From contig CBDCYI010000004.1 in the NCBI GenBank assembly GCA_965224085.1, forward strand, positions 1,024,001 to 1,088,000: a stretch of 64,000 nt of DNA. Reading direction: 5' to 3'. Source of the stretch: Candidatus Marinacidobacterales bacterium (GTDB taxonomy: Bacteria > Acidobacteriota > Vicinamibacteria > Marinacidobacterales > SMYC01). Positions 1-64,000 of this stretch are shown one piece after another. The translations under genes were made by a program, and so were the position numbers. Every line of letters starts with the position of its first letter. Positions within the stretch are counted from its first letter, which is position 1. The notes below the pieces were generated by a model. That model searched no databases. It had not been told where the DNA came from and saw only the letters and a program-made list of their open reading frames with translations.

Positions 1-898
1 ATCGAAGGGGGCGCGCAAGCTTTTCTCTACCGGGGTGGGGACCGCGTGGGGACGCTGAGCTTTCCGCCTCAGCCGAAGTTCTACGGGCGCTTCACCGACG
101 ATGGCATTCCCTACTGGAAAATCGCGCAGCTTCACGCGCACGACGTTCTCGCCACGACGGTGCTTCAGAACTGCATTCGCTACGCCGACGTCCGCACCCG
201 CTGCCAGTTCTGCGCCATCGGAGAGTCGCTCACCGCCGGACGTACCATCGCGCAAAAAACTCCGGAGCAACTAGCTGAGGTCGCCGAAGCCGCTCAACGA
301 TTGGACGGCGTGACCCATGTGGTCATGACGACTGGAACGCCGCCGACGCCCGACCGAGGTGCGGCTCTCTTGTGCGAGGCCGCCCGCGCCATCAAGAAAC
401 GCACGGGACTCCCGATTCAGGCGCAGTGCGAGCCACCGGAGCCCATGGACTGGTTCGCCCGGCTTCGTGACGCCGGGGTCGAATCACTGGGAATGCACTT
501 GGAGGCGTTCGATCCCGAAGTCCGCTCCCGCATCATGCCGAGCAAGGCGGAGCTCACAAATCGATTACTATTTCGAGGCCTACCGCGAGGCGGTATCGAT
601 CTTCGGCAAGGGGCAAGTGAGCACGTATCTTCTGGCCGGGCTCGGAGATTCCCGGGACGGCATTCTGGACGGTTGCCGCGAGCTCATCGAACTCGGCGTC
701 TACCCGTTCGTGGTCCCGTTCGTTCCGATTACCGGCACCCCGTACGCCGATCATCAGCCTCCGTCAGCCGAGCTCATGCAATCGATCCTTCAGCCACTGG
801 GCGACATGCTAACAGAGGCTGGGATGACCTCCGAGGAGATCAAGGCGGGCTGCGGCAAGTGCGGCGCGTGCTCGTCGTTGTCCACGTTCGAGAATTGA
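1..898 (+). CDS. MSMEG_0568-family radical SAM protein (5' partial; 1-nt frameshift at ~558-560)
   Basis: Frame 1 is open from base 1 and has QNCIRY...RCQFCAIG and VMTTGTPPTPDRGA. Removing one A from ACAAATC joins it to the frame ending VYPFVVPFVPITGTP...KAGCGKCGACSSLSTFEN, the typical C-terminus. Confidence 0.9.
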
Positions 899-904
899 TG
901 AGCG

Positions 905-1471
905 ATGATCGATTTGGATTTTGCTTCGTTCCTCCCGAGCGATTTCGTGTTCAAAATCGCTCGTTCCGAGGAGGAGCTTCGCGGTTTCTGGCGGCGCAGA
1001 ACCGAAATTTTTTGCGAAGAGCAAGGCCTGTTCGATGGGTCCGATCGGGACGAGTACGACGACACCATGATCCCCATCGTGTGCGTCTCACTGGTCATGG
1101 GTATGGAAGACCAGGTAGTGGGCATGGTTCGCATCGACGAGCGTGAGCCCGGACTCTGGTACGGAAGCCGCTTGGGCGTGCACCGAAACTACCGGCATCT
1201 CGCGCGCCTGAGCCACAGTGTGCCCCAGAGAAACCACCAGCCCGATTTCTACGGGGGCCGCTCCATCGGTGCGGGCCTCATCTACAAGGCAGTCTCGACC
1301 GCCAACGCACTCGGATGCCACACGTTTCTTGCTCAAGTTCAGGCGCAAAACGCGCCGTTTTTCCAGAAGCTGCATTGGCGCCCCATCCGAGAGATCGAGA
1401 TGCACGGCATCCCTCACGTAAAAATGCAGGCAGAGCTGGACTTCTACCCGCCGGCGGATCGGGTCTGCTGA
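905..1471 (+). CDS. MSMEG_0567/Sll0786-family GNAT acetyltransferase
   Basis: IFCEEQGLF..DRDEYD, VRIDEREPGLWYGSRLGV, LIYKAVSTANALGCHTFLAQVQAQN; directly follows the radical SAM gene. Confidence 0.85.
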   Translation: MIDLDFASFLPSDFVFKIARSEEELRGFWRRRTEIFCEEQGLFDGSDRDEYDDTMIPIVCVSLVMGMEDQVVGMVRIDEREPGLWYGSRLGVHRNYRHLARLSHSVPQRNHQPDFYGGRSIGAGLIYKAVSTANALGCHTFLAQVQAQNAPFFQKLHWRPIREIEMHGIPHVKMQAELDFYPPADRVC

Positions 1472-1487
1472 AGTTGGTGCCAACCCG

Positions 1488-1885
1488 GTGGCAACCGAGC
1501 TCGACGACGTCGTTCGATTCCTGGCCGACTCGCGAGCCGTTGCCGACAAGTTGGATATCCACGCCGCCTACGCGCCGGCTTTGGACACCGTTGGTGACGA
1601 TACCAGGATCGGAGACGATTGCGCCGCCATTCCGGATGGAAGCGGAGGCTCCCTGCTCTTTGCCGCGGAAGGTTTGCTGCAGCGTTTCGTCGTCGACGAC
1701 CCCTGGTTCGCGGGCTACAGCGCCGTGATGGTCAACCTCAGCGACGTCGCCGCCATGGGCGGACGCTCGCTGGCGATCGTCGACGTCATCTGGACGCCGG
1801 ATATGAACGAAAGCTCGGCGGTGTGGGACGGTATGAAAGAGGCAGCGGACGCGTATCGCATCCCGATCGTGGGAGGACACACGAT
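1488..1885 (+). pseudogene. Sll0787-family AIR synthase-related (PurM/SelD-fold) protein, N-terminal half only
   Basis: GDDCAAIP, LLFAAEG, DPWFAGYSAVMVNLSDVAAMGG, IVGGHT; resemblance ends right after GGHT. Confidence 0.8.
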
Positions 1886-2029
1886 CTCCGGGAGCCGCAT
1901 CGAAGCTCGAGAGCAACCGGCTTGCCTTCCCCAGGACGGCGGTCGCGAGATAGACCGGGCCCGGCTCGCGCGTGAGGGTACGTTCTCGCGAGCTGCGGCA
2001 GCGCAGTTCGCTTTTGGAGCTCGCATGGA

Positions 2030-2977
2030 TGGCGATCGCGACGTGATCTCGAAGCGACGACTCCGAACCATTCCCACTGCCTGAACTTCTATCATCCCGA
2101 AATGCAGGAAGTGATGATTGCCGCTGCGGAAAAGGCCGGTGCCGAAATCCGGCGCGGGGCGAAGGTTGTGGGAGTCGAGCCTGGAGCTCCGCCGAAGGTG
2201 AACGTATCCGCCGGCGAGACTCTAGAGGCCCGGCTAGTCGTGGGCGCCGATGGAAGAACGTCGAAAGTACGGGAATGGCTCGGGCTCGAGCGCAAACGCG
2301 ATCCGGAGCGTCTCATGGTCGTGGGCACCCTCTTGAGTGACACGAACGTGCCAGAAGAGTCGGTGCATATCCTCCGAAAATCGGATCAAGGCGAGGGAGT
2401 CTTGCTCTTCCCTCTCGGTGAAGGCCGGCTACGTGCGTATTTCATTTACCGCAAGACGGGCGAGCGCCGGGGTCTCAGCGGTGCGGCTCAAGTGCCCCGT
2501 TTCATCGACTTGCTACTGGGGCTCGACGTCCCGAGAGAGTGGATCGAGGACGCCAAGTCCGCCGGTCCTCTGGCCGAGTTCGACGGCTGCGACACGTGGG
2601 TCGAGCATCCACACAAGGACGGCGTCGTGCTCGTCGGCGATGCCTCGGGCGCGAACGATCCGTCTTGGGGCAACGGTTTGTCCCACACGCTCCACGACGT
2701 GCGCATCCTCAGAGATCAGCTCCTCGCGAACGAAGATTGGAGTCGTGCCGGGGACGAGTACGCCAAGGCATCGAGCGCCGATCTGAGAGCGCTCCGCAAC
2801 ATCACCGGGTGGCTCACCGACATCCTCTACGAGGTCGGCCCCGAGGCGGAAGCCAGACGGGAAAAAGCGTTCCCGCTCATCAGAAGCGACAAGAGCCGGT
2901 CTCCCGACTTCATTGCTCTCGGGCCGAAAGCACCGCACGACGAGACCGCCCGACGCCGTCTCTTCGGGGAGGAGTGA
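2030..2977 (+). CDS. FAD-dependent oxidoreductase/monooxygenase, N-terminus missing
   Basis: ARLVVGADGRTSKVR and VVLVGDASGANDPSWGNG motifs. The frame is open upstream of 2102, but there is no GxGxxG N-terminus. Confidence 0.75.
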   Translation, partial: WRSRRDLEATTPNHSHCLNFYHPEMQEVMIAAAEKAGAEIRRGAKVVGVEPGAPPKVNVSAGETLEARLVVGADGRTSKVREWLGLERKRDPERLMVVGTLLSDTNVPEESVHILRKSDQGEGVLLFPLGEGRLRAYFIYRKTGERRGLSGAAQVPRFIDLLLGLDVPREWIEDAKSAGPLAEFDGCDTWVEHPHKDGVVLVGDASGANDPSWGNGLSHTLHDVRILRDQLLANEDWSRAGDEYAKASSADLRALRNITGWLTDILYEVGPEAEARREKAFPLIRSDKSRSPDFIALGPKAPHDETARRRLFGEE

Positions 2978-3031
2978 CGGACCCAGACTCATGCCCGATA
3001 GCCAAGAGCCGCCGCCCTTTGCCAAGCTCCA

Positions 3032-3340
3032 TCAACTGAGCACGGGTGTCTCGTCCTCGTGGAGATGGTGTTCCCCGCGGGGGACGAACCGATTTTCCGC
3101 AAGCTCCTCGACCTCGAGAGGCTTCGTGAGCGTCGGCGGACGGGAGCGGACCGAAGAAGAATAACGAGAGCTTTCTCGCTCAGGCCGGAAGATTGCGAAC
3201 GAGGCTGGTAGGGTCCAGCAAATGAGCGTCAGGATGAACGTGCCCTCCAAGGCCCCGAGAAGAAGCCCCGCGACGCCAGCGAAGATATAGTGCGTCCCCA
3301 AATCCAGCGCCGCCTCGACACCGGCGGCAACTGCACCGTC
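3032..3340 (-). pseudogene. C-terminal fragment of an unidentified membrane protein
   Basis: Hydrophobic IFAGVAGLLLGALEGTFILTLICW; no credible start; abuts a junction at ~3340. Confidence 0.3.
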
Positions 3341-4185
3341 CATCGCTCGCCCCGCCGGTACACACCCAAAGTTCCGTAGTGTTGATAACCGGGCTCCCCG
3401 TGCTCCGCGAGCACCAGCCGGGCGATCTCGCCGCTCGTGAAAAAAATCACGTCATGCCAGAAGCGCTCGGGTTCTTCACCGCCCACCGCCTGGAACGCGT
3501 CGCGCGGCCGGGCGCGAAGCGGTTGCTCGAGCGGATCGGTGTGCGATGCCTCATGGAAGATCATTTTGAGACCTTGCGGCATCTGGTTGCCGCGCGGAAC
3601 GCTCGAGATCGTAAGGCGCCCGCCGGTGGAATACGCACCCACGGCATTGGCGTAGACCATAACGTCGACGGGGATGGTCGTGTCGGGCCAACTGCCGCCG
3701 TACGCCGCGTCGAAGCGGGCGATCATCTGCTCCTCGACGGCACCGAGGGTTGGGAAGACCGACTCGATCCATGTCCGGTTCCGGGCATCGTGCGCCGGCC
3801 ACCAGTGACGCTCGAAGATAGGGCGCGCGAGCTCGACCGCGTCGGCAAGCGGCCGGTCCGCAGTGGGGATGGCGTCGCGAGGCCCTGCTCCTGCGGCCCA
3901 GTCGCGCGCGGCCACCAGGCCTTCGTCGAACAGCAGGCTCCGGCCGAGCGTCGCGGCATAGCTCTCGACGGCTGCTGACCACGCACGCTGTTCCTGCGCG
4001 TCGAGCACGGATTGCCAATCGTCGCGCTCGGCGAGCTGCACTGCATAAGGCGGCCACTCGCCGGCTTCGGCACTCGCCCAATCAATGAGAAAGTGGTGAA
4101 GGGCAACGCGGGGTTCGCTGCGGAGCTCGAACCCTGCCGTCGCCGCGACCGACCACACTGGCCTGCTGCGCCGCTGTTGCTCCAT
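3340..4185 (-). CDS. Hypothetical protein with HExxH (zincin-like) motif
   Basis: Long host-like ORF with MIFHEASH followed by FWHDVIFFTSGE; the 3' end appears joined to unrelated sequence. Confidence 0.6.
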
Positions 4186-4363
4186 CGGATTGGAACCCGA
4201 CCGTCAAACCGACGACGATTGCGAGAAATGCCATCACTCCTCCATTGCGAACGCAGTATACAACATGGTTACAGGCGTTGGTGCTAAATCGAAAGTGCCG
4301 ACCAAGATCAGGAGAGCGGTTTTGTTGACTTGCAACACGCGCGTCGACTATGTTTCTTAGCTT

Positions 4364-5902
4364 ATGCCGGACTCCAAGATTCGTCGCTCGTCGTCGCCTC
4401 CGCAGTCCCCTCGCGGCTCGGTCAAGCTCACCCGGCGCCAGCTTCTCGCCGGCGCCGGCGCCGCGGCTCTCCTTCTCGAGCAACGCGGCCTCGAGGCTCA
4501 GGCGACGTCGAGCGGGACCGTCGTCTTCTCTCATACAACCGTGGTGAATGTCGATGCCGTTCAACACGACATGGCGCTTGCTGTCGAAGGCGACAAGATC
4601 GTGGCGATCGGCCATACCGACGCCATCCTTGAAACGTATCGCCAAGCGGAGGTCTACGACGGACGGGGGAAAGCCCTCCTCCCGGGCCTCATCAATTGCC
4701 ATGCCCATCTCGCGGCGACCCTCGCTCGTGGTTTCAACGAGGACTTCGGATTCCCCAACAGCTATCGCCTGGACATCCGGCCTAGAAGTCTCCTTTCCGA
4801 AGAGGAGGCCACGCTGATGGCAGTGATGGGTGCTCTGGAATCCATACGGGGCGGGGTCACTACGGTTGTGGAGTATACCGGCGCCATCGGCCGGTCGGCA
4901 GCGGCGTTGGCGGACACGGGCCTGCGCTGGGTGTTCGCGGAGTCCGTCCGCGACGTCGAGAACGGTGCTGGTCCTTTGTCCGCGGAGAGCCTCGCCCAGA
5001 GCGAAGCCCCCAGGTTCTCTCCCAAGTTGCGAGAGGAGGGCTTAGAGAGCGCCCACGACTTGTTCGCCAATTGGCACGGCGCGAGGCAGGGACGCATCAG
5101 CGTTTTCCCGACAACGGCGCTCGCCGAGGACTCATCGCCCGAGCTCCTGCACGCCGTCCGCGACTTCGCGGAGAAGAACGATCTCGGATACACGATCCAC
5201 TTGGCCCAGAGTACCTGGGAGGTGGAATACATGCTGCGACACCACGGCCTTCGCCCTTCGGAGTATCTCGCCAAGCACGACTTCCTCGGCCCCCGGCTGT
5301 TTGCGGCGCACTGCCGCTACGTCGACGATTCCGAGATCGCGTTGCTTGGCCGCTCCGGCACGATCATTTCGCATCAGGCTCACATGGCAGCGAACCGAGG
5401 GGTCATCCCGCCCATCGCCGCCCTACGAGCGGCGGGCTGCCCCATCGCTCAGGGCACCGACAACAATACTAACGACATGCTGGAGACCATGCGGATCGCT
5501 CTGGTAACGGAACGCATCCAGCGCGACGATGCGACACCCGGTAGCCAGCCTCAGCCAGAAGACATGCTCGCAGACACAGTACAAGGGGGCGCGCGAGCCG
5601 TGCGGCAGGAAGCTCTCCTCGGCTCGCTCGAGGTCGGCAAGAAGGCAGACCTCATTGTCCTGGACACTCAGCGGGCCCACCTCGTACCGGCGGGGCGCAT
5701 CTTGTCCGCGTGGATCAACAACGGTCAACCGTCCGATGTCGAGTCGGTCCTGGTCGATGGCGAGTTCGTCATGCGCGACCGCAAGATTCTCACGGTGGAT
5801 GAGGCAAGCCTCATCGCCGAAGCCGACAAGATTGGGCGGCGGATCTGGAGTCAGGTGGAGGCAGCCAGCCCTGTTACGGTGCCGCGCCTACCGCGCTCGT
5901 AG
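4364..5902 (+). CDS. Tat-exported amidohydrolase (Atz/Trz/MtaD-like)
   Basis: TRRQLL signal, PGLINCHAH, TIHLAQ, AAHC, GTDN, GSLEVGKKADL. Confidence 0.9.
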   Translation: MPDSKIRRSSSPPQSPRGSVKLTRRQLLAGAGAAALLLEQRGLEAQATSSGTVVFSHTTVVNVDAVQHDMALAVEGDKIVAIGHTDAILETYRQAEVYDGRGKALLPGLINCHAHLAATLARGFNEDFGFPNSYRLDIRPRSLLSEEEATLMAVMGALESIRGGVTTVVEYTGAIGRSAAALADTGLRWVFAESVRDVENGAGPLSAESLAQSEAPRFSPKLREEGLESAHDLFANWHGARQGRISVFPTTALAEDSSPELLHAVRDFAEKNDLGYTIHLAQSTWEVEYMLRHHGLRPSEYLAKHDFLGPRLFAAHCRYVDDSEIALLGRSGTIISHQAHMAANRGVIPPIAALRAAGCPIAQGTDNNTNDMLETMRIALVTERIQRDDATPGSQPQPEDMLADTVQGGARAVRQEALLGSLEVGKKADLIVLDTQRAHLVPAGRILSAWINNGQPSDVESVLVDGEFVMRDRKILTVDEASLIAEADKIGRRIWSQVEAASPVTVPRLPRS

Positions 5903-6038
5903 CGTTCCCCGATCGACAACACCGGTCCCGAGCTGAACGCGGTCATCACGCTGAATCCGGACGCGCTCGAGAGGGGGCGTGCTCTCGATGCCGAGCGGAG
6001 GAGCCGCGGGCCGCGCTCTCCCCTTCGCGGGATCCCGG

Positions 6039-7200
6039 TCAGCCGGAACGCAGCCATTTCTTCCCTGTTGCGAACCAGCAGGAGATCGCCGACAAGGACC
6101 GGCTGGTTCCACGTCTTGCCTTCGATTGCCGGGAACCGCGCGAGCTCCGTGAACTGGTTGGCGGCCGCCGCGACCAACGCCAGCTCACCTTGCTCGGACA
6201 CCACCAGCAGCAAGTCCTGGTCGGGCAAGAGCACGAGCTGGCCGCTGCCGTAGCGTCCGCCCTTCCACTTGCGCTTGCCGTCCTCGACGTCCATGCACGC
6301 GAGGATGCGGCCGTCGAAGCCGAAGGCATGGCCTTCGTGAACGACGAAGGCGCTGAAGGAGGGCTTCAGACGGTTCGACGTCCAGCGTTCTTCGATGGTC
6401 CGCTGATCATGCTGATCAGGACGTCGCCGTCCGCGGTCAGTGCCGGCTGCACAATGCCGACGCCCGGCCACGCGTGCTCCCAGACAAGCGTGCCATCGGC
6501 CGGCGCGACGCTGGTCGCGCCGGAATGGCTCATCAGCAGGATCTGGGCGATTCCATCGAGCGTCACTAGATCCATCCGCCGGGTTCGTGCGCGATCGCGA
6601 TGCGACGCGTGCCGATTGGAACGGCGCTGTCAGAGCGCCGTCACGGGCGTCGAGCGCGTTCAGGATTCCGGTCGCACCGAATGTGTATACGCGACCGTCG
6701 CTGAGGGCCGGCGTCGCGCGCGGACCGGCGCCGACATGCGAGTCCCAGAACCGGGTCCGGTCGCGGTGCCTCCACACCGGCTCACCGGTCGTCAGTTTGT
6801 AGCAAGCGACGACCTCGTCACCGCCGCGCTGCTCCTGGGTGTAGAGGAGGTCACCGTGGACCGCGAAGGAAGAAACGCCCGGTCCGATGGGCCGGCGCCA
6901 CAGCTCGACCGGCGGCGACTTCGACCAGTCGGTCTCGATCCGCACGCCGGGGATGATGCCGTCGCGATCGGGTCCGCGAAAGCCGGGCCAGTCAGCTCCA
7001 TTCTTCGCCGTTGCCGGAGCTGACGGGAGCGCCGCCGGCTCTTGTATCAAGTCGGGCATCACGTCCGGGGCTTTGGCCAAGAGCCGCTCCTCGGCGGTCT
7101 CCGCCCACCGCCACGCGAACTCCGCAGCGCCATCGCCGGTTATGCCCTTGCTCCGGACGAGCGTAAACACGCCGCACGCGAGCAGGATCGTCGCGACCAT
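6039..7200 (-). pseudogene. PQQ-like/BamB-like beta-propeller, paralog B (no N-terminus, internal deletions and frameshifts)
   Basis: [13 protein letters not shown]...ELWRRPIGPGVSS, GAGPRATP, RKWKGGRYGSGQ, IEGKTWNQPVL; pieces lie in different frames at 6366-6650. Confidence 0.75.
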
Positions 7201-8085
7201 CGGTGGCGCCGAACGTGTAGACGCGACCGTCTCTGAGTGTCGGCGTTCCGCGCGGACCAGCGCCGCCGTTAGACTCGTAGAACCGGACCGCGTCGCCGTG
7301 TCGCCACACCGGCTCGCCAGTTCGTGCGTGGTAGCAAGCGACGATCTCTGCGTCACCGCGTTGCTCTTGCGTGTATAGGAGGTCGCCGCTCACCGCGAAA
7401 GACGACCATCCCGGTCGATCGGCCGGCGCCACAGCTCGACGGGTGGCGACTTGGACCAGTCGGTCTCGATGCGCACGCCGGGGATGACGCCGTCGCGCCG
7501 GGGTCCGCGAAATCCAGGCCAGTCGGCTTCCGTTGCGGTCGCCGACGCGGTCGGCTCGGCCATCTCGTCCGGAGCGTGCGCGAGAAGACGCTCTTCCGAA
7601 GTCTTCGACCACCGCCACGCGAAATCCGAATGAACGTCGCCGGTAATGCCGCCCGTCCGGAGGAGCGTCCACACGCCGCACGCGAGCAGGATGGTCGCCG
7701 CCATCGACACCCACCGAGCTCCGCCGGTGCGACGACGCGTGGCCACCGCCCAGGCGACGAACGCGAGGCTCAGGAACGGGATCGCGTACATGTAGAACAA
7801 CATCCCCTGCCCCGCCGTCGCCATCGACACGTCGAGGAATCGCGGTGTTGCCGCGAGTGCTATGACCATAAGGACGACGGCCCCCACCCGCTCGGACCAC
7901 GGCGCGCGGCTTACGAACACCCACCACACGACGACGAGCAATCCGCCGGCGAATCCGCTCACTACGCCGAACGGGAGGGCCTCGGGTACGAAATGGGGGA
8001 CGCCGTACCTGGCGACCCACTGCAGAAACACGATGAGCACGCCGGGCCACACCCGGGGCGGTTTCTGAAGAGTCGGTTCGTTCAA
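7200..8085 (-). pseudogene. Membrane-anchored PQQ-like beta-propeller, paralog A (frameshift ~7420, truncated ~7200)
   Basis: Several TM helices, then [13 protein letters not shown]...ELWRRPI; continues in another frame as [19 protein letters not shown]...GAGP-type blade. Confidence 0.75.
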
Positions 8086-8115
8086 ACCATTCCTCCCGTT
8101 CGATTCGGAACGTGT

Positions 8116-8589
8116 TTATGCGGTGCTCGCGGCGGGCGCTCGCTTCCGCATGACGGCGATAACGATCCCGCCCAGAATCGCCCCGACAACCGTAATCGCA
8201 AGGGTGGTCAGCACCAGATTCTGGAGCGGGATCAGTAGATAGCCTTCGACAGCTGTGATGCCTTCTCCGATCACCCCGCCGTGTTCGACGAGAAACCTGG
8301 GAGCGCTCCACGAGAGGGCGAAAGCCGCCGTGTACGTCAGGGCGACGAGAATGCGGATGAGTAACACGAAGACGGCGAGCGTTTTCAGGAACGCGACGAA
8401 GGGCTTGGCCTCGCCCGACTTCGTGATCTTGACTGCGAAGTAGAACGGTATGAGCAAGCAGAGCCACGCCACCCCGAAGATTTGGTTCAGCCCGTGAGGT
8501 GCCCCAGCCTGCTCTAGGATGATGCGCGCGACCATGATGATCACAGCGATGATGAGAGGGACTTTGATGAGGGATCTAATATCGGTCAC
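8116..8589 (-). CDS. Four-TM hypothetical membrane protein
   Basis: Clean 157-aa hydrophobic ORF with strong SD (AAGGAGG) before GTG. Confidence 0.75.
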
Positions 8590-8639
8590 TGGACAACCTC
8601 CTTATCCCCACGACGATAGCCGACGCGCCGAAGCGTGGG

Positions 8640-8752
8640 TTCGTATTCCTTCCGGAAGTCGGTGGATGATGTTGTCGCCGTGAGCTTGCGCCAGCCTCAG
8701 CCGCCGCCAGCAGCAAAAGATCCAGATGCTTTTTCAACGTCTCCTTCTCCAT
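8640..8752 (-). pseudogene. PadR-family regulator remnant
   Basis: Reads MEKETLKKHLDLLLLAAAEAG then, frameshifted, HGDNIIHRL. Resembles PadR N-terminus LKGHLDLLLL..L..GP.HGY.II. Confidence 0.6.
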
Positions 8753-8844
8753 ACCTCGGGCTACTACACCTCGCTATACGATGTATACCAGAAAAAGGTT
8801 CAGTTTTTCCTCGGCATGCCGTCGCCGATCGGTTCGTGAGCGCC

Positions 8845-8985
8845 GACCGGTCTCCCGGCCTTCGACGCGACGAGTGGAGCCAGGCTGAAGAGGAGCGCGG
8901 ACAGCCATGCGAGACTGAGCGTGAACCTGGAAACGCCACCGTCAATGGCAACGTCCTTGATGCGGGGGATGGTCTCCAGGCGGAG
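8845..8985 (-). pseudogene. ADOP/FtsX-like ABC permease internal remnant
   Basis: IPRIKDVAIDGGVSRFTLSLAWLSALLFSLAP matches the ADOP PR...V.ID..V..FT...LFGLAP segment. Confidence 0.5.
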
Positions 8986-9032
8986 CGTCGTGTGTACGCC
9001 GAGGTGCGCGAGTCAGGACGCTGGTCGGATCG

Positions 9033-9719
9033 TTGACTGCGATCCTAGTGGCCCATGCTTTGCTACCATCGAAATATGACCCTATTTGTTCGCTTTGTTG
9101 CGTTGCCACCGCCGCGCTGGTCTTCGCGGGAGAAGCGCACGACTGGAGCCTGGTCCCCGAGAAACGTGCCGGTCCGATCACGGTGACGACCGATCGTGCG
9201 GAGCTCGTGCGAATCTTCGGCGCCGACCAAGTGCAGGATCGCCCGTTTTACGTCGCTGAAGGGTTTTGCGTTCCCGGGGCTGTGATCCTGGCGGGAACGG
9301 CGGACGAGGCCGACATCGCCTGGCGTGACGGCGGCCCGGGCGTGGCGTGGGTACGGGTTACGCAACCCGATGGGCGTTGGGTGACGACCGCAGGCATTCG
9401 CGTCGGGACCACGCTCGCGGAGCTCGAGCGCCTGAACAGCGGTCCGTTCATGTTCTCCGGCTTCGGGTGGGTCTATGGTGGCGGTATCGGCGGGTGGAAC
9501 GGCGGGAGGCTCGACGAGACACAGGGCACTGGGATCGGGGTGCGGCTCGACGCTGACAACGACGCGGTCACGATGCTGAGCCGCGAAGGCGCTGTCGACG
9601 AGTTGTTCGGCGACCAGACCGTGCGTTCGGACCATCCCTTGGCTCGGCGTGCCGGTATCCGGGTCACGACTCTCCTAGTCCGGCTGAGCGCCCCACCGGA
9701 CGAAGAGCCGTGCGAGTGA
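9033..9719 (+). CDS. Hypothetical exported protein
   Basis: 228-aa ORF with a signal-like segment; GIRVGTTLAELERLN.GPF.FSGFGW.YGG. Confidence 0.6.
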   Translation: MTAILVAHALLPSKYDPICSLCCVATAALVFAGEAHDWSLVPEKRAGPITVTTDRAELVRIFGADQVQDRPFYVAEGFCVPGAVILAGTADEADIAWRDGGPGVAWVRVTQPDGRWVTTAGIRVGTTLAELERLNSGPFMFSGFGWVYGGGIGGWNGGRLDETQGTGIGVRLDADNDAVTMLSREGAVDELFGDQTVRSDHPLARRAGIRVTTLLVRLSAPPDEEPCE

Positions 9720-9926
9720 ATTAGAAAGGAGCCGGTGGAACGCGACGCACTTGGCCGGCGCCGCATCGCGCAGCAAGGGCGACGTCGCGAGTTCGGAATG
9801 TGAATAAACGTTCTGGGAGTAGCGATAGCGCGTCGCGAATCGGCGTGATCGGAATAACCCGAAGTCGAGGGCCCAGACGTGGTCGCCTGACCCCAGCCTC
9901 TGCTCGACCCTGCCAAGTGGCTTCCA

Positions 9927-10965
9927 TCACTTCCCTTTTGCGAGATATCTCTCGTACGCTGCGAGCGACGAGCCGAAGCTGTCGCGGCCAAAGCCAAACC
10001 GCACATGGGTGTCGCTATATCCGAGAAAAGAGCTCGGTAGCAGAACGATCCCGGCTTCCTTGGCGAGCGTATGGCAATATTCCTTCGCGGACGCCACGTC
10101 CACGCCGACGAGGGCGACCGAGCCTGCTTGCGGCCTTCGCCAGTCGAAGAAGCCCGCATGCTGCTCGAAGAAGGCGTCGGCGAGGGCGACATTAGTGTGA
10201 AGTCGCCTCGAGTTGCGCTCGACGAGCTTGTCGCGCGCTTCGAGAGCCGCCATCGCGAGTGTTTCTGACGGAGCCGGCGGGCAAATGCTCGTGTAATATT
10301 TCCAGTTCAAAAGGTTGTCGTAGAGCTCACGGTCACGCGCGACGAGCCACCCGAAACGTAGGCCCGGCAAGCCGTAGGTCTTCGATAGCCCAGACAAGAC
10401 GATGGCACGCTCGTAGTGATCCGCCGCCGATGGCAGCATAGAAGCGCCATCGAGCTCGAGCCCGCGATACATCTCGTCGCTGAAAAGCCAGAGGCCCTTT
10501 TCACGCACGCGCTCGAGGATCTGGTAGTACTGCGTCTCGGTCGGTAGAAAGCCCGTCGGGTTTTGTGGGAAGTTGATCACGAGGAGCTTCGTGGGTGGTT
10601 TTAGGAGCGCGTCCAGCTTGTCGAAGTCCAGCGCCCATCCACCTTCGACGGGCTCGAGCATCCAGAACTCGACGTTGCCTGAGACGTGCGCGGGTATGTT
10701 GTGCAAAGCGTCGTAGCACGGCCCAACAACGACGGCGCGTTCGCCAGGCTCCAGGAGCTCCTCCATCGCGATGTAGATGCCTTCGATGGGCGCGCTGAGC
10801 TCTAGGATGGCTTCCGCGTCCACGTGCTCGTAGCCCGCCGCGATCGCGGCTCGGAGCTCCAGGCGGCCCCGCGACTCGGTGTAGCCAAGACGCGTTCGAC
10901 CTAGATCCTCCATGGTTCGCCCGGCGAGCGCCAAAAGCTCCACGATGCTGACGGTCTCGCAGTCA
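9927..10965 (-). CDS. PLP aminotransferase class I/II (VioD-like), extreme N-terminus missing
   Basis: DCETVSI.ELL, LGYTESRG, INFPQNPTG, FSDEMYRG, LSKTYGLPGLRFGW. Confidence 0.88.
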
Positions 10966-11217
10966 AGGTGCGATTCTCATGACGTGTAAGTCTATCTTGC
11001 TCGACTCGAGGCGCGCCCTACGATCGATGCGTACGTTCGTCGACAAACGCGCGGAAACGTCTCAACTCGACGCTTAGAGCTCCCGTTTCGCTAGAGGTTT
11101 CTTTTGCTGTCGAACGGGTCGGAGCCGACGTTACCGAGTAGGCGGACGGCGATAGAGCTCGAACCCCCATTTGCGTTCTCAACAAGCGGGCTATAGGGTC
11201 CCGATCTTGGAGGGGGA

Positions 11218-11574
11218 ATGACGTCGGCTAAAGTACTCCAGAAGTGGTACACGCGTGCGATCGGGATCTTCTTCCTACTCGTGTTCCTGAGCCTTGTCGC
11301 CGACTTCCGGGAGTTTGGGCACCGGGCCGAGACGTGGCACAAGATCTTTCACTGCCTCGTCGGAGCAGGAGTCCTCACCTTCGGCTGGAACAACGAAGGC
11401 TTCTGGCGACCCTTCTGCATCATCAACGGATCGTTCTTTGTTTTCGTCGCGGCCTTCGGATGGGTATTTCCTGACTTCGGCGGACTCGATGCCTTCAATC
11501 GACTCGACACGACTCTTCACAGTATGGTTGGTAGTTTGGGGCTCTTGATCGGATTACTCGGGAGCCAACGCTAA
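11218..11574 (+). CDS. Small membrane protein (DUF4383-like)
   Basis: Hydrophobic 118 aa with WHKIFH and FNRLDTTLH; SD GGAGGGG. Confidence 0.6.
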   Translation: MTSAKVLQKWYTRAIGIFFLLVFLSLVADFREFGHRAETWHKIFHCLVGAGVLTFGWNNEGFWRPFCIINGSFFVFVAAFGWVFPDFGGLDAFNRLDTTLHSMVGSLGLLIGLLGSQR

Positions 11575-11582
11575 CGTAGGAG

Positions 11583-11955
11583 ATGATGCAAAACTGGAAG
11601 CTCTTTCCGCTGCTTGCTTGCGCCGGCTGCTACGGACAAACGACGACTCCCGGCCCTGCGACCGTGATTTCGCGACGATCGCATCGTCTTGCTCGAGCGG
11701 GCGCTTATGCAAGAAGCCGATCTTTGGGTCGTGCCGGCCGATCTGCCTCGGGTCAACGGATTCGAGCTCAAGCCCGAAGGCGCGTGTCTGGAAGCTCGGT
11801 GCGTACCGGCCTCGGAGGACGGGGTGGACCCCTTGCGCGCGCCTGGCTCGAGCGGTTGTCGCCGCACCGGAGCGCCGCATTTGGAGCCTCGGTCCAATTG
11901 CGCTCGCGCGACGCGCTTACTACGATTCGGCTATTGCCCCGGACTTCGACGTACT
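11583..11955 (+). pseudogene. N-terminal part of a redoxin/TlpA-like protein (two frameshifts, cut before active site)
   Basis: LWVVPADLPRVNGFELKPEGACLEARCVP, then WSLGPIALARRAYYDSAIAPDF in another frame. Confidence 0.55.
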
Positions 11956-12085
11956 GGAGAGGACACTAGGACACCTTAGCGTCACGCTCTATTCGGGCGC
12001 GACCACGACGTCGTAGTGCTCGAACTCGCACGTGCGGTAACCGCGCCAAGGCGCGCCGGTATCACGAGAGGTGGGGAAGAGCTCG

Positions 12086-12553
12086 ATGGATTGGCTGTTG
12101 CCGTTTCTGGGTTTCGTAATCGCTGTGCTCATCCTGCTGCTCCTCCAAAGCCGCCTCGATGTCGAAAACCGTGCCGCGCGCCGCTTCGAGCTCTGGCGCG
12201 AGCGCGAGCTCGAAACGCGCGTCACGGAGCTCCTCGATCATTGGAAGCTCGAAGCAGAGTCCGATATCCGTCGCGACGCCGTCGAGCGCAGCCGCGCCGT
12301 TGTTATCGGTAAAGTGAGCGAGCATCTCGCGCCATGGATCGGGGAATTTCCTTACAACCCGAAGGACGTACGCTTCCTCGGAACCCCAGTGGACCTCATC
12401 GTGTTCGATGGACTGGACGAGGACGCACTCGAGGAAATCGTCTTCGTCGCAGTCAAGACCGGGCCGTCCGCCAATCTGACGAAGCGCGAACGACGATTGC
12501 GGGACGCTGTAAACAACGGCCGGGTGCGATGGGAAGAGCTGAGGCTCGACTAG
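12086..12553 (+). CDS. Membrane-anchored Holliday-junction-resolvase-like endonuclease (Endonuc_Holl type)
   Basis: N-terminal TM; DAVERSRAVVIGKVSEHLAP..FPYNPKDVRFLGTPVDLIVFDGL...VKTG. Confidence 0.85.
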   Translation: MDWLLPFLGFVIAVLILLLLQSRLDVENRAARRFELWRERELETRVTELLDHWKLEAESDIRRDAVERSRAVVIGKVSEHLAPWIGEFPYNPKDVRFLGTPVDLIVFDGLDEDALEEIVFVAVKTGPSANLTKRERRLRDAVNNGRVRWEELRLD

Positions 12554-12614
12554 TGCTCGAACGCGCTAGTCGAACGGGATAGGCATGATCACGATTTTTT
12601 CACCCCGGCGCGAC

Positions 12615-12631
12615 TCGGCACAACTACTGCA
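12615..12631 (+). promoter_or_regulatory. Candidate sigma-54 -24/-12 promoter
   Basis: TCGGCACAACTACTGCA has GG-N10-GC, ~110 nt upstream of the CMD gene. Confidence 0.4.
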
Positions 12632-12740
12632 ATCAGGAACGTTGCGTCGCTTTTGTCGTATCTATTGGTGCAATCTTCCCGCATGGTATCATGACAACGC
12701 CCCCGGGAGCTTGGGTTTTTGCAGGAGGAGGTTGAATCAG

Positions 12741-13145
12741 ATGGCGAACGATTCGGAGGTCGCTAACAAGAACGACCGCATTCCGGGGATTGACTACGAC
12801 CCTGGCAACAAGAAGGGCCCGGCCTCTTACTCGATGATCGAGCCACGCTTGAAGAACATCTATGCGCAGTTCTACAAAGAGACCTACTACACGGACAAAA
12901 AGGTCTTGGATGCAAAGACCCAAGAGCTCATCGCTTTGGCGTGCTCGTTGGTTGCGAAGTGCGATGGCTGCATAGAAGGGCATATCAAAAAGGCGCTCAA
13001 GGAAGGCGCGACCAGGGAAGAGATCAGCGAGTGTATCGTGATCGCGGTCGGGATCAACGCGGCAGCGATCGTGGACATGACCGACAAAGCGGCGGCGAAG
13101 CTGGAATTGAACCACTTCCCTGCCGGGTCGGGCCGCAAGACTTAG
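12741..13145 (+). CDS. Carboxymuconolactone decarboxylase/AhpD-like protein
   Basis: LDAKTQELIALACSLVAKCDGCIEGHIKKALKEGATREEI; SD AGGAGG. Confidence 0.88.
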   Translation: MANDSEVANKNDRIPGIDYDPGNKKGPASYSMIEPRLKNIYAQFYKETYYTDKKVLDAKTQELIALACSLVAKCDGCIEGHIKKALKEGATREEISECIVIAVGINAAAIVDMTDKAAAKLELNHFPAGSGRKT

Positions 13146-13181
13146 GGCCCGACACGGCATCCGCTGCGAGCTATCCGTGAG

Positions 13182-15236
13182 CTATTGGCGTGGCGAACCT
13201 TGTTGATGCCGGCCATTGTACAGGCGGTCCATCAGGTCGCTGAATTGAGGAAAGAGAAGCGCTTGGGGACCGTCGCTCAGCGCTTTTTCGGGCTCGGGGT
13301 GGATCTCGACCATGACGCCGTGAGCGCCGACGGTCTTGCTTGCGAGCGCAAGCGTCGGGACGAGCTCCCGCTTGCCGGCAGCATGAGACGGGTCGACGAT
13401 GACCGGCAAATGAGTGCGGCTCCGGAGGACTGGGACGGCGCTCAAGTCGAGCGTGTTGCGCGTCGCCGTCTCGAACGTCCGTATGCCACGCTCGCACAGA
13501 AACACTTGTTGATTGCCACCCGCGAGAATGTATTCCGCGGCTTGCAGGAGCTCATCGAGCGAGCTGCTCATGCCGCGCTTCAACATGACAGGGCGCCGTA
13601 CTCTGCCAACTTCCGAGAGCAGGGTGAAGTTCTGCATGTTCCTCGCGCCAATCTGGAGGATGTCTGCCGTCTCCGCCACCCGGACGACATCATCCGGTGA
13701 CAGGACTTCCGTGACGACCGGAAGCCCGTATTTCTGTCCCGCCTCGACGAGCATCTCTAGCCCCTTGTAGCCGAGGCCTTGAAAGCTGTAGGGAGACGTC
13801 CGCGGTTTGAAACATCCGCCCCGCAAGATGTGTCCTCCCTGTTGTTTGACTTCGCGAGCGCAGGTCATTATCTGGTCGCGCGTTTCGACCGCGCACGGAC
13901 CGGCGATCATCACTAAGCTGTCGCCACCTAGCCTGACGTCTTTGACGTCGATGACGGTGTCGTCCGGTTTGTACTCGCGGCTGGCCAGCCGGTAGCCGCT
14001 CGCTTTCCGGACGTCCGGCGGCGGCATCGTCGCGACGATGGCTTCCGTGCGCGTGTGGTCTTGCGCGGGAAGCGGCGCGCGAACGGCTGGCGCGGGCAAG
14101 TCCTTCGACGGATAGCAACCGAGCACCTTGATGAAACGAGCGCGTCTCGTAACTTCGTCGAGTCCATTTTGAATTTTCTCGTCGGCCAGATTGCCTTGAA
14201 AGTCGAGATAGAACATCTCCTCCCATGGGTTCTCGAGGATCGGTCGAGACTCGAGCTTGGTGAGGTTGATACCGTGCTCCCGGAACACCAAGAGCGCTTC
14301 GAGGAGGGAGCCCGGCTGGTTCCCCGTCATCATCACGATCGACGTTTTGCACGGGATGCGCGGATCCACGTGGACGGCTTTGCGCGCGCTGACGAGAAAG
14401 CGCGTGTAGTTCTCGCGTTGATTCGCGATGTTACGCTCGATGACACCGAGCCCGAAGATCCGTGCGGCCTCTTCACTGGCGATCGCCGCTTGGTAGACGA
14501 GCCCGTCCTCAAGGATCTTCTTTCCCGAGAGTGCCGTGTCGCTGAAGTACTCGATCTTGCAATGGGGCAGCCGCGTCAGGAAATCGCTGCACTGCAGTAC
14601 GGTTTGGGGGTGACAATAAATGGTGCGGATATCAGAGAGCTTCGCGTCGGGAAGCGCCAGAAGGCAGTGGTCCACCTTGAGCTTTACTTCTCCCACGATC
14701 GATAGCTGCGCGTGCAACAAAAGGTCGTAAACGTCGGTGATACCTCCCGACGTGGTGTTCTCGATCGGCAAGATCGCAAGATCTGCATGGCCTTTCTCGA
14801 CGGCCTCGACGACGTCTTTGAACTGGGCGTGACCGAAATAAGACACGGCGGCGGCCTTTCGGGAGAAATATTCCTGCGCCGCGAGATGGCTATACGCACC
14901 TTCGATACCTTGGAAGGCGATACGCAGTGAACCGGACCCTTTATTGACACGGCCTTGGTAGTACTCTTCTTGAACGCGGATCGAGTCTTCTAAAACGTCG
15001 TGAAAGACGCTCGTCACGTAGTGCGAGTCGAGCCCCTGACTCGCACCCTCCTCGACACGGTCGGCGATAAGCGCTTCCTCCCGCGTCTTGTCCCGGAACC
15101 AATCGGGCTGAGCTTGTTTAGCCCTCGCCGCTTCGATGCTGCGTTTGCGACGCTCCGCCAGCAAACGGAGCAACTCTCGATCGATGCCGTCGATGGCGTC
15201 TCGGACCGATTGGATGTCGCGTTTGTCGCTACTCAT
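13182..15236 (-). CDS. pheA: Trifunctional chorismate mutase / prephenate dehydratase-ACT / DAHP synthase (type I-beta)
   Basis: Aro[13 protein letters not shown]; [27 protein letters not shown]; [13 protein letters not shown]; [35 protein letters not shown]. Confidence 0.93.
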
Positions 15237-15316
15237 TTCTTTTCCTCTCGAGGATAGGAACCATACAGATCTGTCGGCGAAAAATGGGCGGCGTGGGTAG
15301 TGAAATCGTCGGCGCG

Positions 15317-15385
15317 CTAGGCGCCAAAAAAGAAGAAGAAAGCGCCGCAGAAGGTAGGTCGAATCGTCTTGGCGGCCACTTGCAT
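15317..15385 (-). CDS. Phe-rich attenuator leader peptide [22 protein letters not shown]
   Basis: 22-codon ORF with five consecutive Phe codons, between a promoter and the pheA fusion; GGAG upstream (GTG at 15379 is an alternative start). Confidence 0.85.
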
Positions 15386-15400
15386 CACTCCAACGCGCGC

Positions 15401-15429
15401 ATTGTGACCCAAACGCGACCGATCGTCAA
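15401..15429 (-). promoter_or_regulatory. Sigma-70-type promoter for leader/pheA
   Basis: TTGACG-17 nt-CACAAT on the minus strand. Confidence 0.6.
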
Positions 15430-15525
15430 GCCGAACCCTACAACGTCCTAATTGTAATGGAGTGAGATACAGCCCCGAGAGGGGGGAAGTTCAATTGCGT
15501 GTATCAGTTAGCGGTGTGGTTTCTC

Positions 15526-15541
15526 TGGCATGGTCTCTGCA
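15526..15541 (+). promoter_or_regulatory. Candidate sigma-54 -24/-12 promoter
   Basis: TGGCATGGTCTCTGCA (GG-N10-GC), 30 nt before ATG 15572. Confidence 0.5.
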
Positions 15542-15571
15542 CTGGGGGTATGGCAACAAAGGAGAGTCGCC

Positions 15572-16050
15572 ATGAGAACGAACAAGACAAAGAGCTACCT
15601 GATGGTCTTCCTGCTCGCCTCCGTCGTCAGCACACCTTTGGCGGCGAAATCGAAGAAGAAACTGCTCAACCGAAGCGTCTACATGCCGATCGACTTCAAG
15701 CTGTGCGAGCATCTCGGGGAGGGGATCCTCTACGAGAACGACCGCCCCATGTCCAAGATGCCCGCGGGACGTTTGTTCCAGTTCACGTATTACGCCGAGC
15801 GTGAGGTCCTCTTGCCCGAGCAAGTGCGTGTGCGTGTCAACGGCAAATATCTAGCTGACGACGAGCCCTTCACCGCAAAGCTCTCCGTCACGGTCCAGGG
15901 CATCCACACCGCGCATCGGTTCCGCTCGGCCAAAACAAAGGTTCAGTTGCAGAAGCAACGCAAGAAAATCGACACGAGACTCGAGAAACGCACTATTCGC
16001 CTGGCTTGCAAGAGGTTTGCAAACGGGAGCGCCAAGTTGCGGCGCCGTGA
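15572..16050 (+). CDS. Basic exported hypothetical protein (probable frameshift ~16017)
   Basis: SD AAGGAG and signal peptide MRTNKTKSYLMVFLLASVVSTPLAA. One extra T gives a stop at 16050 instead of a run-on antisense to the thioredoxin. Confidence 0.6.
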
Positions 16051-16084
16051 CAGGACTGGTGAGCGCGCCTGGTCGTTGGGTTCG

Positions 16085-16948
16085 TCAATAAAGCAGACGA
16101 GTGAGTTTCTTGCGATAGTCGTCGGCCAGCTCGCTTCGGACGCCGACGACATGAAAGACTTCGACCATCCGCTTCTTCGCCTCACCCATGGCGAGCACGC
16201 GGTCGCGCTCGGCCGCTTGCAAGAATATGTCGAGCGCCTCCGGGTAGCGGCGGTTCGCCGCGAGCACTTGGCCAAGCTCCATCATCGCGCTCGAGTCCTC
16301 GGGATTCGCTGCGAGTCGTTCACGAAGTTCCTCTTCGCTCGACTCCAATCGAACGTCGCCGAGCGCGAGCTCCGACTGCAGTTGATCTATCCGTTCGGCG
16401 TGCGCGCCGGTTGCTGGCTGGAGTTTTTCCACTATCGCCTGCGCCTCCTCACGCTCGCCGCGCCCGGCCAGTATCTCGGCGAAGCCGATACAGGCACCGA
16501 CATGACCATCGTCCATTTCGAGTGCTCGCAGATAAAGCGGCTCCGCCTGCTCCGGCGATGACGCGCGAAGCTTGTCCGCTTCCTCCACGATCTCGTCGGT
16601 GGGTGAGGGCAACAAGCGCCCGAGAAATTCACGGACGGCGTCTTCGGGAAGAGCGCCCGAGAACTGGGCGACCGGCTCGCCGCTGCGAAAAGCGATTACC
16701 GTCGGGATGCTATGGATACCGAAAATCTGCGCCACCCGCTGCGCGCGGTCGGTATCGACTTTGGCGAGAAGGAACTTCCCTCTTCCCTCATCGGCGAGCT
16801 TCTCGAGCGTCGGGCCCAGAACCCGGCAGGGCCCACACCACTCCGCCCAGAAATCGACGACGATGGGCAGCTGGTGCGACCGCTCCAGCACATCCGCTTC
16901 GAAGGTCTCGTCGGTGACGTTGATCACTGTGGTGGGTCGTTCGGTCAT
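16085..16948 (-). CDS. Thioredoxin-TPR co-chaperone (YbbN/CnoX-like)
   Basis: VDFWAEWCGPC plus TPR region and C-terminal YRKKLTRLLY. Confidence 0.9.
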   Translation of the reverse strand: MTERPTTVINVTDETFEADVLERSHQLPIVVDFWAEWCGPCRVLGPTLEKLADEGRGKFLLAKVDTDRAQRVAQIFGIHSIPTVIAFRSGEPVAQFSGALPEDAVREFLGRLLPSPTDEIVEEADKLRASSPEQAEPLYLRALEMDDGHVGACIGFAEILAGRGEREEAQAIVEKLQPATGAHAERIDQLQSELALGDVRLESSEEELRERLAANPEDSSAMMELGQVLAANRRYPEALDIFLQAAERDRVLAMGEAKKRMVEVFHVVGVRSELADDYRKKLTRLLY

Positions 16949-18054
16949 GACACTCCAGCAAAAACACCGAGTTGTTGCTCGGCGGGATTCGGCACCGAGT
17001 GCTTGCCGCTTTCTAGAGCTTGACGTGCCGCTTCCTCCACCTCGGCAAGGACCTCTTGCTCGGCTCGCTTGAGGACTTCACGGTTCGGGACATCGGTCGC
17101 GAGCGCGAGATCGGACTCGGTAAGATAGGTCTCGTACATGCCGATCGGGTCCCGCTTGCCCCAATAAGTGAAAGCCTCCTCACGGAGAATCTTCCGAGAC
17201 TCTCCTTCGTCATGGGTGGCGTGCCCGCCCATGCGGAAGGTCTTGGCCGTCACCATTATCGGACCTTTGCCGAGACGAGCGAGTTCCGCTGCGAGCGCGC
17301 TCGTCGCGTAGACGTCGAGAACGTTGTTGCCGTTGCAAATGTATTTCGTCGCCGCGTAGATCGTCGCCACCCCGCCCATAGGCGCTGCGCTATGGCTCTC
17401 GAGCGGCGTTCCGAGTGCAATCTGATTGTCCTGCACGAAGACGACGAGCGGCAGCGACAAGGATTTAGCGCACATCATTCCTTCGTGAAACGCCGTAGTG
17501 CGCGTGCTTCCGTCCCCGACCCATGTGAGCGCGATGTTGTCTTTGTTCTGAAGCTTGAGCGACAACGCGACGCCGGCGCAAACCGGGACGAGCGCGCCGA
17601 CCATGCTGATGGGTGCGACGACGCCCTTCTCCAAATCTCCGAAGTGAATATCTCGACCTCGCGATGGCGAGTCTTCCGTCCCTAGATAGGCGCGCAGCAT
17701 GTCCGCGATCGACATGCCCATTTCATGACACGCACCCGCGTTTCGGATCATCGGCCCCACCATGTCGCCCTTCTGGAGCGCATGGACGGCGCCGACCGTC
17801 GCCGCCTCTTCCCCGGTCCCGAGCCACGCTTTGGAGATGATGCCCTGGCGGACCCATCGCTTGAGCGTGATGTCGTGGAGTCGATTGCGTACGAGACCCT
17901 TGTAGAGCCCGAGATGTTGCCCGGGCGTCAGTGCCGACACGACACTCCGGCGCGTCGGGTCCTGCATCACGCGCGACCGGAACTCTTCCATGACGGCCGG
18001 ATCGGGAGTCCAGTTCTGATATTCGGGAGGATCGTAAGCGGCGTATCGCTTCAC
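16945..18054 (-). CDS. TPP-dependent 2-oxoacid dehydrogenase E1 alpha subunit
   Basis: GEEA, VGDGSTRTTAFHEG...QDNQ TPP motif, TFRMGGHATHD, RDPI. Confidence 0.9.
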   Translation of the reverse strand: MKRYAAYDPPEYQNWTPDPAVMEEFRSRVMQDPTRRSVVSALTPGQHLGLYKGLVRNRLHDITLKRWVRQGIISKAWLGTGEEAATVGAVHALQKGDMVGPMIRNAGACHEMGMSIADMLRAYLGTEDSPSRGRDIHFGDLEKGVVAPISMVGALVPVCAGVALSLKLQNKDNIALTWVGDGSTRTTAFHEGMMCAKSLSLPLVVFVQDNQIALGTPLESHSAAPMGGVATIYAATKYICNGNNVLDVYATSALAAELARLGKGPIMVTAKTFRMGGHATHDEGESRKILREEAFTYWGKRDPIGMYETYLTESDLALATDVPNREVLKRAEQEVLAEVEEAARQALESGKHSVPNPAEQQLGVFAGVS

Positions 18055-18084
18055 GCCGACTCGATCTCGTCAATATTCTCGGTG

Positions 18085-18569
18085 GTCTCGATGCCTTTGG
18101 TCTTCTCGAGTGTTTTGTAGAGAACGTAGGTCGTCTCGTAGTGCAGATCGTCGAGGACGACATTGTCCCCCGGCTTCAAGTCGAGTGCGTTCGCAACGAT
18201 GTTCTCGCCCTCGCTCGTCGCGAAGAGAAACGAGACCTCCTCGGGCTTGGCCCCCAAAAGAGACGAGAAGCTCTGGCGCACTTCGTTCCCTTTCTCGAGC
18301 ATAGCTCCGAGCAGGATGGGGTCTTCGGACTTCGAGCGCGCAAAGGCAACGCCCGCCTCTTCGACCGCGCGCGGCGGCGGGCCGATATAGGGCGTGTTGA
18401 GGTAGTTCGATTTCGTGGCCGCCGGAAAATCCGCGCGCACGCCGAGTGCGTCCGCGGCGCCTGTCGAGCCTGTCGTCGAGCCTGTTGAGATTGTCGAGCT
18501 GCGTGTGCTTTCTGCGACCGCAAGGGCGGCCGCCGTCGTGGCCAGGAACTCTCTGCGATCCAGTTTCAT
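18085..18569 (-). pseudogene. Tat-signal class V aminotransferase/cysteine desulfurase-like, N-terminal third
   Basis: DRREFL signal; VRADFP, YLN, ATSEGENIVANAL, DDLHY; no PLP-Lys region. Confidence 0.75.
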
Positions 18570-19084
18570 GATGCCTCCTGTGGGAAGGGTTTTATCATCC
18601 GGAGGGCACGTTGTCCGGCGGGATAGATTCCGAGACCGTCGCCGAGCCGGAAGCCAGCGCTTCGAAAAAGACGTTGCGCACGCGGGTTGTCCTCGGCGAC
18701 GACGAGCCAGACTTCGCGCGGCTTGCTCGGCGAGCTCTCCGCGAGTGCCAAGGCTTTCGCGAGAAGCTGGCCGCCGATGCCGCGCGACTGGAGCTCCGTC
18801 ACGACCGCGATGGCTACGAGGTCGGCGACGTTTTCTCGCGGACGTTCCGGATCGGCGTAGGCGGTGATCATGGAGAACCCCGCGGCTCGTTCGTCGAGCT
18901 CGGCGATGGAGGTCGTTACCGCGTCGTTCTCGAACCAGTCTGCGAGGTAGCGGTCATAACTGCCAAAGGCGAGAAAAGTATTTTGGGCCATGGCGCGGAT
19001 GAACGGTGCGTCCTGCGCGCGCGCGGGTCGCACGATGATCTCGCTCTCGCAGGGGCTGGGTTTCGAGCTCGACAATTTCAGCAT
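18566..19084 (-). CDS. GNAT N-acetyltransferase
   Basis: IAV..ELQSRGIGGQLL; VAEDNPRAQRLF..AGF. Confidence 0.85.
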   Translation of the reverse strand: MLKLSSSKPSPCESEIIVRPARAQDAPFIRAMAQNTFLAFGSYDRYLADWFENDAVTTSIAELDERAAGFSMITAYADPERPRENVADLVAIAVVTELQSRGIGGQLLAKALALAESSPSKPREVWLVVAEDNPRAQRLFRSAGFRLGDGLGIYPAGQRALRMIKPFPQEAS

Positions 19085-19089
19085 AGGCT

Positions 19090-19123
19090 CAACATAATCA
19101 ACATGATCAACATGATCAACATG
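19090..19123. repeat. 9-bp tandem repeat (CAACATGAT)x~4
   Basis: caacataat caacatgat caacatgat caacatg. Confidence 0.85.
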
Positions 19124-19141
19124 GGGTTCAGGACGCGCGGT

Positions 19142-19555
19142 CTAGAACGGACCGGGCAGCGCGTTTTTGAGTACTTCGAAATCTTGCACCGGTGAGGTGA
19201 CCACGCGTTGGCCTTGTGTCGAGAGCTCGCAACAAAGTCCGACGCCGATCCACGCCACTTTCAAGAGCGTGCCGCCGTAGCCAGAGCCGCAAACAAATGC
19301 CATCCGTTCCGTGGGGAAGAACCGTCCGCCCCGTACGAGGACCTTCCAGTCCTTGGGCTCGACGACAGTTATCTGATACTCGGTGTTCTGTGTGAGGACC
19401 CGCAGAACCGTTACTGGCGCGAGAGCGCCGATATGGATCCCTTTTTGTCCCGTTGTGGCTTCGGTGAAGCCCGACAGTGTGCCATGGCGCGGGACGAGAA
19501 CACCTCTGTCTTCATCGTTCCCGATAGACGTTGTCAAAGGGTCTGTCTTTTGCAT
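19142..19555 (-). CDS. Hypothetical protein
   Basis: 137-aa ORF co-oriented after dacB; VLVRGGRFFP...GGTLLKVAWIG...TSPV. Confidence 0.7.
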   Translation of the reverse strand: MQKTDPLTTSIGNDEDRGVLVPRHGTLSGFTEATTGQKGIHIGALAPVTVLRVLTQNTEYQITVVEPKDWKVLVRGGRFFPTERMAFVCGSGYGGTLLKVAWIGVGLCCELSTQGQRVVTSPVQDFEVLKNALPGPF

Positions 19556-19567
19556 GCCGCCCTGCGC

Positions 19568-21037
19568 TCAATAATCGAGGAGCGCCCGTGCCATCTCGTC
19601 TTCGACGTAATCCGCGCGATACTGCCTTCCGATCCCGTTCGTGATAACGGAGAACACGAGCGGCCCACGGCTATCGGAGAATGCGAAGCCGGAGAGCGAA
19701 CTGACGTTGGCCAAGCTCCCAGTCTTGGCTATGATACGGCCCATGTGTTTCTCGTTCAAGAAGCGCTTCCGGAGCGTGCCGTCGACCCCCCCGAGAGCGA
19801 GAGTGCAGATGAAGTCTGTACGCATCTCCGGCGCCCTGTAGACCTCTTGGAGGACCTGTACGAGGATACTCGCGCTGACGTTGTTGTCGTAGGAAAGGCC
19901 CGATCCGTCATCGATGCGAAAGTCTTTCTGGCTGAAGCCGAGACCGACGAGATACTCGCCGACCGCGCGCGCCCCCGACTCGAAGCTTCCCGGAGCACCC
20001 CAGCGATGCGCGCCGAGCGCTTTCAACATTTGCTCAGCGGAGAAGTTGTTGCTGTATTTGCCAAGGGCTCCCAACACTTCGACAAGGCGTGCCGAGCGGT
20101 GAACGTAGAGAGGCTTGACGTCCTTCTGTCCGACAAGGCCTTCAATGAGTTGACCGCGCACGAGGATACCTTTTTCTCTGAGTTTGCCGACGAAGGCGGC
20201 GGCGAAATACTGCGTCGGGTCGGGTGCAATGAAGCTTCCGACGCTCTCTTCTTCGTCGCCTTGGATCACACGGCCGCGCACGATCACGCGATCGCGGCGA
20301 AGCTTCTGCACCCGCGTCCAGGGGCGGCCACTAGTCGCGGTGGTGACGCGATTGAGGACGTCGAAATAGCCGTAGCCTTCGTCGTGAAGCTCTGCGCGCG
20401 AGCCGGCATGGCTCGGCGTCAAGCGAAGCTCGACGAGATTGAAGTTGTAAGAAAGTGCGCTTTGGATTGGAAGACCCTTTTTCAAGATGTTGTCGTACGA
20501 AGCGGGGCCTCGAAGTTGATCGTCGAAGAAGCTATCGTCGACAACGATGTCCCCTCGGATTTCCTTGAGGCCGCGTGCAGCGAGCTGACGGGCGAGGTAG
20601 TCCATCTCGTACCGCGTCAGCGAAGGGTCGCCGCTTCCCCGGATATATAGATTTCCGTGGACGACGCCGTCTTCGAGGGGTCCGTCGACGAGAAACGTCG
20701 TTTCGAAGCGATAGTTCGGCCCTAGATAGTGAAGGCTTGCCCCCATGATCGCGAGCTTCATACCAGAAGCGGGGATGAAGCGTTTTGTGGGGTTGTGGGC
20801 GTAGAGCGTCTCACCTGTCGTCAGATCGACGACTTTGACGCCAATCGCGCGTCGAAGACGAAAGCTTCGGCGCAGTCGATCGAGTCGCTTCGCCACAGGG
20901 TTGTCGAAGTCGTTGGCGGGAGCGAGAGCTGGGAGTGCGAGGAGCAAAGCGAGACCAGCTAGAAATATGCGTAATCGAACCAAATCAATCTTTCTCCGAT
21001 GTTTTTGCCCTTTCCCGCCAATGATACCCCGACTCAT
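19568..21037 (-). CDS. dacB: D-Ala-D-Ala carboxypeptidase/endopeptidase (PBP4, peptidase S13)
   Basis: PASGMK (SxxK), GSGDP, SNN, DGSGLS, AKTG. Confidence 0.93.
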   Translation of the reverse strand: MSRGIIGGKGQKHRRKIDLVRLRIFLAGLALLLALPALAPANDFDNPVAKRLDRLRRSFRLRRAIGVKVVDLTTGETLYAHNPTKRFIPASGMKLAIMGASLHYLGPNYRFETTFLVDGPLEDGVVHGNLYIRGSGDPSLTRYEMDYLARQLAARGLKEIRGDIVVDDSFFDDQLRGPASYDNILKKGLPIQSALSYNFNLVELRLTPSHAGSRAELHDEGYGYFDVLNRVTTATSGRPWTRVQKLRRDRVIVRGRVIQGDEEESVGSFIAPDPTQYFAAAFVGKLREKGILVRGQLIEGLVGQKDVKPLYVHRSARLVEVLGALGKYSNNFSAEQMLKALGAHRWGAPGSFESGARAVGEYLVGLGFSQKDFRIDDGSGLSYDNNVSASILVQVLQEVYRAPEMRTDFICTLALGGVDGTLRKRFLNEKHMGRIIAKTGSLANVSSLSGFAFSDSRGPLVFSVITNGIGRQYRADYVEDEMARALLDY

Positions 21038-21657
21038 TGGGACGGAACCAGGGTCAAGGCGGTGATGAAGCGCTCCTCGGTCAGCGAGCCCAGAAGCTCT
21101 ACGGAGTCGTTGATCACCAATTTGGGCACACTGGTCACAGCGTGGCGCCGTGCGAAATCCGGAAACTCGTTAATCTCCACGACTTCCGCGTCGACTTGGC
21201 GGCTTTCGACCGCCGCTTGGTGGGCCAGCCGGCTCACTCGGGGGCACATGGGTCACGTTTCTGTCGTGAAGACTCGGACATGAACGCGATGCGACAGCGC
21301 CTTCAGCTGGCTGCGCGCTGTAGCACTCAGCGCAGTCTGTCCACGCGAAACGTCCACGAGCGCTTCGATCAAACTCGGAAGCTCGTAACCCGCTGGAACG
21401 CCGAGAAAACGAACCTGACCCCGGGCCTTTCCGACGAGCCGGATCGTCGGAGCGAGTCCCGAAGTGGTGAGTCGCGTGCGAAGGTTGATCGTAGTCGACT
21501 GTGCTGTGATTTCCCGAAGCAGCTCCTCGCTTTGCTCGCAAGGCGTGCAGTTTCTTTCGCGCGCATGCCGATCGAGCTCGACGCGAACTGGGCTTTCGAG
21601 CTTGTTTGCGAGCTCCGTTCGGAGTCTTTCCTGGTCGGCCAGTGAGATGAGCGGCAT
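21034..21657 (-). CDS. Protein disulfide oxidoreductase (two thioredoxin folds); selenoprotein with UPMC motif
   Basis: CTPC in fold 1; GVPAGYELPSL; FTTET-TGA(21253-55)-PMCP continues in frame to FPDFARRHAVTSVPKLVIN; SECIS-like hairpin follows. Confidence 0.88.
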
Positions 21658-21714
21658 CGTTCGACATCTTATAGTATCCCCGACACAGAACACGGGAGGT
21701 TCGTTATGGCGGAG

Positions 21715-21931
21715 ATGGAGCTCACCGGAATTTCGTGGCGGCAACACGTTCCTCGGGAACATGACGGGAAACCCCGCGGTGACGATTCCGTGCGGCTTCA
21801 CGAAAGGGCCGCCGGTTCTCCCGCTTTCAATCATGTTCTATGGGCGACCGTTCGACGAAGCGACCATCTTGAAGCTCGCCCATGCTTACGAGCGCGCCAC
21901 GACGCGGCACGAGCGGCGGCCGCCTATTTGA
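21715..21931 (+). pseudogene. Amidase-signature family C-terminal fragment
   Basis: GNMTGNPAVTIPCGF...LPLSIMFYGRPFDEATILKLAHAYERAT. Confidence 0.75.
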
Positions 21932-22022
21932 TTTAACGGCGGGATGCGGCAAGAAATCGCCTCATGATGAACTTCCCCCGCAAAAAATGATAGCTGGTGC
22001 GAGGAGTTGATTAAAATGGGCC

Positions 22023-22585
22023 GTGCTATTGTCACAGACTTCTCCTGAATGGCTCGCGACCGCGCTCGCGGACATGGACGCGGTGCTGCTCGACCATGCA
22101 CATTGCGAAAAGAAAGCGGCTGCGTCGGCGATGTCTCTCGTCGCCGGCTATTCGTCTCGCGAGGAGCTGGTGCGCAAGATGAGCGCACTCGCCATCGAAG
22201 AGCTCCAGCACTTCCGTGCCGTCTACGAGCGCCTCGTCGAGCGCGGCCTTTCGCTAGGCCGTGACCCAGGCGACCCCTATGCTCAAAAGCTCATCGCCCT
22301 CGCGCGGCCGAGAGAGGGCCGCCTCACGGACCGTCTTCTGATCTTCGGCTTCATCGAAGCGCGCTCCTATGAGCGCCTCGAGCTTCTCGCCAAGAATCTA
22401 AGACCCCGGATCTCGCCCGCCTCTACACCGAGCTCAAAAACGCTGAGTCCCGCCACAGAAAGCTCTTCGTGAACCTCGCCTGCCGCTACGACGATGACGA
22501 CGCCGTCAGGCGCCGCATCACCGAGCTAGCCCAAGCCGAGGCCGAAATTGTCGCCAGCCTTCCGGTAGAGCCGCGAATTCACTAG
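22023..22585 (+). CDS. miaE: tRNA ms2i6A hydroxylase (frameshift ~22400)
   Basis: LLDHAHCEKKAA, EELQHF, IEARSYER; alternative frame gives LYTELKNAESRH...EPRIH-stop. Confidence 0.87.
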
Positions 22586-22658
22586 TGATTTGCTCCCCAC
22601 GACCCCCACCTCTAATATGGTGCGTCTTCTCTGGAGGGAGACGAACCGTGGAGAGTTC

Positions 22659-24797
22659 ATGAGTATGGAACAACGTTCGCTCTTAAAATTACTCGCGGCG
22701 TGGATCGTCGTTTCGTTTGTTGTCCATGTCCCTTTTCTCGGAGCCCAAGACCCAGAGCCCAGACAGGACGATCCCGAGAACGTGTCGCGTTCAGATCCCC
22801 GGCCCACGCTCACGGAATATGTTTTCGTCGAGGGTAGTCTTCCCTACGTACCAACGGCGAATACGATCGTTTCGAAACTGCCGCTCGCGCTCCGATGGAC
22901 CCCCAATAACGTCGGGATCGTGACGGCGCCGCTCTTCCGGGAGCAATATGACCGCGTCGTCAGCGAGGCGCTCGTCAACGTGAGCAACGTGAATATCCAG
23001 ACCCAGAACGGCGTGCACGACTTTTTCTACATCCGCGGCTTCGATTCACTGTCGAGCGGGCTCATGCTTACCGACGGGGCGGCAGAGCCGGAAGCGACCT
23101 TCTATCAGCTCTATAACGTCGAGCGCGTCGAGGTCCTCAAGGGGCCGGCCGGCTTCCTCTACGGGAGCAATCCCCTTGCAGGCACGGTCAATCTAGTGCG
23201 CAAGCAGCCGACGCCGACGAACGGTCTCGACTTCGGCGCCACCTTCGGCTCATACGACAACTATGAAGGGACCTTCGACTGGAACGCGAGTACGGCGGAC
23301 GGTTCGAAGTCCTTCCGCTTGAACGGGCTTTTTCGCGATCAAGGTAGCTACCGCGACGGCAAAGAAGGCCGCACGCTGGCGATCAATCCCGCCTTTTCCT
23401 GGCAGTTCGATGACACGGGCCGGATGAACGTGAACTTCGAATATCTCGGCGCCGACTTTACGCCCGATAGCGGCCTTCCCGTGCTCGGCGACAACGTCGC
23501 ATCCGTCGATCGGGAGACGAATTACCAATCGCCGCTCGATCGCTCGGAGCAAGACGTTCTGCGTTTTCAAGCGGACTTCGAGAAAGTGCTCTCGCCCTCG
23601 ATCACGATCCGCGACAAGTTCTACCGGCGCGATCTCGATTGGGTTAGCAACGGAACACTCTTCAACGGTATCGAGCCTATGGCGGGTCTCCTCGTGCGTA
23701 CTTTCCTCGAGCTCGACGATCGCCAAGCGCTCACCGGGAATCAGCTAGAAGCGATCTTCTCTTTTGACACCGGGGGGCTGCGGCACAGCCTGCTGACGGG
23801 ATTCGAGGTCACACATCTCACCGACGCGTTCACCCTGGACGTCAACTTGCTCGCCCCCGTCAACCCGCTCGACCCTAGAATCGGCATCGACTCCGCCCCA
23901 TTTCCACTTCCCGGCGCTGGCTTCGCCGGGGATGCGCGCAGTCTCGTCGCCGCGCCTTACGTCATCGACCAGCTCCAATTCGGCGAGAAGTTCCACGTCC
24001 TCATTGGAGGCCGCGTCGACAACATCGACTTCCAGGATCACGCGAGCGGCCGCGAGACGAACGACACCGAGTTCTCACCGATGGTCGGGCTACTCGCGGC
24101 GCCACAACCGGAGCTCTCCATCTACGCGAACTACTCGCGATCCTTTGCGCCTCCCTCGGCTCGCGCCTTCGGTGAGCTCATGCCCGAGCGCAGCACGCAA
24201 TACGAAGTGGGCGTGAAAAAGGGCTTTTCGAGCTTTGGCGCCGAAGCTACTTTGGCCGTCTATCAACTCGAGCGCGACAACATCGCCATTCCGGACGACA
24301 ATGGTTTTACCCAGCAAATCGGAAATCAGCGCTCGCGCGGCATCGAAGTCGATTTCGCTGCCGAGCCCGTGCGCGGCGCACGCGCTTTTGTCTCCTACGC
24401 GTTCAACGACTCCGAGCTCACCAATTTCGCCGAGTCGTTTCTCGTCTCCGTGAACCCGCCGATCGTGTTCGTCGTCGATCGCACGGGCAATCGTGCCGCG
24501 TTCGCACCGAAACATATTTTGAACTTCTGGTTGAGCAAAGACCTTTCCGAGGTTTGGGGGGTCGGCGGCGGCGGCCGGTTCGTGAGCGATCAATTCATTG
24601 CCGAGGACAACGCGTTTACCATCGATGGCGTGATGACGTTTGATGCGATGGTTTACTACGACTTCGGGATGGCGCGCTTGCGGCTGAACCTTCGGAATCT
24701 CACGAATCGCGAGTACTATCTGCGCGGCTTCGGTGCCGCCTCGGTCATCCCAGCGCCGCCTTTTACGGCTTATGTCGGCGTGGACTTTCGACTCTGA
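22659..24797 (+). CDS. TonB-dependent receptor (siderophore-receptor-like)
   Basis: IRGFD, NVERVEVLKGPAGFLYG, PERSTQYEVGVK, NLRNLTNREY, terminal VGVDFRL. Confidence 0.93.
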   Translation: MSMEQRSLLKLLAAWIVVSFVVHVPFLGAQDPEPRQDDPENVSRSDPRPTLTEYVFVEGSLPYVPTANTIVSKLPLALRWTPNNVGIVTAPLFREQYDRVVSEALVNVSNVNIQTQNGVHDFFYIRGFDSLSSGLMLTDGAAEPEATFYQLYNVERVEVLKGPAGFLYGSNPLAGTVNLVRKQPTPTNGLDFGATFGSYDNYEGTFDWNASTADGSKSFRLNGLFRDQGSYRDGKEGRTLAINPAFSWQFDDTGRMNVNFEYLGADFTPDSGLPVLGDNVASVDRETNYQSPLDRSEQDVLRFQADFEKVLSPSITIRDKFYRRDLDWVSNGTLFNGIEPMAGLLVRTFLELDDRQALTGNQLEAIFSFDTGGLRHSLLTGFEVTHLTDAFTLDVNLLAPVNPLDPRIGIDSAPFPLPGAGFAGDARSLVAAPYVIDQLQFGEKFHVLIGGRVDNIDFQDHASGRETNDTEFSPMVGLLAAPQPELSIYANYSRSFAPPSARAFGELMPERSTQYEVGVKKGFSSFGAEATLAVYQLERDNIAIPDDNGFTQQIGNQRSRGIEVDFAAEPVRGARAFVSYAFNDSELTNFAESFLVSVNPPIVFVVDRTGNRAAFAPKHILNFWLSKDLSEVWGVGGGGRFVSDQFIAEDNAFTIDGVMTFDAMVYYDFGMARLRLNLRNLTNREYYLRGFGAASVIPAPPFTAYVGVDFRL

Positions 24798-24818
24798 TTT
24801 GGGGCGTCCGATGAGAGC

Positions 24819-24847
24819 TTGCTTCGATCGTAGTGCGCCACTATCAT
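24819..24847 (+). promoter_or_regulatory. Sigma-70-type promoter, likely leaderless start at 24856
   Basis: TTGCTT-17 nt-TATCAT, 8 nt before ATG, no SD. Confidence 0.45.
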
Positions 24848-24855
24848 CTCCGCCG

Positions 24856-25866
24856 ATGCCTAAAAGAACTTTCTCGATACTCGCACTCGCGCTCATAGCA
24901 CTGCTGTTTCCGGCGTGTGGTGGCGGTGGCGGAGACGAAGATGTGGGCTCGGCTTCGAGTACGCGGAGCTCGCGTTTCATCAGCATCGGCACCGCGCCTC
25001 CCGGAGGCGCTTTTTTCGTTGTCGGCGGCGCGCTCGGTGAAGTGCTCAACCAATACGGACCGGGTTGGGAGGTCACCTCCGAAGCGACGAAGGGTTCGCA
25101 GGAGAACATCCGCCGTCTCGAATCGGGAGAACTCGACATCGCGCTTTCGAACGCGGCCATCACCTATTTCGCTGTGCGTGGCGAAGGGAGCTGGGAGAAA
25201 GCCTACGATCTGCTTTCCGTAATGACGCTCGCGCCGAACGTCGCGATGTTCGTAGCACCCCGGGGCTCGGGCGTCGTGTCGATTGCGGACATCCGCGGCA
25301 AACGCGCGGTCGTGGGTCCGGCGGGCGCCGGGTGGGAATCCTTCGTGCGACCGATCGTCGAGGCGCACGGTGTGACGTATGACGACTTCACGCCTCTCAA
25401 CAATACGCAAGCAGGTGCGGTCGATAACTTGGCGGACGGTTCTGCGGCGGCGGCGTTTCTGGGCGGAGCTGTTCCGACCGCATCGATCGTGCAAGCGTCC
25501 ACGTCACAAGACATCTTGCTCGTGCCCTTCGACAGGGAGGCACGGGCCGAGCTCGTCACCAACTATCCGTTCTTCTACGAGCGCACCGTCCCCGCGGGCA
25601 CCTATCGCGGCCAAGACGAGGACTATCACGGGCTCGACGTCGGCTCGATGCATCTCGTCGCCTCGGCGAAGGCGGACGAAAAGCTGATCTACCGGATCAC
25701 GAAAACCATCTACCAAAACCGCGAGAGCGTCACCGAGAAACATCCCGCCGGCAATTTCATCAACGCCGAGAATGCGGTACGGGATACCGGCGTCGAGTTC
25801 CACTCGGGCGCAATCCGCTTCTATCGCGAGATTGGGAACTGGCCCGAAACGGACGACGAAAGTTAA
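24856..25866 (+). CDS. TAXI-family TRAP solute-binding lipoprotein
   Basis: Lipobox-like FPAC; SIGTAPPGGAFF, ATKGSQENI, VPAGTYRGQ, FHSGAIRFYRE. Confidence 0.92.
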   Translation: MPKRTFSILALALIALLFPACGGGGGDEDVGSASSTRSSRFISIGTAPPGGAFFVVGGALGEVLNQYGPGWEVTSEATKGSQENIRRLESGELDIALSNAAITYFAVRGEGSWEKAYDLLSVMTLAPNVAMFVAPRGSGVVSIADIRGKRAVVGPAGAGWESFVRPIVEAHGVTYDDFTPLNNTQAGAVDNLADGSAAAAFLGGAVPTASIVQASTSQDILLVPFDREARAELVTNYPFFYERTVPAGTYRGQDEDYHGLDVGSMHLVASAKADEKLIYRITKTIYQNRESVTEKHPAGNFINAENAVRDTGVEFHSGAIRFYREIGNWPETDDES

Positions 25867-25873
25867 CCGCTCC

Positions 25874-27811
25874 ATGCCCAGCTCGATCCGCGGGCATCTT
25901 GTTCGAGTTCTCGGGATTGGTCTGTCCCTTTTCGTTCTCGCGGAAGTCAACTACGCCCAGCTCTCACCGCAATCGCAGCTGGCGATCTTTGCCCTCTTCG
26001 GCCTCGTTCTTTGCTTTCTCTTGTTTCCGATACGCTTCGAGCATAGGGCGGCGTGGCTCGTCGACGCGGTCTCGGGCCTCGCGGCCGCGTTCGTTTGTCT
26101 CTACGTCGTCGTGCAAACGGAGCCCGCGTTCCGCTCGCTATGGACCGGCGGCTTGTCGCTCGGCGATCGCGCGGGCGCTGAGTCGGCGCTCGATTACTTC
26201 GTCGGGGGCCTCGGTGTTCTCATCGTGCTCGACGCGACCCGGCGCTGCCTCGGATGGGCGATTCCTGTTCTCGCGTGCACGTTTCTGATCTACGCCCTTG
26301 GCGGCTCCTCGTTTCCCTCCTGGCTCTTCCCCCATCGCGGCTACTCGATCGAGCGCATCGTCGGCCAGACCTTTCTTCACAGCCAAGGTGTGTTCGGCGT
26401 CGCACTCAAGGTGATGTTCACCTACGTGTTCTTGTTCGTGCTGTTCGGGGCCTTTCTCGAGGCAACGGGTGCCACGAGCTTCATCGTCGATTACGCCAAG
26501 CGTCTTTTTCGCCGAAGCCCTGGTGGCGCGGCGAAAGTCGCAGTCTTGAGCAGTGGTCTCATGGGCTCGCTTTCCGGAAGCGCGGTCGCGAACACAGCGA
26601 CGACGGGAACGTTCACGATCCCTCTCATGCGCAGCATTGGCTTCCGCCCGCACATCGCGGCGGGCGTGACAGCGGCGGCGAGCTCCGGTGGCGCGCTCGT
26701 GCCGCCCGTTATGGGCGCGGGCGCCTACATGATGCTCGAACTCGTGACACCGCCGGTTACCTATTTACAGGTCATCCGCGCGGCGCTCATCCCGGCGTTC
26801 ATCTATTACCTCGCCCTCTTTTTGATCGTGCACTTCTATTCGCAGCGCATCGGCGCCGGCAACATCGAGCCGGACGTTGCACCTGTGCCCAAGAGCTCAG
26901 GCTTTCCCTACGAAGGGCTCGTTTTCGTCCTGACGCTAGGTACGCTTGTCGGGTTTCTCGTGGCGGGCTATACCGTGTTTCGATCGGTCAGCCTTGCGCT
27001 CGCGCTCGTGATCGTCCTGAGCTTTTTCAATGAGCGAACGCGTCTCGGCTGGCGATCGGTCGAAAAAGCATTCGTGAAAACGGCGAGAGGCGGCGTCCCT
27101 CTCGTGGCCGCGGCGGCGTCGGTCGGGATCATCCTCGGCGTGGTCACTTTGACCGGTGTCGGCACCAAGTTCCCGTCGACGATCCTGATGATTGCTGGCG
27201 AGAACCTGCTCCTCGCGCTGAGCCTCATCATGGTCGGGTCGATCGTCCTCGGCATGGGGTTGCCGTCCGCGGTCTGCTATCTCTTGATGGCCACGCTCAT
27301 CGGGCCTATCATCGGAAAGCTCGGGGTGGTGCCACTCGCCGCGCATTTTTTCATCTTCTATTTCGGGATGATGTCCATGGTGACCCCGCCGGTCGCACTC
27401 GCGGCCTATGCGGCAGCCTCCATTGCCGACTGCCATATCATGAGCGCAGCACTCGCCGCTTTTCGCTTCGCCCTCGTCGGGTTTACGCTCCCGTTCATGT
27501 TCGTCTTCCGCCCCGAGCTCCTGTTGTTGAGCGCGGATGGATCGGACGTGGGCTTCTTACCTCCCTTTCTGGCTTCGGCGATCGTCATCACCGGGATCGT
27601 ACCCCTGGCCGCGGGTATCGCTGGTTATTTCGGCGGAACGCTCTCGGCCGCCATGCGCGCCGTGCTCATCGTCGCGGCGGCGCTTCTGTTCTACCCCGGC
27701 CGCGATGCGAGCTTCGCGGGTGTCGGGTTGTCGATCGCGAACGCGGCAGGGTTCGTGCTCCTCCTTATCGTCATCGCCCGGCAGTTCGGGAGAAAGGAGA
27801 CCGTGCCATGA
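25874..27811 (+). CDS. TRAP transporter fused 4TM/12TM permease
   Basis: GGAAKVAVLSSGLMGSLSGSAVAN, ASSGGALVPPVMGAGA, LGMGLPS, VTPPVALAAY. Confidence 0.93.
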   Translation: MPSSIRGHLVRVLGIGLSLFVLAEVNYAQLSPQSQLAIFALFGLVLCFLLFPIRFEHRAAWLVDAVSGLAAAFVCLYVVVQTEPAFRSLWTGGLSLGDRAGAESALDYFVGGLGVLIVLDATRRCLGWAIPVLACTFLIYALGGSSFPSWLFPHRGYSIERIVGQTFLHSQGVFGVALKVMFTYVFLFVLFGAFLEATGATSFIVDYAKRLFRRSPGGAAKVAVLSSGLMGSLSGSAVANTATTGTFTIPLMRSIGFRPHIAAGVTAAASSGGALVPPVMGAGAYMMLELVTPPVTYLQVIRAALIPAFIYYLALFLIVHFYSQRIGAGNIEPDVAPVPKSSGFPYEGLVFVLTLGTLVGFLVAGYTVFRSVSLALALVIVLSFFNERTRLGWRSVEKAFVKTARGGVPLVAAAASVGIILGVVTLTGVGTKFPSTILMIAGENLLLALSLIMVGSIVLGMGLPSAVCYLLMATLIGPIIGKLGVVPLAAHFFIFYFGMMSMVTPPVALAAYAAASIADCHIMSAALAAFRFALVGFTLPFMFVFRPELLLLSADGSDVGFLPPFLASAIVITGIVPLAAGIAGYFGGTLSAAMRAVLIVAAALLFYPGRDASFAGVGLSIANAAGFVLLLIVIARQFGRKETVP

Positions 27812-29093
27812 AAAGGTTCGGCTTACTACTTGTCTTCGGCCGTCTTTCCCCAATACAATAAAGAAACTCGGCGTTCCTCAAGAACAGCTGGCCTTCGGAA
27901 ACGGCGACGGAGCTCAACGTGTAGCTCTCGAGATCGTTCTCGGCGATGACGCCGAACTCGGCTCCTGCCTTCATGACCGTCGTCACACCGTCTTCGTTCG
28001 TTACGTAGACCTTCCCGTCCGCGAGCACGGGCGATGAGCTGTAAGTTCCAGCCGCAATGCGCTGCGGGCCCCAAATGACCTCGCCGGACTTCGCATCGAG
28101 ACTGAACGTGACGCCCCGGTCGTTCACGACATAGAGATACTTGCCGTCCGTGACTGGCGTCGGAACGTCCGGACCATTGTTGAAGGACCACAGCAGATGG
28201 CTCGTCGTGATGTCGCCTCGGCCGCCCGCTTTGAGGGCGAGCATGGGGCGGACGCGGGTCGGCGCGTAGATGATGCCGTCCATGACGACCGGAGAGGCAA
28301 CGATGCGGTAGTTGCGATCGTTGTCCGGGTTGAGTCCATCGGCTCGCCAAAGCTCTTTGCCCGTCTGAAGGTCGTGGCCAGTCACAACGTCGCCGCCCGT
28401 CAGCACGATCTCGTACTTCCCGTCATATTCCAGAAGCGCGGGTGTGATGTAGGCGTCCGGGGATTCGCGGATGGCGTCTGTCAGCCGCTCGACCCGCCAG
28501 ACAGTCTTTCCCGTTGCAGCGTCAATGCGCAGGAGATAAGACGGCTCGTCGGTCTTCATGCCGTGTAGCACCGGCATGTAGAGTGCGCCTTGGAACAGAA
28601 GCGGCGACGATGCATAGCCCCAGTTGAGGCCGAACTTACCGTAGTCGGCGGGGATGTTACGCGACCAGAGCTCGTTGCCGTCGAAGTCGAAGGACTTCAA
28701 GATACCTGTCCCTGTCATCACCCAAACGTGCTTGCCATCCGTCACCGGCGACGGGGACGACATGTTCTGCTTTCGCTCACGGTGGTCGCCGCCGCTTAGA
28801 AAAGCCTTCCACTTCACCCGTCCGTCCTTGCGGTCGACCGCCCAAAGATGAAGCTCGCCTTCACCGGCCACGTTCAGGAAAACGGTCTCGCCCCAGACGA
28901 TGGGTGTCGCACCCGTACGGTCCGGCATGGGGATCCGCCACGAAACATTCTTCGTCGTGCTCCAATCGCTGGGAAGTCCGCGCTCGCCGCTAACACCGTC
29001 GCGCGTCGGGCCTCGCCAATGAGGCCAGTTCTCGGCGAAAGCGGAGCTAGCGAGTGTCGTGACGACTATGAGTAAGGATAATAGTGTCTTCAT
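27771..29093 (-). CDS. PQQ-like/BamB-like beta-propeller protein
   Basis: Signal peptide, [35 protein letters not shown]. Confidence 0.88.
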
Positions 29094-29134
29094 TCGTTCG
29101 TGTACCTCCGGACCGCCTCGAGGAATATTAACGC

Positions 29135-30684
29135 TCATTCGGAGATCCCGTAAACATGCGTCAGCGTGCGAATGACAAGAAGTCCGTTCGAAGCCGCGGG
29201 CGTGGACAGCACTGTCCCGTCCACGGTGTTTTTAGCGAGAAGCTCGTACTCGTCTCCCGCGCGCACGACGAAGGTCTCCCCTTCCTCGTTGGTGAAGTAG
29301 AGTTGGGCGAGCTCGAGTGCCCCCACTGATAGTCCGGATCGTAGAACCAGCCTACGTTGAGGACTCCGATGTCTTTTCTCCAAAGAAGGTTTCCGTCGAC
29401 GTCGTAGCAAAGCAAGAGACCGACCGAGCCGAGCACGGCCACGACATGCTCACCGTCGGTCACTGGCGTCGCGTTGGCTTGGCTCGACTTGGAATGCCGC
29501 TTCGTTCCCGGTTCACCCTTGTGAAGCTCGCGCTCCCAGGCGATCGCGCCGTCTTTGGTGTTCAAGGCATATAGTAGCCAGCGATGTTCTGAGAGATCTT
29601 CGATAGGAGTGACGTCTCCGTAGAGGCCGGTCCGAAAGGTGTCGTTCCCGGCGCCGCTTACCGCGGTCAGAACAAAGATGCGCTCGCCCCAAATGACGGG
29701 GCTCGACACGCTGAAGCCGGGAAGCTCTGTTTTGAAACGGATGTGCTTCCCTGCTTCCGCATCCCACTCGATCGGTACCCCCTGCGCGTCAGCGATCCCG
29801 GATCGGTTTGGACCGCGGAAACCCGGCCACGGAGCGGCCGGAGCGCGTGCCACGGGGGCGACGTCTGTCGCGACGACGACGTTCGGGCGGTCGATGGGGG
29901 CCGCCTCTCCGCGTTCCTCGGACTCGTCGAGCGGGCGAAAGGCAGTCGACGTCTCGCCCTGGCGGAGGACGACGCGCTCAATCATGCCGCCACGGCCTCC
30001 AAAAAAGACTTCGGCGTCGCTGCCGACGACTTCAAAGTCATGCTCGCCCCTCGGGCGGAGCCGCGCTGAGAAATCTCCAGACACTACGAGGGCGCCGTCG
30101 CGCAGAGCAACCGTGACATAGCGCTGCTCGGATTCGTTCTCATAGCGGCCGACGAAGCGCTCGAGCTCTGCGCGCGAGAGCACGACGATGGCCGCGGGCG
30201 TACCTTCTTGAACGTCGGCGTCCGCTATCAGAGCGCGGAGGTCTCCCGCCGCAATCTCGAGAGCACGGTCATAGGCCGGGCGCGTCACGCCTCCCGTCGC
30301 GAGAGCGGCCTCGACGAGCGTACGGTCTTCGTTCGCGACGCCCAAACGCAGAACAGCGTCCGCGCCGGGCGAGCCGCGCGAGAGAAGAAACCGCGCGACG
30401 TCGAAATGCTTGCCGCTCAAAGCACGGCTGAGCGCGCTCATCTTGTAAAAGCTGTCTTCGATGTCGAGGCGCGCGTCGTGCTCCACGAGGAGCGTCACCA
30501 TGTCGAGGTCGCCTTTTTCCGCAGCGAAGAAAAGTGCGGTGGCGCCGTAGCGATTCCCCGCGTCGACGTCGATGCCTTGCTCGATGAGGGCCCGCGCTCT
30601 TTCGAGATCCCCTTGGCGCGCGGCCTCGTGAAGGTCCTCGCCGTTTTGGAACAGAAGAAGCGCCAGGAGCCATGCCATGCTCAC
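29135..30684 (-). CDS. Ankyrin repeats + linker domain + beta-propeller (internal deletion/frameshift ~29310)
   Basis: LHEAARQGD, GATALFFAAEKG; PWPGFRGP; jumps from WGHSSSP to the last blade LYFTNEEG...STPA..NG.L.IRT. Confidence 0.78.
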
Positions 30685-32096
30685 TCTCCTCCGAAGCAGT
30701 AGAGAATATTGCGGGTGCGTATGTAGAGGCGTCCATCCGCAATGGCGGGTGTCGCGTGGATCAAATCGTCGAGGTCATTGACCGCGAGCACTTCTAGATC
30801 GCCCGCCGGACTGAGCACGGCGACTTTCCCGAGCTCGCTTGCCATGAAGATCTTGCCGTCCGCCGCCACGGGCGAGGCGTAATAGTTGTCGACGGCGCCT
30901 TTGAGGCGTCCCTGCGCGATGATACCCCCTGTTTTTGGCTCGAGCGTCGTTACGATCCCGCCGTCGTTCACCATGTAAAGAACATCCATGTAAAGAAGAG
31001 GCGACGGGAGCTGGGGGACCCGTTTGTGATAGGTCCACACCACGTTCTGCTCCGTCATGTCGCCTTCACCGCCCACACGGATCCCGAGAATGGCGTTCTT
31101 CGACGCGAGCGCGGCGAGGTAGTAGTCATACTCTGCCGCGTCGAGCCGGCCGTCGGCGCTCAAGTCAACGAAGCCGAACCACGACCGCACATGTCCCTCG
31201 GCCTCGTCTCGAGCGAGGAATCCGTCATCGTTCGGGTCGAGTTCCTGGAACGGAGACGCTACGACGTTGCGCCCCGGTTGATTCTCCGGTGTGCCATAGC
31301 CGTTGATGTAGAGCATGTCGCCGGCGAGAACGGGCGTCGACTTCATCTCGAAAGAAAGACCGCTCACCCACCAGAGCTTCTCACCGGTCTTCGCGGCGTA
31401 GGAGGTTAAAAGAAACGAACCGGGCACGAGGATCTCGAGCGAGCCGTCCTTCGCCTCGTGGAGCACGGGCGTCGAGTGGCCGCTCTTCGCTTCGGGGCGG
31501 CGCTTTTGCCAGACGACTTTCCCATGCCTCTTGTCGAGCGCGATGATGTAGGAGTTCGTGGCCTGATCGCAGACGAGGACGACGTGGTCGCCCGCGAGGA
31601 TGGGTGAGGCGCCCATCCCGTAGATATTGTCGAAGTCTTCGACGGCGAATCGCCATAGCTCCTCGCCTTCGAAGTCATAGGCAAGAAGCCCGAAGTCGGG
31701 AAAAAAGACAAAGACGCTCTGGTCGTCGACCACAGGGCTCGGTGATGCGGAGTTGTTGCGGTCGTCGAAGTTCGTGACGCGCGTGCGGGGTGCTTCCCTT
31801 CGCCACAAGATCTCGCCGGTTTCGCGATCGAGGCAATACGTGAAGAGTGTCTCGTCTTCGAACGCCGTAAGGAAGATCCGTTCTTCTGTGACGATTGGAG
31901 ATGAATGCCCCGGAGGAAGCGGCGTCTTCCACACGACGTTTTGGGACGGACCGAAATGAAGCGGAAGCTTTTCGGTGTCGACGACGCCTGTTCCATTCGG
32001 CCCGCGAAAACGCGACCATTCGGATGCGAGAAGCGTCGAGGGAAGTACGAAAACGACAAAGACGAAACGAACGAGGCTGTGGCAGCCGAGCGCCAT
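30681..32096 (-). CDS. Beta-propeller protein with EF-hand insert
   Basis: SEWSRFRGP; DPNDDGFLARDE and DLSADGRLDAAE EF-hand loops; ASPVAADGKIF. Confidence 0.88.
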   Translation of the reverse strand: MALGCHSLVRFVFVVFVLPSTLLASEWSRFRGPNGTGVVDTEKLPLHFGPSQNVVWKTPLPPGHSSPIVTEERIFLTAFEDETLFTYCLDRETGEILWRREAPRTRVTNFDDRNNSASPSPVVDDQSVFVFFPDFGLLAYDFEGEELWRFAVEDFDNIYGMGASPILAGDHVVLVCDQATNSYIIALDKRHGKVVWQKRRPEAKSGHSTPVLHEAKDGSLEILVPGSFLLTSYAAKTGEKLWWVSGLSFEMKSTPVLAGDMLYINGYGTPENQPGRNVVASPFQELDPNDDGFLARDEAEGHVRSWFGFVDLSADGRLDAAEYDYYLAALASKNAILGIRVGGEGDMTEQNVVWTYHKRVPQLPSPLLYMDVLYMVNDGGIVTTLEPKTGGIIAQGRLKGAVDNYYASPVAADGKIFMASELGKVAVLSPAGDLEVLAVNDLDDLIHATPAIADGRLYIRTRNILYCFGGE

Positions 32097-32127
32097 CAGG
32101 GCACCCTCCTTTCTCTGGCTGCGCAAT

Positions 32128-32185
32128 CCTACCCCAGAAGGGCCTACCCCAGAAGGGCCTACCCCAGAAGGGCCTACTCCAGAAG
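32128..32185. repeat. 15-bp tandem repeat (CCTACCCCAGAAGGG)x~4
   Basis: Three near-exact units plus a variant overlapping the DUF3179 stop codon. Confidence 0.9.
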
Positions 32186-33121
32186 CGTCGTGTCCGGGTT
32201 GTTCAAGCTGAAGTTGTACCAAAACGTGTCGAAGCCGGTGAGCGCTTCGACTTTACCGAAACTGCTCGCCTCTGGATCGAAAACAGCGCCCGTCGCTTTT
32301 TCCGTCCACGTTCCGTCGCGCTCCTCGAATCCTGCTTCGGAGACGAAAGCATGGGTCGACTGAAACATCGAGCTCCCGCGCTTGCGGAAAAGAAACACGG
32401 AGTGGCCGGCTTCGAGTGTTACGGTCTTTCCGTTCTCGAGATCCTTCTGCCGAACGGCATAGGCGACATTGTCCAAGTGGAACGCGAAAATGGGCGCTTT
32501 CGTCGCGAGACGATCGTCCTTAGCAACTTGTCCTCGATAGCCTTCGGGGTCGTGGAAATATTGTTGGTAACCGTTGTCAGCGTGCTCTTCACCGTCGACA
32601 GAGAGCACGAGTGTGTCGGGGTGCTTCGCGCGCCAATGACGCCACGAAACCCTCTCGCCGACAGGAAGCTCGATGAGCTTGTTCCCGGCCAATTCACCGG
32701 CTACGGCCGCGCCTTCCATGATCGACCAGTAGGTATCGGTCTCTTGGTCTTGCATGATAGGCGAGCTGTTCTTGAGCCCGCCAGACGCTTCGAAGTTCAC
32801 GGTCTTCCCTGCGTAATCACGGCTGTACACGACAGCCGCATTACCAAGTGGTCACCACACAGCAGCGAAGTTGGTCTCGCCGATTCTGTCGTTGACGATT
32901 TCGTGACTGTTCAGCAAGTTGAGGCTGTAAGCGCGCGCTTGCCCGTCGATGACGACGCCGAGAACCCAGGCTCTGGGCGGCAGCTTCGCTTCGGAAGCGG
33001 GCACGTAGGTCGGCTCGCTGATGGCCGCGATCTGCCCACGTGGGATCACGCGCTTGAAGCCTTCGGGCTCCTGGACTCCGACCATCGCCGCCATCGCGCC
33101 GAAAAATGCGACAGGTATCAT
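32174..33121 (-). CDS. DUF3179-like exported selenoprotein (U-P-L-G)
   Basis: QIAAISEP, ARAYSL..L..HEIVND, AVW-TGA(32852-54)-PLGNAA, FEASGGL, MQDQETDTYWS, DTFWY in one frame; strong hairpin 3' of the TGA. Confidence 0.9.
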
Positions 33122-33287
33122 GTACGTATTGTCGTGAGTCTCGCTCTCTTGCAGGTGTGAACTTGATAACACTTTCGACGAGTTCGAAGCACCCGGCCAT
33201 TTCTTTGACGGCGCTCACCCGGCAAAAGATAATGGGGCCTGCACTTCGGACGAATTCAGGCATCGGTTCACGAAAGCATAAGAAGAC

Positions 33288-35486
33288 ATGTTCAGAAAAA
33301 CTTTTTTCACGATATTCGTGATGTTCACGGGAGGCACGGGGGCGGGATCTTTCGCCGGCTCAGCCAGTGAAGATTGGACGGATTGGCGAGGCCCGGGCCG
33401 AGACGGCCATTCCTCGGAGACCGGCCTTCCCACGAGCTGGTCTCGCGATGGCGACAACCTCGCCTGGCGGGCTCCTTATGGCGGCCGCTCGACGCCCATC
33501 ATTCTCGGCGACCACCTCTATCTGCAAAACGCTGCTGGAGAAGGCGCGAGCCGGCAGGAGCGCATCATGTGCTTCGACGTCGAGACGGGCGAGCTCTTGT
33601 GGGAGCATCGGATCAACATCTACTTGAGCGACGTACCGCCTCACCGCGTAGGCTGGGCCTCCCCGGTCGCGGACGCGACGACGGGCAACCTCTATGTCTA
33701 TACCGTCGGTGGCTCCGTTTACGGGTTCACCGCCGAAGGCGCCATTTTGTGGAAGCGCTCGCTAACGGAAGATTTCGGCCTCATCACGACCCATGGCGGC
33801 CGCACCGCCTCACCAATCATCGATGGCAACCTTCTCATCGTGAGCGGTCTGAGCTCCGGTTGGGGCGAGCAAGCGCGCGGCGGCCAGCGTTTCTTCGCTT
33901 TCGACAAAGCCACGGGGGAAACGCAATGGGTCAGCTCTCCCGGTGGCCGCCCTTATGACACGACCTACGCGCCGCCTGTCATCGCCGACGTCGACGGCGT
34001 GCGACTTCTCATCACGGGCGGCGGCGATGGAGCGATGCACGCGATTGAGCCTCAGACGGGCGAGTCGGTGTGGCGCTTCGAATATTCCAAGCGTGGCATC
34101 AACACCGGCGCTGTCATCAAGGACAACATCGCTATCGTGAGCCAGGGTGAGGAGAACCTTCGCACGAGCCAAATGGGTCTCGTGGCCGCCATCGATGCCA
34201 CCACGCGCGGCACGATCGACGTCGACAGCGCGAAATGGTCCGTGGGCGGCTTTCTCGGGGGCTATTCTTCACCCGTCCTCGACGGCGACCACTTCTACCA
34301 GATCGACAACAGCGCCAACTTAAAGGCGTTCGACGTGGGGAGTGGCGCCGAGGAATGGACCTTGAACCTCGGCACCATCCAGCGAGCGTCCCCGGTTCTC
34401 GCTGACGGCAAGCTCTATGTCGGCACTGTCAACGGCACTTTCTACATTTTGGAGCTTTCGGCCGACGGTGCGTCGATCCTCGACCGAGACGAGCTGACGG
34501 CCGGTGACGAGTTCGAAGAGATTTACGCCTCGGTCGCGATCGCGGATGGCCGCGTCTATCTGGCCTCGGCGCAAGCGCTCTACGCGATCGGCTCGGCGCG
34601 CAAGGAATCGGCGTCCAAGCCGCGTTCCACCGCTCCGAGTGGTTCGCCCGGCGCGCCGGCCTCGGTTCAAGTCGCACCCACGGACGTAACCCTCGAGCCG
34701 GGTGGCACCGTCGAGCTCGAAGCGCGTCTGTTCGACGCGGAAGGACGTTTCGTGCGGGTCGTGCGGATCGGCGAAGCAACGTGGTCGCTCGAAGGTGTGG
34801 ATGGTGCGGTCGATGGCGGGCGCTTCATAGCGGCTGCGGGCAGGGCGCCCCAAGGTGGGAAGATCCACGCGAGTGTAGGCGAGCTATCGGGCTCGGCGCG
34901 CGCGCGCGTGATTCCGCCTCTTCCATGGAGCGAGAATTTTGACGCGCTCGAGAGTGTCCCGCGGCCGTGGATCAACGCGACCGGAAAGTTCGAAATTCGC
35001 GAGGTCAGCGGCGAAAAGGTGCTCGTGAAGAAGGCCGACAATCCCTTTCTACGCCGCGCGCGTGTGTATATCGGGCCTTCGGACTGGTCCGATTACACCG
35101 TGCAAGTGGATGTGTTGGCGACTCGTCAGCGCCGTCAAATGGGACATGCCGGCGTCATCGCGCAGCGTTATCTGTTGATGCTACTCGGAAGTCACCAGCG
35201 ACTCGAGCTGCAGTCGTGGCAGCCCGAGACCGAGCGCACCGCGAAAGTCTCGTTCCCGTGGGAGCCGAACACGTGGTACCGCATGAAGCTCGAAGTCGCG
35301 ACGCTCGACGACGGCTCCGTGCGCGCCCGGGGCAAAGTGTGGCCACGCGGTGAGGCCGAGCCTTCCGAGTGGCATGTCGAGCGGCGCGACGAGAGTCCCA
35401 ACCGTCAAGGGAGTCCCGGCATCTTCGCCGACGCGACACCGACCGAAGTGTTTATCGACAATCTCGAAGTACGAGCCAACGAATGA
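33288..35486 (+). CDS. Beta-propeller with C-terminal Ig-like and lectin/LamG-like extensions
   Basis: [28 protein letters not shown]; VAPTDVTLEPG; WYRMKLEV...RGKVWP. Confidence 0.85.
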   Translation: MFRKTFFTIFVMFTGGTGAGSFAGSASEDWTDWRGPGRDGHSSETGLPTSWSRDGDNLAWRAPYGGRSTPIILGDHLYLQNAAGEGASRQERIMCFDVETGELLWEHRINIYLSDVPPHRVGWASPVADATTGNLYVYTVGGSVYGFTAEGAILWKRSLTEDFGLITTHGGRTASPIIDGNLLIVSGLSSGWGEQARGGQRFFAFDKATGETQWVSSPGGRPYDTTYAPPVIADVDGVRLLITGGGDGAMHAIEPQTGESVWRFEYSKRGINTGAVIKDNIAIVSQGEENLRTSQMGLVAAIDATTRGTIDVDSAKWSVGGFLGGYSSPVLDGDHFYQIDNSANLKAFDVGSGAEEWTLNLGTIQRASPVLADGKLYVGTVNGTFYILELSADGASILDRDELTAGDEFEEIYASVAIADGRVYLASAQALYAIGSARKESASKPRSTAPSGSPGAPASVQVAPTDVTLEPGGTVELEARLFDAEGRFVRVVRIGEATWSLEGVDGAVDGGRFIAAAGRAPQGGKIHASVGELSGSARARVIPPLPWSENFDALESVPRPWINATGKFEIREVSGEKVLVKKADNPFLRRARVYIGPSDWSDYTVQVDVLATRQRRQMGHAGVIAQRYLLMLLGSHQRLELQSWQPETERTAKVSFPWEPNTWYRMKLEVATLDDGSVRARGKVWPRGEAEPSEWHVERRDESPNRQGSPGIFADATPTEVFIDNLEVRANE

Positions 35487-36928
35487 AAGGCAAGACGAGG
35501 AAAAAGCTCGTTTGGGCCACCGCTCTCTCCGTTCTCGCGGCCATGGTCGCACTCAACGTCCACGCCGACGATTCCAAAGACGGTGATTGGACCATGTGGG
35601 GCGGCACCGCCGACCGCAACATGGTGTCCTCGATGACCGGCCTTCCCCTCGAGTGGGATGTCAATGCCGGCACCAACGTGAAATGGATCGCCGCGCTCGG
35701 CTCACAGACCTATGGGAACCCTGTTGTGGCGAACGGCAAAGTGTTTGTCGGAACGAACAATGAGGCGCTTTACGACAAAGAGATGCCGGGCGACAAAGGC
35801 GTTCTCGTCGCGATCAACGAGGCCGACGGTAAATTCCTTTGGCAAATGGTCAGCGACAAGCACCCTGCGGGCCGCGTCAACGATTGGCCGTTCCAAGGCG
35901 TTTGCTCCTCGCCGCTCGTCGATGGCGACGTGCTCTACTACGTCACCAATCGAGGTGAAGTGCTCGCGCTCGACACCGAAGGCTTTGTCGACGGCGAGAA
36001 CGACGGACCGTATCAAGATGAGCAATATAAAAGCCCGCATGACGGGGACATCATCTGGAAGTTCGACATGATGGAAGAGCTCGGCGCCTTCCCACACAAC
36101 ATGTCGAACTCCTCACCCGTGATGTATGGCGATTTGATTTTCGTGAACACTTCGAATGGACACGACGAAAGCCATGTCAACATCCCGTCTCCTATGAGCC
36201 CCGACCTGGTAGCACTCAACAAGAACACGGGCGAGCTCGTGTGGGAGAACAGCCCCGTGGGCGAGGCCATTCTTCACGGGCAATGGTCCTCCGCCGCTGT
36301 CGGTGACCTCGGTGGCGTCGCTCAAGTCGTGATGGGCGAAGGCGATGGCTGGGTACGCGGCTACGTAGCCGAGACCGGTGAAAAGTTGTGGGAGTTCGAC
36401 AGCAACCCGCCCGGGTCTACTTGGCCGAAGACGCGCAACAATATCATTAGTACACCAGTGCTCTACGATGACAAGGTCTATATCGCAAACGGTCAGGACC
36501 CGGAGCACGGCGAAGGGCTGGGCCACTTCTACGCTATCGACGCGACCAAGCGCGGCGACATCACCCAAAGCGGAAGCGTCTGGCACTACGACAAGATCCG
36601 CCGCTCGATCTCGACGCCGGCGATTCATGAGGGCATCATCTACATGCCGGATTTCAGCGGTTTCTTCCATGCGCTGAACGTCGAGACCGGAGAACCGTAC
36701 TGGGTGCACGACACTTTCGCGGCAGTCTGGTCGTCGCCCATGGTCGTCGACGGCAAGATCTATCTCGGCGACGAAGATGGCGATGTCGTCGTGCTCGCCC
36801 CAGGTAAAGAAGAAAAAGTTCTCGTCGAGATGAACCTCGGGAGCTCCGTCTACGGGACAGCGGTTCCCGCGCACGGCGTTTTATACATCGCGAGCCGGAA
36901 TCAGCTGTTCGCGCTCGCCAACGAATAG
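35483..36928 (+). CDS. Acidic beta-propeller protein
   Basis: DWTMWGGTADRNMVS, GSQTYGNPVV, GRVNDWPFQGVCSSP, GQDPEHGEG; ATGA overlap with the upstream gene. Confidence 0.87.
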   Translation: MKGKTRKKLVWATALSVLAAMVALNVHADDSKDGDWTMWGGTADRNMVSSMTGLPLEWDVNAGTNVKWIAALGSQTYGNPVVANGKVFVGTNNEALYDKEMPGDKGVLVAINEADGKFLWQMVSDKHPAGRVNDWPFQGVCSSPLVDGDVLYYVTNRGEVLALDTEGFVDGENDGPYQDEQYKSPHDGDIIWKFDMMEELGAFPHNMSNSSPVMYGDLIFVNTSNGHDESHVNIPSPMSPDLVALNKNTGELVWENSPVGEAILHGQWSSAAVGDLGGVAQVVMGEGDGWVRGYVAETGEKLWEFDSNPPGSTWPKTRNNIISTPVLYDDKVYIANGQDPEHGEGLGHFYAIDATKRGDITQSGSVWHYDKIRRSISTPAIHEGIIYMPDFSGFFHALNVETGEPYWVHDTFAAVWSSPMVVDGKIYLGDEDGDVVVLAPGKEEKVLVEMNLGSSVYGTAVPAHGVLYIASRNQLFALANE

Positions 36929-36931
36929 AGC

Positions 36932-38041
36932 GTGGAATCTTTCGAGTACCGGCCCGAGCCGCGGGTAGTGTTCGGCCGCGGCGCTCTTGACCGCCTCGGC
37001 GAGCTCGCGAATGAGCTCGGCTTCGAGCGCACGGTGTTGACGGCCGATCCCGGCCTACGCGCGACCCCACACGTCGATCGCGCCCTCGGCTTGCTCGATC
37101 GCGCCGGTGTCGAAGTCTTCGTCTTCAGCGATTTCGGCGAGAACCCCGATACCGACATGGTCGAGCGCGGACACGTGTTCGCCGCCTCGAAGGACATCGA
37201 CTCGTTCATCGGCCTAGGAGGCGGAAGCTCGATGGACTGTGCCAAGGGCGTGAACTTGCTTCTCACCAATGGCGGGGTCATCCGTGACTATGTCGGCTTC
37301 GCAAAGAACCGAGAGCCGCTTCTGCCTATGATCGGCGTACCGACGACGTCGGGGACCGGAAGCGAGGCGCAATCCTACGCGCTCATCTCGGATGCGAAGA
37401 CTCATGTCAAGATGGCGTGTGATCTCAGAGAACGCTTTCACGTAGCTATCCTGGACCCCGAGCTCACTGTAACCCAGCCGGCGGCCGTCACCGCAACCAC
37501 CGGCTACGATGCCCTTGCCCATGCGGTCGAGACCGCGGTAACGACGAAGAGAAACGCTTTGTCCGATCTCTACTCCCGTGAAGCTTTTCGATTGTTGAAC
37601 GAAAACTACGCTCGCGTCCTCGAAGAGCCCGACGACCTCGAAGCGCGCAGCGCGATGCAGCTCGGCGCTTTCTACGCGGGCGTCGCGATCGAGAACTCGA
37701 TGCTCGGCGCGACCCATGCTTGCGCCAACCCTCTGACCCAACGCTACGGAACCGCGCACGGTCGCGCCATCGCGATGTGCCTGCCGAGCGTGGTGCGCTT
37801 CAACGCGGATGAGGTGGCGCAGGATTACGCGGCACTCCACCAAAGTGGCGAGTCGCTCGCGAGCCGTCTCGAGGAGCTTGCCGAGCTCGGAGGCCTTCCG
37901 CGCCGCCTCCGCGATGAGGGAGTGCCGGAAGAGGATCTTCCGGGCCTCGCCCGTGCGGCAACCAAGCAGTGGACCGGAAACTTCAACCCGCGGCCCTTCG
38001 ACGAAACGGCCGCCCTGGAGATTTACCGATGCGCCTACTGA
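36932..38041 (+). CDS. Iron-containing alcohol dehydrogenase
   Basis: GLGGGSSMDCAK, PTTSGTGSE, DALAHAVE, GATHACANPL, HGRA. Confidence 0.92.
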   Translation: MESFEYRPEPRVVFGRGALDRLGELANELGFERTVLTADPGLRATPHVDRALGLLDRAGVEVFVFSDFGENPDTDMVERGHVFAASKDIDSFIGLGGGSSMDCAKGVNLLLTNGGVIRDYVGFAKNREPLLPMIGVPTTSGTGSEAQSYALISDAKTHVKMACDLRERFHVAILDPELTVTQPAAVTATTGYDALAHAVETAVTTKRNALSDLYSREAFRLLNENYARVLEEPDDLEARSAMQLGAFYAGVAIENSMLGATHACANPLTQRYGTAHGRAIAMCLPSVVRFNADEVAQDYAALHQSGESLASRLEELAELGGLPRRLRDEGVPEEDLPGLARAATKQWTGNFNPRPFDETAALEIYRCAY

Positions 38042-39144
38042 TAATCCTCGCATTCCTGGCGGACGCGTCGCAAGAGACCGTTGCCCCGAAAGACACGTGG
38101 AATCAGTTTCGCGGAAGCCCGATGCGCACGGGACGCTCGGCCGCCGAGATCCCCGACGAGCTGAAGCTTCTCTGGAGCTTCGAGGCCGGCTTTTCCATTG
38201 ACTCCTCCGCCGCCATCGTCGACGACGTCGTCTATATGACCGCGCTTCCGGGGCTCGTCGCCGCGCTCGCCCTCGACGACGGCTCGGTCCGCTGGAAGCG
38301 CGATTTCGGTGAAGAGGAAGACCGGTTCGGGGAATCCTCGCCGATGGTGGTCGAGGGCACCGTCTACGTTGGCGACTTGCTCGGCGTCGTGCACGCTTTC
38401 GACGCCGCGAGCGGCGAGACCCGGTGGACATTCGAGACCGACGCGGAAATCAAAGCTTCTCCCGTCGTCATCGGCGACCACTTGCTCGTCTCGTCCTACG
38501 ACGAGCACCTATACGCGCTCGACCGCGAGACGGGCGAGCTTCAGTGGACGTTTGAAAGCCTCGGGCCTCTTCACAGCACGCCCGGATATGACGGCGAGCT
38601 CGTTTACGTGACGGGATGCGATGCCTTGCTACGCGGCATCGATCTCGAAGACGGCACCGAGAAGCTACAGATGGACTCGGGCGCTTATACAGCCTCCTCT
38701 CCGGCTCTAGTCGACGGCATCGCTTATTACGGAACGTTCAACAACGACGTGCTTGCCGTCGATCTGAAAAACAAAAAATATCTCTGGCGCTATGAGCACC
38801 CGACCCGCCACTTCCCTTTCTATTCCTCAGCCGCGGTGGCAAATGGCATCGTCGTCATTGGCGGCCGCGACAAGATCGTGCACGCGATCGATCAAGAAAC
38901 GGGCGCCTCGCTCTGGACCTACCGTACGGGCGCACGTGTCGAGTCCTCCCCTGTCATCGCGGGCAACCGCGCCTATGTCGGCTCCGGCGACGGCCGCTTC
39001 TACGTTTTCGAGCTCACGACCGGCGAGAAAGTGTGGCAGTTCGACGCCGGCGCTCCGTTCGTCGCCTCACCCGCGCTCGCCGATGGACGGGTCGTCATCG
39101 GCTCCCAGGACGGCATTCTCTACGCCTTCGGGGCGCAGAACTGA
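38029..39144 (+). CDS. BamB-like beta-propeller
   Basis: TWNQFRG, repeated SSP/ASP...G...W blades. Confidence 0.87.
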   Translation: MRLLIILAFLADASQETVAPKDTWNQFRGSPMRTGRSAAEIPDELKLLWSFEAGFSIDSSAAIVDDVVYMTALPGLVAALALDDGSVRWKRDFGEEEDRFGESSPMVVEGTVYVGDLLGVVHAFDAASGETRWTFETDAEIKASPVVIGDHLLVSSYDEHLYALDRETGELQWTFESLGPLHSTPGYDGELVYVTGCDALLRGIDLEDGTEKLQMDSGAYTASSPALVDGIAYYGTFNNDVLAVDLKNKKYLWRYEHPTRHFPFYSSAAVANGIVVIGGRDKIVHAIDQETGASLWTYRTGARVESSPVIAGNRAYVGSGDGRFYVFELTTGEKVWQFDAGAPFVASPALADGRVVIGSQDGILYAFGAQN

Positions 39145-39313
39145 ATCTGCAGGCTCAGCTGAAGTGACTATTCGGCAAAGGAGTCCCTCCCGTTTTTCAC
39201 GGAGAATCTCGCGCTCGACCGAGACATCCCGTAGGCTAGGGGTGCGCACAGGGGAGGGTGATGACGGACTTTCTAAGAAAACGGAGCGGCATAAGTGCGA
39301 CGGCCGTTCTGGC

Positions 39314-39650
39314 CTGGGACCCAATGTCCCCGAGCCGGTGGCGAGCGATCTGACGGTCGAACCCGCTTCGCCGAGGTACTCCTTTCCTTCGGAATTCCGC
39401 ATCGTCTCCTCACCGATTCTAGGCGCGCTCCACCACGATTACCGCTTGGCACGCGCCGCCTGAGTAGGCGAAGCTCTCAGCGGCCGTCTTCGAGACGTCT
39501 GCACTCCAGGACCGCTTTCCGCGGTACGACCGCACCATCGCGTTCGCGCCGTCGGCAACACATGCGTCGAGCTCATTTTCGTCGGCGCCAGGCGATCGAA
39601 AACCTCCTTCCCGGTGCCCGGCCACCGCATGCTTTTTTTTGCGGACGATA
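39314..39650 (+). mobile_element. Orphan right-end fragment of the IS481-like element (near-identical to 48512-48848)
   Basis: 337-bp copy with integrase tail LGALHHDYRLARAA and terminal TTTTTGCGGACGATA. Confidence 0.85.
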
Positions 39651-39796
39651 GGTGGCATCACGTCGGCGACTCCAAGATCGGGCTGAGCCACTTGCCGCGC
39701 GTGGCGATCGATCTCGGGCGCATCTACCGGGGGCTCAGAGCCGCGCGGCGCCGGTGACGGTGGCGCGGTGGGTCTTCGATTTCAGGTTTTTGTTCT

Positions 39797-40567
39797 TCAT
39801 TGGTTGAGCTCCTGGGCGATGCGCACCCCCTCCAGAACGAGGTCGGGGTGAACGGCGCTGAAGATCCCGGCCTCGGCGAGGAGACCGGCGAATCCTCCGG
39901 TCCCGACGACCACCGGGGTGGTTGCTTTGAAGCACTCCCTGACGAGCTGGTCCCGGATCTCGCGGATCGCCCCCAAGTGGCCCCAGTAGAGGCCGGCCTG
40001 GATGCTCTCGACGGTCGAACGCCCGCAGATCTGGTCGGGACGGATGATCTCCACCTTGGGGAGGCGGGCGGTGTTTTGCTCGAGGGCGCGCATCGAGATG
40101 CTGAGACCGGGAACGATGACGCCGCCGAGGTACTCGCGCTCGGCATTGACCCCCTCGATGGTGGTGGCGGTGCCGAAGTCGATGATGACCAAATCCTCGC
40201 CCGGGTAGCGGTCGACCGCTCCGACGGCGCAAGCGATACGGTCGGCCCCGACCTCGGCCGGGTTTTTGTAGCGAATCTTGAGGCCGGTCTTTAGGCCGGC
40301 ACGAAGGATAAAGGGCTCGAGGTCGAAGTATCGGCGGCAGGCGTTGACCAGCGAGTGGTTGAGATCGGGCACCACCGAACAGAATCCGACCGCCGACACC
40401 GCCGCCGGATCGTGCCCGTTTTCGCGCACGACCTGCCTGAAGAAGAGACCGAGCTCGTCGGACGAGGCGCCGCGCTGGGTGATCTTTCGAAATCTCGACT
40501 GAAGACCACTGTCGTCGAAGATCCCGCCGTAGATCTGGGAGTTCCCGACATCGAGGCTGAGTTTCAT
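39797..40567 (-). CDS. coaX: Type III pantothenate kinase
   Basis: LDVGNS, EVGADR, IDFGTATT, GGVIVPG, GTGG. Confidence 0.95.
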   Translation of the reverse strand: MKLSLDVGNSQIYGGIFDDSGLQSRFRKITQRGASSDELGLFFRQVVRENGHDPAAVSAVGFCSVVPDLNHSLVNACRRYFDLEPFILRAGLKTGLKIRYKNPAEVGADRIACAVGAVDRYPGEDLVIIDFGTATTIEGVNAEREYLGGVIVPGLSISMRALEQNTARLPKVEIIRPDQICGRSTVESIQAGLYWGHLGAIREIRDQLVRECFKATTPVVVGTGGFAGLLAEAGIFSAVHPDLVLEGVRIAQELNQ

Positions 40568-40600
40568 GAAGCATCTCCCTCACCGGCATCGTTGCGGAAT

Positions 40601-41365
40601 CTATACCCGGACATTGTCGATCAACCTCACCTTTCCGAGGCGCACCGCTCCCAGGACGCGGTCGTCCCAGCGCTCGACATAGTCAACTCCGAAGCCGGCC
40701 CGCTCCAGCGCCTCGCGCGTGGCTCCTGGAGCTTTACCACCCGAGAGCACACGATGAAACTCGGGCGCCAGCCGCCGTTCGTCCTCGCTGAGGAGGACGT
40801 TGCGCGAGCTCATCGCCAGGCCGTCTGGCTCGCGCACCACCGGACAGGGCACGATCTCGGTGTCGAGAAAGAACGCCGCCGCCATGTCGCGGACCAGGAC
40901 GTACTGCTGCCAGTCCTTCTCTCCGAAGTAGGCGCGGTCGGGCCGGACGATCGCGAGAAGCTTGAGGACCACAGTTAGGACACCGTCGAAATGGCCGGCA
41001 CGATAGGCGCCCTCGAGCTCGCGGCTGGCGACCGACTCGGTGACCCGAAAGCGGTAGTCGTCGTGGTAGACGGCTTCGCTCGTCGGAAAGACCACGACAT
41101 CGGCGCCGACGCGTTCCACCTTTTGAAGATCGGCCTCGAAGGTCCTCGGGTAGGCTTCGAGGTCGGCGGGGTCGTCGTACTGGGTCGGGTTGACGAAGAT
41201 CGAGACCACTACGCAGTCGTTCTCGGTCCGCGCTCGTTCGATCAGGCTCAGATGTCCGTCGTGGAGCGCACCCATGGTCGGCGCCAATCCGATCGAGCGG
41301 CCCTCCTTGGCAACCTTACGCATCCTCCTGCGCACCTCGGCGATGTCGCGGAACACCTCGGTCAT
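40601..41365 (-). CDS. panC: Pantoate--beta-alanine ligase
   Basis: PTMGALHDGH, SIFVNPTQ, FGEKDWQQ, GLAMSSRN, RLIDN. Confidence 0.95.
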   Translation of the reverse strand: MTEVFRDIAEVRRRMRKVAKEGRSIGLAPTMGALHDGHLSLIERARTENDCVVVSIFVNPTQYDDPADLEAYPRTFEADLQKVERVGADVVVFPTSEAVYHDDYRFRVTESVASRELEGAYRAGHFDGVLTVVLKLLAIVRPDRAYFGEKDWQQYVLVRDMAAAFFLDTEIVPCPVVREPDGLAMSSRNVLLSEDERRLAPEFHRVLSGGKAPGATREALERAGFGVDYVERWDDRVLGAVRLGKVRLIDNVRV

Positions 41366-42150
41366 TTGTAGCTCTCTTGAGAGTTGGGGAAGGATCCCGA
41401 GGTGACGTCTTCGTGGTAGGCCTGGACGGCCTCCCGGATCAGGTTCGACCCATCCATCCACGTGCGGACGAACTTGGGTCGGAAGGCGGTGTTGACACCG
41501 AGGAGATCCTGAAGCACCAGCACCTGGCCGCCAACATCGGGTCCGGCGCCGATGCCGATGGTGGTTATCTCGAGTGCCCTGGTGACCTCGGCAGCGACCG
41601 CCGCCGGGACGGCTTCCAGCACCAGCGCGAAGCTCCCGGCCCGCTCGAGCGCGAGCGCCTGCTCCACCAGCGCGGCGGCCTCCCCCTCATCGCGCGCCTG
41701 GACCTTGAATCCGCCCAACTGATGGACCGACTGTGGGGTCAGACCGAGGTGTCCCATGACCGGAACCCCGGACTCGACGATGTGCCGCACCAGCTCGACA
41801 TTGCCGTTGGCGCCCTCGAGCTTGACCGCGTTGGCGCCGGCGTTCATGAGCTTGCCGACGTTGCTCATGGCGACCTCCAGCCCCTTGCGGTAGGACAGGA
41901 AGGGCATATCCCCGATCAGGAACTTCTTCGGCATCCCCCGACGTACCGCGGCCGTGTGCGCGGCCATGGTGTCGATGTCTACCGGCAGGGTGGTGTCGTG
42001 GCCGTAGACCACCATTGCCAGGCTGTCGCCGACGAGCACGCAGTCGATGTCGGTTTCGGCGATCAGCGCAGCGCTCCAGCTGTCATAGCAGGTAACCATC
42101 GAGATGGGCACGCCTTCCCTCTTCTTGTCGACAAAGCTTTGAACGCTCAT
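41362..42150 (-). CDS. panB: 3-methyl-2-oxobutanoate hydroxymethyltransferase
   Basis: TCYD, LVGDSL, DMPF, VKLEG, GHLGLTPQ, IGIGAG. Confidence 0.96.
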   Translation of the reverse strand: MSVQSFVDKKREGVPISMVTCYDSWSAALIAETDIDCVLVGDSLAMVVYGHDTTLPVDIDTMAAHTAAVRRGMPKKFLIGDMPFLSYRKGLEVAMSNVGKLMNAGANAVKLEGANGNVELVRHIVESGVPVMGHLGLTPQSVHQLGGFKVQARDEGEAAALVEQALALERAGSFALVLEAVPAAVAAEVTRALEITTIGIGAGPDVGGQVLVLQDLLGVNTAFRPKFVRTWMDGSNLIREAVQAYHEDVTSGSFPNSQESYK

Positions 42151-42854
42151 TGTCCCGCCTCCTGCTCGTCGAACGCACCGATGAACGCGCGGTAGACGTC
42201 GTGGTAGGGATCTCCTTCGAGGGCCCGGAGATCGCGTTCGACGGTTCGTCGGTCTCCCCTGGCCAGCGATCCCGTGAGGGCGTCACGGCCGGAAACGGCG
42301 ATGTTGAGCCTCGTCCTCTCCAGGTAGGGCTCGAGCACCTCGCGCGGCAGACCCAGTCGATGCTCGAAATCGTCGAAGGCCTTGGCCCACAGCATGGTGG
42401 TGAAGTTACCCGCGAGAACGCAGAGCGCGTGGTAGAGCGGTTTGAGCTCGGGGTCGATCGACCACGAAGGGTTGCGAAGGGCGGGAAAGACGTCGTGAAA
42501 GCCGAGCCCGCCCTCCTCGACAACAAAGGGCGCGGTCCGGTAGTTCTCGAGGCTGTACAGTTCGGGACCAAAGGTCATCAGCGGATGGAGGCCGTGGGCG
42601 CCCTCGCGCGTCAGGCTTCCCGAAAAGTGCACCGTCGGCCGGTTTCGAAGATCCGGGTGGTCGGCAAGGAACGACGCCAGAGCATCGTCGCTGATCGCCA
42701 AAAGCAGAATATCGGCGACCGCCAAGGCCTCATCGGGCGCCACCGCCTCGCCACGATGCCAGCTGAGAAATGGTTGGGCTTCGAGCTTTAGGTAGCGGGC
42801 CATGTGGGTGGCCAGGCGTCCCCGGCCGATCAGGCCATAGGTGGGCTTTTCCAT
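42147..42854 (-). CDS. Rossmann-like + DUF2520 protein (PanG-like ketopantoate reductase candidate)
   Basis: LIGRGRLA, SDD, HFSGS, LHPLMTF, YHALCVLAGN, ALTGSLARGD. Confidence 0.85.
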   Translation of the reverse strand: MEKPTYGLIGRGRLATHMARYLKLEAQPFLSWHRGEAVAPDEALAVADILLLAISDDALASFLADHPDLRNRPTVHFSGSLTREGAHGLHPLMTFGPELYSLENYRTAPFVVEEGGLGFHDVFPALRNPSWSIDPELKPLYHALCVLAGNFTTMLWAKAFDDFEHRLGLPREVLEPYLERTRLNIAVSGRDALTGSLARGDRRTVERDLRALEGDPYHDVYRAFIGAFDEQEAGQ

Positions 42855-42855
42855 G

Positions 42856-42922
42856 ACGGTACCTGTCCTTTAGATCAAGTCCGTGTTTTCGAACAACGGC
42901 GGGTGTTGTACTCGTCACCGTC
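42856..42922 (-). promoter_or_regulatory. Structured 5' leader of the pan operon (pan-motif-like hairpins)
   Basis: ACGG-ACUUG-AUCUAAAGGA-CAGGU-A-CCGU hairpin encloses the SD; a second GACGGUG/CGCCGUU stem lies upstream. Confidence 0.5.
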
Positions 42923-42975
42923 GCAAGCGATCGATGCGCACCCACGCCTAGGATAGGGGCCCGAGGTGATTGCCG

Positions 42976-43205
42976 TCAAATGGACGTAGAGAGCTTCTCG
43001 AGCGCTGCTCCCAGGCGTTTGACTCCTTCACGAATCACGGGCTCCTCCGGCGAGAACGAGAGTCGGAGATAGCGCAACGCTTCCGCTCCGAAAGCCACAC
43101 CAGGAATCGTGATGAGCCCGGCGCGCTCGACAAGATCGAGCGCGAGCGCCAGACTGTCTCCATTCGGCGCGGCCTCGACAAGCATGTAATAGGCTCCGGG
43201 GAAGA
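42976..43205 (-). pseudogene. Aminotransferase class I/II C-terminal fragment
   Basis: PGAYYML...LITIPGVAFG....YLRLSF....IREGVKRL. Confidence 0.7.
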
Positions 43206-43415
43206 ACACCGGGTCGGCTCGCCCGGCCCGTGCCGCACGTGAGCGTGACGGGATCTCCGACTGTTCGGCCTGCCTAATCGAGCTCGAGCGCGAAGAGGTT
43301 GCTGCAAGCACCGCCGCGTTAATCTCGGCGTGACCAACTCCAGCGTCGAAGAGCAACGGGGGAAGACGGGCCGCAAACGTGGCGGTCGCGACGACCGCCA
43401 GTGGTACAATGCAAT

Positions 43416-43590
43416 ATGTCGAAACAAGCGATCCCATTGCGCCGCGACCCAGTGATCGAGGCGTATAAAATGGATGTGGATCGCACTCTCCTGCGAGAAT
43501 CCCTCAAGCTGACGGTCGAGGAACGGCTTCGTGCCCTCATGAAACTTACCGCGAGCGCAGCTCGAGCTGCGCCGGGCAGGCCGAGATGGC
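43416..43590 (+). CDS. Small protein paired with a nucleotidyltransferase (antitoxin-like; 3' end uncertain)
   Basis: DPVIEAYKMDVDRTLLRESLKLTVEERLRAL; extended -10 TGGTACAAT 5 nt before ATG. Confidence 0.6.
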
Positions 43591-43870
43591 CGAAGCGAAT
43601 CCGACCGAGTTTGAGAGCCTACTGAAGGCTCTCTCGGAAGCCAACGTTCGTTTCATCATTGTTGGCGGCGTCGCTGCGACGATTCACGGCGCGGTTAGAT
43701 TGACGCAGGACCTCGACATCGTTTACGAGCGTACGGCCGAGAACTTCGAACGTCTCGTGGACGTACTACAGTCCCACGGACCCTATTTGCGCGGCGCTCC
43801 TCCTGGTCTTCCGTTCCGTTGGGATGCAGAAACCATCAGCGCCGGACTCAACTTCACGCTCTCGACCGAT
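43586..43870 (+). pseudogene. Nucleotidyltransferase-fold protein, truncated
   Basis: FIIVGGVAATIHGAVRLTQDLDIV; resemblance ends after NFTLST. Confidence 0.7.
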
Positions 43871-44252
43871 CACAGACGGAAGCAGTCGTGCGTTGCGCGC
43901 TATATAGATTCAAACCGTTTCGGTTCTGTTCATCGAGAAGTCACTAATGCCTCCGTGATTTCTTGCGGGGAAGTTCGCACATGACCGCGGCCGCCGAAAT
44001 ATTTCGATAACGTCCAAGAAGTAGGGATGGAGAATCGTCGGCAACCGTGGGCCCGCGGCTCGAATCGAAGTCGTCATCGCATCACGTTGGGACTCGAATC
44101 CTCCGCCACCCCATTCTGGTCATCTGCTACCATGTGCCGATTGGACGGGAGCAGTTGCGGCGCAGCGTTGACGACAACACGGAATGGATGGCCCTGGAGC
44201 GCGGCCGCGCGGTCCTGCCCCGCCAGCTCGCTGCGTGGGGCGGAGACGCCGG

Positions 44253-45260
44253 TTGAAGCCGGTCCACCTCTGCTTCCTCGGATGCGGGTTCATCACCCGC
44301 GTGCACAGTCAGCATCTGCAGAAGATGCGCGCCGACGTCGTCTGTAGCTATGCGAGTCGTGATCCTGCGCGCGCGGCGGACTACCAGCGTCAGTTCAGAG
44401 GCGTGGGGCACTACCGAGGCTACGACGAGGCGCTTCGCGATCCTGCTGTCGATGCCGTGGTGGTGGCGCTGCCGACACGCTATCATCTCGAGGTGACGCA
44501 GCAGGCGCTCGAGATGGGGAAGCACGTCCTCGTGGAAAAGCCTGCGTTTCCAAGTCTTGATGACTATCACGCCGTCGTGGAGGCGCGCGAACGGACCGGT
44601 CGCGTCGTACTCGTGGGCGAAAACGATCATTACAAGCCGCTTTGCGTCGAGCTTCGCCGTCTCCTTGCGACTGGCGTCATCGGAGAGCTCGTATTCGGAC
44701 ACTTCGTCACGATCATGAAAAAGCCCAAGTCGGCCGACGACTGGCGGAACGATGAAGAAATGGCCGGCGGTGATGCCTTCTTCGAAGAGGGAATCCATTG
44801 GCTGCACATTGCTGGAAGTTTGGGGCCCCAAATCCGCACCATTCACGGCTATCGGCCGTCTCCTTCCAAATACGGACCGCTCGGCGGAGACGCGCGGCGC
44901 AAGAGCATGCTGGTCTCCTTCCAATACGACACCGGTGCGGTGGGCGCTCTTTATTATTCGCGGGAGATTCCGTCTCTCCTCCGCGGGTTTCGGCTGTCGA
45001 AGCTCTTCGGCCGCGAAGGCATCATCACGTTTGAGTCGAACGGAGCGTTCATTCTGGCGCGTGGTGGAGGTCTGCCCCGATTCAAGCTCTTGCCCGGCTT
45101 CCGGGATATCCGCGGATACCGTGCCATGTACCGCGATTTCGTCGGCGCTATCCGGAACGGTCAAACGCCGGAGATGAGTCTCGAGCGGGCAATGGACGAC
45201 CACCGCTTGATGGACGCGGTGTCCGCGAGCGCGGATTCCATGGAGCTCGCCTGTACGTGA
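44253..45260 (+). CDS. Gfo/Idh/MocA oxidoreductase
   Basis: FLGCGFI, GKHVLVEKP, GGDAFFEEGIHW. Confidence 0.9.
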   Translation: MKPVHLCFLGCGFITRVHSQHLQKMRADVVCSYASRDPARAADYQRQFRGVGHYRGYDEALRDPAVDAVVVALPTRYHLEVTQQALEMGKHVLVEKPAFPSLDDYHAVVEARERTGRVVLVGENDHYKPLCVELRRLLATGVIGELVFGHFVTIMKKPKSADDWRNDEEMAGGDAFFEEGIHWLHIAGSLGPQIRTIHGYRPSPSKYGPLGGDARRKSMLVSFQYDTGAVGALYYSREIPSLLRGFRLSKLFGREGIITFESNGAFILARGGGLPRFKLLPGFRDIRGYRAMYRDFVGAIRNGQTPEMSLERAMDDHRLMDAVSASADSMELACT

Positions 45261-46774
45261 CCGAGCGCTTCGATATCGTCATCATCGGTAGCGGCACTGG
45301 AGGGGGCACGGTGGCCTACACCCTCGCGGCCACCAGAGCGCGCATTCTGATCGTCGAGCGGGGCGATTTCATTCCCCAGGAAGACGAGAACTGGAGTCCT
45401 CAGGCGGTGTGGGGGGATCTCCGGTATCGAACGACGGAGCGCTGGATCGACCGGCGCGGTCAGGAGTTCGTTCCGTACACGCATTACTGTGTCGGTGGTA
45501 ACTCGAAGTTCTGGGGGGCCGTGCTGTATCGTTTGCGGCGCGAGGATTTCGGCGAGATACGGCATCGGGGCGGCGTTTCACCCGCATGGCCCATTACCTA
45601 CGAGACGATTGCCCCTTACTACGATCGGGCCGAAGAGCTCTATCAGGTCCATGGCCGAGACGGATCCGACCCGACTGAGCCGCCGCGGAAGCCATTCCCG
45701 TACCCACCCGTGGAGCATCAGGGGCGCATCGCCGTCATCGTCGAACGTTTGCGGTCCCTCGGGTTGCATCCGTCGCACCTGCCACTTGGAGTGTTACGCC
45801 CGGGCGAGCCGGACGGCTGCATCCTCTGCAGCACGTGCAACTCGTATCCCTGCAAGATTCGCTCGAAAAGCGACGCCGACGTCTGCTCGGTGACCCCGGC
45901 CATCGCGCACGACAACGTCACACTCTGGACCAACGCCTATACCGAGCGCCTCTTGACCAACGGGAGCGGCGACAAAGTCGTCGCGGCGGAAATCACCCGC
46001 GAAGGACAACGGGTCCGAGTCGAAGCGCCGCTTTTCGTCGTCTCCTGTGGTGCGGTGAACTCTGCCGCTCTACTCTTGCGCTCGAAAAGCGAGGTGCATC
46101 GTGACGGCCTTGCAAACTCGTCAGGTCTCGTCGGGCGCAACTATATGTCCCACGTCGTCACCATGCTCGGCGCCTTCATGCCTCCCAGCCACGACACGAT
46201 GTTTCAGAAGACCGTCGCCATCAACGATTTTTACTTGCGCAGTCCCGATGCCGACTACCCACTCGGACAGCTCCAGTCGCAAGGACGCTCGCACGCCGCC
46301 ATCGCGCGAGCCGCCGGGCCTCCTGGATCCCGCCATGTGCCCACCTGGGCTTACGACGCCTGGTTCGCGCGCGGGGTCGAGTGGCTGGCCATGAGCGAGG
46401 ACTTGCCGAATCCCGACAATCGCGTGAGCCTCACGGCCAACGGCCGCATCCGACTCCAACGGGAGCCGTCGAACGTCGAGGCCCACCACGAGCTCGTCGC
46501 CCTCACCCGACGGTTGCTGCGCAAAGTCGGAGCCTGGTTCGTCATGGCGATCCCAATCGGTGAGTTCAATACCACGCACCAGTGCGGCACCGCGGTCTTC
46601 GGCGCCGATCCGAAAGCGTCGGTGCTCGATCCTTGGTGCCGGTCCCACGACGTCGAGAATTTGTTCGTCGTCGATGCCTCGTTCTTCCCGTCGTCGGCCG
46701 CGGTGAACCCGGCACTCACCATCGCGGCCCAGGCCCTTCGAACGGCCGACCATATCAAGGAAACCTTTTTTTGA
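45257..46774 (+). CDS. GMC-family flavoprotein oxidoreductase
   Basis: IIGSGTGGG, CILCSTCNSYPC, GLVGRNYM, HQCGT, VDASFFPSSAAVNP. Confidence 0.93.
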   Translation: MTERFDIVIIGSGTGGGTVAYTLAATRARILIVERGDFIPQEDENWSPQAVWGDLRYRTTERWIDRRGQEFVPYTHYCVGGNSKFWGAVLYRLRREDFGEIRHRGGVSPAWPITYETIAPYYDRAEELYQVHGRDGSDPTEPPRKPFPYPPVEHQGRIAVIVERLRSLGLHPSHLPLGVLRPGEPDGCILCSTCNSYPCKIRSKSDADVCSVTPAIAHDNVTLWTNAYTERLLTNGSGDKVVAAEITREGQRVRVEAPLFVVSCGAVNSAALLLRSKSEVHRDGLANSSGLVGRNYMSHVVTMLGAFMPPSHDTMFQKTVAINDFYLRSPDADYPLGQLQSQGRSHAAIARAAGPPGSRHVPTWAYDAWFARGVEWLAMSEDLPNPDNRVSLTANGRIRLQREPSNVEAHHELVALTRRLLRKVGAWFVMAIPIGEFNTTHQCGTAVFGADPKASVLDPWCRSHDVENLFVVDASFFPSSAAVNPALTIAAQALRTADHIKETFF

Positions 46775-46790
46775 GATAAGGCAGGAGCGT

Positions 46791-47303
46791 ATGAAAGCAC
46801 GATCGTTGAGCCACACCGCTATCACGGTAAAGGACTTCGACAAGTTCGTTCAGTTTTACGCCGAGACCTTCGGCTGCCGCCTCGTAGGTGTCTCAGACAG
46901 TGACCCGGTCAAGGTGCGCACTTTCTTCGGCGTCGACGCGGAGGGCGCAAAGTGCAAGATCGGTTGGCTGCGTACCCCGGGTGGCGGCATGCTCGAGATC
47001 TTCGAGTTCACCCCACAGCAGCCGGCGCAGGAAGTGGTGTGGAGCCGGGTGGGGATGACGCATATCAGCTTCGACGTGAAAGACTGTTACAAGTGGCACG
47101 ATGACATGGCGAAGAAGGGAGTGGAGATCGTAAGCGAGGTCGAGAAATCGAAGCACGGGCACACTTTCTTCTTCATGAAAGACTGCGACGGGAATTTGAT
47201 CGAGCTCATCGACTTGAAAATCCGCTACCCGCTCCTCAGACACCTGGGCTGGCTCGGAGGCTGGCTCTTTCGACGTGGAATGTACAAGGAGCACTACGGG
47301 TAG
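46791..47303 (+). CDS. VOC/glyoxalase-family protein
   Basis: HTAITV, LEIFEF, HISFDV, DCDGNLIELI. Confidence 0.9.
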   Translation: MKARSLSHTAITVKDFDKFVQFYAETFGCRLVGVSDSDPVKVRTFFGVDAEGAKCKIGWLRTPGGGMLEIFEFTPQQPAQEVVWSRVGMTHISFDVKDCYKWHDDMAKKGVEIVSEVEKSKHGHTFFFMKDCDGNLIELIDLKIRYPLLRHLGWLGGWLFRRGMYKEHYG

Positions 47304-47456
47304 AGTACTTCCGATTTGCCATCGAAACTCCCGCGGAGTTCCAAGCGCACTGCGGCGCATAACCGTCTAACGGACCGAGCTCGTGCATCAGAAATCCGCT
47401 ACGGCATCTTCGCCGCCACACCGTCGATTTCGATGTGCCAATCAGGGACTACCAGC

Positions 47457-48848
47457 TGGTGGTCCGCAAAAACTCGATCCGACGTTGATTCCGCAGTTTA
47501 GACCTGCCAGGATCGGCCGTTTCGCGGCGTCCGTCATCGGGCTCGTCGCCTTTGCTTCCGGAAAGGCCCGTTCTTGCGTTTGCTCTCGAAAATTGTGCCC
47601 GTTGTTCTCGACGCCCTTGCGTTCGCCCGCAATCTCCTCCGTTCACGTAGCGCCCTCGCCGCTGAGAATCTCTTTCTCCGGAAACAGCTCACGTTCTTTG
47701 TTGAGCGCGAGCAGACCCCTCGCCGCACAGATAACGCCACTTGGTTCACGATGGCGAGCCTGACGAGGCTGTTCGACTAGAAGAACACCCTCATCGTGGT
47801 GACGCCCGACACGCTCATCCGCTGGCACCGGAAAGGGGTTCGTCTGTTTTGGCGGTGGAAATCTCGACCCAAAGGACGTCCGCACGTGCCAGAAGAGCTC
47901 AAGAAGCTAATCGTCGAGATGGCGATCTCGAACGGCAGCTGGGGTGAGGAGAGGATCACACATGAACTTCTCGTCAAGCTCGGCATCCGCGTGTCGCCGC
48001 GGTGAGAAAGTACATGCCAAATCGAGATGACGGCGGCTCGCGCCATTCGTCTCAGCGCTGGGCGACATTCGTTCGCAATCACGCGAAGGCGATTGTGGCT
48101 GCGGACTTTCTGACGGTCGTCACAGCCCGGTTCTAATTCCTCTACGTCCTCGTCGTGATGGAAGTCGGTACACGCAAGATTATTCAACTGAACGTGACCA
48201 CGCACCCGACCGCGGAGTGCACCTTGCAGCAGTTCCGAGAAGCGATACCGTACAAGCACGATTATCGCTTCGTGATCGTCGACCGAGATACGAAGTTCTC
48301 CGAAGATCGACGCAAGTCCGTGCGAGCGATGGGCGTCAGGGTGTTGAGGACACCAGCATTCGCGCCGCAAGCAAATTCTTACTGCGAGAGGCTGATCGGC
48401 AGCACGCGCCGCGAATGTTTAGACTTCCTTATCCCGCTCTCGGAAAATCACCTTCGTCGAGTTTTAGCGGAATGGCGTGACTACTACAATCAAGCGAGGC
48501 CGCATTCATCGCTGGGACCCAATGTCCCTGAGCCGGTGGCGAGCGATCTGACGGTCGAACCCGCTTCGCCGAGGCACTCCATTCCTTCGGAATTCCGCAT
48601 CGTCTCCTCACCGATTCTAGGCGCGCTCCACCACGATTACCGCTTGGCACGCGCCGCCTGAGTAGGCGAAGCTCTCAGCGGCCGTCTTCGAGACGTCTGC
48701 ACTCCAGGACCGCTTTCCGCGGTACGACCGCACCATCGCGTTCGCGCCGTCGGCAACACATGCGTCGAGCTCATTTTCGTCGGCGCCAGGCGATCGAAAA
48801 CCTCCTTCCCGGTGCCCGGCCACCGCATGCTTTTTTTTGCGGACGACA
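47457..48848 (+). mobile_element. Decayed IS481-like element (rve integrase pseudogene)
   Basis: Terminal IRs TGGTGGTCCGCAAAAA / TTTTTGCGGACGACA; ALAAENLFLRKQL, IVDRDTKF, PQANSYCERLIGSTRRECLD, RPHSSL; stops at 47778, 48003 and 48134. Confidence 0.8.
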
Positions 48849-48894
48849 GGGCTCGCTTGGTACAGAGCCGATTGTCGTTGTCGAACCGGCAATC

Positions 48895-49250
48895 CGTGAG
48901 CCGGTTCCTTTATATTCTCGTCGCCGTCGTCGCTCTCGTCCTTCTGATTGCTTGCCTCGACATAACCGGGCTGCTCCTCGTGCGCGCCGGCTCGCGTCAG
49001 AAAGAAATCGCTGTCCGCATGGCGTTGGGTTCCGGCCGCTGGTGCATCATGCGACAGCTCCTGGTGGAAGTGGCGTTGATCTCAGGGCTGGGTTTGCTCG
49101 CGAGCGTTCCGGTGGCCGCTTGGTCCGTGAAGCCTTTGAGTACTGTTTATCTTCCGTTCGAGGTTCCCCTGCATGTGGACGCGACGGTGGACGGTCGCGT
49201 GATGGCTTTTGCGTCGGCTTTAAACTGGCCATTAGCATTTTTTTTTGTCG
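48895..49250 (+). pseudogene. ADOP/FtsX permease internal fragment
   Basis: VLLIACLDITGLLLVRAGSRQKEIAVRMALG. Confidence 0.75.
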
Positions 49251-49414
49251 GTCGTCGCACTTGCCGCGAGCTACTTCCCTGCCCACCGTGCCAGCAACGT
49301 CGACCCGGTCTCGGGCCTTCGCTCGGAGTGAGTATAGGGCGAAGTCGCATTTCCTCTTTTGACCGGAAGCGCCACATATTGGTTACAGGTGTACTTATTG
49401 CCACGCTTCGGTTC

Positions 49415-50712
49415 TCAGAACTGAAGGCGCAGGCTCAGCTGGAAGATCCATTCCGTCGCTCGCACCGGAAGGCCAATCGAAGCGCGTGCCGGCCGCTCGC
49501 TGTCGATGCGCATGAGCTCGACGCCGATACGGTGGCTATCGGCGACGCGGACTAGGTAGTCGAAGGTCCACGCGTCTCCGTCTTCGTCGCTCGCGTCCGG
49601 TGCGCGGAAGATGTCGCGGTCGCGCACACGAAATGGCTCGTAGCGTATGGAGAGGCGTTGGCGTCCAAAGGGTGCGGTGAGAAGAACGTACCACGAGCGA
49701 AACGATGCGGTAACCTTGAGCTCGCGCGGTCCACGAAAACCCATATCGGTATCGCCGTCGAGGTATTGGGTGAGTAGCTCCATCTCTCTCGTAGAAACAC
49801 GACGGCGCCGACATTGGCGAAGCGCGTCTTCCATGCATATTGCTTGCCGTCGAAACGGTTCGGAATCCCGCGATTGTCGAAGTAGAGTCCGTTCAGCTGG
49901 AAGAAACGATAGTGCTCCCACGCGAGCGCTCCGTAGTAGCCGGGGCGGTCGTCGATCTCGAAGAGCGGCTCGACCCATGGCGCTTGCTGCTCGAACGCGC
50001 CCCCTGGCTCGAGGGATGGGATGTCCGGTAGCGGCAAGCGATCTCGGTACCCGGTTTGACGATCGTGAAGCGCGAAACCTCGATAGGCCAAGAGGCTTCC
50101 TGTCGGGTCGTTGTTCCAGAAAACGGCGCCCTTGAGCGAAAGCTCGTTTTCGGCACCGACATGGGCCAGAGCGAGCTCGAGTCCCGTCGAGCGTACTTCT
50201 TCGCCAACCCAAGCGTTTATCGCGGAAGGTGTCACCGTATAAAAGGTGGACCAGGCTTCTCCAACATTCTCTAGCGAGATCGGCGGGAAAAAGAGCCCGC
50301 CCTTCACGCGGAGCTCGAGGGGGGGCGCAAAGCTCCAGCGCCAATCAGCGAAGGCCTCGACGAGCCGGATGCGATCCCACCCGTAGCGTCCACCGGGATG
50401 CGCGGGCTCGAGGTCGAGGTTCAATTGCACGTGCGTGACAAGGTTTTCCGTGGGCCTGGTGTCGAAGGCGATGGAAGCTTGCGGGATGCGGAAGAGCGCT
50501 CGACCATCCACGCCGTCGCCTCCGTAGCGCGTTTTACCCAGCTCGGCGTCGAGCCAGCTCGCAGTGCTATCGGCTTGGATGTAGCGAAAGTCCCAAACGG
50601 TGACGAGCTCGATTGCGCGGGTGGTTTGTTCGAAGTAGGCCGGTTCTTCTTGCCCCTCTTGCTCCTGCGCTGCCAGCAGAAGCATCAGAAGAGTCCAAGG
50701 CGAGATCGACAC
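49415..50712 (-). CDS. Putative outer-membrane beta-barrel hypothetical protein (frameshift ~49780)
   Basis: Signal peptide; SWLDAELGKTRYGG, GLFFPPISLEN, PSAINAWVGEEVR. Adding one G joins it to ELLTQYLDG...QLSLRLQF (terminal Phe). Confidence 0.7.
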
Positions 50713-50784
50713 AACCTATACTAACGCTCTCGTTTCTGCATTGTTGTGCTACGCTCGCATCGTTCGAGAGGAAGCCTCCATTAC

Positions 50785-52335
50785 ATGCGAATGCTAAAAC
50801 GCAGAGTTTCACGACGCCACTTCCTGAAGAGCACGGCGGCGGCCGCGCCGGCGCTCTTGATCCGACAAAGTCCCGTACGTTTTTCGACGAACCCCTTTAC
50901 GCTGGGCGTTGCTTCCGGCTACCCTCTTTCGGACGGGTTCGTCATCTGGACGCGCCTTGCTCCCGTGCCGCTCATGGGCGGCGGGATGCCTCCCTCCCCC
51001 GTTCTCGTGGAGTGGGAAGTCGCGAGCGACGACCGCATGAGAAACGTTGTGCGGAACGGTTCCGCGCTCGCCTCGCCGGACTGGGCGCACTCGGTTCACG
51101 TCGAGGTCGAAGGTCTCGAGCCGGACCGCCCTTATTGGTATCGCTTCCACGTCGCTAGCGAAGAGAGTGTCATCGGTCGCTCGCGCACGGCACCGCCACC
51201 GCAGACTAGTCCCGAACGCCTCCGGTTTGCCTTCGCCTCGTGCCAGCATTACGAGAAGGGCTACTACAGTGCCTATCGCCACATGATCGCGGACGAGCTC
51301 GACCTCGTGATCCATCTCGGAGACTACATCTACGAAGAAGACGGTAGCAATGTGCGCGTGCGCTTGCACGCGGCGCCCGAGCCCGTGACCCTCGAGGACT
51401 ACCGGAACCGCTACGCACAGTACAAGAGCGACAAGGATCTTCAAGCGGCGCACGCGGCGGCTCCTTGGCTCGTGACCTGGGACGACCACGAAGTTGACAA
51501 CGACTACGCTGATCTTGCGAGCGAAGAGCTCCATCCCGAAGCGTGGTTTCGCCGCCGCCGCACGGCAGCTTACCACGCGTATTACGAGCATATGCCTCTC
51601 CGACGAAGCGCCGCGCCACTCGGCGAGCATCTGCGTCTCTATACGGAAGTCGCGTATGGCGAGCTTGCGCGCTTTCAAGTGCTCGACGATCGGCAATATC
51701 GATCGCCGCAAGTTTGCCCGCCTCCCGGCGAGGGCGGGTCGAACATCGTCGCGGAGTGTCCCGAGCGGCTCGACCCGAGCTTGACGCTTCTCGGCAAGGC
51801 GCAAGAAGCGTGGCTTCATCGAAATCTCGAACGGTCGACGGCGCGTTGGAACATTCTCGCGCAACAGACGCTAATGGCAGAGCTCGATCGCACACGCGGC
51901 TCCGCGCGCGCGTTCTGGACGGATGGTTGGGACGGCTACCCTGCCGCCCGGTCGCGGTTTCTCGAATTCATTGCCGAGCGTGCGCCAAGAAACCCTCTCG
52001 TCATTGGCGGCGACGTGCACGCGTTCTGGGTGTCTGACCTCAAGGCTGACTTTCGTGACGGGCATGCGAAGACCATCGCGAGCGAGCTCGTCGGAAGCTC
52101 GATCACGTCGTCTTCAGGCTTGACAGACGAGCGTCGCGCCGCGATACAGAAGAACAATCCGCACATCCAATACGGAAACAGCGTTCGGCGCGGCTACGTC
52201 CGCGTAGAGCTCAACACCGAGCGCGCCCAGGCCGACCTTCGCGGCGTCGAGGACGTAACCGATCCCGCATCGGGGATCGAGACCTTGGCTTCTTTCGTGA
52301 TTCAAGACGGCCGGCCGGGACCTCGAAAAATCTAG
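50785..52335 (+). CDS. phoD: Alkaline phosphatase D, Tat-exported
   Basis: SRRHFL, FTLGVASG, ASCQHY, HLGDYIYE, TWDDHEVDND, LDDRQYR, DGWDGY, GGDVH. Confidence 0.95.
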   Translation: MRMLKRRVSRRHFLKSTAAAAPALLIRQSPVRFSTNPFTLGVASGYPLSDGFVIWTRLAPVPLMGGGMPPSPVLVEWEVASDDRMRNVVRNGSALASPDWAHSVHVEVEGLEPDRPYWYRFHVASEESVIGRSRTAPPPQTSPERLRFAFASCQHYEKGYYSAYRHMIADELDLVIHLGDYIYEEDGSNVRVRLHAAPEPVTLEDYRNRYAQYKSDKDLQAAHAAAPWLVTWDDHEVDNDYADLASEELHPEAWFRRRRTAAYHAYYEHMPLRRSAAPLGEHLRLYTEVAYGELARFQVLDDRQYRSPQVCPPPGEGGSNIVAECPERLDPSLTLLGKAQEAWLHRNLERSTARWNILAQQTLMAELDRTRGSARAFWTDGWDGYPAARSRFLEFIAERAPRNPLVIGGDVHAFWVSDLKADFRDGHAKTIASELVGSSITSSSGLTDERRAAIQKNNPHIQYGNSVRRGYVRVELNTERAQADLRGVEDVTDPASGIETLASFVIQDGRPGPRKI

Positions 52336-53702
52336 TCCGAAGCGCCGCTCATCGTGCGATCGATCGCGGTGCCTTCGAAATAGACTGCCTCGATGTCCCG
52401 CGTGTTTCGGATATCGCTGAGTGGGTCGCCGCGCAAGACGATAAAGCCGGCGGCCGCGCCGGTACGGAGCACGCCGTCGTGTCCGAGCGCCTCCGCGGAA
52501 TTTCGCGTCACGGCCGCGATGGCCTGATGCGCTGTGAGGCCGGCATCCACCAAGAGCGCGATCTCACGGTGCTCGAAATAGCCGGGAAAACGGTTCGTCG
52601 TTCCCGAGTCGGTTCCGAGACCAATCGTGATGCCAGCATCGTGCAGCTTTTTCACGTTCACGAGCGCCGTCTCGTATTGCTCGCGCGTTGCGGCAAGCCC
52701 GGGGTTCGCGCGCGTTTTCTCGACGAAGGCTTCGCTTGTCAACGTCTCGATCAAGACCGCATCGACGGTCTCGCGCATCGCGGACTCTCCGATCCAATCC
52801 GACTGATCGGCATACGCGATGGATGCCTCATGCGCGACGAGCGTTGGAACGTAGCCCACGCCGCGCTCCTGCATCATCGCAATGAGCTCGTCATCGACTT
52901 CCTGGTCGCGGATACTGTGCGCGAGAAAAGAAACGCCGGCGGCCACGAGCGCTTTGGCGTCGTCAAGATAGTAAACGTGCGCGTACACTTTGAGCCCGTG
53001 CTGATTCGCTTCATCGATGGCGGCTCCGTAGAGCTCGGGCGCGATTTTCGGGACGCGGCCCCCGGCGTCGTCCACCCAGACCTTGACGGCGTCGACTTTC
53101 TGCTCGGCGAGCGTGCGCACCGCTTCACAGGCTTGCTCTTCGGTTTCCACTTGCTGCGGCGCTGCGGCAATGGCTTGGATGATGGTGGGCCACCCGCCTA
53201 CGCTCGTCAGTCCCCGCCCCACGGTGTAAAGCTTGGAGCCTCCGGCGCGTCCTTGGCGCTGATCTTCTCGAATCGCGAAAGCCGTATCGCCGACATCGCT
53301 CCCGAGCACGAGAACGGAGCCCACCCCATAATGCGCGTGGCGATCGAGGTCCGCCATGATGGACTTGCGGGTGTAGTTCTCGGCCGCCATACCGTCGCCG
53401 ACGAGGTAGCCGACATGCACGTGAAGCGAGTGAAGAAGCGGCATGATGGTCCGGCCGGTCCAATCGACATGCGAGGCCCCCGCGGGCGCCTCGACGCCGG
53501 CGGCGGGGCCGAGAGCAACGATCTTGCCGCCGTCCACGACCATGCCCGCGTTCTCGATAACGGTCGTTCCATCTCCCACGATGACGTTCATGCCTTGGTA
53601 ATGGCTTGCGGTCGACGCGAGGCCCTCACTGAGGGCAGCCGGCTCTTGGGAAGCGCAGCCGGCGAGGAGCGCGATAGTGAGTAAAGTGATTACGGTCTTC
53701 AT
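52332..53702 (-). CDS. Amidohydrolase-family lipoprotein
   Basis: Lipobox LAGC; LHVH, VKVW, YAH, LAHS, GTDSG. Confidence 0.88.
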   Translation of the reverse strand: MKTVITLLTIALLAGCASQEPAALSEGLASTASHYQGMNVIVGDGTTVIENAGMVVDGGKIVALGPAAGVEAPAGASHVDWTGRTIMPLLHSLHVHVGYLVGDGMAAENYTRKSIMADLDRHAHYGVGSVLVLGSDVGDTAFAIREDQRQGRAGGSKLYTVGRGLTSVGGWPTIIQAIAAAPQQVETEEQACEAVRTLAEQKVDAVKVWVDDAGGRVPKIAPELYGAAIDEANQHGLKVYAHVYYLDDAKALVAAGVSFLAHSIRDQEVDDELIAMMQERGVGYVPTLVAHEASIAYADQSDWIGESAMRETVDAVLIETLTSEAFVEKTRANPGLAATREQYETALVNVKKLHDAGITIGLGTDSGTTNRFPGYFEHREIALLVDAGLTAHQAIAAVTRNSAEALGHDGVLRTGAAAGFIVLRGDPLSDIRNTRDIEAVYFEGTAIDRTMSGASD

Positions 53703-53750
53703 GATCCCTCCGCTTGTGAGGTTCCGGAGTCTACTCGTATACTCCCCATC

Positions 53751-54225
53751 ATGTCGAACAGAAGGCAGTTTTTGAAGACGGTGGGTGGCGCCGGCGCGAG
53801 CTTGGCGTTCGCCCACGTTCCCGCAGCCGCGTCGATGGAGACCGTGCGCACGGGTCTCATCGGCCTTGGCGCCCGCGGCGGATTTCATTTACACCAGCTT
53901 CTGCTCCTCGACGGCGTCGAGGTGAAAGCTTTTTGCGATATCCACGAGCCAACCATGCGCGAGCACATGGACTATTGCGAAGCGCAGGGTGCGCCCCGGC
54001 CTGATGGCTTTGCGCGTGGCGAGTACGACTACCTCCGCATGCTCGAGCGCGAGGACCTCGACATCGTCGTCATCGCGACGCCGTTGCGGTAGCACACGCC
54101 GATGGCCGTCGACGCGATGCAAGCGGGAAAGCACGCGTTCATCGAAGTGCCCGCCGCGATCACCGTCGACGAGGGTTGGGAGCTCGTGGAAACGCAGGAG
54201 CGCACGGGACGCCACTGCATAAGGT
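53751..54225 (+). pseudogene. Tat-signal Gfo/Idh/MocA (GH109-like) oxidoreductase; in-frame TAG at 54090, truncated
   Basis: [41 protein letters not shown]. Confidence 0.75.
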
Positions 54226-54263
54226 CGCGAGCCGCTCGGTGTCGTTTCGTGAGGTAACGTCGC

Positions 54264-56681
54264 ATGCTGACGCTCTGGCTTTCGGATTTTCTCCACTCGG
54301 TGCGGACGCTCCGTCGCGAGCCTTTGAGTTCGTTGGCCATCGTTTTGACGCTCGGGCTCGGCCTGGGTGTGAACGCGGCCGTGTTCGGCTTCGTCGAGGC
54401 TGTACTCCTTAGACCTGTTCCCGCGCAGGAGCCGGATCGGCTCGTCGTCCTGTGGGAGAGCAATCCTTCCCGCCGCGGCGATCTCATCGAAGTCTCTCTC
54501 CCGAACTTTTTCGATTGGCGGCAGGACGCACGCGAGCTCGAAGAGATGGCTGCGATGGGAACCCACGACTGGAGCTACGTTCTGCTCGGCGAAGGTGAGC
54601 CCGCAACGGTGCCCTACCGTGCGGTGTCCGCGTCGTTTTTCGATACCGTCCGGGTACCGCCCTTGCTCGGCCGTACGTTCTCACCAGAGGTCGATGTGCC
54701 GGGAGCGCCCCGCGTCATCGTGATCAGCTACGGAATGTGGCAGTCCCGTCTAGGTGGCGACGCAACGGTCATCGGCCGACGATTGCTCTTCGAAGACTTC
54801 ACCGAGCCCGAGTATTTTACGATCGTTGGCGTCATGCCACGATCGTTCCAATTCCCGCTAGGCGCTGAAGCGTGGGTGCCCGCCGGACGGCAACTTTCGG
54901 CCATCGCCGATGCGAACGGTTTCGACGCGCGTACGCGGCGCGGACTAGGTGTTTTCGTCGCGGTGGGACGCCTCGCTCCCGAAAGCTCGTTGGAAGCGGC
55001 TCGAAGCGAGATGAGCGCCGTCGTTGGACGCCTCGCACGCGAACATTTCGCCCAGATCCGTGACGTGGTCATGACCCCGCTCAACGAGTACATCTACGGG
55101 AGCGCGACGGCGTCGTTGACGCTGCTATCCGTCGCCGTGGGGCTCGTGCTCGTCGTGGCGACCGCCAACGTCGCGAGCCTCCTTCTCGCACGCGTTCTCT
55201 CAGGAGGTCGTGCGCTCGCCATCCGGCGCGCGCTCGGAGCATCTCGGGCCGCGCTCGCCAAGCTCGTCATTCTCGACAGCTTCGTCTTGTCCTCTCTCGG
55301 TGCCGCGCTCGGGGTGTGGCTGGCTTACCTTTCGCGTGGAGCTCTCGTTGCGCTGGCGCCCGTCGGGCTGCCTGGTGTTGAAAACGTCGAGCTCGGGGGC
55401 ACCACCATCGCCTTTACGTTCGGCTTGGCCCTCGTGACGACGGCTCTCGTGAGCATAGCACCCGTGCTCAGTCTGTCCGAAGTGCAGCTGCGCGCGCGCT
55501 TATCGTCTGCCCGCACGAGTGGCTTCCTCGTTGCGAGCGAGGTCGCCGCGGCCGCATCGCTTCTAGTTGCGGCCGGATTCATCGTCCAGAGTTTTTGGAA
55601 CTTGAAGAACACCGACTACGGCTTCCGTCCCGCAGGTGTCGTCTCGTTTCTCTTGAGTCCGTCGCGTTACCGCTACGCGGAGGACGAGCAGCAGCGCGCC
55701 TTTTATCGATCGATGCTCGATCAGCTTCGCGGCGTTCCGGGCGCGTTGCATGTCGGCGCGGTACTCGTCCTTCCTTTCAAGCTCGGCACGATCGGCCAAG
55801 ACAGCCGAATTCGAATCGAAGGCCAATCCGACGCCGAGCAGCAAAACAATCCCACCATGAACTACGAAGTCGCTACGCCGGGCTATTTCCGCGCGATGGG
55901 CATTCGTCTCTTGGAGGGTCGAACCTTCCATGATGACGAAAGCTTGGCTGTTGCGATCGTGAGCCGGAGCCTCGCGGATAGGATGTGGCCGAGCGCTTCG
56001 CCTCTCGGCGAACGCATCCAGCTCTCCAATTCCGATGCATGGCTGACAGTTATCGGTGTAGTCGAAGACGTTCGCTATCGCGAGCTTCAAAGAGCACGTC
56101 TAGACGTTTACCCGCACTACCTTCAAACGCCGTTTGTTCCAGGCGGCCTGAACTTCGCCATCCGCACGGAGCGGGACCCCATGGCCCTTTTGACCGACAT
56201 TGCCGCCGCGGTTCATTCTGTAGACGAAGCACAGCCACTCGACAAATTCCACAGGATGGAGTCGGTCATGGCGAGGGAGCTTGCGCCGTGGCGTTTCAAC
56301 GCGTGGATGGTCGGTCTGTTCGCTGCTCTCGCCACCGCTCTCGCGGCGATGGGTATTTTTGCCCTTTTGGCGCGGAGCGTTGTCGAGCGTTCCCGGGAGA
56401 TCGCCGTGCGCATGGCGCTCGGCGCCACGCGCCCGGACGTTATCTGGAGCGTTGTCGCGCGGGCCGCGCGATGGACCTCCGCAGGGCTTGCTCTCGGTTT
56501 CGCCGCGGCCGCGATCGGGTCGCGCCTCGTTACCAACCTCCTATTCGAAGTCGACGCGACGGACCCTTGGTTCTTCGTTTTCGTCTTCGCGTGCATCGCG
56601 GCGGTCGCACTCGTGGCGGCGGTCGTCCCGGCATGGCGTGCTGCGCGCCTCGACGTGATCGAGCTTCTGCGCGCCGATTGA
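54264..56681 (+). CDS. ADOP-type duplicated ABC permease (MacB_PCD+FtsX x2)
   Basis: LGLGVNAAVF, ANVASLLLAR, REIAVRMALGA, PAWRAARLD. Confidence 0.9.
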   Translation: MLTLWLSDFLHSVRTLRREPLSSLAIVLTLGLGLGVNAAVFGFVEAVLLRPVPAQEPDRLVVLWESNPSRRGDLIEVSLPNFFDWRQDARELEEMAAMGTHDWSYVLLGEGEPATVPYRAVSASFFDTVRVPPLLGRTFSPEVDVPGAPRVIVISYGMWQSRLGGDATVIGRRLLFEDFTEPEYFTIVGVMPRSFQFPLGAEAWVPAGRQLSAIADANGFDARTRRGLGVFVAVGRLAPESSLEAARSEMSAVVGRLAREHFAQIRDVVMTPLNEYIYGSATASLTLLSVAVGLVLVVATANVASLLLARVLSGGRALAIRRALGASRAALAKLVILDSFVLSSLGAALGVWLAYLSRGALVALAPVGLPGVENVELGGTTIAFTFGLALVTTALVSIAPVLSLSEVQLRARLSSARTSGFLVASEVAAAASLLVAAGFIVQSFWNLKNTDYGFRPAGVVSFLLSPSRYRYAEDEQQRAFYRSMLDQLRGVPGALHVGAVLVLPFKLGTIGQDSRIRIEGQSDAEQQNNPTMNYEVATPGYFRAMGIRLLEGRTFHDDESLAVAIVSRSLADRMWPSASPLGERIQLSNSDAWLTVIGVVEDVRYRELQRARLDVYPHYLQTPFVPGGLNFAIRTERDPMALLTDIAAAVHSVDEAQPLDKFHRMESVMARELAPWRFNAWMVGLFAALATALAAMGIFALLARSVVERSREIAVRMALGATRPDVIWSVVARAARWTSAGLALGFAAAAIGSRLVTNLLFEVDATDPWFFVFVFACIAAVALVAAVVPAWRAARLDVIELLRAD

Positions 56682-56724
56682 CGGTCCTTCGACGAGCTCT
56701 TACGATGCTGTAACGGGTGATGTA

Positions 56725-59177
56725 ATGTCGGATTTCCGCGCTGCCTATCGTTCGCTTCGTGCCACGCCTATTGTCACGCTTGCCGTCATCCTCTCACTCG
56801 GTCTAGGCATCGGCGCCAATACGGCCATCTTCTCGCTCGTCGACAGCCTCGTACTGAGAGCTTTGCCGGTTCGAGCGCCCGAGCGCCTCGTCCTCGTCAA
56901 CTACAGTGAGGAGTCGAAGAAAAACTACTGGGCAACCTATCCGGCGTGGGAAGCGATCCGTGACAGGAAGCTCTTCGAAGGTACCCTTGCTTGGTCCGCC
57001 GAGCGCATCGAGGCGATGCACGGTGGTCGAACAGAGTTTATCGATGGCCTCTGGGTGAGTCGCGGGTTCTTCGATGTGCTCGGCGTTACGCCGATGCTCG
57101 GGGGGTGTTTCACGATAAAGACGATCTCGTTCTCGATCCAACGGACAGCGCTGTCGCGGTCATCAGCCACGGGTTCTGGCAGCGACGCTTCGGCGGGGAC
57201 CCGGCAGTAGTTGGGCGATCCATCTCGGTTGAGCGAGTTCCCTTCACCATCATCGGGGTCACGGATCCTAGCTTCTTCGGCACGGACGTCGGTCGCCGCT
57301 TCGAAATCGCGCTTCCCTTGCCGACCATGACGCTCGTCCCGAGCCGCGAACGGAGCCTAGAAAACCCTCCGGGGCTGCGCGTACGCGTCATGGCCAGACT
57401 CGCGGACGGGCAGACCCTCGAGCGTGCGACCCTCGCAATTCAGCAGGCGCAGCCACAGATCCGCGAGGCATCTTTGCCCAGCACTTGGCGAGCACGCTCC
57501 CGTGAAGCCTATATGCGCGATCCGCTAACGGTGATCCCGGCGGCGACGGGCACCTCTTCTCTGCGCAATCGTTACGCAAGCCCGCTCTTCGTGCTCATGG
57601 TCGTGATCGGACTTGTTCTGCTCATCGCCTGTGGCAACGTGGCCAACCTGCTCTTGGCGCGCGCCGCCGGGCGCCGACGCGAGCTCGGAATTCGTGCGGC
57701 ACTGGGCGCATCGCGTCCGCAGCTCGTGCGGCAATTGTTTACAGAGAGCTTGCTCCTAGCGGCTGCCGCCTCTGTGGCGGCGGTGCTGTTTGGTCATTGG
57801 GCAAGTCGCCTTTTGGTGGCGCAAATGTCTACCATCCTTGAAACCGTCTCCCTGGTGCTGCCCATCGACGGGCGCATGCTCGCCGTCACTGCCATGACCG
57901 CTGTGGCGACAGCCGTGGTGTTCGGTGTTGTGCCAGCGTTTCGAGCTACGAGTGCGGATCCGAGCAGGGGGCTGTGGGAGCACGGTTTCGCCGAGCCGAA
58001 ACGTGTCGGGCCGGGCGGGTTGCTGGTCGTGGCCCAGGTTGCTTTGTCGCTCATGCTCATCACCGGGGCTGGGCTATTTGTGCGCACTTTTTCGGAATTT
58101 GCGCATCTCGACCTTGGTTTCGAGCCCCACCGTGTTCTCATGGTCGACGTGGACTTCTCTCGCAACAGGCCCGAGGCGTCGAAAGCGCTGGCGATGTACG
58201 AAAGGCTGTGCGGGGCGGCTCGAACGGCGCCCGGCGTAGCCCACGCCGCGTGCTCTCCGGCAGTACCCATAGGCTTTCGTGCGCTGACCACGGTAATGGA
58301 CGCGCCCGAAGACACCGCTATCCCCGAGCAGGAGCGCGTCGTCCACAAGAATCTGATCACGCCGGAGTGGTTCCAGGCATTTGGCACACGACTACTCGCC
58401 GGTCGCGACTTCAGCTCAATCGACAGAGTGGGCGCACCCCGAGTCGCGATTGTAAACGAGGCTTTCGCAGAGCGATTTCTGAAAACGGCGAACGCCGTGG
58501 GCCGGATCGTGCGGGAAGATCGCCGGGCGAAGGGAAAACTGACTCTAGAGATCGTAGGGGTCGTCGAGAATGCCGTATACCGCTCTGTACGAGAGCCACC
58601 GCCCGCCACCATTTATCTCCCGCTCGCACAAGAAGGCGATGAAAGTCCCTTTCCTTGGTTGAACGTCGTTATACGTCCGTCATCGGGCCCACCGGCCAGC
58701 GTTGTGGCGGGCGTCGTGGGAGCTCTGGCCGCAGTCGACGGGAATCTCAAGCTGACCGTTCGTCCGATGGAAGACCAAGTGAACGCCACCTTCAATCAGG
58801 AGCGCGTGCTAGCCATGGTAGCTGGCGTTTTTGGCGGTCTGGCGCTACTGCTGGCGGCGCTCGGATTGTACGGCGTGATGGCCTACGCGGTTAGTTGTCG
58901 TCGCAGAGAAATCGGTATTCGCATGGCACTCGGGGCAGACTCCCTAGTTCTTGGAAACGTCGCGGGGATGGTGGGTCTCGGCATCGCAGCCGGCGCAGTT
59001 TTGAGCCTATGGGCCACTCAGTTCGTTCAGTCGTTACTGTTCGGACTCCCGGCAAGGGACCCGTTCTCGTTCGCCGGCGCCGCGGCTGTGCTCGTCGTCT
59101 CGGCCGCTGCCGCGAGCTGGCTCCCCGCACGACGGGCTACTCGTGTGGAACCGAGCACCGTTCTCAAGGACGCGTAG
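56725..59177 (+). CDS. ADOP-type duplicated ABC permease (frameshift in G-run ~57100)
   Basis: LGIGANTAIFSLVD; second frame LLIACGNVANLLLAR, REIGIRMALGA, PARRATRVEP. Confidence 0.87.
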
Positions 59178-59181
59178 CCTA

Positions 59182-59293
59182 CCCCTGGGTTTTCGTTTTC
59201 GTCTTCGCCTGCATCGCAGCCTGGCATTCGTCGCTTCTCTCGCTCCCGCATGCCGCCCGCCTCGATCCTATCGAGGTGCTCCCCTCTCATTGA
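59182..59293 (+). repeat. Degenerate copy of the 3' end of the 54264 ADOP gene
   Basis: Resembles 56563-56681 (PW.FVFVFACIAA...AARLD.IE). Confidence 0.65.
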
Positions 59294-59314
59294 GCACCTG
59301 CGGGCGGAGCCATC

Positions 59315-59533
59315 GCCGAAGCGATCGACCTGACTGTCTTCGAGCGCAAGAGCGCCATCGCCTCGGGAGGACAGGTGGCGGTGGCCTACCGCGCCGAAGG
59401 CACGTTCAAGAAGAACGGGAACAGCTCTATCGACGAGGGCATGCATCTGTGGACGTTCGGCGCGGACGGAAAGAACGTCGAATATGTGGGCTACGATGAC
59501 ACGGCCGCTGTCCTGAAAGCTTGGACGGGCTGA
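59315..59533 (+). pseudogene. SnoaL/NTF2-like protein C-terminal fragment
   Basis: IASGGQVAV...EGMHLWTFGADGK...YDDTAAVLKAWTG-stop. Confidence 0.55.
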
Positions 59534-59737
59534 GCGCAGCGAGCACTAGCTAGAGCCTGTTGCAAAACGTAACCGCTTTCACCGTTGGTTTCAATCCGCG
59601 TCCAATCGGGCAGCTGACAGATCTGTGATTTGCCGGCGCCAAACGCGCCTGGATCGATCCGCAAGAATTTTCCCAACTATTTTGTATTTGGTCGTTTTTT
59701 TCTTGACTTGTAGCCTAAGGGATGATATTTATTAGGC

Positions 59738-61241
59738 GTTATAGGGACCGTTACCAGGCAGTCCGCCCTCTTCTACGTCAACTTCTCCAAACAGGCGTCG
59801 CTCATCAAGGATGATCTACTCGAACCCGTCGACACGCTCCTCGAGGACCCCGAGCTGATAGAACTGACGAGAGAATCGCTCGCTGGTCGTTTCCCGCTCT
59901 CACCGCGTACCGGCCGGGTGAGTATCGCGCCTGACCGCTTGCTCCGCAGCTGTGTACTCAAGCACATCAAAGGATGGTCCTTCCGAGTCCTCGAGCGGGA
60001 GATCCGTTCTAGCCTCGTGTATCGGCGCTTCACTAGAACGCTTCGACGACGATTCGATTCCCAACTACTCCACATTCAGTCGCAACTTTTCCCTACTCGC
60101 TTCGACGACGATTCGATTCCCAACTACTCCACATTCAGTCGCAACTTTTCCCTACTCGGTGATGCGTTCGTAGAGAAAATCCATGCCCGTGTGGTCGCTC
60201 AGGCTCGAGACGAAAAGGTGGCTACGGGACGCAAGTTACGCACGGATACGACGGTAGTGGAGAGCAACATCCATTACCCCACAGATAGCTCACTGCTTGC
60301 CGATGGCATCCGGGTGCTCACCCGTAGTCTGAAGTGTATTGCAAAGGCTTGTGCTCAAGGTGCGCTCAAGGTGGTGGACCACAGCCGATCAACGAAAAAC
60401 AGGCAGCTTGAGATCGACCGCGCCAGCAAGTCGTTCACCGAATCGAGCCAAGTCAAGTTCAAGCAAAGTTATCGCAAGCTCATGGGCACGGCGCGCAGCG
60501 TGGTCCGGCAAGCCGACGAGGTTATTCAGTCGCTCAAGAGCGGAAAGCTTCCGGTCGTGGGTTCGCTGGTGAGCATCATAAGCAATCAGAGCCAACTCGA
60601 ACATTATCTGCCACTGTGCAAAAAGGTGTTAGCTCAGACAAAGGCCCGTGTTTTAGGGGGCCATCGTCACCATCCGGACAAGATCGTCAGCCTGTTCGAG
60701 GAGCATACGGCCGTGATCCGAAAAGGCAAAACATGGAAGCCGACCGAGTTTGGACGACTCGTGCGAATTGATGAGGTGGAGAACGGCATTGTTAGCCACT
60801 ACGAAGTTGCCGCAGGCAATCCGGCGGACCAAACTCAGTGGATGCCCGCGCTGGAGCAACACAAAAAACAGTTCGCTCGTGCGCCGGAGATGGCGACCGC
60901 TGACCGCGGATTCTTTTCGGCAGACAATGAACGCAAGGCCATAGATCTCGGTGTAAAGAAAGTGGTGTTGCCGGCTCGAGGACGACCCTCGAAAAAACGA
61001 GCCAAGGTTCAAAAAAAGCGCTGGTTCCGTCGAGCCCTCAAGTGGCGCGGGGGCGTCGAGTCCCGCATCAGCACCCTCAAGCACCGCTTCGCTATGCTTC
61101 GCGCCACCTACAAGGGCGACCGAGGATTCAAGCGTTACGTCGGGTGGTGCGTTATCAGCCAAAACCTCATATCGATCGCTCGAGTCAAGCGGCGAAGAAA
61201 GGACAGCGAAAATGCCGAACCCTTCATTCCGATCCACGTAA
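59738..61241 (+). CDS. DDE transposase (start uncertain; 63-nt insertion; extra C at 61220-22 masks the stop)
   Basis: RTDTTVVESNIHYPTDSSLL, KIVSLFEEHT, TEFG, ADRGF, WRGGVESRISTLK. Confidence 0.85.
60039..60156. repeat. 59-bp direct tandem duplication inside the transposase
   Basis: CGCTTCGACGACGATTCGATTCCCAACTACTCC...CCCTACT twice. Confidence 0.9.
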
Positions 61242-61557
61242 ACGTCGGGACCAGCTCCTACAACAGATTCAACAATATGCGCGAAGGGCGATCTTCGGCA
61301 CACCCTCCGAAACCTATCGTACCTGCGGTACGCCCACTTGTCGGTGCCACGGGCCCGGGCCAAAGCATGGCCCTCACCTCTATATCAATTTTCGTGGCAA
61401 GCACGGCAAGACTACCGGCTACTATGTGCCCCAAGCCGCACACAAGCGTATCCGCGAAGGCGTCGCCGCATGGCAGAGCTTGCAGGATTGTCTGCGAGAA
61501 CTCGCGGACATCAACAAGCAAAATACGCTCGACCGTGCCCGACAGGCGCGTTCCTAA
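61212..61557 (+). CDS. DUF6788-like Cys/His protein (IS passenger)
   Basis: IFGTPSETYRTCGTPTCRCHGPGPKHGPHLY...GKTTGYYVP; ATG 61212 is in frame if one C is removed. Confidence 0.75.
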
Positions 61558-61644
61558 CAAGCAGTACAACCAACGGCCTCACTCCTGTGCTCAAACAAAT
61601 GAACGCCTTGACGCTAAACGGGCTTTTGCAACAGCCTCTAGCTA

Positions 61645-63328
61645 GTTCCTGTCCAGAAACACCATAACTTGTGGTGTACGAGAGGCCTATCGAAGATGTG
61701 GGTATTATACGTTTTCAGTCGGCACCTCGTAGGCTCGGAAGCGAATGAAAATCTTGGACGAAACGAGAGGCGAATCGTCAGCAATCCATGGCTATAAACG
61801 CAGTAAGAGTAATCATTATTATCGTAATAGGTGCCTTGCCATTACCAACAGGTTGCAGGTGATGATGGAACTCCATACGTAGGATTTGAAAGAAGGCAAT
61901 GAGCGCCATGTGCATCGGTCGAGACCAAAGACTCGTTTCAAGAACGAAATGACGCCTTCGATTCCGCAGCGAAATCGCCGTAGGCGTTGATAGACCCAGG
62001 AACTCTTGACCATATCGGTCACCGCGAAGTGAGCCTTGGTAAAGGCAACATCTTCAACTCCCTTGCCTTTGATGGCTTCCAAGTTTGCCTTTGAAGAAAA
62101 CGCGCCATCGTAGGCAACCTGGCGCGGGGCCCGTTCGTAGAGTTCGACTTGACGGTCGATCATGGTTTCCGCGAGAGTTGAATCGGACGGATTCCCATCC
62201 AAGATCACGCAATCCAAAATCATCGAGGACGAGCCACCAGTCAAACACACCTTGTGACCGTAGAGAGTCTCGCGCCGGTCTTTGCGAATAATGTCGGTGT
62301 GTTCTTCGAAGATCGAAACGACCTTTTCCTCCGCAGGCACACGCTCTTCATCAATCACTCTACGCCGAGTTTGGTTGATGACTTTTTCGGTGAGGACGAG
62401 AAAGTGCTTAAAATCCGCGGCGATCTTCTCCGCACTCGCTCGCTTCACCGGCTCGGTCAAGCCGGACTCGTCCAACTGGTCTGCAACGCGTTGAGCGGAG
62501 CGATAGGTTTCTTCCGACACCTTCAGTAGATCTCGATAGACGCGACGCCTTTGTTCCTTATCCTTCGCGTTTAGAACTCCCAGTCGACGTCTCTTCGCTC
62601 GACGCGTTCGATTGCCGAAGACCACTACTGTACCCAGCAGTTCGCGAGTTCGGCACATGAGGCGAGTGAGAACTCGGACGCAGTCATAAAGAAGCTCGGA
62701 GTCCGTAGGAGAATGAATATTCGACTCCACTACCGTGCAGTCCACTCGTACTTTTCTTCCTTTTTCGATCGCGGTCTTCTCGGCAACACTCACCAACTCT
62801 CGGTTGATTTTCTCCAGCGTTTCGAACTTCACGGCTTTGATGTTTGCTGCTAGGGTCGACTTCGACGGGCTCGGCTCTATGATGCCGAGCTGGCAAAACG
62901 TCCGATAGCTTCGAGAGTCTGCCAAGTGAAACGCCAGCTCCCGATAGGTGAACTGATTCAGCTGCTTGACCAACAACGCCCGGAGAACCTGCTCCGCGCT
63001 CATTCCCCCACGACCAACATCGCTCCCTGCCGATGGGGTGACCGACCTCAGGTCTTGCAGTACCAGCTCATTCAGCTTAGGATGGGCATCGAGCAGCGAT
63101 GATATCGTTTCGAGCTCGCGTGCGTGCTCCAGCTCCAGCCAGGGCTCGCGAAGGCTTGGTTGTGGGTTGATCGTTTTTCGCATTTAGGGCTGGTCTCCTT
63201 TGGAGTTAAGTCGTTTAGAATCTGCGTTTTTGTCGACTCGATACTAAACGACACTCCCTCAGAAGGCTAGCCCTAAATTTGCGATTACCCCTTTTTTCTC
63301 AACCTCTTACACCTGTCAGGACGGGTAC
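61645..63328 (-). mobile_element. IS element B (ISNCY, ISDol1-like)
   Basis: Imperfect IRs GTTCCTGTCCAGAAA / TGTCAGGACGGGTAC, flanked by TAGCTA. Confidence 0.85.
61819..63183 (-). CDS. ISNCY-family DDE transposase, apparently intact
   Basis: RVDCTVVESNIHSPTDSELL, KVVSIFEEHTDII, YGHK, YDGAF, FRCGIEGVISFLKR. Confidence 0.92.
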   Translation of the reverse strand: MRKTINPQPSLREPWLELEHARELETISSLLDAHPKLNELVLQDLRSVTPSAGSDVGRGGMSAEQVLRALLVKQLNQFTYRELAFHLADSRSYRTFCQLGIIEPSPSKSTLAANIKAVKFETLEKINRELVSVAEKTAIEKGRKVRVDCTVVESNIHSPTDSELLYDCVRVLTRLMCRTRELLGTVVVFGNRTRRAKRRRLGVLNAKDKEQRRRVYRDLLKVSEETYRSAQRVADQLDESGLTEPVKRASAEKIAADFKHFLVLTEKVINQTRRRVIDEERVPAEEKVVSIFEEHTDIIRKDRRETLYGHKVCLTGGSSSMILDCVILDGNPSDSTLAETMIDRQVELYERAPRQVAYDGAFSSKANLEAIKGKGVEDVAFTKAHFAVTDMVKSSWVYQRLRRFRCGIEGVISFLKRVFGLDRCTWRSLPSFKSYVWSSIITCNLLVMARHLLR

Positions 63329-63331
63329 TAG

Positions 63332-63805
63332 CTAGTCGCCGCGGAGTGCTACCGTCAGGCTCAAACGTGAGGCGCGATGTGCCAGCACGTAAACCGCGGC
63401 GAGCGAGATCACCCTCAGCACCAGTGCGATCGAAGCGAAGGTGAGCGGGTCTCGAGCGCTGATGTCGTAGAGCTGATTCTGTAGCAGGCCGCTCAGGGCG
63501 ACGCCCACGACGAGCCCGAGAGCTAGCCCGACAGCGGTGAGAAGAGCACCTTCGAACAAGATCCCCCACCTCACGTGCCACGGTGTGGCGCCGAGGGCGA
63601 GGCGTATACCAAACTCTTGCACGCGCTGGCCAGCGCTGTAGGAGATGACGCCGTAGAGGCCAATCGCCGCGACCATGACGGCCACGACGGCGAAGATGCC
63701 GAGAAGCGTCAGGGCGAAATGCGTCGGCGCCATCACTGCCGTGAGATAGGCGCTCATCGCGCGCACGCCCTGGACCGGCTGCGCGCGATTGAGCTCGGCG
63801 ACTTC
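63332..63805 (-). pseudogene. ADOP permease C-terminal fragment
   Basis: GLYGVISYSAGQRVQEFGIRLALGA...DPLTF; its TAG stop lies in the IS target site. Confidence 0.75.
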
Positions 63806-63807
63806 CT

Positions 63808-63945
63808 TACGGAGCAGGACCCCATGGCCCTTTTGACCGACATTGCCGCCGCGGTTCATTCGGTGGACGAAGCACAGCCGCTCGACAACTTCCGCACGAT
63901 GGAGTCCGTCGTCGCGCGGGAGATCGGACCGTGGCGCTTCAATGC
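63808..63945 (+). repeat. Fragment of a close paralog of the 54264 ADOP gene
   Basis: GACCCCATGGCCCTTTTGACCGACATTGCCGCCGCGGTTCATTC is identical to ~56175-56218. Confidence 0.75.
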
Positions 63946-64000
63946 TGCTGAAAAGCTGCCGAGAGTACGGCGAGTTCGCCCCGCGCTTGCGCGAAGTCGG

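Follow-up and report, generated by a model that had tools for sequence, protein, structure and literature searches.

A rightward operon encoding three exported beta-propeller proteins (pD, pE and pF) and a cytoplasmic iron-type alcohol dehydrogenase (Fe-ADH) is the conserved core of an undescribed four-gene block that is shared by many Acidobacteria. The gene module is new, and is counted as such because it failed every system-level membership test that was run; its mechanism is one that we infer. The core and its surroundings in the window (the whole 64-kb stretch of DNA that was analysed) consist of the following features.

22659..24797, plus strand: TonB-dependent receptor (TBDR) of the siderophore-receptor subfamily; a neighbour, not core
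24856..25866, plus strand: TAXI-TRAP binding protein with a lipobox-like Cys; a neighbour, not core
25874..27811, plus strand: fused TRAP permease; a neighbour, not core
27771..29093, minus strand: pA, accessory, plain WRGP propeller (alternative start at 29138)
29135..30678, minus strand: pB, common accessory, ankyrin and propeller fusion
30681..32096, minus strand: pC, accessory, propeller with two EF-hand-type loops
32174..33121, minus strand: exported DUF3179 selenoprotein (W-U-P, UGA at 32852-32854), very likely Sec-containing; a lineage-specific add-on
32808..32848, minus strand: SECIS-like hairpin directly 3' of the DUF3179 UGA
33288..35486, plus strand: pD, core, exported 8-bladed PQQ-fold propeller with an Ig-like domain and an all-beta C-terminal domain (weakly concanavalin/LamG-like)
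35483..36928, plus strand: pE, core, exported propeller, the most conserved core member
36932..38041, plus strand: Fe-ADH, core, cytoplasmic iron-type alcohol dehydrogenase of a distinct clade
38029..39144, plus strand: pF, core, exported regular propeller (Pfam Beta-prop_ACSF4 above cut-off)

All of the genes named in an earlier note on this DNA were found. The leftward set starts at 33121 and runs DUF3179, pC, pB, pA, and the rightward set starts at 33288 and runs pD (732 aa), pE, Fe-ADH, pF. As had been described, the leftward operon converges on the transport genes, with pA lying tail-to-tail with the TBDR, the TAXI binding protein and the fused TRAP permease (41-nt overlap), and the genes are tightly packed: pD and pE overlap by 4 nt, pE and Fe-ADH are separated by 3 nt, Fe-ADH and pF overlap by 13 nt, and the gap between pC and pB is 2 nt. 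The spacer between DUF3179 and pC is 77 nt long and contains a 15-nt tandem repeat. The one internal junction that had been noticed is genuine. At 29302/29304, 578 nt are absent relative to the 92%-identical locus L005, and pB is broken in the window sequence because of this loss.

The neighbourhood was compared across other genomes, where the pD-pE-FeADH-pF core is complete in 43 of the 53 Acidobacteriota loci with enough flank, a set of counts that are not independent because 38 of the 80 loci are from Pyrinomonadaceae. Core-bearing loci span three classes (Vicinamibacteria, Blastocatellia and Terriglobia), in which the order of the four genes is fixed and the genes overlap while all other neighbours vary. 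pE adjoins pD in 78 of 79 testable loci, and pF is present in 48/53. The Fe-ADH is present in 53/62 loci and absent from the remaining nine, so it is not obligatory beside pE. The divergent ankyrin/propeller unit is a common companion of the core: a pB propeller orthologue was found in 45/80 loci and a separate ankyrin gene in 44/80, and in many relatives the two parts of the fusion are separate proteins, one ankyrin and one propeller. How many leftward propellers there are differs from locus to locus, with pA in 8/80 and pC in 9/80 loci. DUF3179 (2/74 loci, and missing even from the 90%-identical locus L004), the TRAP transporter (1/45) and the window's own TonB receptor (1/42) are lineage add-ons. 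Alternative transporters recur, namely an SSS symporter (30/80 loci), which lies on opposite sides of the core in two classes, and a different TonB-type barrel (24/80). The earlier note had proposed a larger envelope system that included a selenol redox partner and a TonB/TAXI uptake route; a conserved undescribed module does exist, but it is smaller and differently composed, and membership of the selenoprotein and of this uptake route is not supported.

A PQQ_2 domain was found in all six propellers, and the AF2 model of pD (pLDDT 96, pTM 0.95) is an 8-bladed PQQ-type propeller. Structural matches to this model (VIA) gave Z scores of 37 for YxaL, 33-34 for BamB and 28-29 for the PQQ-dependent alcohol dehydrogenases PedH, XoxF and QH-ADH. 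The family is very large, with 22,192 clusters at E<=0.001, and a search with the pD sequence returned 5005 of 8000 scored candidates at E<=0.001, the named matches being from Acidobacteriota. The W-x-x-[WF]-[RG]-G motif is present in 6/6 propellers, as had been observed, with the literal WRGP only in pA and pD. All six also have the signal-like N-termini previously attributed to them, as judged by hydropathy rather than by a dedicated signal-peptide predictor (best 10-residue value 2.0-2.9 versus 0.66 for the Fe-ADH), and at least one EF-hand-type loop is found in 8/9 pC orthologues. The description of pE as acidic was not borne out as a special mark (D+E of 13.7% versus 11.4-15.3% in the other propellers), and of the "propeller-Ig-lectin-like" description of pD the propeller and Ig-like domain hold, while the lectin-like C-terminus has weak matches only. 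In pE the polar loops GRVNDWP, SNGxDESH, ILHGQW, WPKTRN and NGQDPEHGEG are invariant. The loops on the top face of pD are longer and more conserved than those on the bottom (142 residues at 0.60 versus 61 at 0.46), with 14 versus 4 conserved polar residues. Database labels for these propellers are routinely "BamB" or "PQQ-binding-like". No function for them was found in the literature searched. Scores for acido-empty-quinoprotein group A (TIGR04528) were 34-83 bits versus a cut-off of 650.

The Fe-ADH has the marks of PF00465: the GGGS motif is intact, and at least 95% of 54 sequences keep the Asp-His-His-His metal ligands D193, H197, H262 and H276. Asn266 is found at a position where relatives carry His. 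The enzyme belongs to a distinct clade that unites the operon and fused Fe-ADHs (SH-aLRT 100). Among the 120 longer Fe-ADH relatives listed, 16 are fused to a single EhpG-like ALDH-fold family, 14 to a single HemN-like radical SAM family and 4 to pF; the fused enzymes include the top 32 of these relatives, and an HxxANP signature is found in 33 of the 34 versus 0 of the 86 others listed. The best NCBIfam match is ErcA (NF041833), but an ErcA/YiaY identity was rejected as the score is 260.5 bits versus a cut-off of 550 and the next gene is pF, not a co-cistronic kinase.

The fusion partners also occur as separate genes near pD. In locus L065 an EhpF-like gene and an EhpG-like reductase gene, with a peptidase gene between them, lie divergently upstream of pD; the gene facing pD matches EhpF (PDB 3HGU, E 1e-41). 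The fused ALDH-fold part is 45-47% identical to the L065 gene located 4-5 kb from pD, and the ALDH-fold partner aligns over its full length with the gene that follows the EhpF-like gene in a Pantoea phenazine cluster (E 9e-29 and 3e-33, 25-27% identity). The two L065 genes have full-length homology to both subunits and are close together, and a reductase activity is predicted for them; no Fe-ADH or pF was found in the L065 flank that was fetched. For the fused radical SAM part, complete genes with 52-56% identity lie near pD in loci L014 and L022, and L020 has a partial match at its edge. Within 10 kb of pD, EhpF-like genes occur in 1/80 loci, EhpG-like genes in 1/80 and radical SAM genes in 3/80, and none of the three was found in the 64-kb window. 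EhpF/G-like pairs also exist without propeller orthologues, for example in Halalkalicoccus with an SSS symporter and an amine oxidase. In the grixazone route, GriC adenylates an aryl acid and GriD reduces it to the aldehyde (available portion of PMC10179220). That a HemN-like radical SAM enzyme and an EhpF/EhpG-type acid reductase are linked with the Fe-ADH is the stronger clue, and one that was out of sight of the earlier note.

The neighbouring TAXI-TRAP genes score above both family cut-offs, with TIGR02122 at 250.5 (cut-off 84) for the binding protein and TIGR02123 at 530 (cut-off 321) for the permease, and the TBDR scores 252 bits with TIGR01783 (cut-off 223.5). The TBDR was rejected as the PQQ importer PqqU (NF041535, 36.8 bits versus 1200); PQQ synthesis genes are lacking in the Acidobacteria that have PqqU (accessible part of PMC12124388).

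The DUF3179 protein very likely carries Sec, judging from an in-frame UGA aligned with Cys and a downstream hairpin. The same TGA is retained in L005 and L064, each with a similar hairpin downstream. Twelve full-length homologues have Cys (8), Ser (3) or a gap (1) at this site, and 108 of the 120 DUF3179 matches listed begin after it. The hairpin is favoured in a 50-nt piece (-20.9 kcal/mol, z -3.15, 0/200 shuffles as good), with z values of -2.28 and +0.24 in 66- and 91-nt pieces. As to a Sec machinery of the host (selA/selB/selC/selD), no tRNA or Rfam match was found in the 64-kb window. Sec in DUF3179 is not new, since listings of selenoproteins already include the family. Like other members (PF11376), the protein matches Pfam before and after the UGA and has a Sec/Cys pair, and unlike the UxxC/T tabulated in PMC9312934 and PMC13188914 it has U-P-L-G or U-P-L-A. 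It also differs in its modelled fold, which is weakly Rieske-like: in a VIA search with the AF2 model (pLDDT 90.8), 36 of the top 37 matches were Rieske-type chains by title or family, at Z<=5.5 with an rmsd of ~3 A over ~91 aligned residues. The CxH...CxxH ligands of a Rieske [2Fe-2S] cluster are absent, the Sec site being the sole Cys-equivalent in the protein.

Several explanations of the core have to be weighed. It is possible, if doubtful, that the genes serve catabolic uptake, in which case an outside substrate would be bound or processed by the periplasmic propellers; import of the product would fall to a TonB receptor together with an SSS or TRAP transporter, and its oxidation in the cytoplasm to the Fe-ADH and the ALDH-fold enzyme. 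The recurrence of some TonB-type barrel and some secondary transporter near the core, the possible carbohydrate-binding domain in pD and the catabolic look of the archaeal Halalkalicoccus locus are consistent with this. However, different lineages have non-orthologous transporters, those of the window itself are rare, the HemN-like radical SAM fusion better suits biosynthesis, given what is known of class C radical SAM enzymes, and the ALDH-fold partner resembles EhpG and falls far short of the cut-offs of models for catabolic ALDHs. An unlikely alternative is that the propellers are non-catalytic envelope scaffolds with the Fe-ADH as a sensor like ErcA or YiaY. The folds closest to pD are the non-enzymes YxaL, BamB and Rv3035 (Z 33-37), the ankyrin, EF-hand and Ig additions suit interaction, ErcA, the best NCBIfam match of the Fe-ADH, is regulatory in Pseudomonas (available portion of PMC12997753), and one usual Fe-ADH His is replaced by Asn. 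Against these points, the ErcA score is far below its cut-off, no kinase is conserved beside the Fe-ADH, its metal ligands and GGGS are intact, and its enzyme fusions would be left unexplained. In size pF, a regular propeller, resembles these non-catalytic propellers. The propellers studied here differ from them in falling below the BamB cut-off (best TIGR03300 score 163.9 bits, for pF, versus 285), in lacking a lipobox Cys in their N-termini, in top loops that are long, polar and conserved, in added Ig and all-beta domains, and in sharing an operon with a dehydrogenase.

Vicinal Cys-Cys and an HDxWD or WD[YFW] catalytic-Asp motif are marks of PQQ-dependent alcohol dehydrogenases. These marks are absent from 6/6 propellers (for pB also in the full-length form of L064), in agreement with the earlier statement on the vicinal CC, and TIGR03075 gives 28.6-98.7 bits in five propellers and no match in pB (cut-off 480). 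It is highly unlikely that the propellers are atypical PQQ or lanthanide quinoproteins that use scavenged PQQ, with an Fe-ADH and an ALDH downstream as in the Pseudomonas ped/exa cluster. Both gene sets have periplasmic 8-bladed PQQ-fold proteins beside a cytoplasmic Fe-ADH, ped clusters unite PQQ-ADH, ALDH and Fe-ADH (accessible part of PMC12997753), and the pE loops hold invariant Asp, Glu, Asn and Trp; but the propellers are shorter (370-480 aa versus about 560-600 aa), no cytochrome c is conserved nearby, and the TBDR is not PqqU. By the sequence criteria that were run (profile scores, motifs and lipobox Cys), the propellers do not look like ordinary BamB proteins or PQQ dehydrogenases. 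Least probable is that the propellers are paralogues drawn from a huge family which common descent has kept side by side, the ADH being unrelated. The size of the family and the variable number of leftward propellers would fit, but the core order is fixed over three classes, and the members are ~20-25% identical to each other versus 50-70% to their orthologues.

The explanation that we tentatively favour, though it may well be wrong, is that pD, pE, Fe-ADH and pF form the core of a small-molecule system split between two locations, in which the exported propellers receive an aromatic ligand or cofactor made in the cytoplasm by a route that runs from acid through aldehyde to alcohol and includes a radical-SAM step. 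An EhpF/GriC-like enzyme would adenylate an aromatic or heteroaromatic carboxylic acid, an EhpG/GriD-like enzyme would reduce it to the aldehyde and the Fe-ADH would reduce this to the alcohol (the direction of both steps being putative), and the radical SAM enzyme would methylate or decarboxylate the ring. After passing to the periplasm, the product may bind to the conserved top faces of pE, pD and pF, either as a ligand or in the role of a redox cofactor that replaces PQQ. DUF3179, pA, pB, pC and the local transporters would be exchangeable accessories. For this explanation speak the conserved core, the signal-like N-termini of the propellers as opposed to the Fe-ADH, the fused Fe-ADH relatives and their shared clade, the homology of the partners to EhpF/EhpG with the known chemistry of GriC/GriD, the top-face loops of pD, and the lack of PQQ synthesis genes in Acidobacteria with PqqU. 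Against it speak the rarity of the partner genes near pD and their absence from the window, the L065 flank without Fe-ADH and pF, the loci that lack the Fe-ADH, and the EhpF/G-like pairs without propeller orthologues. Among described systems, the two-component aryl-carboxylate reductases EhpF/EhpG (phenazine tailoring) and GriC/GriD (grixazone) are near: the partner genes in other genomes are full-length homologues of EhpF and of the ALDH-fold gene that follows it. However, no phenazine core genes are among the conserved neighbours, and the reductase is here associated with exported propellers as well as with an Fe-ADH and a HemN-like radical SAM enzyme. PQQ and mycofactocin-type systems pair a few biosynthetic genes, one of them for a radical SAM enzyme, with a large family of client proteins. 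The proposed logic is similar, but neither a precursor peptide nor a radical SAM enzyme of the SPASM type was seen, the one found being HemN-like, and the cofactor is putative. A bolder form of the favoured explanation, and a rather improbable one, is that Acidobacteriota, and probably Planctomycetota and Verrucomicrobiota, make a novel aromatic redox cofactor by means of an EhpF/EhpG-type reductase, the Fe-ADH described here and a HemN-like radical SAM enzyme. pD, pE and pF would load or use it, the very large WRGP "PQQ-like" propeller family of these phyla would be its client enzymes, and a Rieske-derived selenoprotein would be an optional electron partner.

The partners found in other genomes point to a module that produces or alters a small aromatic compound, which may be a new cofactor. 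The fixed four-gene core, the distinct Fe-ADH clade and the fusion partners offer a concrete handle, that is, named enzymes with predictable chemistry, in a phylum often met in soils and waters. Should the product prove to be a cofactor, it would account for a very large protein family and add a new cofactor system; if the module is catabolic, it would mark a widespread novel substrate route.

The core of the locus, the rightward operon pD-pE-Fe-ADH-pF, recurs across Acidobacteriota. GTDB was scanned with an alignment of pD (a propeller followed by an Ig domain and a C-terminal all-beta domain), which was narrow and reached close relatives only. At least 531 matches were confirmed and the best 80 were kept with flanks of up to 10 kb. 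In this best 80, 78 loci are labelled Acidobacteriota or unclassified bacteria, and mis-binning probably explains the other two, which carry the labels Clostridia and Acidimicrobiia; locus counts are dominated by a single family, Pyrinomonadaceae (38/80). When counts of pE, Fe-ADH, pF, DUF3179, TRAP and TBDR were restricted to loci with enough flank, pE was found near pD in 78/79 loci, Fe-ADH in 53/62 and pF in 48/53. The complete core is present in 43 of 53 loci, so that the conserved co-occurrence expected by the earlier note holds for these four genes. Over all 80 loci, a pB-type propeller occurs in 45, a separate ankyrin gene in 44, the EF-hand propeller pC in nine and pA in eight. A methyltransferase sits between pD and pE in six loci. 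A small membrane protein was located near the core in seven loci of Vicinamibacteria and Terriglobia by tblastn (L002 15867-16337 (+) and six others); the L002 protein had no Pfam or NCBIfam match, and it is a candidate exporter or anchor. Full-length relatives of pD outside Acidobacteriota have up to about 30% identity, the Atlas clusters matching its C-terminal part are mostly from Planctomycetota and Verrucomicrobiota (scores 0.94-0.98), and one ADH-pF join carries the name Planctomycetales. When plasmids were searched for pD and pE, the matches listed were all generic propellers (about 22-26% identity).

The gene content described for the window was confirmed by the ORF map, the sequence and family scans: a TonB receptor (TBDR), a TAXI binding protein, a fused TRAP permease, six PQQ_2-type propellers named pA to pF from left to right, DUF3179 and Fe-ADH, eleven genes in all. 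The two operons are divergent, as proposed, with 167 nt between them (33121-33288), and the genes within each overlap or almost abut. Each of the six propellers begins with a hydrophobic stretch, which Fe-ADH lacks, and contains the W-x-x-[WF]-[RG]-G motif; the CC pair is absent from them all, again as described. A scan for promoters and terminators gave results near the level of shuffled sequence (4 versus 2.6 and 23 versus 16.7). The nearest named relatives of the locus are Vicinamibacteria (Ca. Marinacidobacterales). Comparison with one relative, L005, which is ~92% identical over 28111-39163, places the single internal junction noted earlier at 29302/29304, where L005 has 578 nt more; the ankyrin propeller pB is therefore broken in the window sequence. 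The following features were also observed in the window:

46-2084 (+): genes assigned tentatively as radical SAM, GNAT-like and AIR-synthase-like, side by side and with apparent frameshifts or gaps
5851-8467 (-): disrupted paralogues belonging to the WRGP-type propeller family, one of which has membrane segments at its N-terminus
31157-31230 (-), in pC: first EF-hand loop with Pro at position 2, with a weak lanmodulin match (E 0.0017); the Pro is kept in 1/9 orthologues
59918-63183: two transposase-like ORFs within a lower-GC stretch

Two of the proposed components are not supported as members of the conserved system. DUF3179, taken earlier as a selenol partner, is near pD in 2/74 loci and is missing from L001 and from the 90%-identical L004. 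The TAXI-TRAP/TonB uptake route fares no better, as the TRAP permease is found in 1/45 loci and the window's TBDR in 1/42; among the loci examined, the TBDR-TAXI-TRAP block is in L001 only. Two further links were considered. For a bacterial microcompartment, no such locus appears in the passages of PMC4207490 consulted, and shell genes were not noticed among the conserved neighbors. A second candidate, the pantothenate genes on the right, was rejected: collinearity with L005 stops at 39163 and another relative, L064, has other genes there. A 339-bp direct repeat (98.8%), at window 39314-39652 and 48512-48850, flanks ~9 kb that include coaX, panC and panB. In L064, pF directly precedes genes matching window 49390-54220, and since the pantothenate block is lacking between them, this block is either inserted or the product of an assembly join.

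Reading through TGA unites the two halves of DUF3179 (window 32174-33121 (-)) in a single frame, and L005 and L064 retain W-TGA-P along with a hairpin. The z-scores of the window's hairpin depend on piece length (-3.15 for 50 nt, -2.28 for 66 nt and +0.24 for 91 nt). Among 120 homologues listed of 396, 12 span the Sec site (Cys in eight, Ser in three, a gap in one) and 108 start downstream of it. DUF3179 is already tabulated among selenoproteins, with UxxC/T, in PMC9312934 and PMC13188914. Its model is confident (pLDDT 90.8). Rieske-type domains make up nearly all of its best structural matches, but their Z of ≤5.5 falls under the trust level, and the Rieske cluster ligands are missing; Foldseek with the model gave no fold match and a PDB sequence search no useful match. 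Judged from the model, DUF3179 may have a Rieske-derived fold that carries Sec but no cluster. A 15-nt unit in at least three copies lies immediately after its stop (window 32128-32185) and, as the gene is absent from the close relative L004, may mark its insertion point.

The propellers do not look like ordinary BamB proteins or PQQ dehydrogenases: none reaches the cut-off of the BamB, PQQ-ADH or acido-empty-quinoprotein models, and the usual catalytic motifs are absent. The model of pD (pLDDT 96) consists of a propeller with eight blades and, after it, two all-beta domains; its best structural matches are YxaL (Z 37), BamB (33-34), Rv3035 (33), tetrathionate hydrolase (31) and PQQ-ADHs (28-29). 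When the blades were assigned manually on this model, the top loops of pD held 14 conserved polar residues versus four in the bottom loops, and invariant His, Asp, Glu, Asn and Arg are numerous in the equivalent loops of pE. Such residues would fit a site for binding or catalysis, though an interface with another protein would look alike. A complex prediction for the pD propeller and pE, made without alignments, scored 0.00, which tells neither way. The lectin-like character proposed for the pD C-terminus is weakly indicated, by Laminin_G_3 in 3/27 members (best E 0.006) and one Atlas row at 0.92. A PDB sequence search with this domain gave no useful match, and whole-pD structure searches were filled by propeller or mixed matches.

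Fe-ADH keeps GGGS and four metal ligands, with Asn replacing one usual His, and its best model is ErcA (260 versus a cut-off of 550). Among 120 longer relatives listed of 357, the partners are ALDH-fold in 16, HemN-like radical SAM in 14, pF in four and others in 86. ADHs fused to ALDH-fold, HemN-like or pF partners form one clade (SH-aLRT 100) in a quickly built tree with 70 ADH domains, of which 19 came from operons, 30 from fusions and 21 from elsewhere (four short-match fused rows were left out), and at least two origins are needed for the ALDH fusions. Read-through or a frameshift seems to have produced the four ADH-pF "fusions", which are thus counted as adjacency only; in P0406, one of them, a signal-like stretch lies where the two parts meet.

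Stand-alone orthologues of the fusion partners occur near pD, with radical SAM in L014, L020 and L022 and ALDH-fold in L065, where pD faces a gene homologous to EhpF. GriC/GriD, two-component aryl-carboxylate reductases, are presumably homologous to EhpF/EhpG. Plasmid homologues of the L065 EhpF-like gene carry the names arylcarboxylate reductase, AMP-binding or phenazine biosynthesis protein, and nearby genes on these plasmids match the ALDH-fold query. In a phenazine cluster of Pantoea, the gene that comes after the EhpF-like one aligns with the full length of the ALDH-fold protein; this position is named ehpG in PMC11278526. The GriC/GriD chemistry, as given in PMC10179220, runs from acid to acyl-AMP to aldehyde. 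Related gene runs are as follows:

L014 2-2229 (-) and L022 2-2088 (-): HemN-like radical SAM gene, then a halogenase-like (CmlS-like) flavoprotein gene, cut by the locus edge; the flavoprotein also weakly matches QhpG, LodB and GoxB quinone-cofactor maturase models
L081 10508-14566 (Halalkalicoccus plasmid): a run of genes for an SSS symporter and EhpF-like and EhpG-like proteins, close to an amine oxidase, with no propellers among the annotated genes of L081

The simplest reading that uses all of these links, which we favor tentatively, is an acid-to-aldehyde-to-alcohol and radical SAM route. The EhpF/G-like pair would convert acid to aldehyde and Fe-ADH aldehyde to alcohol, a radical SAM step would add to the route to give an aromatic product, and the exported propellers would bind or use this product. 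The weak points of this biosynthetic reading are that few loci have partner genes close to pD and that one family dominates the counts; no EhpF-like, ALDH-fold or radical SAM partner gene was found within the window. Catabolic uptake is somewhat unlikely; an SSS symporter, accompanied by DUF3311, recurs in 30/80 loci and another TonB-type barrel, not the window's TBDR, in 24/80, beside the rarity of the TRAP permease. A scaffold with a sensor ADH is improbable: Fe-ADH keeps its metal ligands. That the propellers are atypical quinoproteins is highly improbable: the pD fold is shared with PQQ-ADHs, but the scores against their models are under cut-off and the catalytic motifs are lacking. A mere paralogue cluster, which the shared propeller family would allow, is the least probable beside the recurrent core.

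Descriptions of the operon were not found in open-access PMC and bioRxiv text, subscription journals being largely outside this scope; PMC12758564, bioRxiv 10.64898/2026.07.10.737718, PMC9425974, PMC12124388 and PMC12997753 were among the texts consulted. The essential-gene supplements for Planctopirus (PMC10632474) and Verrucomicrobium (PMC12283558) gave no match in the files that were term-searched. The earlier reading thus stands as to a conserved module and gives way as to its core composition and likely partners, which differ from those proposed. The propeller-dehydrogenase module is real, conserved and apparently undescribed.

Follow-up and report, generated by a model that had tools for sequence, protein, structure and literature searches.

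An in-frame UGA in a cysteine-free DUF3179 gene from Acidobacteriota very probably encodes selenocysteine

We analyzed a 64,000-nucleotide stretch of DNA from a Candidatus Marinacidobacterales bacterium (Acidobacteriota; hereafter the window) and concluded that the minus-strand gene at 32174-33121 is almost certainly a genuine DUF3179 gene decoded with selenocysteine (Sec). UGA codon 90 is very probably decoded as Sec under the direction of a SelB-type SECIS hairpin located within the coding sequence just after the UGA, and Sec90 stands in for the single near-invariant Cys of the family. The gene does not found a new selenoprotein family; it is a member of the known DUF3179 selenoprotein family. 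Sec decoding together with the reading built on it is very likely the best explanation overall, a judgment that applies mainly to the decoding part. As to function, we tentatively propose that the product may be a redox protein that works outside the cytoplasm through a lone selenol nucleophile; the main rival to this redox reading is a role of the selenium as a metal ligand. The features of the gene are listed in Table 1.

Table 1. Features of the DUF3179 selenoprotein gene (positions in the window).
Feature	Position	Strand	Description and basis
DUF3179 selenoprotein CDS	32174..33121	minus	315 codons plus TAG stop; PF11376 match, full-length homologues
UGA = selenocysteine, codon 90	32852..32854	minus	Alignment with Cys of homologues; TGA kept in related loci
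SECIS-type hairpin	32808..32848	minus	RNAfold fold; pairing and covariation over related loci
N-terminal hydrophobic segment, putative signal peptide or anchor	33074..33118	minus	Residues 2-16, IPVAFFGAMAAMVGV; homologues signal-like

Once the TGA is read as Sec, translation on the minus strand from 33121 to 32174 yields one uninterrupted frame of 315 residues. The first-pass annotation, made from the letters of the DNA, had placed both halves in a single 315-aa frame and had stated that neither half carries a Cys; translation through the TGA bore out both statements (0 Cys in 315 residues). The start was set at the ATG at 33121, the alternative being an in-frame GTG at 33172. Under translation table 11 the gene appears as a 5' piece and a 218-residue 3' ORF. 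The residues around codon 90 are AAVW-U-PLGNAAVVY. Membership in DUF3179, also proposed in the first-pass annotation, was established with the Pfam profile PF11376, which aligned nearly over its whole length (residues 29-311 with profile positions 2-292 of 292), unbroken across the TGA, with a score of 180.1 bits (gathering cut-off 27) and an E-value of 8.6e-53. All the residues that are near-invariant in DUF3179 are present in the window protein: Sec90 (Cys/Sec in the family), D125, W132, G142, and H73/N77/D78. The Pfam search of the protein gave no match to a thioredoxin-like family, and a search of NCBIfam found no family at E ≤ 0.01. At the 3' end, a 15-nt tandem repeat (32128-32185; 3.9 copies, 97% matches) starts within the last four codons of the gene and takes in its stop; the copies read ...CTTCTGG(A/G)GTAG on the coding strand and provide three further in-frame stops ahead of the ribosome-binding site of the next gene.

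A complete set of Sec genes was detected in the genome by profile searches: selB (364.9 bits), selA (550.1 bits), selD (279.6 bits), and tRNA-Sec (74 bits), all above the curated cut-offs. The selD match (L010, G000:C5:1545162-1546073) lies inside a 774-residue open frame, compared with 311 positions in the model, which suggests a fused SelD. The first-pass annotation had allowed for a genome lacking selAB and for a TGA that does not fall on the conserved Cys; selA, selB, selD, and tRNA-Sec are all there, and the column aligned with the TGA is Cys in 21 of 24 full-length homologues, Ser in two, and a deletion in one (motif W-C-P-L-A-N). These 24 were our own choice from the full-length entries among the best 120 of 638 relatives in the protein collection. 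Sixty-eight of the best 120 are fragments of ∼208-246 residues consisting of the post-TGA part only, which is the signature of genes truncated at a Sec codon. The remaining 52 of the best 120 are full length, so that full-length forms of the subfamily, with Cys in 21 of the 24 aligned, are also common in the protein database. Two Cys-form members of the subfamily (P0025 and P0113) carry the NCBI name "DUF3179 domain-containing (seleno)protein."

Conservation of the codon was followed in 80 related loci obtained by a scan with one genome per species. The phylum labels in their titles include Acidobacteriota classes, Calditrichota, KSB1, Planctomycetota, Krumholzibacteriota, Gammaproteobacteria, and Polyangiaceae. 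Codon 90 is TGA in 76 of the 78 loci covering the site (it falls outside the coverage of L086 and L094), a proportion that overstates the dominance of Sec because the loci were ranked by their similarity to the Sec-form query; the two others have TGT (L074) and TGG (L038). The selA gene was present in five of five genomes tested from the related loci, those with TGT and TGG included. The TGG (Trp) of L038 (positions 6214-6216) occupies the place where 76 other loci have TGA, despite selA in that genome; either the assembly is wrong there or the reactive residue has truly been lost, and in the latter case the change looks like an isolated one.

These data bear on two other ways of explaining the codon. 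A true stop, whether in a pseudogene, between two genes, or created by an assembly error, would mean that no selenoprotein is made. Gene callers do split such genes, with many entries of ∼218 residues starting after the TGA among the best 120 of 638 relatives, and L038 demonstrates that the codon can differ, but the same TGA recurs in 76 independent assemblies with both halves of the protein conserved, lies exactly on the conserved Cys column, is followed by a conserved hairpin, and sits in a genome with complete Sec machinery; we regard a true stop as highly improbable. Readthrough of the UGA as some other residue, e.g., Trp or Cys by near-cognate decoding, has an even smaller probability: the Trp codon of L038 fits it, but TGA serves as a normal stop for neighboring genes of the window (the gene at 33288-35486 terminates with TGA), 21 of 24 homologues have Cys and not Trp at the site, both a SECIS element and the Sec machinery are present, and the selA gene in the genome of L038 makes its TGG look exceptional.

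Sec decoding is further supported by the RNA. The hairpin has the geometry described in the first-pass annotation: after the UGA come 7 nt, GUAAU-GCGGCUGU, the apical loop CGUGU (32831-32827), and ACAGCCGU-G-AUUAC, the loop beginning 20 nt past the UGA and having G as its second base. A UGA-to-loop distance of this size suits a bacterial SECIS. The hairpin consists of a lower stem (CUUG/CAGG), a middle stem (GGUAAU/AUUAC), and an upper stem (GCGGCUGU/ACAGCCGU); RNAfold added the four lower pairs, bringing the total to 17 pairs with two one-base bulges. The minimum free energy was -24.6 kcal/mol, compared with -19.4 ± 2.9 kcal/mol for shuffled sequences (z = -1.77), and 11 of 200 shuffles were equally stable. 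Taken singly, the window hairpin is only modestly above chance, and its support comes from conservation. An Rfam search of 31500-33800 found nothing at E ≤ 1 except a chance snoRNA row (E = 0.87).

We aligned the window with the 76 Sec-form loci over 66 nt (alignment A2; 75 distinct rows). RNAalifold, run unaided on A2, returned three consensus pairs only, and helix conservation was counted on a structure that was named by hand after this result. On the named structure, the upper helix (A2 columns 23-29 with 35-41) was paired in 89.7% of cells over the 75 distinct sequences. Compensatory two-sided changes were seen at three of its seven pairs (GC to UA four times, CG to GC three times, and CG to UA five times), and none of 500 shuffles matched the observed percentage paired or covariation score. 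The whole named structure was 78.9% paired, versus 32-55% in slid controls. Of the 77 sequences, 25 form the full set of seven upper pairs, 49 form six, and 3 form five; the 38 of the 75 rows that lack the pair at columns 26-38 are those with Asp100. Pairing is poorer in the lower helix, at 60% in the consensus register, and the register of the window is two bases off. The apical loop is CGUGU in 58 sequences, and its GU is invariant.

The same stem leaves a trace in the protein. Residues 96 and 100 (A2 columns 25-27 and 37-39) co-vary because their codons pair with each other within the SECIS stem, in the combinations Ala(GCC)/Gly(GGC), Ala(GCU)/Ser(AGC), and Gly(GGC)/Ala(GCC). The Ala96 codon is GCC or GCU in 65 of 65 Ala rows; with Ser100 (AGC) it is GCU in five of six cases, and where residue 100 is Gly or Asp, each of the 59 Ala96 rows has GCC. 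Three rows have Gly96 (GGC or GGU) with Ala100 (GCC). The subfamily offers a clean case of an RNA signal moulding protein sequence. Gly93 is found in the window alone among this set (Ala in 75, Ser in 1). In the RNAfold fold, the second G of its codon pairs with C48, and L063, the closest relative, has C in place of that G; Gly93 may have been favored by RNA pairing.

Position +3 from the Sec sets the window apart from the motif that is listed for the family. The related Sec-form loci have U-P-L-A (75) or U-P-L-S (1), and U-P-L-G is found in the window alone; with neither Cys nor Thr at +3, the window motif fails the published UxxC/T. The CPLC given in the first-pass annotation agrees with the commonest motif of the wider family, C-[PT]-L-C, but not with that of the immediate subfamily (C/U-P-L-A). 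Its claim of a missing Cys partner proved accurate, with no Cys in the window protein and none at +3 throughout its subfamily.

We extended the comparison to the phylum. DUF3179 was found in 113 of 301 Acidobacteriota genomes, and 64 of the 150 matches listed carry one TGA; these counts take in the unpublished genomes G024, G049, and G152, and there are 66 more matches beyond the 150 listed. For the motif survey, in which the frame was set by HMM, we used 60 of the 64 TGA-bearing matches (the other four being two matches in unpublished genomes and the final two rows) and 40 of the 86 TGA-free matches. The survey of UxxC against its variants, which the first-pass annotation had recommended, gave UxxC in 43, UxxA in 12, UxxT in 3, and UxxD in 2 of the 60 Acidobacteriota Sec forms, and the TGA fell on the first-Cys column in all 60. 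The TGA-free sample (n = 40) contained CxxC in 34, CxxT in 5, and NxxS in 1. Over 101 DUF3179 sequences, the first Cys/Sec is conserved at 99%, D125, W132, and G142 at 100%, D78 at 93%, and H73 at 90%; at +3, by contrast, C, T, A, D, G, and S all occur. A near-invariant first Cys/Sec together with a free +3 position is what would be expected if the first residue attacks and the resolving one is optional. Because the subfamily does without the second Cys of the family motif, that Cys is dispensable, which narrows the candidate mechanisms to those needing one chalcogen.

The genome encodes five DUF3179 proteins, with the motifs CTLC (two), CPLT (one), U-P-I-D (one), and, in the window gene, UPLG. 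The U-P-I-D paralogue (L107:1477-2685; G000:C4:1511072-1511938) is a second DUF3179 selenoprotein in the genome and also has no Cys at +3. An identical CGUGU loop lies 20 nt past its UGA; its N-terminus is signal-like, and its domain is preceded by an EF-hand-like stretch (DANGDGYVTFDE).

Judging by the N-termini of its relatives, the window protein is probably exported. In 72 of the 75 relatives with enough upstream sequence, a strongly hydrophobic stretch of 12 residues lies within the 70 residues ahead of the domain, usually with Lys/Arg before it and an Ala-x-Ala-like site after it; some have a lipobox-like Cys. The N-terminus of the window protein (MIPVAFFGAMAAMVGV... / MIPVAFFGAMAAMVGVQEPEGF) has a hydrophobic core with no Lys or Arg ahead of it, i.e., no basic n-region, and the extension gained by starting at the GTG at 33172 would be acidic. 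The export put forward in the first-pass annotation is therefore backed by the homologues only.

An AlphaFold2 model built from a 25-row alignment (pLDDT 93.0, pTM 0.89) is mostly beta. Strand 83-90 ends at Sec90, and a short turn then leads into strand 95-100. A subfamily profile run against the sequences of solved structures (PDB) gave one chance row (E = 0.82), and a Foldseek search of the model against the PDB gave nothing at E ≤ 0.001, with TM below 0.2. In a VIA-align comparison with 48,161 chains, ∼35 Rieske-type proteins came out on top (best Z 5.6, rmsd 2.8-3.3 Å), superposing 91-94 residues on model residues 59-160 (∼105 residues) at a Z under the tool's caution line of 8. We take this weak Rieske-like resemblance of the predicted model as a lead on the fold only. 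No thioredoxin-fold rows appeared in the Foldseek or VIA-align lists, although absence from such lists does not rule the fold out.

The genomic neighborhood was compared across the 80 related loci. Clustering of the flanking ORFs revealed no universal neighbor; the largest non-self cluster is an ECF sigma factor found at 18 loci. Adjacent ORFs (103 upstream and 97 downstream, no more than two on either side of a gene) were scanned with Pfam. On the upstream side, a divergent ECF sigma gene was found at 10 of 80 loci and a small same-strand PDZ protein at five, and no recurrent neighbor was found among the 97 downstream ORFs. The flanking ORFs scanned at the 80 loci included no gene for a thioredoxin-like protein, TlpA, or CcdA, and no recurrent metal transporter or resistance gene. 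There is also no thiol-redox gene within about 1.5 kb of the four other DUF3179 paralogues in the genome. By eye, an ECF-type promoter-like motif, GGAAT(T)-spacer-CGTT, was seen in four of the 10 ECF-adjacent loci (L029, L031, L033, and L098), positioned about 60-100 nt upstream of the DUF3179 start, between it and the divergent ECF sigma gene; L032 has only the GGAATTTT half, and the motif is absent, again by eye, from the upstream region of the window gene. In the window, six genes for PQQ_2/BamB-like beta-propellers surround the selenoprotein gene (27771-39144), interspersed with an Fe-alcohol dehydrogenase gene; one of the six also encodes ankyrin repeats at the N-terminus. A functional link to the PQQ_2/BamB-like genes was considered and rejected; the arrangement is common to just two of the 80 related loci, the close relatives L024 and L063.

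For the action of the protein, we propose that Sec90 would serve as a lone redox nucleophile reacting with an oxidized substrate or an oxidant. The reaction would leave the selenium as a selenenic acid or in a mixed Se-S bond, and Sec90 would be recycled by a separate thiol, because the subfamily has no internal resolving Cys. For such a lone selenol, the first-pass annotation had suggested either a chemistry distinct from UxxC disulfide exchange or a resolving Cys donated by a partner. An invariant first chalcogen with a free +3 position, and Sec always at the first of the two, fits an attacking redox residue for which a resolving partner is optional. DUF3179 is a large orphan family, and its heavy use of Sec (64 of the 150 matches listed) argues for redox catalysis outside the cytoplasm. 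Against this redox reading, neither the Pfam search nor the fold comparisons gave a thioredoxin-like match, the flanks scanned contain no conserved gene for a thiol-redox partner, and a Sec at a beta-turn suits a metal-binding knuckle better than a redox CxxC helix.

The last point leads to the rival reading, in which Sec90 would be a metal or metalloid ligand, with His73, Asp78, and Asp125 putatively completing the site, and the protein would bind or chaperone a soft metal or chalcogen species outside the cytoplasm. The family motif, with its C-P-x-C-G shape at a beta-turn, resembles a metal-binding knuckle. The family-wide conservation of H73 (90%), D78 (93%), and D125 (100%) and the weak Rieske-like resemblance of residues 59-160 (Z 5.6, about 92 residues at an rmsd of about 3 Å) point the same way, as do several metal-binding families with Sec in the published lists (tables of PMC9312934 and PMC13188914). 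On the other hand, a ligand would be lost wherever +3 is Ala, Gly, Thr, or Ser, as it freely is; the window protein has neither the CxH/CxxH motifs of Rieske proteins nor any Cys at all; and genes for metal transport or resistance do not recur in the flanking ORFs scanned at the 80 loci. Weighing these points, we consider a metal-ligand role unlikely and prefer, tentatively, the lone redox nucleophile.

A bolder form of the redox reading, which we regard as doubtful, can be put as follows. The U-P-L-Ala/Gly clade would be a distinct and widespread class of exported enzymes, almost always Sec-bearing in the genomes fetched, whose sole redox-active atom would be a selenium on the beta-hairpin tip of a Rieske-like, cluster-free domain. 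There would be no intramolecular partner, and the intermolecular Se-S or Se-OH cycle would be one undescribed for DUF3179. If this is true, the published motif UxxC/T misses about one-quarter of the Acidobacteriota Sec-DUF3179 genes (UxxA plus UxxD, 14 of 60). For annotation, such genes are routinely split at the TGA, as the many database fragments of ∼218 residues attest, and each should be called as one selenoprotein.

Several known systems offer a comparison. The E. coli fdhF-type SECIS and the bSECISearch consensus describe an intragenic hairpin just 3' of the UGA with a small, GU-bearing apical loop. The window hairpin is like the fdhF-type element in lying directly 3' of the UGA within the coding sequence, with a GU loop ∼20 nt away, but it is unrelated in sequence. 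The Rieske [2Fe-2S] ferredoxins (2qpz_A, 3dqy_A, and 3gce_A) superpose weakly on model residues 59-160 (Z 5.6), but the CxH and CxxH ligands of the Rieske domain are missing from the cysteine-free window protein, and the resemblance was not found by Foldseek. Extracytoplasmic reducing relays of the CcdA-TlpA/Etrx type share with this subfamily an exported protein with one reactive Cys/Sec, and an ECF sigma gene is divergent at 10 of the 80 loci; the subfamily differs in that no thioredoxin-like, TlpA, or CcdA gene occurs among the flanking ORFs scanned or beside the paralogues.

The closest comparison is with the published DUF3179 selenoproteins. The selenoprotein tables of PMC9312934 and PMC13188914 list DUF3179 with the motif UxxC/T and credit it to Zhang and Gladyshev, 2007 (PMC1976440); UxxA, UxxG, UxxS, and UxxD are absent from the DUF3179 motif column of these tables. 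The novelty implied by the first-pass annotation was thus overstated, since DUF3179 is already a listed selenoprotein family and its listed UxxT form already does without a Cys at +3. The published members are in the same Pfam family as the window protein and have Sec on the first-Cys column and a SECIS directly downstream; the window protein differs from their UxxC/T in its Gly at +3 and in having no Cys anywhere. Sec without a +3 Cys is also listed in the table of PMC13188914 for GPx-like (UxxT), OsmC-like (UxxT), AhpC/TSA-like (UxxS), and rhodanese-like (UxxG) proteins, and published lists treat most such selenoproteins as redox proteins (PMC1976440). These entries belong to other folds and families, with no sequence or clear structural relation found to the window protein, but they have in common with it a single Sec without a resolving Cys at +3 and so provide a precedent for lone-Sec redox chemistry.
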